Shown here: positions 1-32,000 of the stretch, in pieces | Numbering within the stretch: the first letter of the stretch is position 1 | Layout: each line of letters begins with the position of its first letter | NCBI RefSeq assembly: GCF_029504745.1 | Contig: NZ_JAQFIQ010000014.1 | Coordinates: 1 to 32,000, forward strand | Direction: 5' to 3' | DNA from: Breznakia sp. PF5-3 | GTDB lineage: Bacteria > Bacillota_I > Bacilli_A > Erysipelotrichales > Erysipelotrichaceae | DNA length: 32,000 nucleotides | Made by a program: the position numbers and the translations under genes | Notes under the pieces: generated by a model | Seen by the model: the letters and a program-made list of their open reading frames with translations, nothing else | Databases searched by the model: none | Told to the model about the DNA's origin: nothing

Positions 1-77
1 AAGGGCTGCAGTTTTCCACGATTTCTCCAAAATGGCATAGAAAAAAGGCTGTTAACCTTCAAGGCGATAAAAATCAC

Positions 78-2819
78 CTATCTGTCACAGCCCCTCTCTT
101 TTAAAACTTCTTGACATCTTTCACACAAGCCATCTTCAGTTCGTGCATCAGTAATATTCCAACATCTTGGACAAACAACACCGTTACATTTTTCTACTTT
201 TACTTCAGCAACTTCATATTTTTCTAATACATCATCTGTGAAAGTAACTTTAGAAACTGTTAACCATTGATGAAGTTTATCACCTAAGACTGACTCTAAC
301 AATGCTTTATCGTCATCATACACATGTAATATTACGTGTGCTTCAAGTGGTTTTCCAATAATTTTATCATTTCTACAAGCTTCAATCGCTTTGAAAACAT
401 CTTTACGAATTGCAAATAAACGATTCATCTTTTCTTTTATTTCTTCTGCATTTTCAAATGTTTCAGATGTATTAAACGATTGTAAATGAATACTGTCATC
501 ATACGCTTGGAAATGATCATTAATCTCCTCTGCTGTATGCACAAGGATTGGTGCCCACAACTTCAACAATGTATCACAAACTTTATATAATACTGTTTGT
601 ACTTGTCTTCTTCTTAAACTATCTTGTTTTTCAATATATAAAATATCTTTTGTGAAATCTAGATAATAAGCACTTAACGTATTGGTCATAAAATTTGTTA
701 ACTTTGTTGTAATAGAAGGAAAATCATAACTGATATATGCCTTTTTAATTTCATGATTTAATTCATTTAATACAATAAGTACATGTTGATCAACAAGTGT
801 TAGCGCTTTATTTTCTACCATATCATCCTTTGAAAAATCTTCAGAATTGATATTTCCTAAAATAAATTTAAATGTATTACGTACTTTACGATAATTCTCA
901 CTGATTTGTTTCATGATTGAATTTCCCATAGAAACATCTTGTTGGTAGTCAACACTTGTTGCCCACAAACGTAAAATATCAGCACCATATTGTGAAGTGA
1001 TTTTAGATGGACTAACTGCATTCCATTGTGATTTAGACATTTTCACACCTTTTTCATCCATAACAAATCCATGTGATAAAATTTGTTTATAAGGTGCATG
1101 TCCATATACTGCAGTACCTATAATCAAAGAAGAATTGAACCAACCACGATATTGATCACTTCCTTCAAAATATAAATCTGCTGGATATGGCAATCCTCGA
1201 TCAATCATTGCTTCGGTATGTGAAGATCCTGAATCAAACCATACATCCATAGTATCTGTTTCTTTTGTGAATTCACCATTTGGACTACCCTCATGTGTAT
1301 ATCCTTCAGGTAATAAGTCTTTTACATCTCTTTCAAACCACACATTTGTTCCAAATTCACCAACTAACTTAGAAAAATGATCAAACAATGCTTTTTCCAT
1401 AATCGGTGTTCCATCTTCTGCATAAATGATTGGAATCGGAACTCCCCAAGCTCTTTGTCTTGAAATACACCAATCTCCACGATCACGAATCATATTATGA
1501 AGACGTGTCTCTCCCCAGGCAGGAGTCCAGAATACATTTTCAATTTCTTGCAATAATTGATTTCTAATTTTATCAATTGATGCAAACCATTGTGTTGTAG
1601 CACGATAAATAATTGGTTTTTTAGTACGCCAATCATGTGGGTATGAATGCGTAATAAATTCAAGTTTCAACAAAGCATCTAGCTCTTCTAATTTCATAGT
1701 AACCGTTTTATTTGCATCATCAACATATTGTCCAACTAGAAAATCTCCAGCTTCTTCTGTCATCTTTCCTTGCTCATCAACTGGACAAAATGCTGGTAGC
1801 CCATACTTCATCCCAACATTGAAATCATCTTCCCCATGTCCTGGTGCAGTATGAACACACCCTGTCCCAGCATCTGCTGTTACATGTGAGCCGAGAATAA
1901 CAAGCGATTCACGATCATAAAATGGATGTTTTGTTGTAATACCTTCCAAATGTTCTCCACGGAATGTTTTAAGGATTTTCTTTTCTCTTAAATCAAATTT
2001 TTCCCATAAAGAATCTACTAATTCCTTCAATACAACTAATTTCCCTTTTTCACTTTCCACCAAAGCATATTCTAATCTTGGATTTAAACAAATCGCTAAA
2101 TTTGCAGGGATTGTCCATGGCGTAGTTGTCCAAATAACAAAATAATCATCTGTATCTAAAATATCTTTTCCATCTTTTACTTGGAATTTCACGAAGATAG
2201 TAGGACTTTTAATATCTTTATATTCAATCTCAGCTTCTGCTAAAGCTGTTTCACTTGAAGGTGACCAATATACTGGCTTTAACCCTTGATAAATCAAGCC
2301 ATCACTTGCCATCTTTCCAAATATTTTAATTTGTTGCTCTTCAAATTCCTTCGTTAGTGTAAGATACTTATGCTCATAATCTCCAACTGTACCTAATGCT
2401 TTAAAACCTTTTTCTTGTAACTTAACTTGTTCCAAAGCATATTCATAACAAAGTTTTCTAAAGTCTTCAATTTTCATTTCTTTACGATTGTACCCAAGCT
2501 TTTGAATTGCTGTTTCAATTGGCAAACCATGCGTATCCCAACCTGGAATGTATGGCGTTTCAAAACCTTCCATAAATCGTGAACGAACAATTGTATCCTT
2601 TAAAATTTTATTCATTGCATGCCCTAAATGAATATCTCCATTCGCGTATGGAGGACCATCATGTAAAACGAACTTCTCGCACCCTTTACGTTTTTCCAAC
2701 ATTTTTTCATATAGATTCTCATCTTCCCAGCGTTTTTGAAAACCTGGTTCTTTCGTTGGTAACTTTCCTCTCATTTCAAAATCTGTTTTTGGCATTAATA
2801 ACGTATCTTTATATTCCAT
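78..2819 (-). CDS. ileS: isoleucine--tRNA ligase
   Basis: 913-aa ORF with a class I aaRS HIGH-type motif (PPYANGDIHLGHA), a KMSKS motif and a C-terminal zinc-finger CPRCW...CERC. An Ile T-box leader lies directly upstream. Confidence 0.97.
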   Translation of the reverse strand: MEYKDTLLMPKTDFEMRGKLPTKEPGFQKRWEDENLYEKMLEKRKGCEKFVLHDGPPYANGDIHLGHAMNKILKDTIVRSRFMEGFETPYIPGWDTHGLPIETAIQKLGYNRKEMKIEDFRKLCYEYALEQVKLQEKGFKALGTVGDYEHKYLTLTKEFEEQQIKIFGKMASDGLIYQGLKPVYWSPSSETALAEAEIEYKDIKSPTIFVKFQVKDGKDILDTDDYFVIWTTTPWTIPANLAICLNPRLEYALVESEKGKLVVLKELVDSLWEKFDLREKKILKTFRGEHLEGITTKHPFYDRESLVILGSHVTADAGTGCVHTAPGHGEDDFNVGMKYGLPAFCPVDEQGKMTEEAGDFLVGQYVDDANKTVTMKLEELDALLKLEFITHSYPHDWRTKKPIIYRATTQWFASIDKIRNQLLQEIENVFWTPAWGETRLHNMIRDRGDWCISRQRAWGVPIPIIYAEDGTPIMEKALFDHFSKLVGEFGTNVWFERDVKDLLPEGYTHEGSPNGEFTKETDTMDVWFDSGSSHTEAMIDRGLPYPADLYFEGSDQYRGWFNSSLIIGTAVYGHAPYKQILSHGFVMDEKGVKMSKSQWNAVSPSKITSQYGADILRLWATSVDYQQDVSMGNSIMKQISENYRKVRNTFKFILGNINSEDFSKDDMVENKALTLVDQHVLIVLNELNHEIKKAYISYDFPSITTKLTNFMTNTLSAYYLDFTKDILYIEKQDSLRRRQVQTVLYKVCDTLLKLWAPILVHTAEEINDHFQAYDDSIHLQSFNTSETFENAEEIKEKMNRLFAIRKDVFKAIEACRNDKIIGKPLEAHVILHVYDDDKALLESVLGDKLHQWLTVSKVTFTDDVLEKYEVAEVKVEKCNGVVCPRCWNITDARTEDGLCERCQEVLKERGCDR

Positions 2820-2839
2820 TTCTGCTCCTCCTTATATAT

Positions 2840-3045
2840 AAAAAAACCATCCTTAATCATAAGGACGGTTTAGACCGCGGTACCACCTTAGTTCATTTCA
2901 TATATATGAAATGCGCTTCATTCACTGTAACGTAGCGACCCGTCTTATCCTACTTCTTTTCAAATAAGCTACTCATAAGTGATATCTTTACTATAGAAGC
3001 GTTTGCGTTTCACCATTTTCGCAACTCTCTGTTCACTTCAATACA
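2840..3045 (-). promoter_or_regulatory. T-box riboswitch leader (candidate Ile specifier AUC) with terminator hairpin
   Basis: On the minus strand: stem I AGAGAG...GGTGAAA elements (about 3010-3030), the conserved T-box sequence TAAGGTGGTACCGCGG (2875-2890), a terminator hairpin at 2847-2868 followed by a U-run (2840-2846), and a candidate specifier AUC-A at 2983-2981. Confidence 0.88.
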
Positions 3046-3057
3046 ATAAAGCATGTC

Positions 3058-3519
3058 TTAATCTTTGTATTTCTTTTCTATTAATTCTACATTAGGAATT
3101 GGGGGAATGTCAAATCCATCTATTGTATCTGACAATAAAGCCAACTGTTCATTCAAATTCACTTTAATTTCATTTGCTTCAATTCCCAATTTTGATATTT
3201 TAATCAATATCGTTCTTGCATTCAACAAGGCTTCCTTAATAATCATATCTGCATTATTATTTGCACTGTTTACAATGCTATTTGCTTCACTCAATGCAAT
3301 CCTTGTCATATCTTTTGCAGCTTGTTCTTTGATTTCTAAATCTCTTGATAACTGCTCATATTTCACTTTATACTTTTGAATGCATTTTTGATCTTCTTCA
3401 CTTTGTTTCTTATAAGCATCCAACTTTTTCTTTAATTCATCTATTTCTTCTTGGGCTTTGGATAATGCGTCATCAACTTGAAAACGATTATAACCCTTAT
3501 TCATAGTATCAAATTGCAT
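3058..3519 (-). CDS. divIVA: DivIVA-domain cell division protein
   Basis: 153 aa. N-terminal F..MNKGYNRFQVDDAL DivIVA motif followed by coiled-coil sequence. The sepF-ylmH-divIVA-ileS synteny is conserved. Confidence 0.9.
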   Translation of the reverse strand: MQFDTMNKGYNRFQVDDALSKAQEEIDELKKKLDAYKKQSEEDQKCIQKYKVKYEQLSRDLEIKEQAAKDMTRIALSEANSIVNSANNNADMIIKEALLNARTILIKISKLGIEANEIKVNLNEQLALLSDTIDGFDIPPIPNVELIEKKYKD

Positions 3520-3529
3520 TTCCTCACCT

Positions 3530-4282
3530 CTACTTATATTTCCCTATTTCAATACATAATCGATTACTACGTGTTCGTTTTCCCAAATCATGTACTTGAA
3601 ATCGTCCATATCCACGAATCGAAAGAATACAATCATTATGGCATATGTAAGCACAATCTTCAAGAGGAAGATGATTAACTTTTATCTTTCCATCTTGTAT
3701 GAGCTTCTTTGCTTTTTCCCTAGATAAATGTGTAATTGTAGCAACTAAAACATCCAAACGGAATGAAGAAACATTTTTATATTCATACTCCAATTCTGGT
3801 TCAAATACTATTTCTTCATAACATGGTTCAAAGGTAAGCGAACACTGTTTGATTCGTCTTAACTCAAGACGGATATACGCCTCAATTTCTTTAGCTACAA
3901 ATATATAAATATGTCCTTTTTCCACAACGATATCACCAAATTGATTTCGATTAATTCCTAAGTTCATAATTGACCCCAACACATCACGGTGGTCAATTGT
4001 ATGAAACTTTATTTGATAATCGGCCTTTAAGCAAACGATTGGAAAAGGTATCACCATTGGTTCTTGACTCAATAAGCAACGCTTATTTTCACTATTCTCA
4101 TAGCCTCCATCAAATGCAACAACCACTTTTTTTCCAACGTAAGAGGTTAAAATTGATTGTTCTAATGGAGTTAAAAAGGGAGTGAAAACTTTTCGATAAT
4201 CTTCTACTTGATCAACGTAGTCATCAATTCTCGAAATAAAATCTTCATTCCCTTTGAAATGTACAAAAGCTTTGTTACTCAC
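3530..4282 (-). CDS. ylmH: YlmH-family RNA-binding (S4-like domain) protein
   Basis: 250 aa, sitting between sepF and divIVA, with a C-terminal S4-like region. The GTG start overlaps the sepF stop (TAGTG). Confidence 0.8.
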   Translation of the reverse strand: MSNKAFVHFKGNEDFISRIDDYVDQVEDYRKVFTPFLTPLEQSILTSYVGKKVVVAFDGGYENSENKRCLLSQEPMVIPFPIVCLKADYQIKFHTIDHRDVLGSIMNLGINRNQFGDIVVEKGHIYIFVAKEIEAYIRLELRRIKQCSLTFEPCYEEIVFEPELEYEYKNVSSFRLDVLVATITHLSREKAKKLIQDGKIKVNHLPLEDCAYICHNDCILSIRGYGRFQVHDLGKRTRSNRLCIEIGKYK

Positions 4283-4683
4283 TACTCATCATCGCTTTGT
4301 TCAGAACTTATTTTCCCATGAACACCCATTGTTCTTGGTGTACATAAAATTACATTTGTACCAATTTTTTCAATGGTTCCATCTAACGCATAAATAACAC
4401 CTGATAAAAAATCAATTGTTCTTTGTGCATACTCTCTAGTCAATTTATGTAAATTTACCACAACCGCACGATTTTCTTTTAAACGCTTTGCTACCTCGTT
4501 CACTTCATCATAAGCTCTTGGTTCAAACAATACCATTTTTGTATCATTACCAAGTCTAGAAACCGCCTTTGATTTTGGTTTCTCATATTCTGATATCGAC
4601 TCTACTTCTTGCTCATCGTACTCAATTACTTCTTCTTCATCCATTGGTGAAATAAATTCTTTAATTTTTTGTCCAAAACCCAT
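4282..4683 (-). CDS. sepF: cell division protein SepF
   Basis: 133 aa. Acidic N-terminal region plus a conserved SepF/DUF552 core (VVLFEPRAYDE...VVVNL...AQRTIDFLSG). RBS GGAGGT is present. Confidence 0.9.
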   Translation of the reverse strand: MGFGQKIKEFISPMDEEEVIEYDEQEVESISEYEKPKSKAVSRLGNDTKMVLFEPRAYDEVNEVAKRLKENRAVVVNLHKLTREYAQRTIDFLSGVIYALDGTIEKIGTNVILCTPRTMGVHGKISSEQSDDE

Positions 4684-4713
4684 AGTAAATATACCTCCAT
4701 ACTACTTTCTTTG

Positions 4714-4742
4714 ATTATATCATATCAAAGAAATGCAAACAA
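4714..4742 (-). promoter_or_regulatory. candidate sigma-A promoter of the sepF operon (TTGTTT-17-TGaTATAAT)
   Basis: Minus strand: -35 TTGTTT (4737-4742), a 17-nt spacer and an extended -10 TGaTATAAT (4714-4722). The site is about 30 nt upstream of the sepF ATG. Confidence 0.45.
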
Positions 4743-4829
4743 CTACGATTATCATTGGATATACGAAAATTCATGCATATCTAAACACCTTTCTTTCTTC
4801 TGCTTCTTTGATACTTTACTTGATGATAC

Positions 4830-4849
4830 AAAAAGATGGCCTAAGCCAT
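4830..4849 (-). terminator. intrinsic terminator after the ACT-domain gene
   Basis: Minus strand: ATGGC-ttag-GCCAT hairpin (4836-4849) followed by CTTTTT. It begins 2 nt after the stop codon. Confidence 0.6.
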
Positions 4850-4850
4850 T

Positions 4851-5291
4851 TTATTCAATTGACATTAACGTAACTTTAGAAACACCTTTGATTGTGTTTA
4901 GCAATCTAAGCAATTCGTGAATTTCGCCTTTCATCTCTTTCACATCAATACTCATAATTACACTTGCTTTCTTTTGAATAGGAATGTTTTGGTTAATGGT
5001 TAAAACATTACATCCAAAATGAGAAATCATATTTAACACTTCCGATAGAATTCCTTTTTCATCTGAGAGTACAAATGAAATCAACGCCTTTCTTTCAAGT
5101 ACTGTTGTAGAGCTTGGTACAAAAACATGATCTTTGTATTTATAATATGCACTTCTTGAAATACCCACTTTTTTCACTGCTTCACTTACTTGAGTATATT
5201 CACCTGCATCCATCATTTGCTTAACTTCTACAACCTTATGAAAAACATCTGGCAGCACTTCTTTGTTTACAATCAAAAAGTTTTCTAGCAT
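4851..5291 (-). CDS. UPF0735-type ACT domain protein (N-terminal HTH-like segment plus C-terminal ACT)
   Basis: About 146 aa. The VSEAVKKVGISRSAYYKYKDHVF segment is followed by an ACT-like fold. The ATG at 5291 is preceded by RBS GAAGGTG, whereas the ORF-track start at 5297 is a TTG. The gene overlaps the thrB stop. Confidence 0.8.
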   Translation of the reverse strand: MLENFLIVNKEVLPDVFHKVVEVKQMMDAGEYTQVSEAVKKVGISRSAYYKYKDHVFVPSSTTVLERKALISFVLSDEKGILSEVLNMISHFGCNVLTINQNIPIQKKASVIMSIDVKEMKGEIHELLRLLNTIKGVSKVTLMSIE

Positions 5292-6157
5292 ATGCAAGCA
5301 CCTTCTTTATCTGTTTTTAGTAAGACGCATTGCCATTTATGCGTTAACTTTGACAACTCTTTTTCAAATGCTGGAACAAGCGCTTCATGTTCGATTACAT
5401 TCATAAGTGTTGAACCACTACCTGAAATATAGAAACACACACTTTCTATCGTTTCACAAAGTTCTTTAACTTGATGATATTCATGAATCAATGTTTTACG
5501 ATATGGCTCGTGAATTTCATCCTTCATAGCATTCTTTAATATATTAATATCATACGTTTCAAACCCCTTTAAAACGACACTTAATTTGGCACTATTACGA
5601 ACAGCTGTAGCATATGGTAAAACATCAGGAAGAACTTTTCTTGCATCTTTTGTTCTGGTTTCAAAATCAGGAATCATTGCTAGAAATAAGAAGCGCTCAT
5701 CAATATTGTAAGATACACTATATACTTCATCTTCACTTTGATAAGAGGCAATTAATCCTCCATAAATTGCTGGTGCCACATTGTCTGGATGTCCCTCGAT
5801 CGCTGTGCAAATATCTAAAATCTTCTTTTTATCAATTGGTGTATTGGTAAGTGCATAAGCTCCTAATACTCCCCCTACAACACAAGTAGCACTGCTTCCT
5901 AGTCCTCTAGATACTGGTACATTGCTATCCATGTGAATCGCAATTTCCTGAACCGTCTTTCCTAAAATTTCTAATGTCTTCATAAAAGACGTATATACAA
6001 GATTCCTCTTGTTTTGAAATTTAAGATCTGTTCCTGTTATTTTAAACTCTGATGTTTCTTCAAAAGTAAAATATGTATATAGATTAAGAGCGATTCCTAA
6101 GCAATCAAAGCCAACACCAACATTCGCACTGGTTGCAGGTACGCGAATTTTTACCAT
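5285..6157 (-). CDS. thrB: homoserine kinase
   Basis: 290 aa. GHMP kinase motif PVSRGLGSSAT and N-terminal VPATSANVGVGFD. Confidence 0.93.
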   Translation of the reverse strand: MVKIRVPATSANVGVGFDCLGIALNLYTYFTFEETSEFKITGTDLKFQNKRNLVYTSFMKTLEILGKTVQEIAIHMDSNVPVSRGLGSSATCVVGGVLGAYALTNTPIDKKKILDICTAIEGHPDNVAPAIYGGLIASYQSEDEVYSVSYNIDERFLFLAMIPDFETRTKDARKVLPDVLPYATAVRNSAKLSVVLKGFETYDINILKNAMKDEIHEPYRKTLIHEYHQVKELCETIESVCFYISGSGSTLMNVIEHEALVPAFEKELSKLTHKWQCVLLKTDKEGACIC

Positions 6158-6158
6158 C

Positions 6159-7640
6159 TTAAATCTCCTTTACTTTTTCTTTTATATATTCTTTCATGTT
6201 TTCTTTCTTAATCAAATCTTTATGTAAAATTGGTTTCTTATCTAAATCTTTTAAATTTGTTGGGATGGCAACATTTGTTTCTTCATACAATTTTTCCATT
6301 AATACAAATTCATCTTCCCCATTTTCTCCATGCAATGCTCCATACACGCTATCTGTAAACTTATATGGTGATGCTGTAGATAATACTACATTTTTATGCT
6401 CTACATCTATTTCATCAAGTAAGACTTTATAAGCAACTGCTGTATGAGGATCAAGTAAATACTTGTCTTTTTCATATACTTTTTTAATCGTTTCTGCTGT
6501 TTGTTGATTACTTGCGAATCCACAACTAAAATCTGCTTGAATTTTTTGTAAGACATCTGCTTTTACTTTATAAGATCCATTTGTATTAAGATCATTCATT
6601 AATTCACTTATGTATTCGTTATCACAATCACTAGCATAATATAATAATCTTTCCAAATTTGAAGAAATTAGAATGTCCATACTTGGTGATATTGTTTTTA
6701 AGAAACTTCGTTTGCGATCATATGTTCCTGTATTGATAAAATCGTATAGAACATTATTATCATTTGATGCACATACTAATTTATGAATTGGTAATCCTAT
6801 TTGTTTGGCATAATATCCAGCTAAGATATTACCAAAATTTCCCGTTGGCACAACAAAGTTTATCTCTTCTCCCACTTTGATTGCCCCTTTTTCAACTAGT
6901 TTTACATATGCATAGAAGTAATACACTATTTGTGGAACTAATCTCCCTATATTAATTGAGTTGGCGCTTGATAAGCGAACATGATCTTTTGCCAGCTCTG
7001 CTTTAAAATCCTCATCAACAAATAGTTTCTTTATTCCACTTTGAGCATCATCAAAATTACCGTTGATGGCACAAACTTTTAGGTTTTTTCCTTCTTGTGT
7101 TTTCATTTGCATTTCTTGTACTTTTGAAACTCCTTCATTAGGATAGAAAACCATAATTTTGGTTTTTGGTACATCTTTAAAGCCTTCCAATGCAGCTTTT
7201 CCTGTATCCCCACTTGTTGCTGTTAAAATCAAAATATCATAATCTGCATTTGTCTTTTTCAACGCTGTACTTGTCAATTGTGGTAGCATCGATAACCCAA
7301 CATCTTTAAACGCACTAGTTGGCCCATTAAATAATTCTAATACATATGCATCACTTAACTCTACAAGTGGTGTAATCTCTTCATTTGTAAACTTATCTTG
7401 ATATGCATGATACACGCAGTTCTTTATCTCTTCATCACTAAAGTCATCAACAAACAATTTTAATATCTCTTGTGCTATCCCATAGTAGTCTTTTTCAACA
7501 AGAGAATTCACATCAATTTTTTGCTCTTTTAAATCCCTTAAAACAAACAATCCACCATCTGTACTTAATCCTTGAAGAATTGCTTTAGACGGTGTAATCG
7601 TTTCCATTTTATTACGTGTACTTTCATATAATTTACTCAT
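6159..7640 (-). CDS. thrC: threonine synthase
   Basis: 493 aa. PLP-lysine region PTSAFKDVG. Long-form ThrC located directly upstream of thrB. Confidence 0.93.
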   Translation of the reverse strand: MSKLYESTRNKMETITPSKAILQGLSTDGGLFVLRDLKEQKIDVNSLVEKDYYGIAQEILKLFVDDFSDEEIKNCVYHAYQDKFTNEEITPLVELSDAYVLELFNGPTSAFKDVGLSMLPQLTSTALKKTNADYDILILTATSGDTGKAALEGFKDVPKTKIMVFYPNEGVSKVQEMQMKTQEGKNLKVCAINGNFDDAQSGIKKLFVDEDFKAELAKDHVRLSSANSINIGRLVPQIVYYFYAYVKLVEKGAIKVGEEINFVVPTGNFGNILAGYYAKQIGLPIHKLVCASNDNNVLYDFINTGTYDRKRSFLKTISPSMDILISSNLERLLYYASDCDNEYISELMNDLNTNGSYKVKADVLQKIQADFSCGFASNQQTAETIKKVYEKDKYLLDPHTAVAYKVLLDEIDVEHKNVVLSTASPYKFTDSVYGALHGENGEDEFVLMEKLYEETNVAIPTNLKDLDKKPILHKDLIKKENMKEYIKEKVKEI

Positions 7641-7651
7641 AAAATATCTCC

Positions 7652-7680
7652 TTGCTTTCTTACCCTACCTATGATACAAT
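7652..7680 (+). promoter_or_regulatory. candidate promoter of the hom-lysC-asd operon (TTGCTT-17-TGaTACAAT)
   Basis: -35 TTGCTT at 7652-7657 and extended -10 TGaTACAAT at 7672-7680. The leader of about 50 nt shows no recognisable riboswitch. Confidence 0.4.
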
Positions 7681-7735
7681 GTTTCTCATTAGAAAACAAG
7701 TGTTTTTTTACGAAAGACATAAAATGGAGGAGAAA

Positions 7736-8899
7736 ATGAAAATTGCAATTTTAGGGTATGGAACAATTGGTAGCGGTGTCTACGAAATTATAAAAAATTA
7801 TGCTTCTAAAGCACTACAAGATATCGAAGTTACAAAAATTTTAGATTTACCTCAAAACAAAGGAAAGCTGGATATCATTACAAGTGATATTAACGATATT
7901 GTCTTAGATGACTCTATTTGCTGTGTGGTAGAGACAATGGGTGGTCTTCATCCTGCATATGAGTTCATCACAAGTGCATTAAAAAACAAAAAGCATGTTG
8001 TCACTGCGAACAAAGCTGTCGTTGCAGCTTATTTAGAAGAATTTATCACATTAGCTAATGAACATGGTGTTCGCTTTTTGTTTGAAGCTAGCACAGGAGG
8101 AGGAATCCCTTGGATAGCAAGTTTAAACAAAGCGAAAAGAGTAGATAAAATTTCTCAATTTTATGGTATTTTCAATGGTACTGGAAATTATATATTAGAT
8201 GCTATGTATCATCAAGGAAAAGACTTTGATGAAGTTTTAAAAAAAGCTCAAGAATTGGGTTATGCTGAAGCTGATCCTAGTGCTGATATCGATGGATATG
8301 ATGTGCAAAATAAAACCGTTATTTCTAGTGCTATCGCTTTTAACACAAAAATTGATATGAAAGATTTTCCATGTTATGGAATTCGAAATATTGTGAAAAA
8401 TGATATTGATTATTTTAAATCAAAAAATCTTAATATTAAATATATTGGTGAAGCTACTGCCGATGACGCTTCTTACGAAGCATATGTTATGCCTAATGTT
8501 TTCTGCTCTGATGCAGTAGAAGCAAATATTGGCTCTAATTTTAATATCGCTACTTTATACGGAGAAAGTATTGGTCCTTTGAAATTTTATGGTCAAGGTG
8601 CTGGTAAATTGCCTACTGCCAATGCAGTTGTTCAAGATATTTTAGATATTCAAGATGCTTATACAGATTATGAATTGAATTTTTCTAACTCTTATGTCTA
8701 TAATCCAACACAACTTAATACCTATATCATCCGTACAAAAGATGACATCGATAAAAAATATGTAGCAAAACAAGATGAATACCAAGCAATGAATTACGTT
8801 CATACAATTCCTATGAACGCAAATGAATTGGTAAAACTTATTGACAATTGTGAAGATACTTCATTATTTGTCGCAAAAGTAGCAAAATTTGAGGGGTAG
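7736..8899 (+). CDS. hom: homoserine dehydrogenase
   Basis: MKIAILGYGTIGSG Rossmann motif. The ATG at 7736 is preceded by GGAGGAG, so the ORF-track N-terminal extension from 7652 is unlikely to be real. Confidence 0.92.
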   Translation: MKIAILGYGTIGSGVYEIIKNYASKALQDIEVTKILDLPQNKGKLDIITSDINDIVLDDSICCVVETMGGLHPAYEFITSALKNKKHVVTANKAVVAAYLEEFITLANEHGVRFLFEASTGGGIPWIASLNKAKRVDKISQFYGIFNGTGNYILDAMYHQGKDFDEVLKKAQELGYAEADPSADIDGYDVQNKTVISSAIAFNTKIDMKDFPCYGIRNIVKNDIDYFKSKNLNIKYIGEATADDASYEAYVMPNVFCSDAVEANIGSNFNIATLYGESIGPLKFYGQGAGKLPTANAVVQDILDIQDAYTDYELNFSNSYVYNPTQLNTYIIRTKDDIDKKYVAKQDEYQAMNYVHTIPMNANELVKLIDNCEDTSLFVAKVAKFEG

Positions 8900-8903
8900 A
8901 AAA

Positions 8904-10226
8904 ATGTTGAAAATAGTAAAATTTGGTGGTAGTAGTGTATCTAATGCAGAGCAATTCAAAAAAGTAAAAGATATTGTTTTATCTGATGACGCAAGACAGT
9001 TTGTTGTTACTAGTGCTAGCGGAAAACAAAATAAAGATGATAATAAAATCACTGATTTATTATATTTATGCCATGCACATATTAAATACAATATTTCTTG
9101 TGACAATATTTACAATATGATTGAGGAACGTTTTTTATCAATTAAAGATGAATTAGGGCTTCAATATGACATTCAAAAAGATCTAGACTTGCTACGTTCT
9201 CAATTAGATAAAAATATTGATTTAGATTATTTAGTGAGTCGTGGAGAGTATTTAACAGCTTTACTCTTGAGTGAATATTTAGGTTATGAATTTGTAGATG
9301 CAAAAGATCTTATTTTCTTCAACTACGATGGAACCATTGATTATGCAAAGATTAAGAATGCCTTTGATGAAATTGTGAAAGAATATCCACGTTTAGTAAT
9401 TCCTGGATTTTATGGTTCCCTTCCAGATGGTACACTTCGTATTATGAGTCGTGGTGGAGGTGATGTATCTGGTAGTATTATGGCAAATGTTGTTGATGCA
9501 GATGTATACGAAAATTGGACAGATGTATCAGGAATTTTAAAAGCCGATCCTAGAATCGTTAAAAAACCTAGACAAATTGATACAATCACATATAGTGAAC
9601 TTCGTGAATTATCTTATATGGGAGCAAGCGTTTTACATGAAGAAGCTATCTTCCCTGTAAAACACAAAAATATTCCTATTCACATTTTAAATACAAATGA
9701 TCCTACAAGTCATGGTACTGTCATCGTCAACAAAGTAGAAGATGAAATAGATACCAAAAGTGAAATCACTGGAATTGCAGGAAAAAAAGATTTTTCTGTT
9801 ATCACAGTAAAAAAATCACATATGTCTAATGAGGTTGGTACTGTAAAACGTGCCTTGGATGTATTGGATAAATTTAATATTAGTATTGAACATTTACCAA
9901 CAGGAATTGATTCTTTTTCAATTGTTGTTGAGTCTGAAACCATAAAGCCTGTCTTATATGATGTATTACTACAAATCAAAGAAAAATGTAAACCAAATGA
10001 TATCAATGTTATGGATAACATTTCCTTGATTGCTACAGTATCAAGATTTATGAAAAGCAAAACAGGAATGAGTGGCCGATTGTTTACTACATTAGGAAAA
10101 CATGGCATTAATATCTCTGTTATATCACAAACGAGTGATGAAATGAATATCATCATAGGTGTTCACAATGATGACTATGCTCGTACGATTAAAGCAATCT
10201 ATGAAGAATTCGAAGGAGAATCATAA
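8904..10226 (+). CDS. lysC: aspartate kinase (monofunctional, with C-terminal ACT domains)
   Basis: MLKIVKFGGSSV kinase N-terminus and C-terminal ACT repeats. RBS GAGGGG lies before the ATG at 8904. The stop overlaps the asd start (TAATG). Confidence 0.92.
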   Translation: MLKIVKFGGSSVSNAEQFKKVKDIVLSDDARQFVVTSASGKQNKDDNKITDLLYLCHAHIKYNISCDNIYNMIEERFLSIKDELGLQYDIQKDLDLLRSQLDKNIDLDYLVSRGEYLTALLLSEYLGYEFVDAKDLIFFNYDGTIDYAKIKNAFDEIVKEYPRLVIPGFYGSLPDGTLRIMSRGGGDVSGSIMANVVDADVYENWTDVSGILKADPRIVKKPRQIDTITYSELRELSYMGASVLHEEAIFPVKHKNIPIHILNTNDPTSHGTVIVNKVEDEIDTKSEITGIAGKKDFSVITVKKSHMSNEVGTVKRALDVLDKFNISIEHLPTGIDSFSIVVESETIKPVLYDVLLQIKEKCKPNDINVMDNISLIATVSRFMKSKTGMSGRLFTTLGKHGINISVISQTSDEMNIIIGVHNDDYARTIKAIYEEFEGES

Positions 10227-11242
10227 TGAAAACATATAATGTTGCTATTTTAGGTGCTACTGGTGCTGTTGGACAAGAAATGATGAATATCTTAGTTGAG
10301 CGAAAGTTCCCTATCAACACCTTAAAATTATTAGCTTCTAAGCGTAGTGTTGGCAAAAAAATGTCTTTTGATGGAAAAGAAATTACAGTCGAAGAAGCTC
10401 TGCCAACTTCTTTTGAAAATGTAGATATTGTTTTAGGAGCTGTAGAAAACGATATCGCTGAAAAACTATTGCCTTATGCAGTAAAGGCTGGTGCTGTTGT
10501 TATCGATAATTCTAGTGCTTATCGTTTGGATGATAATGTACCTTTAGTTGTTCCTGAAGTAAACCCTCAGGATATAAAAAAACATAGTGGAATTATTGCC
10601 AATCCAAATTGTTCTACAATCATTGCTCTTGTAGCAATCTATAAACTACATGAATATGCAAAACTAAAATCTATTATCGCCTCTACTTATCAAGCTGTTT
10701 CAGGTGCTGGTGTTCCAGGGTTAGAGGAATTAACCCAACAAACACAACAAGTACTAAATGATGAGGAAATTTCTCCAAAGGTATTTCCTTACCAAATAGC
10801 CTTTAACTTAATTCCTCAAATTGGTGGATTTGATGAAAATGGGTATTCTAGTGAGGAAATGAAAATGCAAAATGAGGGAAGAAAAATTCTTCATCATCCA
10901 GATTTGAATGTTACTTGTACTTGTGTAAGAGTTCCTGTACTTCGTTCCCATTCAGAATCACTAACATTATTTTTTGAAGATGAAATAAGCGTAGAGAAGG
11001 CAAAAGAAATCTTAAGCGATACAGAAGGTGTAAAACTTATGGATAATCCCCAAAATCAAAAATATCCAATGCCTTTGGATACTAGTGATCAAGATTTGGT
11101 GTTTGTTGGAAGAGTTCGTAAAGATTTAACCCAAAAGGATAACAAATCATTATCGCTTTGGTGTTGTGGTGATCAAGTACGCAAAGGTGCTGCAACCAAC
11201 GCCGTACAAATTGCCATAGAATATATAAAACAAAACGCATGA
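10226..11242 (+). CDS. asd: aspartate-semialdehyde dehydrogenase
   Basis: 338 aa. ILGATGAVGQ NAD(P) motif and active-site region NPNCSTI. RBS GAAGGAG is present. Confidence 0.95.
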   Translation: MKTYNVAILGATGAVGQEMMNILVERKFPINTLKLLASKRSVGKKMSFDGKEITVEEALPTSFENVDIVLGAVENDIAEKLLPYAVKAGAVVIDNSSAYRLDDNVPLVVPEVNPQDIKKHSGIIANPNCSTIIALVAIYKLHEYAKLKSIIASTYQAVSGAGVPGLEELTQQTQQVLNDEEISPKVFPYQIAFNLIPQIGGFDENGYSSEEMKMQNEGRKILHHPDLNVTCTCVRVPVLRSHSESLTLFFEDEISVEKAKEILSDTEGVKLMDNPQNQKYPMPLDTSDQDLVFVGRVRKDLTQKDNKSLSLWCCGDQVRKGAATNAVQIAIEYIKQNA

Positions 11243-11802
11243 TAATCATGCGTTTTTTCATGCGATCCTTTTGGTATGCGCATATTAACAATTGATGCAA
11301 TAATTCCACCACTGATTGCAGTAATAAGTTGAGGCCATGAGAACATTGTCCCCAGTGCCAAAGCCTGCACTTCATTAATATCTGGAATATAATATAAAAC
11401 AATTGGAATCATAATCCATAAGAACCCAGCTTTTATAAAAGCTGCTGGTAAAGATGAAATCATAACATTGTACTTCCGTTTGAAAATATATTGAAACACT
11501 CCTACATAAAGTACATTACCAATTGCGATAAATGGTGTAATAATTGGAAAAACTGGACCAATTCCTAAGATTGTTGCTAGAACTGCGGATAAAATTGCAA
11601 CTGCAACGCCACTACGATATCCTGCATCGATACTTACTAACAACAATAATGTATTCACTAAAGTTCCTGTTATCAATTGTGAAACTTGTACACCTGCGAA
11701 AATAGGAATTGCAGGTATTAGTTTATTTAAAGACTGTGCCAATAAAATAAGTGCTAATCCTAATCCTGCATGTGTTATATTGTGTATTTGTCGAGAATTC
11801 AT
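11173..11802 (-). CDS. small polytopic membrane protein (ECF S-component/TrpP-like topology; family not verified)
   Basis: 209 aa with about 5-6 hydrophobic segments. The start overlaps the stop of the upstream mini-rubredoxin ORF (TAATG). The 3' end runs through the asd terminator and overlaps asd by 70 nt. Confidence 0.6.
   Translation of the reverse strand: MNSRQIHNITHAGLGLALILLAQSLNKLIPAIPIFAGVQVSQLITGTLVNTLLLLVSIDAGYRSGVAVAILSAVLATILGIGPVFPIITPFIAIGNVLYVGVFQYIFKRKYNVMISSLPAAFIKAGFLWIMIPIVLYYIPDINEVQALALGTMFSWPQLITAISGGIIASIVNMRIPKGSHEKTHDYHAFCFIYSMAICTALVAAPLRT
11227..11258. terminator. bidirectional intrinsic terminator at the asd 3' end
   Basis: ACGCATGA-taa-TCATGCGT hairpin (11235-11253), flanked by an A-rich run upstream and TTTTT downstream. 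The asd TGA stop sits inside the left arm. Confidence 0.8.
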
Positions 11803-11936
11803 TATTCCTCAACTTCAAACATGTCTTTTCCTACACCACATACTGGACATACATAATCATCTGGTTCTGCGTTGAAGTCAGGCCCATCATATACATATCC
11901 ACATACTGTACAAACATACTTTTTACCATCTGCCAT
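11802..11936 (-). CDS. rubredoxin-like 44-aa protein (shortened rubredoxin)
   Basis: This ORF is absent from the track because it is under 60 aa. I translated it by hand as [44 protein letters not shown]. It carries both rubredoxin knuckles, CTVCGY and [18 protein letters not shown] lies 8 nt upstream of the ATG. Confidence 0.8.
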
Positions 11937-12088
11937 CACTATATCCTCCTTTACCTTGATAACCCCATTTCATAAGATTACCTCTATTCATATTCTACAT
12001 TTTCTATTTTCAAATTGCTACTCATATACTCAATAATTATAAGTATTTATTTAGTTTCATAGAACTTTTTTAATATTTCTAAAATATC

Positions 12089-12126
12089 AAAATAAAAACT
12101 CATTATTTCTCTTTCGAATAACGAGT
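12089..12126 (-). terminator. intrinsic terminator after yloV
   Basis: Minus strand: ACTCGTTATT-cgaaagaga-AATAATGAGT (10-bp stem with one G-U pair) followed by TTTTTATTTT. It begins about 14 nt after the stop codon. Confidence 0.75.
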
Positions 12127-12139
12127 TTTTGTTATGTTC

Positions 12140-13762
12140 TTATTCTACACCGATAACAAATGAATATACAGGTTGATTTCCCATCGTTGCTTCTACTTCA
12201 ACACCTTTTGCTTCTGTATATTTTGTGATTTTTTCTAATTCTTCTTTGCTTGTATCTTCTCCAGCAATTAAGGTTACAATTTCACTATCATCATCGACCA
12301 TTGAATCAATTAATTTTTTTGTAGCATCCATTTTATCTTTTACACTACAAACAATTTCTTTTTCTTTAATTCCCATGTAATCTTGTGCTTTAATTTTCAT
12401 ACCATCAAATGTCGTATCTTTAATCGCATAAGTAACTTGTCCTGTTACAACATGAGTGATTGCTTCACTCATTTCCATAACATTCGTATCTACATCAACT
12501 TCTGGATTAAACATCATACATGCACAAAGTCCTTGAGGAATACTCTTAGAAGGTATTACATGAATATCTAAATCATCTAACACCTGAGCAGCTTGTTGCG
12601 CCGCTAGAATGATATTAGAGTTATTTGGCATGATAAATATATGTTCAGCATTAATCTTCTTAATAGCCTCTACAAAATCCTCTGTAGAAGGATTCATTGT
12701 TTGGCCACCAGAAATAATTGTATTTACACGCAATTCGCTAAACATTTCCATTAAACCTTCACCGGCAGCTACTGCAATAAGTGCATATTTTTCTTTTGGT
12801 TTTGCACTATTTCCATCATCCTTAGAATCCAAAACTAAATGATCATGCTGTTCTTGCATGTTTTCAATTTTTAATTTTACAAACTCTCCATACCGTTGCC
12901 CCATATTCAAGACATCTCCAGGCTTTAATGTATGAACATGAACCTTTACAATGTCATCATCTTGAACAACTACCAAAGAATCTCCAAGTTTACCCAATGA
13001 TTTACGAAGTTTATCCTCTTTAAATGTAGTAAGATTATTTTCATCTAAACGAATAATAAATTCTGTACAGTATCCAAACTCATCACTTTCTACTTGAGCA
13101 GCATTTGAATTTGTTGTTGCCGCACTTTCACTTTTTTCAATTTTTTCACCACGTAAAGAAGCTAAAAAACCTTCAAGAATATATACTAGACCTGCACCAC
13201 CACTGTCAACAACACCAACTTCTTTTAATACTGGCAACAATTCTGGTGTCCGCTCCAATGACTTCTTTGCTTCTTCAACTAATTTTTCCATTACTTCTAC
13301 ACAAGTAATATTAATATTTTCACTTGCATACACAAGTGTATAATCACTAGCTTCACGAATAACTGTAAGGATAGTCCCTTCAACAGGACGCATAACCGCC
13401 TTGTAAGCAACTCTTGAGCCATTGACAAAAGCATTTGCTAATTTTAAACCATTTACTTCTGTTTCGTTTTCCACTGCTTGATAAAGACCACGAAAGATTT
13501 GTGAAGTGATAACACCCGAGTTTCCTCTTGCGCCCATCAACAACCCTTTTGAAAGAGCTTTTGCAACATCATTAATGTTTTCACTATCTACTTTCAATGC
13601 ATCATTTACTCCTGAACTAAATGTCAATGACATGTTTGTACCAGTATCCCCATCAGGAACTGGAAAAACATTCAAAGTATCAACTTCTTGATAATGATTG
13701 GCTAGATTGTTAGATCCACTCTCAATCATTTCTTTAAATATTAAACCATTTAAATTTTCCAT
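12140..13762 (-). CDS. yloV: DAK2 domain fusion protein (YloV family)
   Basis: DAK2 motif PVPDGDTGTNM plus a C-terminal DegV-like/YloV region. Possible starts lie at 13762, 13768 and 13771; I chose 13762 for its spacing from GGGTGA. Confidence 0.9.
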   Translation of the reverse strand: MENLNGLIFKEMIESGSNNLANHYQEVDTLNVFPVPDGDTGTNMSLTFSSGVNDALKVDSENINDVAKALSKGLLMGARGNSGVITSQIFRGLYQAVENETEVNGLKLANAFVNGSRVAYKAVMRPVEGTILTVIREASDYTLVYASENINITCVEVMEKLVEEAKKSLERTPELLPVLKEVGVVDSGGAGLVYILEGFLASLRGEKIEKSESAATTNSNAAQVESDEFGYCTEFIIRLDENNLTTFKEDKLRKSLGKLGDSLVVVQDDDIVKVHVHTLKPGDVLNMGQRYGEFVKLKIENMQEQHDHLVLDSKDDGNSAKPKEKYALIAVAAGEGLMEMFSELRVNTIISGGQTMNPSTEDFVEAIKKINAEHIFIMPNNSNIILAAQQAAQVLDDLDIHVIPSKSIPQGLCACMMFNPEVDVDTNVMEMSEAITHVVTGQVTYAIKDTTFDGMKIKAQDYMGIKEKEIVCSVKDKMDATKKLIDSMVDDDSEIVTLIAGEDTSKEELEKITKYTEAKGVEVEATMGNQPVYSFVIGVE

Positions 13763-13772
13763 CACCATCACC

Positions 13773-14132
13773 CTATTTAATTACCTTTATGCCTTGAACA
13801 AAAACATTAACTGTTTCAAAATCAACATCTAATGTTTTTTCCATCATATACTTTACTTTTTTCTGAACTTCAAGAACAACCTCAGAAATCTTTACTCCAT
13901 GTGATACAATGATGTATAAATCTAATTCCAAAGCACCATCTTTTTCTTTAACAACAACACCTTTTGAAAAATTTTCCTTGCGCAACAATTCTGCCCAACC
14001 ATCTTTCAAAAACTTTTGTGAAGCCATTCCAACAACTCCATAGCTTTCGCTAACAATTCCACCAGCTAATGTTGTTATTGCTTCCTTAGAGATATTAATA
14101 TCACCATACTTCGTATTTTTTGTAATTGACAT
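13773..14132 (-). CDS. Asp23/Gls24 family envelope stress protein (YloU-like)
   Basis: 119 aa. The N-terminus (I..EAI..LAG....ESYGVVGM) is typical of the Asp23 family, and the yloU-yloV pairing is conserved. Confidence 0.88.
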   Translation of the reverse strand: MSITKNTKYGDINISKEAITTLAGGIVSESYGVVGMASQKFLKDGWAELLRKENFSKGVVVKEKDGALELDLYIIVSHGVKISEVVLEVQKKVKYMMEKTLDVDFETVNVFVQGIKVIK

Positions 14133-14155
14133 TCAAAATCACTCCTTATCAAAAG

Positions 14156-14164
14156 ATTATACCA
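14156..14164 (-). promoter_or_regulatory. candidate extended -10 promoter (TGgTATAAT) for yloU-yloV
   Basis: Minus strand TGGTATAAT lies 24 nt upstream of the yloU ATG, with AAGGAG RBS downstream. The -35 element is weak. Confidence 0.4.
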
Positions 14165-14184
14165 TAATCTATATATTTGCTCTA

Positions 14185-15018
14185 CTATTCTTCACATTTT
14201 TCCGTATAACTTGAATTTGTTGTCTCATCAAAAACAATACAACGCAAATCACTATTTTTTGCTTTCAAAAACTCTCGATAACTCTCTAACAAATGTAAAC
14301 TATCATAATTGGTACGTACAATATGTCCATCCTGCATCAATAATTCTAACATATTATCATCATAACTCGTTTTATAATGACGAATTTCAGAAATCAAAGC
14401 AATAAATTCATTATCTATTTTACTTAACTCTTCCCCTAACAACTTCCTTTGATCCTTATTCAAATCACGAAGATACGGACTGCTAATAAGAGCAAGTTGA
14501 TCTTTTTTCATTTCTACACTTTTTCCATTTCCTAACAAAACATATTGTTTTCCATCACTATTGTAATAACCAATTACCTTTTCTTCTGTTATATCAATAT
14601 AGATAGCCCCACTAAAATAGTCTTTACTCACTGAAACATCTTTGATTAATTCATCTTTTTCAAGTGCACGTTCGATAAAGAATACAGGGTGAAAAACCAT
14701 CTTCCCGCTATAATTTAATCCTGCTTTATTTAAAATCTGTTGTTGTGAATAAATAACATTATTTTTTACTTTTAATATCTTTATATTTGACATTGAAGTA
14801 AGCATATATCCACCAATTAAAAGAATCACAGTTAAAACAACTAGCACTTTCACTCTTTTTTTACGTAGCTTTAATTTCTTTCTATGCTTAATTACTCGAT
14901 CATACCTTGTTTCTTGTTCATCTTTTTCTAAAACCTTTTCAAAATCAAATGTATCCTCATCAAATTGTTGCAAATCTTCTTGATCTAATTTGCGATTTTG
15001 GTTTTTGAGTCTTCCCAA
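14185..15018 (-). CDS. divIB: cell division protein DivIB/FtsQ
   Basis: 277 aa. Basic cytoplasmic N-terminus, a single TM helix (VLVVLTVILLIGGYML) and a POTRA-like segment (IKILKVKNNVIYSQQQILNKAGL). The TTG start is preceded by GTGGAGA and overlaps murB by 34 nt. Confidence 0.82.
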   Translation of the reverse strand: MGRLKNQNRKLDQEDLQQFDEDTFDFEKVLEKDEQETRYDRVIKHRKKLKLRKKRVKVLVVLTVILLIGGYMLTSMSNIKILKVKNNVIYSQQQILNKAGLNYSGKMVFHPVFFIERALEKDELIKDVSVSKDYFSGAIYIDITEEKVIGYYNSDGKQYVLLGNGKSVEMKKDQLALISSPYLRDLNKDQRKLLGEELSKIDNEFIALISEIRHYKTSYDDNMLELLMQDGHIVRTNYDSLHLLESYREFLKAKNSDLRCIVFDETTNSSYTEKCEE

Positions 15019-15908
15019 TTAAATTTCTCCACTTCCATTTTTAGATGAACACCATACTTTTCAAACACTGTGTTTTGAACTAGTAAAACAAGTTGATCAA
15101 TATCTTCAGCAGTAGCATTTCCTTCATTTACAATAAAATTAGCATGTTTTTCACTAATCTTAGCTCCTCCAATTTGTTTCCCTCGCAATCCACAGCCTTC
15201 TATCAATTGCCATGCTTGTACATCTTTAGGATTTCTAAAAACACTCCCTGCATTTGGCTTTTCTAGTGGTTGTGAATCTTGTCTTCTTTGTCTTCTCGCA
15301 TCAATCAAATCACGTATTTCTTTTTGATCCCCTTGTACCAATTTCAACTCTATTCCTAAAATAATCCAATCTGGATGATTGTGAAAAATAGAATGACGAT
15401 AAGAAAAATCCAATTGCTCCTTACTAAGCCAAACACATTCACTGTCTTTCAAAACATACACCCTGTTAATAATACTAGACATATCACTTTTATAGGCACC
15501 TGCATTCATTGCTACGGCTCCACCTATCGTCGCTGGAATTCCACTCGCAAATTCTAAACCACTAAAGGATTCTTTCATTGCATTATTTGCCAACAAAATA
15601 AGGGATACACCTGCTTGTGCAACACATGTACCGTCTTCTTCAAAGTTAAACTCATTAAAATAACGATCCAAACATATGACTACACCATGAAAATAAGCAT
15701 CTGAACAAAGAATATTGCTACCTTTCCCAAAAACTTTAAATGGAAGTCCTTCATCCTTACAAGTTTCAATGATACGAATCAATGATAACTCGTTTTTTGG
15801 ATAAACAAGATACTTTGCACGACCTCCAATACGATATGTAGTATGTTTACTTAATGGTGCATCTAATTCTAAATCACCATGCTTCTCTAAAATTTCAACT
15901 ATCTTCAT
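14985..15908 (-). CDS. murB: UDP-N-acetylenolpyruvoylglucosamine reductase
   Basis: 307 aa. FAD-binding N-terminal region (TTYRIGGRAKY, GKGSNIL) and C-terminal motif AGSVFRNP. Confidence 0.94.
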   Translation of the reverse strand: MKIVEILEKHGDLELDAPLSKHTTYRIGGRAKYLVYPKNELSLIRIIETCKDEGLPFKVFGKGSNILCSDAYFHGVVICLDRYFNEFNFEEDGTCVAQAGVSLILLANNAMKESFSGLEFASGIPATIGGAVAMNAGAYKSDMSSIINRVYVLKDSECVWLSKEQLDFSYRHSIFHNHPDWIILGIELKLVQGDQKEIRDLIDARRQRRQDSQPLEKPNAGSVFRNPKDVQAWQLIEGCGLRGKQIGGAKISEKHANFIVNEGNATAEDIDQLVLLVQNTVFEKYGVHLKMEVEKFNWEDSKTKIAN

Positions 15909-15915
15909 AATACCC

Positions 15916-16980
15916 CTATACTCTTTCTATAATATTTGTAATATCATAACATGCATTAGGAAAACTATTTTCTTTTGCATGTTTTTTAATCTCTTCTTTT
16001 ATACTTGGATTATTTAAAACCATATTTATTTTATCACAAAGCGTTTGCGTATTTAAATCTTTTTCTTCAATCATCAATGCACTTTTTTTATCTACCAATG
16101 CTTTTGCATTAAAATATTGATGATTATGTGCCACATAAGGGCTTGGAATCAAAATACTACATACTCCACTTGCAGTAATCTCTGCCGCTGTAGTGGCCCC
16201 TGCACGACAAATGACAAGGTCAAATTTATCTACAATAGCCAACTGATCGATATAATCTACAACCTTTACATTTTTGTATGCAAGTTCTTCTTTGGCCAGT
16301 GTATAGTTTTGTTTTCCACTTACATACAAAAAATTCACTTCAGGAATGTTTTGTAAAACATCTTTCATAATATCCGTAATACTACTACTACCTAAAGAAC
16401 CCATCACAATCAATACCAAAGGCTTATCTTTAGGTAAATCCAATGATGAAAAATATGCTTCATCACTTTTTCTTTTTGCTGCAATACTTGCTCTAGGGTT
16501 TCCTAACAAGTATACATGTTGATATTCTTTTAGTTCACTCATACAACGCTCATAGCACACTACAATAGCATTTGCATGCTTCGCCAACATTTTATTAGCT
16601 GCACCCACTACAGAATTCTGTTCATGCAAAACAATTTTTTTACCCAACCGTTGTGCCGCAAGAATTACAGGTACACTTACATAACCACCAAAGCCAATAA
16701 CTACATCTGGATTAAAATCTTTAATGATTTTTTTCGCTTTTCGTAGCGCAATGAGTGATTGACAGCCTGCTTTTATTTTCTTAAAAACATTGCCACTAAA
16801 ACCACTTGTATGTAATGCATAAAAAGGATAACCATGTTCTGGAATAATATCCTTTTCCATTCGATCATCATTACCTACAAATGCAATCTCAGCTTGTTTC
16901 TCTTCTTTTATATAGTCGGCTAGTGCTAAAGCTGGATAAATATGTCCACCTGTACCGCCCGTTACAAATAATAATTTCAA
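15916..16980 (-). CDS. murG: undecaprenyldiphospho-muramoylpentapeptide beta-N-acetylglucosaminyltransferase
   Basis: GGTGGHIYPALA motif close to the N-terminus. The likely start is TTG at 16980, preceded by AGGAG. The 31-codon extension in the ORF track (up to 17073) has no homology signal. Confidence 0.92.
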   Translation of the reverse strand: MKLLFVTGGTGGHIYPALALADYIKEEKQAEIAFVGNDDRMEKDIIPEHGYPFYALHTSGFSGNVFKKIKAGCQSLIALRKAKKIIKDFNPDVVIGFGGYVSVPVILAAQRLGKKIVLHEQNSVVGAANKMLAKHANAIVVCYERCMSELKEYQHVYLLGNPRASIAAKRKSDEAYFSSLDLPKDKPLVLIVMGSLGSSSITDIMKDVLQNIPEVNFLYVSGKQNYTLAKEELAYKNVKVVDYIDQLAIVDKFDLVICRAGATTAAEITASGVCSILIPSPYVAHNHQYFNAKALVDKKSALMIEEKDLNTQTLCDKINMVLNNPSIKEEIKKHAKENSFPNACYDITNIIERV

Positions 16981-16999
16981 AACATCACTCCTGCAAAAT

Positions 17000-17008
17000 A
17001 TTATACCA
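17000..17008 (-). promoter_or_regulatory. candidate extended -10 promoter (TGgTATAAT) for murG-murB-divIB
   Basis: Minus strand TGGTATAAT lies about 20 nt upstream of the murG TTG start and downstream of the srtB terminator. Confidence 0.4.
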
Positions 17009-17110
17009 TTATTTACTATAAAAAATAAGTAGCAATCACACTTATTTATCATGCACAACAATTTAAGTTCCATTACATCTTCCTCATGTAATTATATATT
17101 TATTTTGCAT

Positions 17111-17137
17111 AAAAAAAGATCAAACAAATTGATCTTT
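17111..17137 (-). terminator. intrinsic terminator after srtB
   Basis: AAAGATCAA-loop-TTGATCTTT 9-bp stem (17115-17137), followed on the minus strand by a T-run. Confidence 0.8.
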
Positions 17138-17176
17138 AAAAGCTTTCATGTTCAAAAACCGATATTCTAAAACAAA

Positions 17177-18013
17177 CTAATTTGATTTTTCATATGGCAT
17201 TTCACCATTCAATGCTTTGACGATTTTACAATGGACAAAATATCGATCATCAATATATTCTGCTTCTGTATTCCCTGGGTTTCTACCATCCTCATAACTA
17301 CAAGTATACAAGGTGATTATATGTTCCTTGGCAGTTACTGTCACATCATTCGTATGTCTACTCAACCCTTTTACATAGTCAAGATATGCTTGATACGATG
17401 CGTCATCACCAAAGGAAATATTATAAGACTGAGAATCTCCTTTATCCACATAGGCGCTAAACACTTGTAATTTGTAACTTGCGTCTGGCGTATAATAATA
17501 CACATATGGATGCTTTTCGAAGAAATCTTTTTTCACATAATTTTCCAATTCCGCAAACATCGTTCCATGGTGTACATTATGTCCATAAATAAATGTATTC
17601 GGATCACTTAAATCTTCATTGTTTCGATAATCCATAAAAATAGAACCTGCATAATTTTCTGTTTTATCATAGAGATGATTCAAATAATATTCATTATCAC
17701 TCCCCTTTACAACCGGATATGAGATTTCGGTATCCAAAACAACAATCCACCCAACAATATCTGGATTCACTTTTTTTAATGCATCAAAATCTACCTTGAA
17801 CTTATCCAAATCTTCTTCTTTTGTAGGAATCTTAGCTGTATCACGTAAGCGTTCTGTATCTTTTGCTTCATCATCATTTGCTTTGAAAATCGTATATAAA
17901 TTCCATCCTGCATAAATAAAGACACACACTGCAATCAGCAAAATAAGTCTTTCAATCCATTTACGAACAGGACTAACTTTTCTTCTTTCTTTTTTTCGTT
18001 TTTCCATAAACAT
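17177..18013 (-). CDS. srtB: class B sortase
   Basis: N-terminal TM anchor, catalytic His (FIYGHNVHHG), TLYTCSY cysteine motif and C-terminal Arg (DDRYFVHCK). The start is ambiguous (TTG at 18019, ATG at 18013 or 18007). Confidence 0.88.
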   Translation of the reverse strand: MFMEKRKKERRKVSPVRKWIERLILLIAVCVFIYAGWNLYTIFKANDDEAKDTERLRDTAKIPTKEEDLDKFKVDFDALKKVNPDIVGWIVVLDTEISYPVVKGSDNEYYLNHLYDKTENYAGSIFMDYRNNEDLSDPNTFIYGHNVHHGTMFAELENYVKKDFFEKHPYVYYYTPDASYKLQVFSAYVDKGDSQSYNISFGDDASYQAYLDYVKGLSRHTNDVTVTAKEHIITLYTCSYEDGRNPGNTEAEYIDDRYFVHCKIVKALNGEMPYEKSN

Positions 18014-18060
18014 ATTCAACTCACTTTCTACTAAAGTTTGTACCCTAAACTATCATTTCT

Positions 18061-18089
18061 ATTATACCTAAAAAGCCTTTTTTAGTAAA
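18061..18089 (-). promoter_or_regulatory. candidate promoter for srtB (TTTACT-17-TATAAT)
   Basis: Minus strand: -35 TTTACT (18084-18089), a 17-nt spacer and -10 TATAAT (18061-18066). Confidence 0.45.
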
Positions 18090-18106
18090 CCAATTCCCCC
18101 TTGCCC

Positions 18107-19237
18107 TTATTCTTTGGTAAAGATTTGCAAATCAACATTCATAATATAGTCCAATTCTGCTGCATGTGATTCATCACTTTCAACAAACAATACACCAAAT
18201 GCATCGAATGTTTGAAAATCAAATTTACGCAATGACAAAGGTTTATTAATTTTTGAAAGCAATTGTTCATAATTAAAAAAAGTTATTGGTTCTTTAACAC
18301 TTGGCTTATTAAGAACAATCATTGCATATTTTTCTTTTCCTTTGTTTTTCAAGATTTCATCCCATACTGGAATTTTATTGTTTAAGAAATAATCATATGC
18401 ATAAAAACCAAATGCATAATATGAAAGATCATTACAACACAACCCTGCAAATCGCATTGGGTTACATTCAATAATGGATATTTGCTCATCTTTTACCCTT
18501 ATTTCAATATGAGAAGCAAAATTCATCACCCCTAAATAAGAGTTCATTTGTATAAAAAAGGTTTCAAACTTCTTAAGATTTTGTATAATAATATCTTTAC
18601 TTGTGTAATATAAACGATCACTTACATCTGCATTTGAAGAAAACTCATGTTTTAAAATGTTTAAAATGACTGGTTTACCATTTTCATCAAAATATACATC
18701 AATAGCATACTCTTCTCCATCAATATATTCTTCCAAAATAAACTTACTCTTCCCAACTACCTGCTCATGATAAAGTTCATCCCACTTTGCTACTTCTCTT
18801 TGTAAAGATTGTATTGCTTGTTTATAATCTTTTTCATTTTCAATATAATAAACACCAGCACTAAAGAAGCCAACTGTTGGCTTAAGAATACATGGAACCT
18901 TTATTTGGGAAAAAGGTAAGTTGAATAGTGATGATAAATCAAGTTCTCTAAAATAATACGTTGGATACATATCCTTCATTTTTTCACGAAAAAGTGCTTT
19001 ATCTTTCATTATCTCAATATTTTGAATACGAACTTTGTTTTCATCATTTTCATAAACCCAATGTAGAGATGTTTCCGAAGCTGTATAAATACGTTCCCCC
19101 GGTATAGCTCTCTGTACTAGATTCAATCCATCAATACCTTGCGATTGAATATAATCATTTAATAACACTGGGTGTTGTGATGTTTTTGCATAAGTTATTA
19201 AGTCTTCTGAAATATATGGTTTATCTAATATAATCAT
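18107..19237 (-). CDS. ATP-grasp domain protein (carboxylate-amine/L-amino-acid-ligase-like; substrate unknown)
   Basis: 376 aa. ATP-grasp hallmarks: ILKPTVGFFSAGVYYI, ILEEYIDGEEYAIDVYF and HIEIRV....ISIIECNPMRFAG. The ATG at 19237 is preceded by GGAGGA. Confidence 0.8.
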   Translation of the reverse strand: MIILDKPYISEDLITYAKTSQHPVLLNDYIQSQGIDGLNLVQRAIPGERIYTASETSLHWVYENDENKVRIQNIEIMKDKALFREKMKDMYPTYYFRELDLSSLFNLPFSQIKVPCILKPTVGFFSAGVYYIENEKDYKQAIQSLQREVAKWDELYHEQVVGKSKFILEEYIDGEEYAIDVYFDENGKPVILNILKHEFSSNADVSDRLYYTSKDIIIQNLKKFETFFIQMNSYLGVMNFASHIEIRVKDEQISIIECNPMRFAGLCCNDLSYYAFGFYAYDYFLNNKIPVWDEILKNKGKEKYAMIVLNKPSVKEPITFFNYEQLLSKINKPLSLRKFDFQTFDAFGVLFVESDESHAAELDYIMNVDLQIFTKE

Positions 19238-19259
19238 TTTTATCCTCCATATTTTTATC

Positions 19260-19288
19260 ATCATAACATAAAAGGTCTATTGTGCAAA
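19260..19288 (-). promoter_or_regulatory. candidate promoter for the ATP-grasp gene (TTTGCA-17-TGtTATGAT)
   Basis: Minus strand: extended -10 TGTTATGAT (19260-19268), with -35 TTTGCA (19283-19288) lying in the loop of the pyrG terminator. Confidence 0.35.
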
Positions 19289-19303
19289 AGCCAATAAGAC
19301 CTT
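19272..19303 (-). terminator. hairpin/terminator after pyrG
   Basis: Minus strand: AAGGTCTTATTG-gcttttgca-CAATAGACCTT (one bulge) followed by TTATGTTAT. It begins about 12 nt after the pyrG stop. Confidence 0.6.
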
Positions 19304-19315
19304 ATAGAATATTAA

Positions 19316-20908
19316 TTATTTTAAAGAAGCTTTTATGAATTCCCTAAATAAAGGATGTGCTTTATTTGGTCTAGATTTGAATTCAGGATGATATTGAACT
19401 CCAATATGAAAATCATTTTTATTATATTCGATTGCCTCCACAAGAAGATTATCTGGACTCGTTCCTACAATTTCCATATGATTATGAATAAATTCATCAC
19501 GATAATCATTATTAAACTCATAACGATGGCGATGCCTTTCAGATATCTTTTCTTCTTGGTAAGTATAATATAATTTTGAATCTTTTTTAATAGTGCATGG
19601 GTAAGCTCCTAAACGCATTGTTCCACCTTTGTGATCTATGCTAATTTGTGAGTCCATTAAATCAATTACATTGTGTTTTCCTTGTGGAGTGAATTCACTT
19701 GAATTTGCATCTAGATATTTTAAAACATTTCGAGCAAACTCTATCGTTGCAATTTGCATCCCTAAACATATTCCTAAATATGGAATATTATTTTCTCGTG
19801 CATATTGACAAGCTAAAACCATGCCATCCATTCCACGCTCTCCAAAACCACCAGGAATGATAATGCCATGACATTCGCCAAGCACTTCACTAATTGTATC
19901 TGGATTCAAAGATTCACTATCTATCCATTTTATTTCCACTTCTGCATCATTTTCATAGCCTCCATGCTTTAGTGCTTCTACAATGGATAAATATGCATCA
20001 TGTAACTTTGTATACTTTCCAACCAACGCTATTTTAGCCTGCTTATTACAGCTTTTTATTCTTGTTACTAAAGTTTTCCAAGCCTCCATATTTGGTGCTG
20101 GAGTTATCAAATTCAATTCACGACAGACAATATCAGAAAAATTCGCTTCCTCCAACATCAATGGACATTCATATAAGATAGGAAGAGTTACATTTTGAAT
20201 AACACAATCCTTTTTCACATTACAAAAAAGCGCAATTTTATTTAATATAGAAACATCTAAAAATTCATCACTTCGACATACAATGATATCTGGAGAAATT
20301 CCCAATGATTGCAATTCTTTTACACTATGCTGCGTTGGTTTTGATTTATGTTCCCCACTGCTTTTAATGTAAGGGACTAACGTTACATGAATAAACAAAC
20401 AATTCTCTTTTCCCACCTCAAAACTCACTTGTCGAATTGCTTCTAAAAATGGTTGCGATTCAATATCCCCTGTAGTTCCACCAATTTCACTGATCACCAT
20501 ATCAGCGTCTTGTTCATCACCTACAGCATAAATAAAATCTTTAATCTCTTGTGTAATATGAGGAATTACTTGTACCGTTTCACCTAAATATTCACCTTTG
20601 CGTTCTTTATTTAAAACATTCCAATATACCTTTCCACTTGTTAAATTGGAAAACCGATTCAAATCCTCATCAATAAACCGCTCATAATGGCCCAAATCAA
20701 GATCTGTCTCAGCTCCATCATCGGTCACAAAAACTTCACCATGCTGATAAGGTGACATCGTTCCACAATCTACATTGATATATGGATCCATCTTCTGTGC
20801 CATAACTTTTAAACCACGTTCTTTTAATAACCTACCTAAACTAGCAGCTGTAATGCCTTTCCCCAAGCCACTTACAACACCACCTGTTACAAAAATATAT
20901 TTTCTCAT
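19316..20908 (-). CDS. pyrG: CTP synthase (glutamine-hydrolysing)
   Basis: [19 protein letters not shown]-terminus, GATase nucleophile GICLGMQ and HRHRYEFN. The ATG at 20908 is preceded by GGTGGGTG and lies only 12 nt from the stop of the ANTAR gene. Confidence 0.96.
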
Positions 20909-20920
20909 TTCACCCACCAT

Positions 20921-21487
20921 TTAACCATATGTCTTTAATATTTCCTTTGCTACCATTTCTTTTGAAACACGTTTATCCATCGCTTTCTTTTCAATATATC
21001 GATGTGCTTGTACTTCGCTCATATTCAAATATTCAATCAGAACGTACTTTGCTCGACTAATCAATTGAATATTTTCTACTTTTTCATGTAAACGAATATT
21101 TTCATCATGAAAATTACTAATTCTTCGATGTGTCGATAGTGCCATTGAGATCGCTTGTGTGAACACTTGACGATCAAGTGGTTTTCCTATACACATAACA
21201 CCAAATTTATTTAGCCGATTACTAACATCTTCTAAGATTTCCTTTTTTATCAACATAACTACTCCACTAGTTGAATTTTGTGCAGCATACATTGTAATCT
21301 CATGCCCAAATTCATCAGCGAGTGGTGTATTGATTAACACTAAATCAAAACGTTGAGTATTCAACAACTGTTTTGCTTCTTTTGCACTTTTACTAGCTAC
21401 AATCGTATCGATATGAATAGCTTTTAAAAGTTGTGATAGTGCATCAAGACTTTTATCTAAACTGGAAACAATCAAACAACTACTCAT
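20921..21487 (-). CDS. ANTAR-domain antiterminator with a degenerate (pseudo-)receiver domain
   Basis: 188 aa. The C-terminal ANTAR region is LISRAKYVLIEYLNMSEVQAHRYIEKKAMDKRVSKEMVAKEIL. The N-terminal part has a CheY-like fold but lacks the acidic pocket and the phospho-acceptor Asp. Confidence 0.85.
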   Translation of the reverse strand: MSSCLIVSSLDKSLDALSQLLKAIHIDTIVASKSAKEAKQLLNTQRFDLVLINTPLADEFGHEITMYAAQNSTSGVVMLIKKEILEDVSNRLNKFGVMCIGKPLDRQVFTQAISMALSTHRRISNFHDENIRLHEKVENIQLISRAKYVLIEYLNMSEVQAHRYIEKKAMDKRVSKEMVAKEILKTYG

Positions 21488-21503
21488 ACCTTACCTCACT
21501 TTC

Positions 21504-22775
21504 CTAAATTAATTTAAAATATGGATCACTATCAAATCTTTGCTCATCTTTATATGATGCAGCTTCTTCACTCTTTATTTCACAGAACATTGTAACTGTT
21601 TTTTTATTTATTACTTCTTTAACAAATTCTGAATTTTGTACACTTTCTACAGCTTCTTTCAGATTTTTTGGCAATTCCTTTGTACTTTTTGAATGCCCCT
21701 CACTCAATGTTTCACTTTTTCGCATCCCTTCAATTCCCGCATATAATAATAAGCCATAGGCGTAATAAGGATTACATGCAGCATCTGCTGAGCGCAACAT
21801 GATATAAGAATACTCATCTTGCTTTTCATCAACACGCAACAACTGACTTTGATTCCCTTCGGCCCAAGTTATGTACTTTGGTGCTTTTTCACTTCCCAAA
21901 CGTTCATAAGAATTATTAATTGGATTCAAAAACAAACTCATCTCATAAGTACGATTCAATACTCCAGCAATAAAATTTCGTTGTTCCTCCAAGTTTACTT
22001 CATAATCATCTTCAAAAATATTTCGATCATTCTTGCTTAGGGTTACTTTAATTCTCAATCCACTACCACTTGCATCAGCAAGCGGGCGTGGTAAAAATGA
22101 AGCATACAAATCATTCAATAAAGCAATACTCTTTACACAGTTCTTAAACGTTATCAAGTTATCTGCAGCTTGCAATGCATAATTATCTTCAAAGGTTATC
22201 ACGTTTTGTCCAGGTCCTTTTTCATGATAACTCATCTTTGTTTTTACACCCATTTCTTCTAAAGAAAGACATATTTCTCGACGAATATTTTCACCACCAT
22301 CCAAAGGTGTAACATCCAAATACGATGCATGGTCAATCGGTCGATTTGTAGGATTTCCATCCACATCGTTTTGAAATAAATAAAACTCGCTTTCAATCCC
22401 TATTTTAGGTGTATATCCATAGGATTCACAAGCCTCCATCGCTTGTTTTAAAAAGTATCTTCCATCTCCTTCAAATGGCGTTCCATCAAGGTGTCGAATA
22501 TCACAAAAAAAACGAACAACTTTTTCATGACCTGATCTCCATGGCAAGATTGTCATTGTATCCAAATCTGGATAGAGTAGTAAATCCGTTTTCTTATAGT
22601 TCATAAAACCATTAACATCAGATGCATCTAAGTTAATTCCTTCTTCTGTGGCTTGTTCGAAGTCGTCTGCATTAATAGATAAATTTTTGAGTGTTCCAAA
22701 AATATCACAAAATGCTAAGCGAACAAATTTCACATGATTTAGCTCAATATACCGCAAAATTTTCTCTATTTTCAT
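21504..22775 (-). CDS. class I glutamine synthetase homolog with substituted active-site motifs (GS-like, possibly non-catalytic)
   Basis: 423 aa, collinear with GlnA (VKFVRLAFCDIFGTLKN, DGTPFEGD, GIESEFYLF, NSYERL, LRSAD..CNPY). However GQxE reads GQNV, NGSGMH reads SGSGLR, NRS reads NQS and ExRSxD reads MLRSAD. The ATG at 22775 is preceded by GGAGGA. Confidence 0.85.
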   Translation of the reverse strand: MKIEKILRYIELNHVKFVRLAFCDIFGTLKNLSINADDFEQATEEGINLDASDVNGFMNYKKTDLLLYPDLDTMTILPWRSGHEKVVRFFCDIRHLDGTPFEGDGRYFLKQAMEACESYGYTPKIGIESEFYLFQNDVDGNPTNRPIDHASYLDVTPLDGGENIRREICLSLEEMGVKTKMSYHEKGPGQNVITFEDNYALQAADNLITFKNCVKSIALLNDLYASFLPRPLADASGSGLRIKVTLSKNDRNIFEDDYEVNLEEQRNFIAGVLNRTYEMSLFLNPINNSYERLGSEKAPKYITWAEGNQSQLLRVDEKQDEYSYIMLRSADAACNPYYAYGLLLYAGIEGMRKSETLSEGHSKSTKELPKNLKEAVESVQNSEFVKEVINKKTVTMFCEIKSEEAASYKDEQRFDSDPYFKLI

Positions 22776-22796
22776 GACATCCTCCATTCTGTTTTC

Positions 22797-22825
22797 ATTA
22801 TAACACGAAAAATCTTATGTCTGAA
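22797..22825 (-). promoter_or_regulatory. candidate promoter of the GS-like/ANTAR/pyrG operon (TTCAGA-17-TGtTATAAT)
   Basis: Minus strand: extended -10 TGTTATAAT (22797-22805) and -35 TTCAGA (22820-22825). The predicted leader is very short, about 15 nt. Confidence 0.5.
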
Positions 22826-22868
22826 TTATAGACCTAATTATAAAATGATGTCAACTCTCAAAATCAAC

Positions 22869-22897
22869 TTTCTAAATTCAAAAAAATTGTCTATAAT
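22869..22897 (+). promoter_or_regulatory. candidate promoter for the GNAT gene (weak -35, TATAAT -10)
   Basis: TATAAT at 22892-22897, with TTTCTA/TTCTAA 16-17 nt upstream. Confidence 0.3.
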
Positions 22898-22937
22898 AAG
22901 GTTACATCTTACTAAAAAATATACTTGGAGAACGCTT

Positions 22938-23462
22938 ATGCACAATTATTTTTTAAAAACTAAACGAATTGGATTTTCAAAATGGAATTATGATGATTTG
23001 GAACTTGCAACAAAACTATGGGGCAATAAAGAAGTGGGTAAGTATATTCATGCAAATCATTTTTTTAGTGTTGAAGAGATACATGAGCGTCTAAAGGAAG
23101 AAATCAAGAATGAGGAATATTTTCATATTCAATATTTTCCTATTTTTTCATTATCTGACAATCAATTTATTGGTTGTTGTGGCTTTCGTCCCTTTGTGGA
23201 CAATCCACAACAAATAGAAATGGGATTTCACTTACTTCCTGCATTTTGGCATCAAGGATATGCCTTTGAAGCAAGTGATGCAATTTTAAAATACATTCAT
23301 AATAAACATCGTGAATTAAAGATTTATGCAGGACATCACCCTGATAATGAAGCTTCAGCAAGACTTTTAAAGAAATTGGGGTTTTTATACTTTAAAGATG
23401 AGTTTTATAAGCCAACAAACAAATATCATCGATGCTATCAATATTCTAAAAATATAGCTTGA
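22938..23462 (+). CDS. GNAT family N-acetyltransferase (RimJ/RimL-like)
   Basis: About 174 aa starting at the ATG at 22938 (RBS TGGAGAA). GNAT core: IGCCGFRP...GFHLLPAFWHQGYAFEA...ASARLLKKLGF. The ORF-track extension from 22845 is unlikely to be real. Confidence 0.85.
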   Translation: MHNYFLKTKRIGFSKWNYDDLELATKLWGNKEVGKYIHANHFFSVEEIHERLKEEIKNEEYFHIQYFPIFSLSDNQFIGCCGFRPFVDNPQQIEMGFHLLPAFWHQGYAFEASDAILKYIHNKHRELKIYAGHHPDNEASARLLKKLGFLYFKDEFYKPTNKYHRCYQYSKNIA

Positions 23463-23487
23463 CAAGAAACCCAAGAAAGGATAAACT
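23459..23487 (+). promoter_or_regulatory. candidate promoter TTGACA-17-TAAACT overlapping the GNAT stop codon
   Basis: A perfect -35 TTGACA (23459-23464), a 17-nt spacer and TAAACT (23482-23487). A transcript from here would begin just upstream of the attenuator hairpins. Confidence 0.35.
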
Positions 23488-23512
23488 CTTTGTATAACAG
23501 CAAAGGTGCTGT
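23476..23512 (+). promoter_or_regulatory. candidate ANTAR-type dual hexaloop hairpin (P1 and P2); P2 competes with the terminator
   Basis: P1 is AAAGG-AUAAAC-UCUUU (23476-23491) and P2 is ACAGC-AAAGGU-GCUGU (23497-23512), separated by a 5-nt linker. The P2 loop has A at position 1 and G at position 4. P2 uses nt 23505-23512, which belong to the left arm of the terminator. Confidence 0.4.
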
Positions 23513-23541
23513 AGGTATTTTTATCTACGGCACCTTTTTTT
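23505..23541 (+). terminator. strong intrinsic terminator/attenuator in the glnN leader
   Basis: GGTGCTGTAG-loop-CTACGGCACC 10-bp stem (one G-U pair) followed by 7 T (23535-23541). Only 15 nt separate the T-run from the glnN RBS GGGAGG (23557-23562). Confidence 0.8.
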
Positions 23542-23568
23542 GTTAGTTCGATTAATGGGAGGAAATTT

Positions 23569-25668
23569 ATGAAAACAAACGTGACTGAGGTTTTTGGGTC
23601 TATGGTCTTTGATGATCGTTGTATGAAAGCAAAGTTACCTAAAGATGTTTATAAAAAGTACAAAGCTACGATCGATGAAGGAAAGCTTCTTGATCCTGAT
23701 TGTGCTAATACCATTGCATCCGCTATGAAAGATTGGGCTATTGAAAACGGTGCAACACATTATACTCATTGGTTTCAGCCAATGACAGGAATCACTGCAG
23801 AAAAGCATGATGCTTTTATTTCTCCAAGTGGAGATGGAAGTATTATCATGGAATTTTCTGGTAAAGAACTTATCAAGGGTGAACCAGATGCTTCTAGTTT
23901 TCCTAATGGTGGATTACGAGCAACTTTTGAAGCTCGTGGTTATACTGGGTGGGATCCAACATCATATACATTCATCAAAGAAGGCGTTTTATGTATCCCA
24001 AGTGTCTTCATGTCTTACAATGGCGAAGCACTTGATAAAAAAACACCACTCCTAAAATCTCAAGAACTTATCAATACGCAAGCATTGCGAATTCTAAAGT
24101 TATTTGGTAAAGATAATGTGAAACGCGTTCATACAACCGTTGGTGCAGAACAAGAATACTTTCTTATTGAAAAGTCACTTTGGGATCAACGAAAAGACTT
24201 GATTTACACTGGTAGAACACTTTATGGTGCTAGACCTCCAAAAACTCAAGAACTTGATGACCACTACTTTGGTGTATTAAAACCAAAAGTAGCATCGTTT
24301 ATGAAAGAACTGAATGAAGAATTGTGGAAATTAGGTATTCTAGCAAAAACGCAACATAATGAAGTTGCTCCTGCACAACATGAATTAGCACCTATCTATT
24401 CACTCACAAATGTCGCTACCGACCATAATCAACTAACTATGGAAATCATGAAAAAAGTGGCCTTACGCCATGGACTTGTTTGTTTATTACATGAAAAGCC
24501 GTTTGCAGGAATCAACGGAAGTGGTAAACACAATAACTGGTCCCTATCAACAGATACCGGAGAGAACCTGTTAGAACCTGGAGATACGCCAAGTGAAAAC
24601 GCTCAATTCTTGCTTATGCTAGCAGCGCTAGTTAAAGCTGTTGACGATTACCAAGACTTACTAAGAATATCTGTTGCAAGTGCAGGAAATGATCATCGCT
24701 TAGGTGCTAATGAAGCCCCTCCTGCAATCATTTCCATCTTTACTGGTTCTGAGTTAGAAGAAATCATAAATGCAATCATTGAAGATAGACCTTGCAAAAC
24801 GGTATGTGCGAATAAAATGACCATCGGTGTTGATGCCTTACCTCCTTTTACAAAAGACACAACCGATCGTAATCGTACATCACCGTTTGCTTTTACTGGA
24901 AACAAATTTGAATTTCGCATGTTAGGATCACAATTATCTATTTCTTGTCCTAATATTATGATTAACACAATTGTTGCCGATACATTAAATAACTTTGCTG
25001 ACCATTTAGAAAAAGCAACAGATTTTAATAAAGAATTACACGAATTGATTAAAAAAACATTTACTGAACATCAAAGAATCATATTTAATGGTAATGGATA
25101 TGATGATTCATGGATTGTAGAGGCAGAAAAGCGAGGACTTATGAATTTTAGAACTACGCCAGAAGCTTTGCCACACTATATGGATGAGAAAAATATTCAA
25201 TTATTTACTAGAAATAACATTTACACAAAAAGTGAAATGCAATCTCGTATGGATATCTTAATCGAAGAATATTCAAAGGCTATTAATATTGAAGCAGAAA
25301 CAATGGTAAACATGTCTAAGAAGAATATCATTCCTGCCATTTTAGCTTATATCAAAGATTTGAGTGAAAGCATTGTTACCAAAAAGGCAATATCTTCAAC
25401 GATAAAGTTTGAAGTTGAAGACTCTCTCATCAATAAATTAAGTGTTCTTGCGAGTGATTTGTATCGTAAAACAGAAGAATTAGCAGATGATATCATTAAA
25501 GCTAATGGAATTAAAGACTTGCAAGAAAATGCTAAATATTATTGTAATAGCGTGCTTGTGAAAATGGTTGACTTGCGTGCCATTGCCGATGAAATCGAGC
25601 AAAACTGCGCCAAGCAGTATTGGCCCTTCCCTTCATATGGAGATTTATTATATTCTGTCTCTATATAA
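23569..25668 (+). CDS. glnN: glutamine synthetase, type III
   Basis: 699 aa with GSIII length and N-terminus. Catalytic motifs are intact: AEQEYFL, HNEVAPAQHE, NGSGKHNNWS, ANEAPP, DRNRTSPFAFTGNKFEFR. Confidence 0.93.
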   Translation: MKTNVTEVFGSMVFDDRCMKAKLPKDVYKKYKATIDEGKLLDPDCANTIASAMKDWAIENGATHYTHWFQPMTGITAEKHDAFISPSGDGSIIMEFSGKELIKGEPDASSFPNGGLRATFEARGYTGWDPTSYTFIKEGVLCIPSVFMSYNGEALDKKTPLLKSQELINTQALRILKLFGKDNVKRVHTTVGAEQEYFLIEKSLWDQRKDLIYTGRTLYGARPPKTQELDDHYFGVLKPKVASFMKELNEELWKLGILAKTQHNEVAPAQHELAPIYSLTNVATDHNQLTMEIMKKVALRHGLVCLLHEKPFAGINGSGKHNNWSLSTDTGENLLEPGDTPSENAQFLLMLAALVKAVDDYQDLLRISVASAGNDHRLGANEAPPAIISIFTGSELEEIINAIIEDRPCKTVCANKMTIGVDALPPFTKDTTDRNRTSPFAFTGNKFEFRMLGSQLSISCPNIMINTIVADTLNNFADHLEKATDFNKELHELIKKTFTEHQRIIFNGNGYDDSWIVEAEKRGLMNFRTTPEALPHYMDEKNIQLFTRNNIYTKSEMQSRMDILIEEYSKAINIEAETMVNMSKKNIIPAILAYIKDLSESIVTKKAISSTIKFEVEDSLINKLSVLASDLYRKTEELADDIIKANGIKDLQENAKYYCNSVLVKMVDLRAIADEIEQNCAKQYWPFPSYGDLLYSVSI

Positions 25669-25711
25669 AAAAACATCACAAACCTTTTGCTTATCTGCAA
25701 TTGTGAAATAT

Positions 25712-25741
25712 AAAGGAGAACTTCATTCAAAGTTCTCCTTT
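25712..25741. terminator. bidirectional terminator between glnN and the convergent hypothetical gene
   Basis: AAAGGAGAACTT-cattca-AAGTTCTCCTTT perfect 12-bp stem. Its right arm overlaps the stop codon of the minus-strand ORF. Confidence 0.8.
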
Positions 25742-26456
25742 ATATTTCGACGGTTGTTGATTCTGGAAAATTCAAATTATATTCATCAAAGGTAAAATTC
25801 AAGTCAACATGATAGGTTCCTACAGGAGCTTGTGATGTATCCAATTCATATATTGAATTCATATGCACATAATCACTTTCTTCTGCTACTTTATTATTAC
25901 TTATATAGTTGATTTTCATATCCACCTTTTGATCAAAATGAACTTCAACCTTTGGTGCGTTAACAGGCTGGGTTTTCTCATAATAATAAGAAACTGTGTA
26001 TATAATTTTGCTTTCCGTTTTTGTATTAGTAACCTGAAAATCTAATACTTCATCTATATAACTATATGTACTTTTCTCTATTGTTTTTCCATTGTCCAAT
26101 GTTATTACGAAAGAAAATTCATTATTCCCAGTATGAATACCACTTCCAAACAAACCAATAGAATATACAGCTTTATCACTTACATCTTGTAGTAATTTTT
26201 CCCCATGATAGATTTCCATTTTTTCTATTATGTCATTTCCACGATTGACACTCCAATTAAAAGTAAGATTAAGCCCTTGTGTTAATGATACACTAAAACT
26301 CTCAATTCCTGTATTGGTATCGCCACTTGTCCCTGGATCAGGAGTTCTTGTATTTGTGTTTGAATTTCTTGTAAGTTGTATAACCAACGCGGTGATACAT
26401 ACTACAAGGATGGTTATCAAAGCAATAAACACTTTATTTTTTTTCAAATATTCCAA
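25740..26456 (-). CDS. hypothetical membrane-anchored extracytoplasmic protein
   Basis: 238 aa. TTG start preceded by AAGGAG. N-terminal TM anchor (VFIALITILVVCITALVIQL), an N/T/G/P-rich linker and then a beta-strand-rich domain of about 190 aa with no motif I recognise. Confidence 0.65.
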   Translation of the reverse strand: MEYLKKNKVFIALITILVVCITALVIQLTRNSNTNTRTPDPGTSGDTNTGIESFSVSLTQGLNLTFNWSVNRGNDIIEKMEIYHGEKLLQDVSDKAVYSIGLFGSGIHTGNNEFSFVITLDNGKTIEKSTYSYIDEVLDFQVTNTKTESKIIYTVSYYYEKTQPVNAPKVEVHFDQKVDMKINYISNNKVAEESDYVHMNSIYELDTSQAPVGTYHVDLNFTFDEYNLNFPESTTVEI

Positions 26457-26558
26457 AATATCACTCCTTGTTGTTCATTATACCATAAGAAAATGTTTTC
26501 TGCGAAACCCTACAAACAATCCTTATTATTTAGTTTCTTTTTGATGAAACATAACACT

Positions 26559-26581
26559 AAAAAAAGCGCAATGCGCTTTTT
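26559..26581 (-). terminator. intrinsic terminator after metQ
   Basis: AAGCGC-aat-GCGCTT hairpin flanked by A and T runs, starting 8 nt after the metQ stop. Confidence 0.7.
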
Positions 26582-26588
26582 GTGTAAA

Positions 26589-27419
26589 TTAATCAAATAC
26601 TGCAACTACTAAATCACCATATGTTTTTTCAATGTATTTCTTAGTTTTTGCGTTTGTTAAGACTTTTATCAAAGCTTTGATTTTTTTATCATCCCCATGC
26701 CCTTTTTTAACTGCGATTACATTTGCATATGTTTGTGCTGCTTCACTACCTTTATCTTCTGACACAATCAAGTTTCCATCCACTTCATTTGTCAATGCAT
26801 AATTTCCATTTATGATAGCATAATCTACATCAGGTAATGTTGCTGCTACACCTTCCGCTTTAACTTCAAGAATTTCAACATTCTTTGGATTCTTCGTGAT
26901 ATCTGTTTTAGTTGCTGATAATCCTGCATCTTTTTTTACCTCGATAATTCCTTTTGCAGCTAACAATTGAAGAGCTCTTGCTTCATTTGTTGGATCATCT
27001 GGCACAGAGATAACAGCGCCGTCTTTCACATCATCAACTGAGAAATCTTCATTTTTTTCAGTTGTATCATTACTATAAATTCCAATTGGTTCAAAGTGAA
27101 TTTTTGCCACTGCTTCTACTTCTGTACCATTATCTTCATTAAATCCTTCTAAATATGGCGTATGTTGGAAAAAGTTTGCATCTATTTCCCCTTCATCAAC
27201 AGCTAAGTTTGGTTGAACATAATCATCAAATACTTGAATATCTAACTCATACCCTTCTTTTTTCAAATCTTCTTCAATGCTTTCTAAGATTTCTGCATGT
27301 GGTGATGCAGAAGCTCCAATTGTAATTGTTTCTAATTCTTCTTTAGCTTCATCACCACTATTTCCACCACAGCCTACTAATAGTCCTAAAGCTATAAATA
27401 CACCTAATAATTTTTTCAT
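26589..27419 (-). CDS. metQ: methionine ABC transporter substrate-binding lipoprotein (MetQ/NlpA family)
   Basis: Lipobox LLVGCGG. NlpA-family sequence features and a position in the metN-metI-metQ operon. Confidence 0.92.
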   Translation of the reverse strand: MKKLLGVFIALGLLVGCGGNSGDEAKEELETITIGASASPHAEILESIEEDLKKEGYELDIQVFDDYVQPNLAVDEGEIDANFFQHTPYLEGFNEDNGTEVEAVAKIHFEPIGIYSNDTTEKNEDFSVDDVKDGAVISVPDDPTNEARALQLLAAKGIIEVKKDAGLSATKTDITKNPKNVEILEVKAEGVAATLPDVDYAIINGNYALTNEVDGNLIVSEDKGSEAAQTYANVIAVKKGHGDDKKIKALIKVLTNAKTKKYIEKTYGDLVVAVFD

Positions 27420-27431
27420 TTCTTTCTCCTC

Positions 27432-28175
27432 CTAATGGGTTGTTTTTCTTGTTAAATAATTTCCTAATGCTTGTATCGCGGTTACGATTAATAAAATAAT
27501 AATTACTGTAGACCAGGTTGCATCCACTTTACCTCGTGCATATCCATGTCGAATAGCAAATGCACCTAGACCTCCTCCTCCTACTTGACCAGCCATTGCA
27601 GTTAATCCAAGCAATGAAATCAAGGTAATTGATACGGAGCGAATAATACCAGGAATACTCTCTTTTAAATAAACTCGTGTAATGATTTGCATTGGTGTGT
27701 TTCCCATTGCAATACTTGCTTCAATCAATCCATCATCTACTTCTGAAAGTACCGATTCAATTTGTCTTGCAAAAAATGGAATAGTTCCAAAAATTAAGGG
27801 AATATATGTTCCTTTTATACCAGTTGCCGTCCCCATAACCAATCTTGATGCACCAACCAATAAAGCCATCAAAATAACAAATGGAATAGAACGGAAGAAA
27901 TTAATAAATTTATCTAAGATAAAATAAATAATTTTGTTTTCCAAAATTCCATCTTTCTTAGTAACGGTAATAAGAACCCCAAAGATTATTCCAAATATCA
28001 ATGCAAAGATTCCTGAAAAGAATAACATTTTTAATGTCATATATGTTTCTTGTACCAATTCACTAATCATTTTAGGATTATTCATAAAATCCATAGGTAG
28101 AAATTGTGTAACAACATCAAATATGACAGCTAAGATTGACTCAAAAAAATTTGAAATCATTGTTCCTATATCCAT
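27432..28175 (-). CDS. metI: methionine ABC transporter permease
   Basis: 247 aa polytopic protein with an ABC permease loop (DDGLIEASIAMGNTPMQII). The start overlaps the metN stop (TAATG). Confidence 0.9.
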   Translation of the reverse strand: MDIGTMISNFFESILAVIFDVVTQFLPMDFMNNPKMISELVQETYMTLKMLFFSGIFALIFGIIFGVLITVTKKDGILENKIIYFILDKFINFFRSIPFVILMALLVGASRLVMGTATGIKGTYIPLIFGTIPFFARQIESVLSEVDDGLIEASIAMGNTPMQIITRVYLKESIPGIIRSVSITLISLLGLTAMAGQVGGGGLGAFAIRHGYARGKVDATWSTVIIILLIVTAIQALGNYLTRKTTH

Positions 28176-29209
28176 TATTTCAACACCTCCACTCCAACAC
28201 CTTGTCCTTTAATATACGTGATAGCACTTTCTATGTTTGCTTTTTCACCTTTCAGCTTAACCACCAAATTTCCAAGTGGACTATTCGCTAGTACTTCAAC
28301 ATTACCAAATATGATATTAAAACTAACATCATATGTTTTCACTAAGTACGTCATCAAAGCTTCTTTGGTATTGCTAGATGAGTAAACAAGCCGTAACATC
28401 GTCTCATCAACATCCAAATCGACAAGCGGATCATTCTTCTCAATCAATTCATAAATCTGATGAATCGATGTAGTCGTATTAATAAAAGTACGTGTAACTT
28501 CACTTTTTGGTTTTGTAAAAATATCTATGATATTTCCTTCTTCTACAATATTTCCATCTTCCATGATTGCTACTTTGTTACAAATCGCTTTTACAACTGC
28601 CATTTCATGAGTGATGATTACAATTGTTATTTTGAGCTTTTCATTTAAGTTTTTTAGAAGTGCTAGTATTGATTGTGTTGTTTGAGGATCAAGTGCACTT
28701 GTTGCTTCATCACAAAGCAGAATACTAGGATCATTAGCCAAAGCTCTTGCAATTGCAACTCTTTGCTTTTGTCCTCCACTAAGCTGTGATGGATATGCTT
28801 TCTTCTTGTCCTTTAATTCTACTAATTCCAATAATTCATCAACCTTCTTATTTATTTGCTCTTTACTTAAACCACTTCCCTTTAGCGGAAAAGCGATGTT
28901 TTGAGCAACAGTTCTAGATCTCATCAAATTGAAATGTTGAAATATCATTCCTATTTTCTTCCGTTCTGCACGTAAATCCCGTGCACTCAAATCCATTAAA
29001 TTTTTACCATCAATTACTACTTCACCCTCGGTTGGACGTTCTAATAAATTAATACAACGAATTAAAGTACTTTTTCCAGCACCACTGAATCCAATGACAC
29101 CAAATATATCTTTCTCCTCTATATGTAAGGATGCTTTTCTTACTGCATGTACATCATTTTCTTTGGTCTTAAATATTTTTGTGATATTCACTAATTGGAT
29201 TTTACTCAC
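28175..29209 (-). CDS. metN: methionine ABC transporter ATP-binding protein (with C-terminal NIL domain)
   Basis: Walker A GFSGAGKST, signature LSGGQKQR, Walker B ILLCDEATSALD. The likely start is GTG at 29209, preceded by AGGAGGTGG; the ORF-track extension to 29260 would run into the T-box terminator. Confidence 0.93.
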   Translation of the reverse strand: MSKIQLVNITKIFKTKENDVHAVRKASLHIEEKDIFGVIGFSGAGKSTLIRCINLLERPTEGEVVIDGKNLMDLSARDLRAERKKIGMIFQHFNLMRSRTVAQNIAFPLKGSGLSKEQINKKVDELLELVELKDKKKAYPSQLSGGQKQRVAIARALANDPSILLCDEATSALDPQTTQSILALLKNLNEKLKITIVIITHEMAVVKAICNKVAIMEDGNIVEEGNIIDIFTKPKSEVTRTFINTTTSIHQIYELIEKNDPLVDLDVDETMLRLVYSSSNTKEALMTYLVKTYDVSFNIIFGNVEVLANSPLGNLVVKLKGEKANIESAITYIKGQGVGVEVLK

Positions 29210-29228
29210 ACTTCCACCTCCTATAAAA

Positions 29229-29488
29229 TAAAAAAACATTCTCCCAAAGGACGAATGCATCGTGTTACCACCTTAATTTACTAATATATTACTATATTAG
29301 CCTCTTCGAGTACTATCATACTCTATCACAATAACGGGTGAACCCGACATAATCTAAAGAACTCTCATTCAATTATGTAACTCCAAGACCATTTTCGATA
29401 AACTACTAACCTTATCCATTTTCACCATACTGGACTCTCTAAGAAGGATTTCATAAATGTACTCTTCTCTTCATCGTTTTTAATTTAT
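29229..29488 (-). promoter_or_regulatory. T-box riboswitch leader (candidate Met specifier AUG) controlling metNIQ
   Basis: On the minus strand: stem I AGAGAGTCCAGTATGGTGAAAATGG, candidate specifier GAA-AUG-A (AUG at 29368-29366), the T-box sequence TAAGGTGGTAACACG (29261-29275), and a terminator hairpin at 29237-29257 followed by a T-run. Confidence 0.88.
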
Positions 29489-29494
29489 ATGCAC

Positions 29495-29523
29495 ATGATA
29501 CCCATTATTTCCCATCTTGTCAA
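29495..29523 (-). promoter_or_regulatory. promoter of the Met T-box/metNIQ transcript (TTGACA-17-TATCAT)
   Basis: Minus strand: consensus -35 TTGACA (29518-29523), a 17-nt spacer and -10 TATCAT (29495-29500). Confidence 0.65.
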
Positions 29524-29570
29524 TATACAAATTTGAAATTTATGAGATAATATTGTCTAAGAGGTATATT

Positions 29571-30308
29571 ATGTTTGAAAAATTAAAAGCAAAATTTAAG
29601 AAAAAACCATTAATATTATGCATTCATGGATTTGGACACAGAAGATCTACAGAGTATAATAATTTCAAATTATGGGGTGAAGATACATATGAATTCATCA
29701 CTTTTGACATTTTTGATGATCAAGATGATAATGATACAAATGCGTCTATTTGGATTGAACGTTGCGAAAAGGAATTAGAAAAACTATTGCCTTTACAACG
29801 AGATATTTATATCATTGGTTTTTCTATGGGAGGTGTTTTAGCATCTTATCTAGCCAGTAAATACAATGTGAAAAAACTATTTTTAATTGCTCCTGCATTT
29901 GAATTTATTAGTCTGCGAAGTGTTGTCGATACAATTATGAAAATTATCAATAACCAACCATCTGAATTAACCATGTCAAACAAACAAGTATCTTGCTTTA
30001 TGGAAGTTGTTGATCGATGTAAAGACGATATCAATCTCGTTTTATGTCCTACACTAATTGTTCATGGTGATAATGATCAAGTAATCCCTCTAAGAAGTAG
30101 TATAAATGCATACAACAAAATCCAGCATGATAAAAAGCGATTAATTATTTTGCATGAAGGTCCACATCGACTAATGCTAGATAAAAAAACAAACAATGAA
30201 GTATACCAATTATTTTCACTATTTATGCAAGATAAACTAATTACCTATACACCACAGATTGCTGAAGATCCATATAAAAAAATAGAGGATAAAGTCCAAA
30301 AAGGCTAA
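29571..30308 (+). CDS. alpha/beta hydrolase (carboxylesterase/lipase-like)
   Basis: 245 aa starting at the ATG at 29571 (RBS AAGAGG). Nucleophile elbow GFSMGG, HGDNDQVIP (Asp) and EGPHRL (His). Confidence 0.85.
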   Translation: MFEKLKAKFKKKPLILCIHGFGHRRSTEYNNFKLWGEDTYEFITFDIFDDQDDNDTNASIWIERCEKELEKLLPLQRDIYIIGFSMGGVLASYLASKYNVKKLFLIAPAFEFISLRSVVDTIMKIINNQPSELTMSNKQVSCFMEVVDRCKDDINLVLCPTLIVHGDNDQVIPLRSSINAYNKIQHDKKRLIILHEGPHRLMLDKKTNNEVYQLFSLFMQDKLITYTPQIAEDPYKKIEDKVQKG

Positions 30309-30946
30309 CCTCTATTTTTTATATTGTGCTCGTAAAACTTTTCGTATACATTAGTGATGAAATTGGGTTTTCCACTACGATATCGTTGAACAATGAATAG
30401 TGTTGTAATAACACCACCAATAATACATACTCCAATATCTCCCATAGAATCATGAACACCTGATGTATAATGATTAATTGCGTCATAATCTGCAACTAAT
30501 AAACAAATATATTCATATTGTTCCCATAAGGCTGCGATTGATATATTTACTGCGTTTATAAAAATTAACATCAATGGCACATCTTTTTTTTCAACATGAT
30601 GTATTTTTTTTAAAGTACAAAATAATATATAAGCAAAAAGAACACCTAATACCCCACTGAATGCATGAGAAATTTTATCCCAATATAAATAATGATCAAA
30701 AAAGCGGTAAGAACTTCCAAATAAGGAAGCAATTGCAATAAAAATAAGTGCAATTATATAAATTTCATACACTGGTTTTAGCTTAAAGATTTTAAATACT
30801 AATTGTGGCACAAATAGTAAAGCTGCTGATACAAAGGTCATCATAAACGAATGCATGTATCCATTTGTATAGTTACTATAAAAAGCATAGCCAAGCAATA
30901 CTACATAAACGCCAAAGCAAATATAGTATATCTTTTTAACATTCAT
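30305..30946 (-). CDS. hypothetical polytopic membrane protein
   Basis: 213 aa with about 6 hydrophobic segments. The ATG lies 1 nt after the pncB stop (TAAAATG) and has no separate SD sequence. I could not assign a family. Confidence 0.6.
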   Translation of the reverse strand: MNVKKIYYICFGVYVVLLGYAFYSNYTNGYMHSFMMTFVSAALLFVPQLVFKIFKLKPVYEIYIIALIFIAIASLFGSSYRFFDHYLYWDKISHAFSGVLGVLFAYILFCTLKKIHHVEKKDVPLMLIFINAVNISIAALWEQYEYICLLVADYDAINHYTSGVHDSMGDIGVCIIGGVITTLFIVQRYRSGKPNFITNVYEKFYEHNIKNRG

Positions 30947-30947
30947 T

Positions 30948-32000
30948 TTATTTTTTCACACTTTCTAACATGCTTAGTTTTAAATCCAATAATTTTTTAG
31001 TTAAATCCACATAATATTCTTGTGGATATTCAAAACGGAAAAGCTCATCCCACATACTATCTCGCTCTGTTTTACTATATGCTCTTATATCTTCAATTTC
31101 TGGACAATCATAAACTAATTTTCCACCAATAAATATTGGTACAAGCAATTTTCTTAAATCGTATGAACCTGCTTTAAATGTTTTAAACTTCCATACATCT
31201 TGAGGATGATAGATTGTTAAATCTTTGGTTTCTAATAACTCCTCATCATGTAAGGTTAGTAAATCAGCTGCCGCTTTTCCACTTTCTTTATCATAAATTC
31301 GATACACTTCTTTCTTTCCAGGATTGGTAAGCTTTCCAACATTGTCACTAATCTTTATCTTTGGCAAGTATTGTCCATCCATCAACAATGAACTTAGTTT
31401 GTATACCCCCCCAAAAACAGGTGAGCTCTTACTGCATATAAGATTTTCCCCAACTCCAAAAGAATCTATCTGAGCCCCTTGATCAATCAAAGACTTAATA
31501 ATATATTCATCAAATGAATTACTGGCGATAATCTTACAATCTTGTAATCCTGCTGCATCTAATTCTTTTCTTATTTTTTTAGATAAATAAGAAATATCTC
31601 CGCTATCAATTCGTACACTTTGGAGTCGATAACCATTTGGAATCAAATATTCATGAGCGATTTTAATAGCATTTTTAACTCCACTTCGCAATGTATCATA
31701 GGTATCAAGAAGCAATGATGTTTGTGCAGGATAATTTTTCGCATATGCTAAAAATGCTTCGTATTCACTATCATAGCTTTGAATAAAGCTGTGTGCCATT
31801 GTCCCTGTAACTGGTAAACCAAACATCTGCCCTGCACTTGTTGTAGCACTGGCATTAACACCAGCGATATAAGCTGCACGAGCCCCATAATTAGCAGCAT
31901 CAAAGTTGTGAGCACGACGTGCTCCAAATTCCATTACCCCTCTACCTCCAGCTGCACGCACAACCCTATTTGCCTTAGTTGCTATTAATGTCTGATGATT
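30948..32000 (-). CDS. pncB: nicotinate phosphoribosyltransferase (N-terminus lies beyond the window edge)
   Basis: MEFGARRAHN, GTMAHSFIQ and RIDSGD motifs. The reading frame stays open upstream of the track's GTG to position 32000 (..NHQTLIATKANRVV..), so the CDS is partial. Confidence 0.9.
   Translation of the reverse strand, partial: NHQTLIATKANRVVRAAGGRGVMEFGARRAHNFDAANYGARAAYIAGVNASATTSAGQMFGLPVTGTMAHSFIQSYDSEYEAFLAYAKNYPAQTSLLLDTYDTLRSGVKNAIKIAHEYLIPNGYRLQSVRIDSGDISYLSKKIRKELDAAGLQDCKIIASNSFDEYIIKSLIDQGAQIDSFGVGENLICSKSSPVFGGVYKLSSLLMDGQYLPKIKISDNVGKLTNPGKKEVYRIYDKESGKAAADLLTLHDEELLETKDLTIYHPQDVWKFKTFKAGSYDLRKLLVPIFIGGKLVYDCPEIEDIRAYSKTERDSMWDELFRFEYPQEYYVDLTKKLLDLKLSMLESVKK

Follow-up and report, generated by a model that had tools for sequence, protein, structure and literature searches.

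We propose, with a probability of about 0.6, that this locus of the gut bacterium Breznakia is a nitrogen antitermination module of the glnA-nitR type whose type I glutamine synthetase (GS-I) partner became a pseudoenzyme. The GS-like gene shares an operon with genes for a predicted NitR-like ANTAR protein and the CTP synthase PyrG, and this operon diverges from glnN, which encodes a type III glutamine synthetase and is the proposed target (Table 1). An earlier note on this DNA had proposed a circuit in which a catalytically dead GS controls the type III enzyme through the ANTAR protein. Here, "the window" refers to the whole 32-kb stretch that was analysed.

Table 1. Features of the locus, in order of position within the window
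Feature	Position	Strand	Description
pyrG	19316..20920	-	Glutamine-hydrolysing CTP synthase, operon gene 3; NCBIfam PRK05380, 825 bits
ANTAR gene (predicted)	20921..21487	-	Pseudo-receiver + ANTAR RNA-binding antiterminator, NitR-like; domain search
GS-like gene	21504..22775	-	GS-I-derived pseudoenzyme; Gln-synt_N + Gln-synt_C (Pfam); proposed nitrogen/glutamine sensor
Promoter of GS-like/ANTAR/pyrG operon	22825..22854	-	TTGACA-18-TATAAT, 12/12 match to sigma-70 consensus
GNAT acetyltransferase gene	22939..23462	+	Acetyltransf_3; between the divergent units
glnN promoter	23459..23487	+	TTGACA-17-TAAACT
Antiterminator hairpin (putative ANTAR site)	23497..23512	+	ACAGC-AAAGGT-GCTGT; 5-bp stem, -7.1 kcal/mol
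Intrinsic terminator	23502..23544 (23502-23537 + T-run)	+	5' arm AAAGGTGCTGTAGGT, 3' arm ATCTACGGCACCTTT
glnN	23569..25668	+	Type III glutamine synthetase; GSIII_N, Gln-synt_C, Gln-synt_C-ter; proposed regulated target

The glnA-nitR module itself is already known in clostridia. In C. saccharobutylicum / C. acetobutylicum and in C. thermocellum (Clo1313_2031-2030), a type I-alpha GS gene is likewise followed directly by that of the ~190-aa receiver-like ANTAR protein NitR, and antitermination of nitrogen-assimilation genes is involved, as proposed here (PMC6316151, PMC4676874, PMC9888227). NitR is reported to induce GS/GOGAT genes under nitrogen limitation (PMC6316151), and ANTAR RNA matches are listed upstream of operons annotated "glutamine synthetase; ANTAR regulatory protein" (Table S2, PMC3369931). 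C. thermocellum has one type I GS, Clo1313_2031, which adjoins the ANTAR regulator Clo1313_2030 (PMC4676874, PMC9888227); the title of Rydzak 2017, as given in citing papers, states that deleting this GS "deregulates nitrogen metabolism". The protein families are those of the Breznakia locus, with 47-54% identity between the GS proteins. The clostridial GS is held to be an active enzyme, and its sensing mechanism is described as not understood, whereas the Breznakia GS, without three of its six metal ligands, cannot be the assimilatory enzyme; moreover, its operon has no attenuator of its own, and the proposed target encodes a type III GS. As the earlier note had supposed, we found no description in the literature of a pseudoenzyme GS as the partner of an ANTAR protein.

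The GS-like open reading frame spans 21504-22787 on the reverse strand, and its probable start is M5 at 22775, which is preceded by a GGAGGA ribosome-binding site. The resulting 423-aa protein is 100% identical to "glutamine synthetase [Breznakia sp. PF5-3]" (NCBI protein, P0001), and it scores 291 bits against the GlnA model TIGR00653, below the cutoff of 429. Residues were called by alignment to solved GS structures and to sets of 120 and 80 homologues, with S. typhimurium numbering. The metal ligands E220, H269 and E357 are replaced by V, R and M, while E129, E131 and E212 are kept; in addition, R339 is Q, E327 of the flap is K, R355 is Y and the H271-equivalent N is K, which agrees with the claim of a disabled active site. 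D50, R321, R344 and R359 are retained. All four members of the Breznakia clade differ from canonical relatives at 14 positions where the latter are invariant, and nearly all of these positions belong to the active site.

A decaying, functionless relic might look much like this, with catalytic residues gone and a degenerate protein that evolves faster than its canonical Erysipelotrichia sisters, but the selection analysis effectively refutes such a reading and we consider it very improbable. Omega is 0.07-0.14 within the clade, or 0.07-0.22 at its widest, indicating purifying selection, with 0.067 for the degenerate pair L001-L002 versus 0.108 for the canonical pair L006-L007. The full-length frame is intact in every clade member at identities down to 53%, the replacement residues are themselves fixed throughout the clade (Arg for H269, Lys for the H271 equivalent), and a perfect consensus promoter drives the gene.

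The gene set is conserved in relatives, as the model of the earlier note requires. The divergent arrangement, with glnN facing away from GS-I, ANTAR and pyrG, recurs in Breznakia blatticola, Erysipelotrichaceae MTC7, one distant relative and two Erysipelotrichia whose GS is canonical, so that synteny is conserved with canonical as well as degenerate GS, and pyrG also belongs to the operon. In an ANTAR-seeded scan of species genomes, in which loci were picked by ANTAR similarity alone, 74 of 77 informative species loci had a GS-I gene directly 5' of the ANTAR gene. Outside the Breznakia clade, metal ligands are missing from about 26 of 73 ANTAR-linked GS-I loci (about a third); the losses are recurrent and independent and involve at least 6-8 lineages. 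The ligands lost in other lineages differ (E129K/R/S, E131Q, E212K/L/S, H269K/L/S/A/N), and genomes with a ligand-deficient ANTAR-linked GS-I retain the RNA regulon. Four sequence clusters (P0121, P0122, P0123, P0125; 68-100% identity, on many contigs) represent a natural fusion of Gln-synt_N, pseudo-receiver and ANTAR domains; in this one lineage the GS N-domain is joined to the ANTAR protein and the entire catalytic domain is gone.

These comparisons bear on whether the GS-like protein could still be an enzyme with altered chemistry, such as a gamma-glutamyl ligase that uses no metal or binds it through other ligands, or a protein with glutaminase-like activity, with the ANTAR protein sensing nitrogen otherwise and the adjacency being an inherited operon. 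Retention of E129, E131, E212, D50, R321, R344 and R359 would fit this, GS-like paralogues with other substrates are known (GlnA2/3/4 of Streptomyces), and strong purifying selection fits an enzyme equally. We nevertheless think it unlikely: three of the six metal ligands, R339 and the E327 flap are all replaced, and the known gamma-glutamyl-amine ligases retain their metal ligands. Loss of different ligands in other ANTAR-linked lineages points to loss of function more than to a single new chemistry, and the fusion lineage has dispensed with the catalytic domain.

The ANTAR domain of the partner protein scores 52 bits (cutoff 27.3), while its receiver domain (Response_reg) falls under the cutoff (28.6 versus 30.2 bits). 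When aligned to Rv1626 (1S8N), the phospho-acceptor Asp position is Asn53. The acidic pair is replaced by Ser8-Ser9, and the CLIVSS and LIN(T/A)P motifs are invariant among six orthologues. The protein presumably cannot be phosphorylated, as the earlier note had said, but this is not specific to the locus, as most of its family has Asn at the phospho-site and no acidic pair. In such a family the signal must come from a partner and not from a kinase.

The identity of this partner is the point at issue in another alternative, in which the dead GS acts non-catalytically but bypasses the ANTAR protein, for instance by tuning the activity of GlnN or CTP synthase, or as a chaperone for a DNA-binding regulator encoded elsewhere, the role of GS towards GlnR; the ligand of the ANTAR protein would then be a small molecule or a different protein, PII for example. 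GS-I of Bacilli does control TnrA and GlnR by protein contact, and the solved structures nearest to the GS-like protein (7TDP, 7TF6, 7TFA, 4LNF) come from this TnrA/GlnR-controlling group. The pyrG start abuts the ANTAR stop codon, pyrG lies 3' of the ANTAR gene in L001-L007 and about 20 other loci, pyrG or carAB-pyrG is co-operonic with the module in many lineages, and amtB-PII fusions occur within the regulon of other taxa. Against this, adjacency of pyrG and glnN to the module is partial while that of GS-I is near-universal, and the fusions join the GS N-domain to the ANTAR protein and to no other. MerR-type GlnR/TnrA, NtrBC and PII genes are absent from the 32-kb window, as previously stated; this is weak evidence, since it speaks for the window only. 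We give such a role a small chance, and prefer the ANTAR protein as the partner of the GS-like protein.

On the other side of the locus, the divergent unit had been described as GNAT-glnN, with a leader terminator overlapped by ANTAR-type hairpins. GNAT does not belong to it: the gene is absent at L001-L007 and at the remaining compared loci, and is a lineage-specific insertion outside the conserved system. The overlap between terminator and hairpin is confirmed, but there is one hairpin rather than two, and it lies between promoter and terminator in a leader that is located between GNAT and glnN. The GNAT stop codon falls within the -35 box of the glnN promoter, and the -10 box ends about 9 nt before the hairpin; nearly all leaders preserve both boxes at this distance from the hairpin, whereas the sequence between the boxes varies. 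The glnN product matches B. fragilis GSIII (3O6X) over its full length (E = 6e-191) and keeps the equivalents of E129/E131/E212/E220/H269/R321/E327, making it an intact GS by sequence.

The terminator fold is strong (-27 kcal/mol, z = -8.9) and competes with the hairpin for GCTGT, its 5' arm taking in the 3' half of the hairpin loop plus the hairpin 3' arm. Hairpin-terminators precede glnN in 33 of 38 loci, and both folds covary. For the hairpin (30 leaders), 98% of cells are paired with 3 compensatory pairs, and as the stem is almost invariant, covariation within glnN leaders rests on these 3 events; for the terminator, 95.9% of cells are paired and 8 pairs show compensatory changes. The predicted hexaloop leaders on nitrogen genes were also found beyond glnN: in ANTAR-selected genomes the AARGGY hexaloop sits on other stems at asnA, amtB-PII, GATase_2/glutamate synthase, gdh and GS-ANTAR operons. 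The published dual-hairpin substrate of ANTAR proteins (EutV, NasR, AmiR; Ramesh et al. 2012, PMC3369931) likewise has a short stem, and its hexaloop carries A in the first and G in the fourth position; both elements draw on the 5' base of a terminator and both occur on nitrogen genes, including GS-ANTAR operons. The glnN element differs in being a single hairpin at the extreme 5' end of the transcript, with a loop (AARGGY) far more constrained than the published consensus.

This singleness (compare PMC3369931), and the lack of an Rfam family for the hairpin, would also suit an RNA element that is self-acting or serves another factor, and an inverted repeat (ACAGC-N6-GCTGT) at about +1 to +20 of a sigma-70 promoter is in the typical position for a repressor, as if it were a DNA operator. 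That the hairpin is not an ANTAR site seems distinctly improbable to us. Stem variants with G-U wobbles (GCAGC/GCTGT, ATAGC/GCTGT) maintain pairing, the loop is asymmetric and invariant with the A1/G4 of ANTAR substrates, the 3' arm and loop always lie within the covarying terminator, and the same loop is carried by unrelated stems elsewhere in the regulon.

Sequence and comparison show the GS-like/ANTAR/pyrG operon to be transcribed from its consensus promoter without attenuation; its 5'UTR is short and unstructured (fold z = -0.57), and the degenerate Breznakia-clade loci have no hexaloop hairpin in front of GS. The glnN promoter feeds transcripts into the leader, where the terminator is the predicted default fold, and the 5'-terminal hairpin takes bases from the terminator base. 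The ANTAR protein may bind and stabilise this hairpin, allowing RNA polymerase to read through into glnN. In the GS-like protein, metal/ATP chemistry is presumably lost, and Arg and Lys occupy two sites of the catalytic centre, one of which used to bind metal. The residues for amino-acid binding, E131, R321 and R359, are kept, and we infer that the protein senses a ligand and reports glutamine or nitrogen status by direct contact with the pseudo-receiver. Two observations count against a sensor: the N-domain of the degenerate proteins is no better conserved than the C-domain, and throughout the GS family of the ANTAR-linked type the alignment has Asn at R62, on which glutamine feedback depends in the GS of B. 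subtilis. Most probably, high glutamine would lead the GS-like protein to sequester the ANTAR protein and low glutamine would release it, turning glnN on; this sign is drawn from analogy with feedback-inhibited GS and TnrA and with AmiC and AmiR, and from the C. thermocellum delta-glnA phenotype.

The proposed mechanism is that of AmiC-AmiR of Pseudomonas aeruginosa (PMC3369931) and NasS-NasT of Paracoccus denitrificans (PMC3795266), in which an adjacently encoded ligand-binding protein holds or releases a non-phosphorylatable pseudo-receiver ANTAR antiterminator. Those complexes have been demonstrated experimentally, whereas that of Breznakia is inferred; AmiC and NasS are periplasmic-binding-protein-fold sensors of amide or nitrate, whereas the Breznakia partner has a GS fold and is presumably a dodecamer. 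A second parallel is the feedback-inhibited type I-alpha GS of Bacillus and other Firmicutes, a "trigger enzyme" that senses glutamine and controls TnrA and GlnR through contact between the proteins. There, an active GS acts on MerR-type DNA-binding proteins; in Breznakia, a GS pseudoenzyme would act on an RNA-binding antiterminator.

Wherever the circuit model of the earlier note could be tried computationally, the outcome was in its favour, and we regard it as supported at the level of sequence because the gene set and leader are conserved, omega is low, ligand loss is repeated and an N-domain/ANTAR fusion exists. The GS-like/ANTAR pair most likely senses nitrogen status and turns on the type III GS by means of a hairpin that would block the terminator.

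A gene for a type I glutamine synthetase (GS) homologue with an altered active site, here called the GS-like protein, opens a minus-strand operon of three closely packed genes; a gene for an ANTAR protein follows after 16 nt, then pyrG, and the type III GS gene glnN is transcribed divergently (see table). The GS-like protein matches an NCBI protein of Breznakia sp. PF5-3 at 100% identity. It possesses both GS domains, an N-terminal beta-grasp domain (PF03951, 7.7e-24) and a catalytic domain (PF00120, 6.4e-72), and aligns full-length to GS structures (2e-88). Against TIGR00653, the GlnA equivalog model (EC 6.3.1.2), it scores 291 bits, under the cutoff of 429; canonical ANTAR-linked relatives, which keep their metal ligands, score 401-433, and other degenerate ones, which have lost one or more, score 267-327. 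The 32-kb window holds no MerR-type GlnR/TnrA, NtrBC or PII gene, as had been noticed from the sequence alone, and its other genes comprise ileS, cell-division genes, thr/hom/lysC/asd, murB/murG, a sortase and metNIQ.

Features of the locus, other elements of the window and related features at the loci of other genomes
Feature	Location	Strand	Remarks
GS-like gene	21504-22775/22787	-	type I GS homologue; first gene of operon
ANTAR gene	20921-21487	-	188-aa receiver-like ANTAR protein
pyrG	about 19316-20920	-	glutamine-dependent CTP synthase; start abuts ANTAR stop codon
Sigma-70 consensus promoter	22854-22825	-	TTGACA-18-TATAAT; drives GS-like/ANTAR/pyrG
GNAT acetyltransferase	22939-23462	+	Acetyltransf_3; start at 22939 probable
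glnN promoter	23459-23487	+	TTGACA-17-TAAACT; between GNAT stop and glnN
Hexaloop hairpin	23497-23512	+	ACAGC-AAAGGT-GCTGT; nine bases after glnN promoter
Intrinsic terminator	23502-23537 plus T-run	+	overlaps hairpin
glnN	23569-25668	+	type III GS; divergent from GS-like operon
T-box leader	2858-3074	-	above Rfam gathering score; upstream of ileS (78-2819)
T-box leader	29244-29483	-	above Rfam gathering score; upstream of metN-metI-metQ transporter operon (26589-29260)
ATP-grasp_4 protein	18107-19264	-	directly downstream of pyrG; not at that position in related loci
Protein of about 238 aa	25740-26456	-	adjoins glnN 3' end; N-terminal hydrophobic segment, no Pfam match
Unannotated gene, about 237 aa	L001:4684-5397; L002:4844-5557		loci of B. 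blatticola and MTC7; no Pfam match; likened to the preceding protein by position
Operon attenuator, canonical GS-ANTAR locus	L006:7915-7975	+	GAAC-AA(A/T/G)GGC-GTTC
Operon attenuator, other canonical loci	L011, L012, L013, L026, L030, L033, L041, L048, L063, L074		same motif
GS N-domain/ANTAR fusion	L043:9665-10570	+	Oscillospiraceae lineage
GS N-domain/ANTAR fusion	L088:8001-8903; L089:4045-4947		further fusion-bearing loci
GS N-domain/ANTAR fusion	P0121, P0122, P0123, P0125		database proteins

To assess whether the GS-like protein retains a catalytic site, we read its residues (S. typhimurium numbering) from alignments to solved structures and 120 database homologues. The site is disabled, as the earlier note had claimed: three of the six metal ligands are replaced (E220V, H269R, E357M; E129, E131 and E212 are retained), the catalytic and nucleotide-binding residues R339 and R355 have become Q and Y, the E327 flap residue is K, and the Asn at the H271-equivalent position is Lys. 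D50, R321, R344 and R359 are kept. These substitutions were confined to Breznakia spp., Erysipelotrichaceae MTC7 and one distant relative (53% identity), with the remaining 111 homologues of the alignment being canonical. At 14 positions with at least 90% invariance among canonical relatives, nearly all of them in the catalytic centre, all four clade members are altered, and the substituted Arg and Lys are themselves conserved within the clade. Pairwise dN/dS ranged from 0.07 to 0.14 between the closer members of the clade and reached 0.22 in comparisons with the most distant one; the canonical sister pair gave 0.11, and all values are rough because dS is saturated. From these comparisons we take the GS-like gene to be functional and under purifying selection, not a relic, and its product is very unlikely to act as a GS. 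Preferential conservation of the N-domain in degenerate GS proteins was also considered and rejected, as N/C identity ratios were 1.08-1.23 in all classes. GlnN matches 3O6X (6e-191, residues 5-696) and contains GSIII_N, catalytic and C-terminal domains; the alignment shows conservation of its metal ligands E129, E131, E212, E220 and H269, and visual inspection of the motif KFEFRMLG gave the E357 equivalent. By sequence, glnN thus encodes a type III GS with its catalytic residues intact.

We scanned one genome per species, seeding the search solely with an ANTAR alignment, and obtained at least 80 loci, with Breznakia genomes not among them. Three loci, in which the contig breaks off upstream of the ANTAR gene, were set aside as uninformative. 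A GS-I gene lay directly upstream of the ANTAR gene in 74 of the 77 informative loci among the matches listed, and the other three, again among the matches listed, were one fusion and two loci without an adjacent GS-I gene. The GS-like/ANTAR pair proposed earlier is therefore kept in order across genomes, and pyrG also belongs to the operon. We observed pyrG co-operonic with the ANTAR gene in the window, in the seven relatives' loci L001-L007 and in about 20 of the scanned loci L008-L087 (among the matches listed); abutting or overlapping stop and start codons indicate that the two genes are probably translationally coupled in many lineages. Outside the Breznakia clade, at least one metal ligand was lost in about 26 of 73 loci (among the matches listed; the catalytic motifs align cleanly), and the losses vary: E129K/R/S, E131Q, E212K/L/S, E220V/I, H269K/L/S/A/N and E357I/V. 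A neighbour-joining tree, read with the caveat of long-branch attraction, places degenerate GS in at least 6-8 separate lineages, several of which have canonical sisters.

The ANTAR protein contains an ANTAR domain (PF03861, 52.3 bits against a gathering score of 27.3), and aligns to Rv1626 (1S8N) across residues 17-188. Its Response_reg score of 28.6 bits is under the cutoff of 30.2. In the alignment to Rv1626 the position of the phospho-acceptor Asp is Asn53, and the acidic pair of the receiver is replaced by Ser8-Ser9, whereas two-component ANTAR regulators of the EutV/Rv1626 type have both the phospho-Asp and the acidic pocket. The earlier description of this protein as non-phosphorylatable stands on both residues, but the trait is not specific to the locus: the pseudo-receiver is common to 6/6 Erysipelotrichia orthologues, with canonical or degenerate GS alike, and to most of 80 further ANTAR homologues (among the matches listed). 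Because the pseudo-receiver occurs in most of the family, the signal must be supplied by a partner instead of a kinase. Among the scanned loci, Asp is retained at the phospho-acceptor position in Treponema/Spirochaetes (L068, L082, L044, L081, L057) and in L034, L069, L025 and L035; these homologues still have no acidic pair, and they adjoin a GS-I gene with canonical metal ligands wherever the contig includes the GS gene (the L081 contig stops short of it upstream).

An Oscillospiraceae lineage encodes a 301-aa in-frame fusion of the GS beta-grasp N-domain (Gln-synt_N), its D50 motif lost, with the pseudo-receiver/ANTAR protein; the GS catalytic domain is missing. This architecture was found in four 90% sequence clusters (68-100% identity) on many independent contigs, and carA-carB-pyrG follow the fusion gene. 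Such a fusion lends indirect support to a putative physical, ligand-modulated GS-ANTAR complex. As pyrG is co-operonic and carAB precede it in the fusion lineage, glutamine-consuming pyrimidine enzymes are tied to the nitrogen-sensor operon.

The glnN leader had been placed before a divergent GNAT-glnN unit; it belongs instead to glnN's own promoter. The GNAT gene, which lies between the GS-like operon and the divergent glnN, is present in this strain only, is missing from all relatives' loci compared, and on that comparison is a lineage-specific insertion, with its TGA stop codon sitting within the glnN -35 hexamer (gcTTGACA). Transcription running on from GNAT would reach the same glnN attenuator. 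The leader does hold a terminator overlapped by an ANTAR-type hairpin, as the earlier note described, though one hairpin and not several. The 5' arm of the terminator is built from the loop and 3' arm of the hairpin, and the two structures exclude each other. Folding energies of -27 kcal/mol (z = -8.9) for the terminator and -7.1 kcal/mol for the hairpin by itself make termination the default, so that the hairpin has to be stabilised.

The order of promoter, hairpin and terminator was kept in all Erysipelotrichia relatives examined and in 33 of the 38 loci with a complete glnN (among the matches listed), spanning Sedimentibacter, Romboutsia, Intestinibacter, Oscillospiraceae, Ruminococcus and others. 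Two of the other five loci have the attenuator instead before asnA, directly upstream of glnN, so the operon has an attenuator in about 35/38 (among the matches listed). Across 30 aligned leaders, pairing was 98% in the hairpin, with three compensatory events plus G-U variants, and 95.9% in the terminator, with compensatory changes at 8 of 14 pairs. The hexaloop AARGGY was present in 30/30, with A at position 1 and G at position 4. In nearly all leaders, 7-11 nt separate the end of the -10 box from the hairpin, too few to accommodate a P1 hairpin as well. One candidate for a second (P1) hexaloop hairpin, CTTTG...CAAAG with the loop ATAACA, overlaps the -10/transcription-start region and was ruled out, being mutually exclusive with the conserved hairpin and absent in relatives. 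The ANTAR RNA substrate of Ramesh 2012 (PMC3369931) has in common with this leader an A1/G4 hexaloop on a short stem and the sharing of bases with the 5' base of the terminator, but it consists of two tandem hexaloop hairpins (P1+P2) where the glnN leader has one. A search of the leader against Rfam, at gathering scores and at E values up to 10, returned no family.

In related loci, the AARGGY hexaloop also occurs on the unrelated stems GAAC/GTTC, ACAC/GTGT and CGGC/GCCG, always overlapping a terminator, and these hairpins precede asnA, amtB-PII fusions, the GATase_2 subunit of glutamate synthase, gdh and the GS-ANTAR operon. The operon attenuator, found at L006 (one of two relatives' loci with a canonical GS) and at 10 other canonical loci, suggests autoregulation there. 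We found no attenuator before the GS-like operon in the window, where the 5'UTR is unstructured, and no hexaloop leader on this operon in the Breznakia clade, which has a plain consensus promoter instead; the glnN copy is the sole match to the hexaloop motif in the 32-kb window. The locus thus resembles the clostridial glnA-nitR module in its co-oriented order of GS-I then ANTAR and differs from it in having no attenuator on the module itself. Operon leaders were counted in 11/49 canonical versus 3/31 degenerate loci among the matches listed (2 of the 3 doubtful), a trend only that we do not count as evidence. Degenerate-GS genomes retain attenuators on glnN, amtB or glutamate-synthase genes.

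Several elements of this system are already known. The pairing of glnA with nitR and ANTAR leaders on GS genes were described by Stutz 2007, as summarized in a 2018 review (PMC6316151), and such leaders are also listed in Table S2 of Ramesh 2012 (PMC3369931); the same review calls the nitrogen-sensing mechanism of NitR "not fully understood." In C. thermocellum, the sole type I GS is Clo1313_2031 (PMC9888227, PMC5887222), which adjoins the ANTAR regulator Clo1313_2030 (PMC4676874). GS is likewise known to act on TnrA and GlnR as a trigger enzyme, and pseudo-receiver ANTAR proteins are known to be held by a partner in AmiC-AmiR and NasS-NasT. These two systems have in common with ours a non-phosphorylatable receiver and an adjacent gene for the partner, but their partner has a periplasmic-binding-protein fold and ours a GS fold. 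The type I GS of C. thermocellum serves as a genetic precedent for GS-ANTAR control: its deletion, by the title of Rydzak 2017, "deregulates nitrogen metabolism." The mutant reportedly over-expresses nitrogen-assimilation genes despite high glutamine. In the literature searched, we found no description of a catalytically dead GS as an ANTAR partner, in line with the earlier note, and none of recurrent catalytic loss in ANTAR-linked GS, of the N-domain fusion or of a single 5'-terminal AARGGY hairpin.

The series from active GS through dead-site GS to N-domain fusion, with ANTAR linkage kept throughout, points to GS as the sensor, as do the attenuators that remain on neighbouring nitrogen genes at both canonical and degenerate-GS loci. 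We propose that the GS-like protein would sense glutamine or nitrogen status and control the ANTAR protein by contact, most likely by sequestering it when glutamine is high, on the model of FBI-GS/TnrA and AmiC/AmiR; the ANTAR protein would otherwise bind the glnN hairpin and prevent termination. More broadly, we give a probability of about one half to the whole reading that the ANTAR-linked GS-I family of Clostridia, Erysipelotrichia and some Treponema acts as the glutamine receptor of a pseudo-receiver RNA antiterminator, a conserved role that does not need catalysis. The contact in this receptor reading probably involves the GS beta-grasp domain.

Since the 1990s it has been asked how NitR-type ANTAR proteins of clostridia and related bacteria sense nitrogen, and the idea of GS as the sensor lends itself to direct tests. 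Breznakia carries a natural separation-of-function allele in which the regulatory role can be studied without confounding catalysis. The RNA element, consisting of promoter, 16-nt hairpin and terminator, is compact, highly conserved and absent from Rfam; it is a marker of the nitrogen regulon across many anaerobes of gut and rumen, with potential uses in annotation and as a genetic switch that responds to nitrogen. If the receptor reading is true, it would explain the repeated origin of pseudoenzymes wherever a type III GS carries out the reaction, as well as the reduction of GS in one lineage to an N-domain fused to the regulator. The receptor and its antiterminator would then be the main system of nitrogen control in much of the anaerobic Firmicutes, acting through a single 5'-terminal AARGGY hexaloop hairpin as a one-hairpin ANTAR substrate.

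Follow-up and report, generated by a model that had tools for sequence, protein, structure and literature searches.

A glutamine synthetase-like protein with a degenerate active site as candidate nitrogen receptor of a NitR-type antiterminator in Breznakia

We describe a glutamine synthetase (GS)-like protein of Breznakia whose catalytic site appears to be destroyed and which, with a probability that we put at about 60%, is the nitrogen-status receptor of the NitR-type ANTAR antiterminator encoded next to it, the two forming a switch over a neighboring type III GS (GSIII) gene. All three genes lie within the window, that is, the whole 32,000-nt stretch of DNA that was analyzed (Table 1). Ever since the first description of glnA-nitR, the means by which clostridia and their relatives sense nitrogen has remained unclear; NitR lacks a phospho-acceptor, and neither a kinase nor a ligand domain is known for it. 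The pairing of NitR with a GS that appears dead yet is strongly conserved amounts to a natural experiment, in which the GS fold would have been retained for a purpose other than glutamine synthesis, and makes the GS-like protein an obvious candidate receptor.

Table 1. Features of the GS-like/NitR locus, in window coordinates
Feature	Position	Strand	Remarks
pyrG (CTP synthase, glutamine amidotransferase)	19316..20908	minus	likely start 20908, 12 nt after the ANTAR stop
NitR-type ANTAR antiterminator gene, 188 aa	20921..21487	minus	starts 16 nt after the GS-like stop
GS-like gene (candidate pseudoenzyme), 423 aa	21504..22775	minus	Gln-synt_N + Gln-synt_C; ATP/metal site degenerate
Ribosome-binding site GGAGG	22781..22785	minus	5 nt before the ATG at 22775; read from the sequence
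Two tandem sigma-70-like promoters, predicted GS-like/ANTAR/pyrG operon	22797..22854	minus	
GNAT acetyltransferase gene	22938..23462	plus	between GS-like gene and GSIII leader; start probably 22938, not 22845
Type III GS promoter, TTGACA-17-TAAACT	23459..23487	plus	
Putative antiterminator hairpin, ACAGC-AAAGGT-GCTGT	23497..23512	plus	loop and 3' arm shared with terminator
Intrinsic terminator, 16-bp stem then T-run	23502..23541	plus	
Type III glutamine synthetase gene glnN	23569..25668	plus	divergent from GS-like gene; presumed regulated target

A GS fold with a degenerate catalytic site

The first-pass annotation of the window had reported an uninterrupted GS homolog preceded by a ribosome-binding site, and both are indeed there. 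Translation of the plus strand over this interval gives many stops, while the minus strand encodes a protein beginning MKIEKIL, and an identical protein is annotated in Breznakia sp. PF5-3. The Pfam domains Gln-synt_N (7.5e-24) and Gln-synt_C (6.2e-72) cover it end to end, and an AF2 model (pTM 0.91, pLDDT 88) predicts a class I-alpha GS (GSI-alpha) fold over the full length, with TM scores of 0.89-0.92 against solved GSI-alpha structures. The structural matches include complexes of GS with a GlnR peptide and with TnrA (7tfa and 4s0r) and the Methanosarcina mazei GS-GlnK1 structure 8tge, and HMMER aligns the protein to the solved GSI-alpha structures 7tdp and 8ufj with E about 1e-88. It is approximately 50% identical to hundreds of GSI-alpha proteins bearing the signatures FxRLAFCDI and HHEQGPGQNE, and the Breznakia clade forms its own branch in a midpoint-rooted NJ tree of subfamily members; judged by these comparisons, it belongs to the NitR-linked clostridial GSI-alpha subfamily. 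At 291.5 bits, the protein misses the cut-off of the NCBIfam GlnA equivalog TIGR00653 (429.15), which an intact relative (L009) passes with 459.1. Gamma-glutamylputrescine synthetase and glutamate-methylamine ligase also appear among the matches, and the score lies far below every NCBIfam GS-like equivalog cut-off (for GGputSyn, 198.7 versus 650).

The catalytic site, for which we use the residue numbers of Salmonella GS, was read from HMMER alignments and from a family alignment of 195 sequences. Four substitutions listed in the first-pass annotation (Glu to Val, His to Arg, Arg to Gln and Glu to Met) were all borne out, the alignments restoring none of the catalytic residues in question. Three of the six metal ligands are replaced (E220V, GQxE reading GQNV; H269R, GSGMH reading GSGLR; and E357M, ExR reading MLR), while the other three, E129, E131 and E212, are kept. 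R339 is changed to Gln (NRS reading NQS), and the flap YEAP reads EKAP, a change left ambiguous earlier by a possible gap that now resolves as E327K, the closest subfamily being gapless here (FEAP versus EKAP). Five further losses had gone unlisted: H210Y, F225D, H271K, S273T and R355Y. We take H210, F225, H271, S273, R339 and R355 to be ATP/phosphate-binding residues, and E327 to be the flap Glu. Besides the three metal ligands, D50, S53, R321, R344 and R359 are retained. In 73 intact relatives, each of the six ATP/phosphate-binding positions, though not the flap Glu, shows at least 92% conservation, and all nine replaced positions other than the flap are invariant or nearly so. When all columns at least 90% conserved in these relatives are considered, the protein differs at 9/17 catalytic columns versus 26/154 others (Fisher p = 0.0017); hence the catalytic-site changes are not random drift. 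Misalignment as the origin of the "lost" residues was rejected, the anchors EFYLF, GPGQN, NSYxR and RSxD being gapless in all groups. The protein is predicted to have lost ATP binding and half of its metal ligands, and probably also GS activity, but to retain the fold of a GS and some of the amino-acid pocket.

These substitutions are common to the Breznakia/Erysipelotrichaceae clade, down to 53% identity, and over the same range an unbroken ORF is found in four genomes and in another six relatives from metagenomes. The gene is under purifying selection, with a dN/dS of about 0.07-0.14 that is similar to that of the ANTAR gene, the values being rough since dS is saturated. Replacement residues have become fixed in the clade (Y183 in 10/10, R241 in 10/10 and K243 in 9/10 members), and 122 of the 171 highly conserved family columns are kept in at least 9/10 members.

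Loss of catalytic residues is found beyond this clade. It occurred independently in Romboutsia, which is sister to the intact Intestinibacter, and about 8 further degenerate patterns are present among 59 metagenomic ANTAR-linked GS-like proteins. The damage differs between lineages (E129R/K, E212K, H269K/L/F, R359I/C), while R321 is kept in 59/59 metagenomic proteins, E131 in 57/59 and S53 in most. The ANTAR partners of the degenerate proteins all keep the motif IN-x-PL-x-DEFG. In the majority of GS relatives linked to an ANTAR gene, all catalytic residues are in place, and the repeated losses suggest that catalysis is dispensable in this group.

The adjacent NitR gene and the GSIII leader

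The GS-like gene is flanked by the genes for the ANTAR regulator and a GNAT acetyltransferase, with no TnrA or GlnR gene beside it. The GNAT gene, present in the window and in locus L001 only, is outside the conserved core. The ANTAR protein has a clear ANTAR domain (Pfam, 5e-14) preceded by a pseudo-receiver that scores 28.6 bits against Response_reg, under the cut-off of 30.2. This pseudo-receiver has VSS instead of the acidic pair and Asn53, which aligns with the Asp of Rv1626, instead of the phospho-acceptor Asp; the phospho-acceptor is missing from the receiver in nearly all genome loci. What it does conserve is IN-x-PL-x-DEFG, the invariant surface motif of the NitR pseudo-receiver. Because its receiver lacks a phospho-acceptor, NitR would, like AmiR and NasT, need a protein partner.

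An ANTAR gene lies directly downstream of the GS gene in 79/80 genome loci of the subfamily, and a reverse search from the ANTAR protein alone found a GS-like gene directly upstream in 68/74 metagenome loci, both sets having been gathered with subfamily-specific peptide patterns, so that the figures describe this subfamily rather than GS or ANTAR genes generally. The ANTAR gene is the only neighbor with near-universal adjacency in both search directions. Adjacency of pyrG, which follows the pair in many loci, and of the GSIII gene, which is usually adjacent, is frequent but far from constant. In the window, pyrG is probably co-transcribed with the pair, because the gap is only 12 nt and no terminator was found between the ANTAR gene and pyrG. 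Of the two promoters predicted for this operon, one is a TTGACA-18-TATAAT with 12/12 matches (22854-22825) and the other has an extended -10 (22825-22797). The 5' UTR is very short and without attenuator, and a leader element that would point to autoregulation is absent before the GS-like/ANTAR operon, each locus having one element, on the strand of the target gene. Leader matches on the opposite strand are mirror images of the palindromic terminator.

As for the presumed target, glnN has intact catalytic motifs, in agreement with the first-pass annotation, and is the only such GS gene in the window; its product aligns over the full length to Bacteroides fragilis GSIII (3o6x, E = 6e-191). Both hexamers of its promoter are conserved in loci L001-L003 and L161, while the spacer varies. 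The leader that follows can adopt two overlapping and mutually exclusive structures. One is an intrinsic terminator, into which the leader folds at minimum free energy (-27 kcal/mol, z = -9). The other is a small hairpin with A in the first and G in the fourth position of its hexaloop (A1/G4), which is the signature of ANTAR recognition described by Ramesh et al. 2012. Covariation supports both: the terminator shows 6 compensatory pairs, with a score reached by 0/500 shuffles, and the antiterminator stem covaries in 6 loci. The single element of each locus precedes the GSIII gene or asnA, gltB or amtB-glnK. About 40 leaders were searched for another hexaloop hairpin (P1), both within the terminator and in front of it, and none was found; the sequence upstream of the single hairpin is variable and located at the predicted transcription start. 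By extrapolation from characterized ANTAR proteins, NitR may bind this leader; it is an extrapolation because those proteins need two hairpins and the leader has one. In Rfam 15, the GSIII leader was unmatched both when the whole window was searched at gathering cut-offs and when 20800-23700 was searched up to E = 10. Elsewhere, the Rfam matches were two unrelated T-box leaders and chance matches.

A candidate two-protein switch and its alternatives

The suggestion that a GS pseudoenzyme is kept here for a non-catalytic role, already made in the first-pass annotation, is supported computationally by the alignments, the selection on the gene, its ANTAR partner and the repeated losses. The ANTAR gene and the GSIII leader, which were absent from that annotation, together give such a role a specific mechanism. 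We propose that the GS-like oligomer is a ligand-sensing partner that sequesters NitR. Under nitrogen excess, signaled most likely by glutamine, the liganded oligomer would bind the pseudo-receiver domain and hold NitR off the RNA, the GSIII leader would fold as a terminator and transcription would stop. When the ligand is scarce, NitR would be released and bind the leader at its 5' hexaloop hairpin, the terminator would be blocked and GSIII would be made. Physical binding of the two proteins, the nature of the ligand and the sign of control are all putative steps of this scheme. Literature searches found no relevant report of an interaction of GS with NitR or another ANTAR protein, or of a partner of a GS pseudoenzyme, a search on known GS pseudoenzymes found nothing useful, and a 2025 review of RNA-binding antiterminators mentions neither GS nor glnA.

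Three points speak against a sensor. Most ANTAR-linked GS relatives are intact, so the linkage could reflect co-regulation of an enzyme with its regulator; the survival of E129, E131 and E212 makes residual or altered chemistry possible; and a deletion phenotype in Clostridium thermocellum, which we count in favor of the model, could instead be a metabolic consequence of enzyme loss. In that species, according to passages in PMC5887222, PMC9888227 and PMC4676874, the type I-alpha GS gene Clo1313_2031 adjoins the ANTAR gene Clo1313_2030, and its deletion "deregulates nitrogen metabolism," with urease genes up (Rydzak 2017, as cited there).

It is unlikely, in our view, that the GS-like protein is instead a non-catalytic regulator of GSIII, CTP synthase or PII, with the signal for NitR coming from elsewhere. 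While the frequent presence of pyrG and the GSIII gene nearby would suit such a role, and GS proteins do bind small regulators (e.g., GlnK in the M. mazei complex above), the ANTAR gene alone is adjacent near-universally in both directions, and a NitR pseudo-receiver with an invariant surface motif and no phospho-acceptor needs a protein partner. Somewhat less probable again is a purely structural role, in which the GS-like protein senses no metabolite but accompanies NitR constitutively, for example as a scaffold for dimerization or RNA binding. The degenerate lineages do lack common pocket substitutions, which argues that nothing of a ligand site, other than R321, EFYLF and NSYxR, is preserved in all of them. 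However, the retention of R321, E131 and S53 in the metagenomic proteins and the fixation of remodeled pocket residues in the Breznakia clade argue against a mere scaffold, as does the need of an ammonium-assimilation switch for a nitrogen signal, with no other gene for a sensor among the conserved ones of the locus.

Lower still in our estimate, and improbable, is an enzyme with altered chemistry that is merely co-transcribed with the regulator, such as a gamma-glutamyl ligase for another amine or a catalyst of a metal-independent or ATP-independent reaction. An intact fold under selection, the survival of E129, E131, E212, R321 and R359, the conservation of the new pocket residues Y183, R241 and K243 and the existence of GS-fold enzymes with other substrates (gamma-glutamylputrescine synthetase, glutamate-methylamine ligase) are all compatible with it. 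Yet the ATP contacts F225, H271, S273, R339 and R355 are replaced together with half of the metal ligands, whereas, to our knowledge, characterized GS-fold ligases keep both, and the scores are far under all the equivalog cut-offs. Moreover, other ANTAR-linked lineages have wrecked the site in different, mutually incompatible ways, which does not fit one new shared chemistry. Decay of a pseudogene persisting only through its place upstream of the ANTAR gene and pyrG would account for several accumulated catalytic losses beside a functional GSIII that makes a second GS redundant, but it is effectively refuted by the low dN/dS, the unbroken ORF and clade-wide conservation, and it sits poorly with the confident AF2 model.

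If NitR indeed takes its signal from the GS-like protein, this would be a third route by which GS controls gene expression, acting through an RNA-binding antiterminator instead of a DNA-binding factor, and a bacterial case of repeated conversion of an enzyme into a sensor. It would provide a compact and portable nitrogen-responsive attenuator, of about 50 nt plus two proteins, offer a mechanism for the effects of deleting glnA in C. thermocellum, as is done in engineering strains for biofuels, and imply that in gut Firmicutes many of the genes carrying the annotation "glutamine synthetase" probably do not encode enzymes. More tentatively, at a shade under even odds, we suggest that GSI-alpha-fold proteins are the nitrogen-metabolite receptors of the whole NitR class in Clostridia and Erysipelotrichia, with catalysis optional and often lost (in the Breznakia clade, Romboutsia and about 8 metagenomic lineages), the former metal sites often being filled by positively charged side chains. 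A previously uncatalogued single-hairpin attenuator would head the regulon (GSIII, asnA, gltB and amtB-glnK). If so, the Breznakia protein would be a natural separation-of-function allele, and the regulatory role would be the conserved one.

Comparison with known systems

The closest counterpart is the clostridial glnA-nitR pair of C. saccharobutylicum NCP262 and C. thermocellum (Clo1313_2031/2030), in which a GSI-alpha gene is likewise followed immediately by an ANTAR gene. The association with GOGAT, GSIII and asnA genes is also shared, and the window protein falls phylogenetically within this subfamily, at approximately 50% identity. The clostridial GlnA, however, keeps all catalytic residues and is treated as an enzyme, whereas the site in the window protein appears destroyed. 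NitR has been described as inducing GS/GOGAT genes by antitermination when nitrogen is limiting (PMC6316151, PMC4676874; Stutz et al. 2007, as cited in PMC6316151). Its nitrogen input is described as not fully understood, and none of the papers searched proposes GS as the receptor.

By analogy, a GSI-alpha dodecamer reports glutamine status through protein contact with a gene regulator in the GS-TnrA and GS-GlnR systems of Bacillus subtilis. There, the GS is active and its partner is a DNA-binding protein of the MerR type, whereas here the GS is apparently dead and the proposed partner binds RNA. AmiC-AmiR of Pseudomonas aeruginosa and NasS-NasT of Paracoccus denitrificans resemble the proposed GS-like/NitR pair: the pseudo-receiver of the ANTAR protein cannot be phosphorylated, and a ligand-binding protein encoded by a gene of its own holds the ANTAR protein inactive until its release leads to antitermination in the leader. 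The complex has been shown in those systems, whereas that between the GS-like protein and NitR is one that we infer. AmiC and NasS have a periplasmic-binding-protein fold, whereas the candidate sensor here has a GS fold and is probably a large oligomer.

On the RNA side, the GSIII leader shares with the dual-hairpin targets of EutV, NasR and AmiR the A1/G4 hexaloop, a 3' part common to hairpin and terminator and nitrogen-metabolism genes downstream, but it has a single hairpin, a few nucleotides past the predicted transcription start, and no conserved P1. A last parallel is lengsin, a GS-fold pseudoenzyme of the vertebrate lens that has the class I GS fold without GS activity. Lengsin is a eukaryotic structural protein with neither regulatory partner nor genetic switch, but it keeps the GS fold without GS activity, as we propose for the window protein.

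Catalytic site of the GS-like protein

As can be seen in the table, the GS-like gene lies at the coordinates given in the first-pass annotation, on the minus strand and with a GGAGG before its ATG; the plus-strand reading of the same interval is riddled with stops. Its product, a 100% match to an annotated protein of Breznakia sp. PF5-3 (family Erysipelotrichaceae), was said to align end to end with class I glutamine synthetase (GS), and this is indeed the case. Pfam beta-grasp (7.5e-24) and catalytic (6.2e-72) domains of GS cover the whole length of the protein, and a confident AlphaFold2 model (60 homologs as input; pLDDT 88, pTM 0.91) shows TM values of 0.89-0.92 against solved structures of class I-alpha enzymes (GSI-alpha). 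The protein scores 291.5 bits versus an NCBIfam GlnA equivalog cut-off of 429.15, while an intact relative reaches 459.1.

Features of the nitrogen locus and of related loci (L numbers are genome or metagenome loci gathered for comparison; other coordinates refer to the window)
Feature	Coordinates	Strand	Remarks
GS-like ORF, 423 aa	21504-22775	-	start ATG at 22775
GGAGG upstream of GS-like ATG	22781-22785	-	read from sequence
ANTAR protein (NitR), 188 aa	20921-21487	-	ANTAR 5e-14; begins 16 nt past GS-like gene
pyrG	19316-20908	-	CTP synthase, glutamine-dependent enzyme; start 12 nt past ANTAR stop
ATP-grasp_4 protein	18107-19264	-	downstream of pyrG; Pfam scan
280-aa ORF	17177-18019	-	place of L161's sortase; identity from synteny alone
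385-aa ORF	15916-17073	-	place of L161's MurG-type glycosyltransferase; identity from synteny alone
GNAT (Acetyltransf_3) gene	22845/22938-23462	+	between GS-like gene and GSIII leader
GSIII promoter	23459-23487	+	TTGACA-17-TAAACT; sequence
GSIII leader hairpin	23497-23512	+	ACAGC-AAAGGT-GCTGT; hexaloop A at position 1, G at position 4
GSIII leader terminator	23502-23541	+	16-bp plus T-run; loop and 3' arm in common with hairpin
T-box leader	2858-3074	-	Rfam RF00230, 116.6 bits
T-box leader	29244-29483	-	Rfam RF00230, 112.3 bits
Element in L007	5636-5693	-	before gltB (glutamate synthase)
Element in L024 (Acetivibrio)	2243-2300	-	before asnA, then GSIII
Element in L107	2231-2308	-	before amtB-glnK
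Element in L009	565-622	-	before asnA
Element in L155 (metagenome)	1352-1407	+	directly upstream of ANTAR gene (at 1469)
GS-like genes in L040, L047 (Romboutsia)	6001-7299

HMMER alignment to the P. polymyxa and M. mazei enzymes, together with alignments of the family (as many as 195 sequences; Salmonella numbering), bears out the four replacements first read by eye, that is, E220V, H269R, R339Q and E357M, and reveals five that had been missed: H210Y, F225D, H271K, S273T and R355Y. The change of the YEAP flap to EKAP (E327K), previously held ambiguous, is settled by the equal length of this segment in the closest subfamily (FEAP versus EKAP). All three metal-ligand columns in question, E220, H269 and E357, are replaced in a profile alignment. 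In GS, E220 is a ligand of metal n1, H269 and E357 are ligands of n2, R339 binds phosphate, F225 stacks against adenine and E327 belongs to the flap. Residues D50, S53, E129, E131, E212, R321, R344 and R359 are retained. Each of the nine altered non-flap positions is at least 92% conserved among 73 intact relatives (eight of them at 100%), and alterations affect 9/17 catalytic columns versus 26/154 other conserved columns (Fisher p = 0.0017).

Conservation, repeated loss and pairing with NitR

B. pachnodae, B. blatticola, Erysipelotrichaceae MTC7 and six metagenomic proteins share these replacements, at identities as low as 53%, and all of them group as one clade. Within it, 122 of 171 family-conserved columns are retained in at least nine of ten members. 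That the gene is merely decaying is effectively excluded, since the replacements are common to the clade, new residues have been fixed (Y183 and R241 in 10/10 sequences, K243 in 9/10) and pairwise dN/dS is 0.07-0.14, a rough value because dS is saturated. The neighbouring ANTAR gene has a similar ratio, and pyrG and GSIII (the type III GS gene glnN) have about half of it. Judged by these orthologs, the altered state is conserved and under purifying selection, in keeping with the retention proposed in the first-pass annotation.

Catalytic residues have been lost more than once. Most relatives in the genome set are unchanged at all 18 positions scored. In two Romboutsia species 8/18 are altered, with other replacements (R339L, R344K, R355N, H269Y, E357K); their proteins are sister to intact Intestinibacter proteins, and this loss is therefore independent. 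At least 5/18 positions are changed in 24 of 59 metagenomic ANTAR-linked GS-like proteins, some from near-duplicate contigs, in about eight patterns (e.g., E129R/K, E212K/S/L, H269K/T/L/F, E357K/Q/A, R359I/C; loci L085, L089, L101, L107, L112, L115, L131, L135, L150, L158 and others). Misalignment does not account for these calls, as the anchor motifs EFYLF, GPGQN, NSYxR and RSxD line up cleanly, and R321 is retained in all 59. Their partner ANTAR proteins all have the pseudo-receiver motif, but the pattern used to search for these loci contained it. Lys or Arg is frequent at former metal-ligand positions of the degenerate proteins, which suggests that these side chains stand in for the charge of the lost metals.

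A Lys or Arg in place of the flap residue E327 (FRAP, DKAP) also occurs in about one in five ANTAR-linked GSI-alpha proteins that are intact elsewhere, from Acetivibrio (L009, L016, L028) and from Intestinibacter and a related Clostridium sp. (L052, L059, L061, L064). These may be reduced-activity enzymes, or intermediates towards sensors.

A genome scan that started from the degenerate clade gave 80 loci of this GSI-alpha subfamily (Clostridia and Erysipelotrichia), and in 79 of them an ANTAR gene comes next after the GS gene, the sole exception ending at a contig edge. Reciprocally, a scan by ANTAR alignment alone, in which at least 300 nt upstream was required, placed a GS-like gene directly before the ANTAR gene in 68 of 74 metagenome loci. 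Both scans used subfamily-specific peptide patterns and these figures thus describe this subfamily, within which the pairing is close to obligate. The receiver-like domain of the Breznakia ANTAR protein (NitR) falls below the Pfam cut-off (28.6 versus 30.2 bits), Ser-Ser replaces its acidic pair, and in the alignment Asn53 takes the place of the Asp that is the phospho-acceptor in M. tuberculosis Rv1626, so that the protein cannot act as a phosphorylated response regulator. Nearly all ANTAR proteins of the genome loci have Asn at this site, and their IN-x-PL-x-DEFG motif is invariant.

TTGACA-18-TATAAT, a perfect promoter, precedes the GS-like/ANTAR operon, whose 5' UTR is almost absent, and no terminator was found in the window between the ANTAR gene and pyrG. 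The order GS-like, ANTAR, pyrG is widely recurrent (window, L001-L003, L161 and many other loci). In L161, pyrG is followed by one gene without a Pfam hit, a sortase and a MurG-type gene in kept order; with the GS-like proteins at 53% identity, this synteny is old.

An attenuator in the GSIII leader

Divergent from the GS-like gene, beyond the GNAT gene, lies a type III GS that is intact as previously claimed (E = 6e-191 to B. fragilis GSIII). The GNAT gene is present in the window and B. pachnodae only; B. blatticola, MTC7 and L161 lack it. It probably starts at ATG 22938, because its Pfam domain covers the long ORF only from residue 41 onwards.

ANTAR targets are characterised by a hexaloop with A1 and G4 that overlaps a terminator (Ramesh et al. 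2012, PMC3369931). By its sequence, the GSIII leader is an attenuator whose hairpin is of the ANTAR type and putatively bound by NitR. The terminator is its minimum-free-energy fold, at -27 kcal/mol (z = -9) against just -7 kcal/mol for the hairpin by itself, so that the default state would be OFF unless something stabilised the hairpin. The element is kept in L001-L003 and L161; about 49 of the 80 related genome loci have it, in one copy each. Over 39 leaders, pairing in the terminator is 94.5%, six of its pairs show compensatory changes, and none of 500 shuffles attains its covariation score. The hairpin stem is invariant in this set, partly because the set was picked by sequence pattern. 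Covariance-model hits beyond the pattern include compensatory stem variants, CGGC/GCCG (L024, L038) and AAGC/GCTT (L046, L049, L065, L078). The genes behind the element (GSIII, asnA, gltB and amtB-glnK) outline a putative ammonium-assimilation regulon. A search of Rfam 15 gave no match for the GSIII leader, which has a single hairpin, in contrast to the dual hairpins of characterised ANTAR targets.

L155 has the element and a NitR-type ANTAR gene without a GS-like gene before it. Of the two T-box leaders in the window, the one at higher coordinates precedes minus-strand ORFs 28175-29260, 27432-28175 and 26589-27419, the last lipoprotein-like.

A proposed sensor and its known counterparts

Studied non-phosphorylatable ANTAR proteins are controlled by sequestration, with release on ligand change: AmiR is held by AmiC and NasT by NasS (PMC3369931; 2025 antiterminator review), and B. 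subtilis GS, feedback-inhibited by glutamine, binds TnrA and GlnR (PMC6316151). By analogy with these systems, we favor a sequestration model in which the remodelled pocket would sense a nitrogen metabolite, most likely glutamine, and the GS-like protein in its ligand state would bind NitR and keep it off RNA. Upon a drop in signal, NitR would occupy the leader hairpin and block the terminator, allowing GSIII transcription. In C. thermocellum, deletion of a type I-alpha GS gene reportedly produced a nitrogen-starvation-like transcriptome despite high glutamine, and by analogy this deletion suggests the direction of control. The gene, Clo1313_2031, adjoins the ANTAR gene Clo1313_2030 (PMC4676874; PMC9888227), and its loss, in the words of a citing paper, 'deregulates nitrogen metabolism', with urease genes up (Rydzak et al. 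2017, as cited in PMC5887222). On this model, the Breznakia protein looks like a natural separation-of-function variant, in which regulation would have been kept and catalysis dropped, with GSIII as the enzyme. That it regulates some other target, that it is a ligand-independent scaffold and that it is an enzyme of altered chemistry are each unlikely.

Parts of this picture are already known. Bacillus GS is a trigger enzyme and sensor/ANTAR sequestration pairs are established; the glnA-nitR pair has been described, with NitR antiterminating GS/GOGAT genes by a mechanism 'not fully understood' (PMC6316151), as have dual-hairpin ANTAR targets near nitrogen genes, GS genes among them (PMC3369936; PMC3369931). 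In the openly searchable literature, which excludes subscription-only papers, we found neither GS-fold proteins as NitR receptors, nor a catalytically dead GS paired with NitR, nor a single-hairpin attenuator consensus, and the 2025 review of RNA-binding antiterminators nowhere mentions GS. We propose that the system is a sensor-ANTAR switch, sharing with AmiC-AmiR and NasS-NasT a non-phosphorylatable ANTAR partner, but differing from them in that its sensor is a predicted GS pseudoenzyme.

Follow-up and report, generated by a model that had tools for sequence, protein, structure and literature searches.

We analyzed a window of 32,000 nucleotides from Breznakia sp. PF5-3, in which glnN (23569 to 25668, forward strand, with its ATG at 23569) encodes a type III glutamine synthetase of 699 amino acids with the Pfam domains GSIII_N, Gln-synt_C, and Gln-synt_C-ter, and is the regulated gene of the leader described here. 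The glnN homologues in Breznakia and in Erysipelotrichaceae bacterium MTC7 show 81% identity. Upstream of the leader lies a GNAT acetyltransferase gene (22845 to 23462, forward strand; identified with Pfam), which stands outside the conserved unit and is missing in six of seven close relatives. On the reverse strand, domain and family matches identified glnA (21504 to 22787; likely true start, the ATG at 22775), encoding a homologue of glutamine synthetase (GS) I-alpha. It is co-transcribed with the gene of a NitR-like ANTAR regulator, 2 kb from the glnN leader (20921 to 21487, reverse strand). An earlier note, made from the sequence alone, had read the glnN leader as an ANTAR target with two hexaloop hairpins (P1 and P2) in front of a terminator, and all of the motifs that it listed were located at their positions.

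Leader sequences were compared in two sets. Close relatives (75 to 88% glnN identity) were taken from a protein search and seven leaders were aligned (alignment A1); L086 was left out because its sequence ends at the 5' end of the gene and holds no leader. The distant set comprised glnN relatives at 60 to 65% identity, obtained by a contig scan among the matches listed. Among these matches, about 58 of 87 glnN loci from Clostridia and Erysipelotrichia carried a P2-type hairpin, and 68 hairpin-plus-terminator units were found 5' of glnN in 58 loci. Ten loci had two copies, each with its own terminator, and one of these ten was an overlap artefact.

Promoter of the glnN leader

The -35 box of the glnN promoter, TTGACA (23459 to 23464, forward strand; promoter scan and conservation), overlaps the GNAT stop codon TGA (23460 to 23462), and is followed after a 17-nt spacer by the -10 box TAAACT (23482 to 23487, forward strand; promoter scan and alignment), which coincides with the loop of P1. 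This promoter had been described as perfect. Its coordinates, its spacer, and a perfect -35 box were all reproduced, but the promoter as a whole is not perfect, because the -10 box agrees with TATAAT at only four of six positions. Both boxes (TTGACA and TAAAMT) were invariant in all eight aligned leaders, that is, the window and the seven close relatives, in which the sequence 5' of the -35 box was not conserved. Besides, a promoter occurred at the equivalent position in 50 of the 68 homologous leaders (among the matches listed), with 6 to 16 nt, most commonly 10 nt, between the end of the -10 box and the stem; the gap in the window is 9 nt.

This family-wide geometry predicts a transcription start zone 5 to 9 nt past the -10 box (23492 to 23496, forward strand), and the glnN transcript most likely begins about 3 nt 5' of P2. 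Gene maps show glnA immediately next to glnN in divergent orientation, without an upstream co-directional gene, in six of the seven close relatives, and therefore the transcript would start after P1. The caveat of the earlier note, that such a promoter leaves P2 alone, was thus the correct reading, given that the promoter is invariant in the eight leaders and keeps its spacing across the family.

Terminator and its overlap with P2

Folding and scanning identified an intrinsic terminator (23502 to 23541, forward strand) with a 16-bp stem (23502 to 23517 paired with 23522 to 23537), a UUUU loop, and a U-run of seven T at 23535 to 23541. A 10-bp hairpin followed by seven T had been proposed; the T-run is as described, and the stem is actually 16 bp with a 4-nt loop, so the terminator is even stronger. 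Its fold reaches -24 to -27 kcal/mol. The 110-nt region as a whole folds at -32.7 kcal/mol (z = -4.4), and none of 200 shuffles was equally stable. In close relatives the U-run was invariant and the terminator arms changed compensatorily, and in 33 distant homologues 91.8% of the cells were paired, with both-sided changes in 10 of the 14 pairs.

The glnN Shine-Dalgarno sequence, GGGAGG (23557 to 23562, forward strand), was read from the sequence, and its GGAGG is kept in relatives; the distance of 15 nt between the T-run and this element was confirmed. Because the terminator sits within the glnN leader, glnN can be expressed only by read-through, in agreement with the original claim.

P2 (23497 to 23512, forward strand; fold, conservation, and covariation) consists of the stem ACAGC/GCUGU and the hexaloop AAAGGU (23502 to 23507), with A at loop positions 1 and 2, G at positions 4 and 5, and a closing pair C23501-G23508. 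It folds at -6.4 kcal/mol and is the first structure to form during transcription. Its loop and 3' arm constitute the 5' arm of the terminator, which displaces P2 once the terminator 3' arm has been made. With a terminator stem of 16 bp, P2 therefore shares 11 nt (23502 to 23512) with the terminator 5' arm; the overlap noticed earlier is real, and it is longer than the 8 nt then given. These nucleotides are common to both structures, which are mutually exclusive as had been stated. The overlap holds for each of the 68 family members, as the way the set was built requires, and was also found in the independent close relatives.

Conservation of P2

The P2 core AGC-AA.GG.-GCU was invariant in the seven close relatives, in which the loop reads AA(A/G)GG(U/C), and the stem was reduced to 3 bp in the three closest of them (L081 to L083), a point against the mechanism proposed below. 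Stem covariation was measured in 68 leaders that had been chosen without use of the stem (among the matches listed): the score was 0.427, versus 0.247 in shuffled alignments, and none of 500 shuffles scored as high. Pairs 2 to 4 of the stem covaried (GC 34/AU 27; CG 26/AU 25/UA 4), and slid controls gave at most 0.16. In the same 68 members (among the matches listed), loop position 1 was A in 63 and G in 5, and position 4 was G in 68 of 68, this G being part of the selection pattern.

The consensus of P2, a closing C-G pair and a loop of the form R-A-N-G-R-N, agrees with that of the validated eut hairpins of Enterococcus faecalis and Listeria and the nasF hairpins of Klebsiella oxytoca. The closing C-G pair was present in 14 of the 16 hairpins in eight published eut/nasF seed rows, the exceptions being nasF P2 (U-G) and E. 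faecalis eutA P1. Indeed, members of the glnN hairpin family and eutA P2 (UAAGC-AAAGGC-GCUUA) are nearly identical. With its conserved, covarying stem and this shared consensus, P2 stands as the ANTAR-type hexaloop hairpin that had been suspected.

Placed just behind the GNAT stop codon, the terminator might be taken for an ordinary GNAT terminator, with glnN expressed by constitutive leak-through or repressed at the DNA level by a GlnR/TnrA-type protein. We consider this the least probable of the readings weighed here, and highly improbable in itself: relatives lacking a GNAT gene still have the hairpin and terminator, the promoter sits 5' of the terminator, and the two arms of the hairpin covary, for which a plain terminator has no need. 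Repression at the DNA level is opposed by a search for the box TGTNA-N7-TNACA with at most one mismatch, which found none from 22700 to 23560 and left both the glnN and the glnA promoters free of it; the whole window held 26 such boxes versus 31 expected, which is below chance.

P1 is promoter DNA

P1 (23476 to 23491, forward strand) can be drawn as AAAGG/AUAAAC/UCUUU, followed by the linker GUAUA (23492 to 23496) and P2. On the basis of the fold, the alignment, and shuffles, we rejected it as an RNA element: it overlaps the spacer and the -10 box of the invariant promoter, and its loop is the -10 box. Its fold energy is just -1.7 kcal/mol, and its pairing was absent in L084, L085, L087, and L088, the relatives with glnN identity of 81% or less. 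Hairpins with six-nucleotide loops stood at the P1 position in 15 of the 68 family members (among the matches listed), compared with 17.1 +/- 3.7 in shuffles, and restriction to loops in which A is first and G fourth gave 2 versus 1.3; P1-like hairpins are thus no commoner than chance.

A canonical target, in which P1 and P2 are both transcribed, for example from a GNAT promoter, and are bound by an ANTAR dimer, has several points on its side. Drawn as a hairpin, P1 would have 5 bp and a 6-nt loop that begins with A, and 5 nt separate it from P2; the RNAfold minimum-energy fold of a longer RNA includes it; the GNAT gene could provide read-through transcripts in the window and in L083; and a dual-hairpin covariance model (R1, built from seven eut seeds) aligns across P1 and P2. 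The top R1 match in the window fell on this site (23477 to 23511), a point for an ANTAR link of the leader on the RNA side; it reached only 14.9 bits (E of about 0.03), with two unrelated intragenic sites scoring nearly as well, and in its alignment the P2 half matches, whereas the P1 loop is skipped. The P1 loop AUAAAC, itself the invariant -10 box, has no G at position 4 and is closed by a G-U pair, in contrast to the C-G pair of nearly all seed hairpins. The pairing losses, the lack of an upstream co-directional gene in six of the seven close relatives, and the lack of an excess of P1-like hairpins argue in the same direction. Only 1 of the 68 family members (among the matches listed) had a further ANTAR-like hairpin within 60 nt, and no conserved second hexaloop was found 3' of P2 or in the apical loop of the terminator. 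We therefore judge the canonical arrangement very unlikely, and the tandem-hexaloop architecture of the earlier note was not upheld. The promoter leaves only P2, and therefore the glnN leader is without the dual hairpin, one of the features by which ANTAR targets are defined in the literature.

The ANTAR protein encoded next to glnN

The earlier reading had pointed to an ANTAR protein, and such a regulator is indeed encoded next door: the product of the gene at 20921 to 21487 matched Pfam ANTAR with E = 5e-14, and its receiver scored 28.6 bits, just below the cutoff of 30.2. Its matches in the PDB were Rv1626 (1.6e-11) and EutV (1.7e-5), and it has the layout of these two proteins, namely, a receiver, a helical linker, and an ANTAR domain. 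In the receiver, Asn (DLVLIN) replaces the phospho-accepting Asp of EutV and Rv1626, and SS takes the place of the acidic DD pair; most of the 27 relatives encoded at glnN loci also have this Asp-less, SS-type receiver. No kinase gene was found in the neighborhood of the ANTAR gene. In the window protein, as in 26 of these 27 relatives, His occupies the position of EutV Tyr164, which stacks on G4, with Tyr or Phe two residues on; the equivalent of the Met172 plug and the remainder of the ANTAR motif are retained. This protein may recognize RNA in another way, or may have a different true target.

Among the matches listed, 75 loci had 2.5 kb or more of sequence 5' of glnN, and in 27 of them an ANTAR gene lay within 4 kb. 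Each of these 27 carried the hairpin (24 by automatic criteria and 3 by eye), and in the 21 loci that lack the hairpin no ANTAR gene was found nearby (Fisher p = 0.004 in the stricter count).

The remaining 27 hairpin loci had no ANTAR gene inside the 4-kb flanks (among the matches listed), which, together with the His at the G4-stacking position and the pseudo-receiver, would suit a hairpin held by another factor, be it a small RNA, the GS-like GlnA, or a different protein that binds RNA, with the ANTAR gene as a mere neighbor. This is unlikely in our view, though less so than the canonical arrangement with two hairpins: the loop and closing pair of P2 equal those of validated ANTAR hairpins base for base, the hairpin and the ANTAR gene are associated across loci as described above, and the Met of the RNA surface and the remaining ANTAR motif are retained. 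As for a ligand-sensing riboswitch, the 16-nt hairpin is too small, and it matched no Rfam family. In Rfam 15, the region from 23380 to 23620 gave no match at the gathering score, the top E-values belonging to meaningless microRNA and small-RNA models, and at the gathering thresholds the whole window contained two unrelated T-boxes alone.

The glnA gene has a promoter of its own (22854 to 22825; promoter scan). In the window, the glnA-ANTAR operon has no hairpin-terminator leader, its leader being about 45 nt long with a consensus promoter. The glnA-ANTAR operon of some other species does have a hairpin-terminator leader.

A family of single-hairpin leaders upstream of nitrogen genes

A second covariance model, R2, was built from a seed of distant Clostridia only, with the window and its close relatives excluded. 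It matched the window at a single site, 23494 to 23543, with 53.4 bits (E of about 2e-12), the best of 74 matches across all fetched sequence. P2 together with the terminator is far beyond chance. The window leader has each element of the R2 family: a sigma-A promoter, a distance of 6 to 16 nt, a C-G-closed AANGGY hairpin, an overlapping terminator, and a nitrogen gene. A second occurrence of GCAAAGGTGC, at 11181, lies within the asd coding sequence without a stem or terminator, and was set aside as chance.

In other species, the promoter-hairpin-terminator unit was also found 5' of asnA, an amtB-PII fusion, a gltB-like gene for a class-II amidotransferase, gdhA, pyrG, purA, guaA, and glnA-nitR, and the promoter distance was 6 to 14 nt at 25 of 47 non-glnN sites. 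As far as can be judged from these sequences, this putative switch is common to many nitrogen genes of gut Firmicutes.

Comparison with known ANTAR systems

The eut leaders of E. faecalis and Listeria, controlled by EutV/EutW, are ANTAR antiterminators with dual hexaloops (Ramesh et al. 2012, PMC3369931), and a structure has been described (Walshe et al. 2022, PMC8934654). As in the glnN leader, the hexaloop of their short hairpin begins with A, has G as its fourth base, and is closed by C-G, the loop and 3' arm feed the terminator 5' arm, and a receiver-ANTAR regulator is encoded nearby. In the published target, P1 and P2 stand in tandem with a linker of 5 to 12 nt and both are required (Ramesh et al. 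2012), and a 2025 review gives all characterized ANTAR targets as dual hairpins. The glnN leader, in contrast, has one hairpin, without P1 or linker, at the transcript 5' end just past the promoter, and its regulator differs from EutV in the missing phospho-accepting Asp, the lack of an adjacent kinase gene, and the His for Tyr164. Besides, the glnN system concerns nitrogen assimilation genes, whereas eut concerns ethanolamine use. EutV needs both hairpins in vivo and binds a lone stem-loop markedly worse in vitro; therefore, a target with one hairpin contradicts the sole detailed mechanistic model.

NitR (formerly GlnR) is encoded 3' of glnA in Clostridium saccharobutylicum and Clostridium acetobutylicum, with a further case, Clo1313_2030, in C. 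thermocellum, as cited in PMC4676874. The same source records a proposal that these proteins act in antitermination of ammonium assimilation genes, and the order of glnA followed by the ANTAR gene is that of the window. The window differs in that divergent glnN is the controlled gene and the host belongs to the Erysipelotrichaceae; the term NitR-like is used here by likeness.

AmiC-AmiR of Pseudomonas aeruginosa and NasS-NasT of Paracoccus and Azotobacter also include ANTAR antiterminators without phosphorylation control, which rely on a pseudo-receiver or on sequestration by a partner protein encoded alongside. Their partners are sensors resembling periplasmic binding proteins and their targets are described as dual hairpins, whereas the only conserved partner candidate in the window would, speculatively, be the GS I-alpha homologue.

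Ramesh et al. (2012, Table S2) predicted Firmicutes ANTAR targets 5' of genes for glutamine synthetase, a glutamate synthase-like protein, amtB, and asparagine synthase. These are gene classes of our family, and the predictions were screened for an overlapping terminator; they came from a dual-hairpin model with only one or two per clostridial genome, and described neither the promoter-proximal one-hairpin form nor its breadth. In the accessible literature, searched without the original NitR papers, we found no defined RNA target of NitR and no described single-hairpin NitR target or ANTAR glnN regulon.

Proposed mechanism

We conclude that the glnN leader is probably an ANTAR-type antitermination attenuator of a conserved nitrogen regulon, in a single-hairpin form; the attenuator is of a known kind, and in the literature searched this form was not found described. 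RNA synthesis from the sigma-A type promoter (23459 to 23487) would start about 3 nt before the AAAGGU hairpin. Without a factor, the downstream strand would capture the hairpin loop and 3' arm to form the 16-bp terminator with its U7, and transcription would end 27 nt 5' of the glnN start codon. The active NitR-like ANTAR protein, presumably in nitrogen limitation, is proposed to bind and hold the hexaloop hairpin through G4 and the closing C-G pair, such that the terminator would not form and RNA polymerase would read into glnN. Unlike the targets of EutV, NasR, and AmiR, only one hairpin would be used, and it would stand at the transcript 5' end.

A wider proposal, which we advance tentatively and with less confidence than the attenuator itself, is that NitR-like ANTAR proteins might be a distinct class of antiterminators, marked by an Asn pseudo-receiver and by 'AH.YIEK.AMD' with His for the G4-stacking Tyr. 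They might recognize a single hexaloop hairpin at the RNA 5' end and run a nitrogen regulon (glnN, glnA, gltB-like, amtB, asnA, gdhA, pyrG, purA, and guaA) across Clostridia and Erysipelotrichia, their activity perhaps being set by the co-transcribed GS I-alpha instead of a kinase.

In the textbook view, ANTAR antitermination depends on two hairpins, to which a dimer induced by phosphorylation binds. The glnN leader is a member of a large and well-conserved family with one hairpin at the transcript 5' end, and the regulator paired with it cannot receive a phosphate. If the proposed binding is true, the recognition rule for ANTAR proteins would widen, and the merely scattered clostridial matches of dual-hairpin searches would be explained. 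Within the window, glnN would be the nitrogen-regulated glutamine synthetase gene, and the glnA paired with the regulator has no such leader. Nitrogen control in uncultured gut and rumen Firmicutes is poorly understood, and model R2 would, again if binding is true, provide a simple searchable marker of a nitrogen-limitation regulon in many of these bacteria.

Architecture of the glnN leader

Reading the sequence confirmed every motif that the earlier note had listed, each at its position on the forward strand: the −35 hexamer TTGACA (23459-23464), in which the GNAT stop codon TGA (23460-23462) is embedded; a −10 box TAAACT (23482-23487), placed 17 nt after the −35 by promoter scanning; the two proposed hexaloop hairpins, P1 (AAAGG-AUAAAC-UCUUU, 23476-23491) and P2 (ACAGC-AAAGGU-GCUGU, 23497-23512); the U-run (23535-23541); a Shine-Dalgarno sequence, GGGAGG (23557-23562); and the glnN ATG (23569). 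The terminator was also present, but folding and scanning gave a 16-bp stem with a 4-nt loop (23502-23537) instead of the 10-bp stem proposed, making it stronger than had been stated. The 110-nt region folded at −32.7 kcal/mol (z = −4.4), P2 at −6.4 kcal/mol, and the terminator, with which P2 is mutually exclusive, at −24 to −27 kcal/mol. Since the Shine-Dalgarno sequence follows the U-run after 15 nt, too short a distance for a promoter, every glnN transcript passes the terminator, and glnN expression needs read-through, as had been claimed.

The gene order is pyrG (−), an ANTAR regulator of 188 amino acids identified with Pfam (20921-21487, −), glnA (21504-22787, −; a short GS I-alpha homologue of ~423 amino acids, from domain hits and GS structure matches), a divergent GNAT gene (+), and glnN (+), which encodes a type III glutamine synthetase. 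Its closest named homologues, at 81% identity, belong to Breznakia and "Erysipelotrichaceae bacterium MTC7." The annotated glnA start at 22787 is probably wrong, since a better-fitting ATG, preceded by GGAGG, lies at 22775. The glnA-ANTAR operon is preceded by a consensus promoter, and its leader of ~45 nt is plain; within the window, the hairpin-plus-terminator unit was found only at glnN. A 238-amino-acid open reading frame (ORF) convergent with glnN (25740-26456, −) had no Pfam or NCBIfam match, and a 237-amino-acid ORF without Pfam hits occupies the same place in four close relatives (L081, L082, L084, and L085). The window also contains two full-length T-box leaders, which point to Firmicutes: one (2858-3074, −; 116.6 bits) upstream of a 913-amino-acid ORF at 78-2819, and the other (29244-29483, −; 112.3 bits) upstream of a methionine-type ABC transporter operon (26589-29260; ABC_tran/NIL, BPD_transp_1, and NlpA lipoprotein).

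Conservation in close relatives

We compared the window with seven close relatives (glnN identity, 75 to 88%) whose fetched loci include the leader. All seven keep the order pyrG, ANTAR gene, glnA, and glnN. The GNAT gene represents an insertion separating glnA from glnN, shared only by L083; in the other six, glnA and glnN are directly divergent, which requires that glnN have its own promoter in the 240- to 460-nt spacer. The terminator thus cannot be that of the GNAT gene, a reading contradicted by these relatives and by covariation of the 5' arm of the hairpin. In an alignment of the 196 nt preceding the ATG (window and close relatives), TTGACA, TAAAMT 17 nt on, the core AGC-AA.GG.-GCU, both terminator arms, and the U-run were invariant or compensated, and no conservation was seen upstream of the −35. 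Loop position G4 and the closing C-G pair were invariant in these independently fetched sequences. Control of glnN at the DNA level by GlnR or TnrA was also considered; no operator was found at the promoter region, which argues against it.

This promoter evidence contradicts the tandem ANTAR target that the earlier note had proposed. P1 falls within the promoter spacer, with the −10 box as its "loop," and pairing between its arms, seen in the window (AAAGG/UCUUU), is lost in L084 (AUUGA/UCUAU), L085, L087, or L088. We therefore rejected P1 as an RNA hairpin.

A single-hairpin family in distant homologues

The distant set comprised at least 80 glnN loci, one genome per species, with 60 to 65% identity and mostly from Clostridia. 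Anchored on the loop, a recurrent layout emerged: TTGACA-N17-TAnnnT, ~10 nt, a hairpin NNNGC-AANGGY-GYNNN, and a long terminator opened by the loop and 3' arm of the hairpin. The only criteria by which we picked 68 units in 58 loci were the loop pattern, its C-G closing pair, and a terminator whose start lies in the loop, so that the invariance of G4 and the closing pair among them is partly by construction. Stem pairs 2 to 4 covaried (GC 34/AU 27; CG 26/AU 25/UA 4; GC 31/GU 24/AU 8), pair 5 was kept in two thirds of the units, and pairs 6 and 7 were unpaired. The covariation score was 0.427 versus 0.247 in shuffled alignments (none of 500 shuffles as high) and at most 0.16 with slid partner columns. 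For the terminator, 91.8% of cells were paired in 33 distant homologues, with both-side changes in 10 of 14 pairs.

A near-consensus promoter ends 6 to 16 nt, most commonly 10 nt, ahead of the 5-bp stem in 50 of the 68 units; most of the remainder are the second copy of a tandem leader in which every copy has a terminator to itself. Hairpins with 6-nt loops at the P1 position were no more frequent than in shuffles (15/68 versus 17.1 ± 3.7), nor were those with A1/G4 loops (2 versus 1.3), and just one unit had a further ANTAR-like hairpin within 60 nt. Therefore, the family carries a single hairpin at the 5' end of the transcript. When only 33 distant members were used to build it, a single-hairpin covariance model matched the window at 23494-23543 (53.4 bits; E ~2e-12, a rough value owing to short calibration) and nowhere else in it, and this element topped 74 hits over all fetched sequence.

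ANTAR-type features of the hairpin

Hairpins in the published seed, which consists of validated targets (eut of E. faecalis and Listeria; nasF of K. oxytoca), include CAC-AAUGGC-GUG, GAAGC-AAAGAC-GCUUC, and UAAGC-AAAGGC-GCUUA. Its consensus, a closing C-G pair with the loop R-A-N-G-R-N, is also that of the glnN family (loops AAAGGC, 23; AAAGGU, 9; AAGGGC, 8). For EutV, A1, G4, and closing-pair identity matter, P1 deletion abolishes induction, and a lone stem-loop binds much worse in vitro (Ramesh et al. 2012, PMC3369931); in the structure of Walshe et al. 2022 (PMC8934654), a flipped-out G4 stacks on EutV Tyr164. The best window match of a dual-hairpin model from seven eut seeds (23477-23511) reached only 14.9 bits (E ~0.03, likewise rough), with a near-perfect P2 half and the P1 loop skipped. 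Thus, the hexaloop hairpin of the proposed ANTAR target stands, whereas its two-hairpin architecture fails. A perfect eut-like hairpin, AGC-AAAGAA-GCU, also lies at 3702-3714 (−) in the coding region of a 250-amino-acid ORF (3530-4282); it scored 12.6 bits with the dual-hairpin model, has no terminator after it, and is probably due to chance.

In Pfam, the regulator matches the ANTAR domain at E = 5e-14 and a receiver domain weakly; it aligns to Rv1626 and EutV. Its phospho-accepting Asp (LMD and IMD in Rv1626/EutV) is replaced by Asn (DLVLIN), as in most of 27 relatives encoded beside glnN, and the acidic DD pair by SS; no kinase gene was found in the neighborhood. At the position of EutV Tyr164, which is Phe in Rv1626, the window protein and 26 of the 27 relatives carry His; this residue is part of a conserved AH.YIEK.AMD motif, and the Met plug is kept. 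Upstream sequence of at least 2.5 kb was available for 75 loci, and 27 of these encode an ANTAR protein within the 4-kb flanks that the search covered. All 27 carry the hairpin (24 by automatic criteria; L007, L031, and L084 by eye), and none of 21 hairpin-less loci has a nearby ANTAR gene (Fisher p = 0.004, stricter count). Binding of the hairpin by some other factor is less likely, given this linkage and the fact that the hairpin matches validated ANTAR hairpins base for base.

A probable nitrogen regulon

Flanks of the fetched glnN loci contained the hairpin-plus-terminator unit at 47 non-glnN sites, 25 of them with a promoter distance of 6 to 14 nt. The 47 sites precede class-II amidotransferase (glutamate synthase-like; 14 sites), amtB fused to PII (12), glnA(-nitR) (7), asnA (5), pyrG (4), guaA (2), and gdhA, purA, and a large glutamate synthase (1 each). 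Ruminococcus-type amtB and pyrG leaders (L012 332-450, L015 353-470, L030 1936-2050, and L039 243-350) have two differing units in tandem, ~64 nt apart, ACAGC-AAGGGA-GCUG and then AUACAC-AAAGGG-GUGUAU; glnN leaders in L011, L028, L035, L036, L049, and L060 are likewise tandem. These look like two attenuators in series, not a P1/P2 pair. In several Clostridia, a unit directly after the glnN stop and before amtB-PII (L004 6123, L063 6112, L071 6150, L078 6110, and L025 6113) lacks its own promoter, and thus is an attenuator inside the operon.

This kind of system was already known: a 2012 study (Ramesh et al., PMC3369931) predicted ANTAR control of Firmicute nitrogen genes, glutamine synthetases among them, and the NitR antiterminator beside clostridial glnA is older still, as cited in PMC4676874. 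A 2025 review describes all characterized targets as "dual hairpins." In the three works compared, namely the 2012 study, the 2022 structure, and that review, we found no description of a conserved class of promoter-proximal targets that have one hairpin and are linked to a non-phosphorylatable ANTAR subfamily.

Co-transcribed with the regulator gene, glnA scored ~300 bits to Firmicute GS structures and fell under the NCBIfam GlnA equivalog cutoff (291 versus 429 bits); the two genes lie in one locus in 21 of 27 cases. AmiC-AmiR, NasS-NasT, and GS-GlnR/TnrA would be precedents for a sensor partner controlling a regulator, and the GS I-alpha GlnA could be such a partner. Computation shows the anatomy of the glnN leader RNA, its conservation, the exclusivity of its two folds, and its genomic associations; the most likely mechanism is the following. 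Transcription would start ~3 nt ahead of the hairpin, which would be the first structure to form; on emergence of its 3' arm, the terminator would displace the hairpin and the RNA would end in the U-run. An active NitR-like protein on the hexaloop, perhaps under nitrogen limitation, would prevent the hairpin from opening, so that polymerase could read through into glnN.
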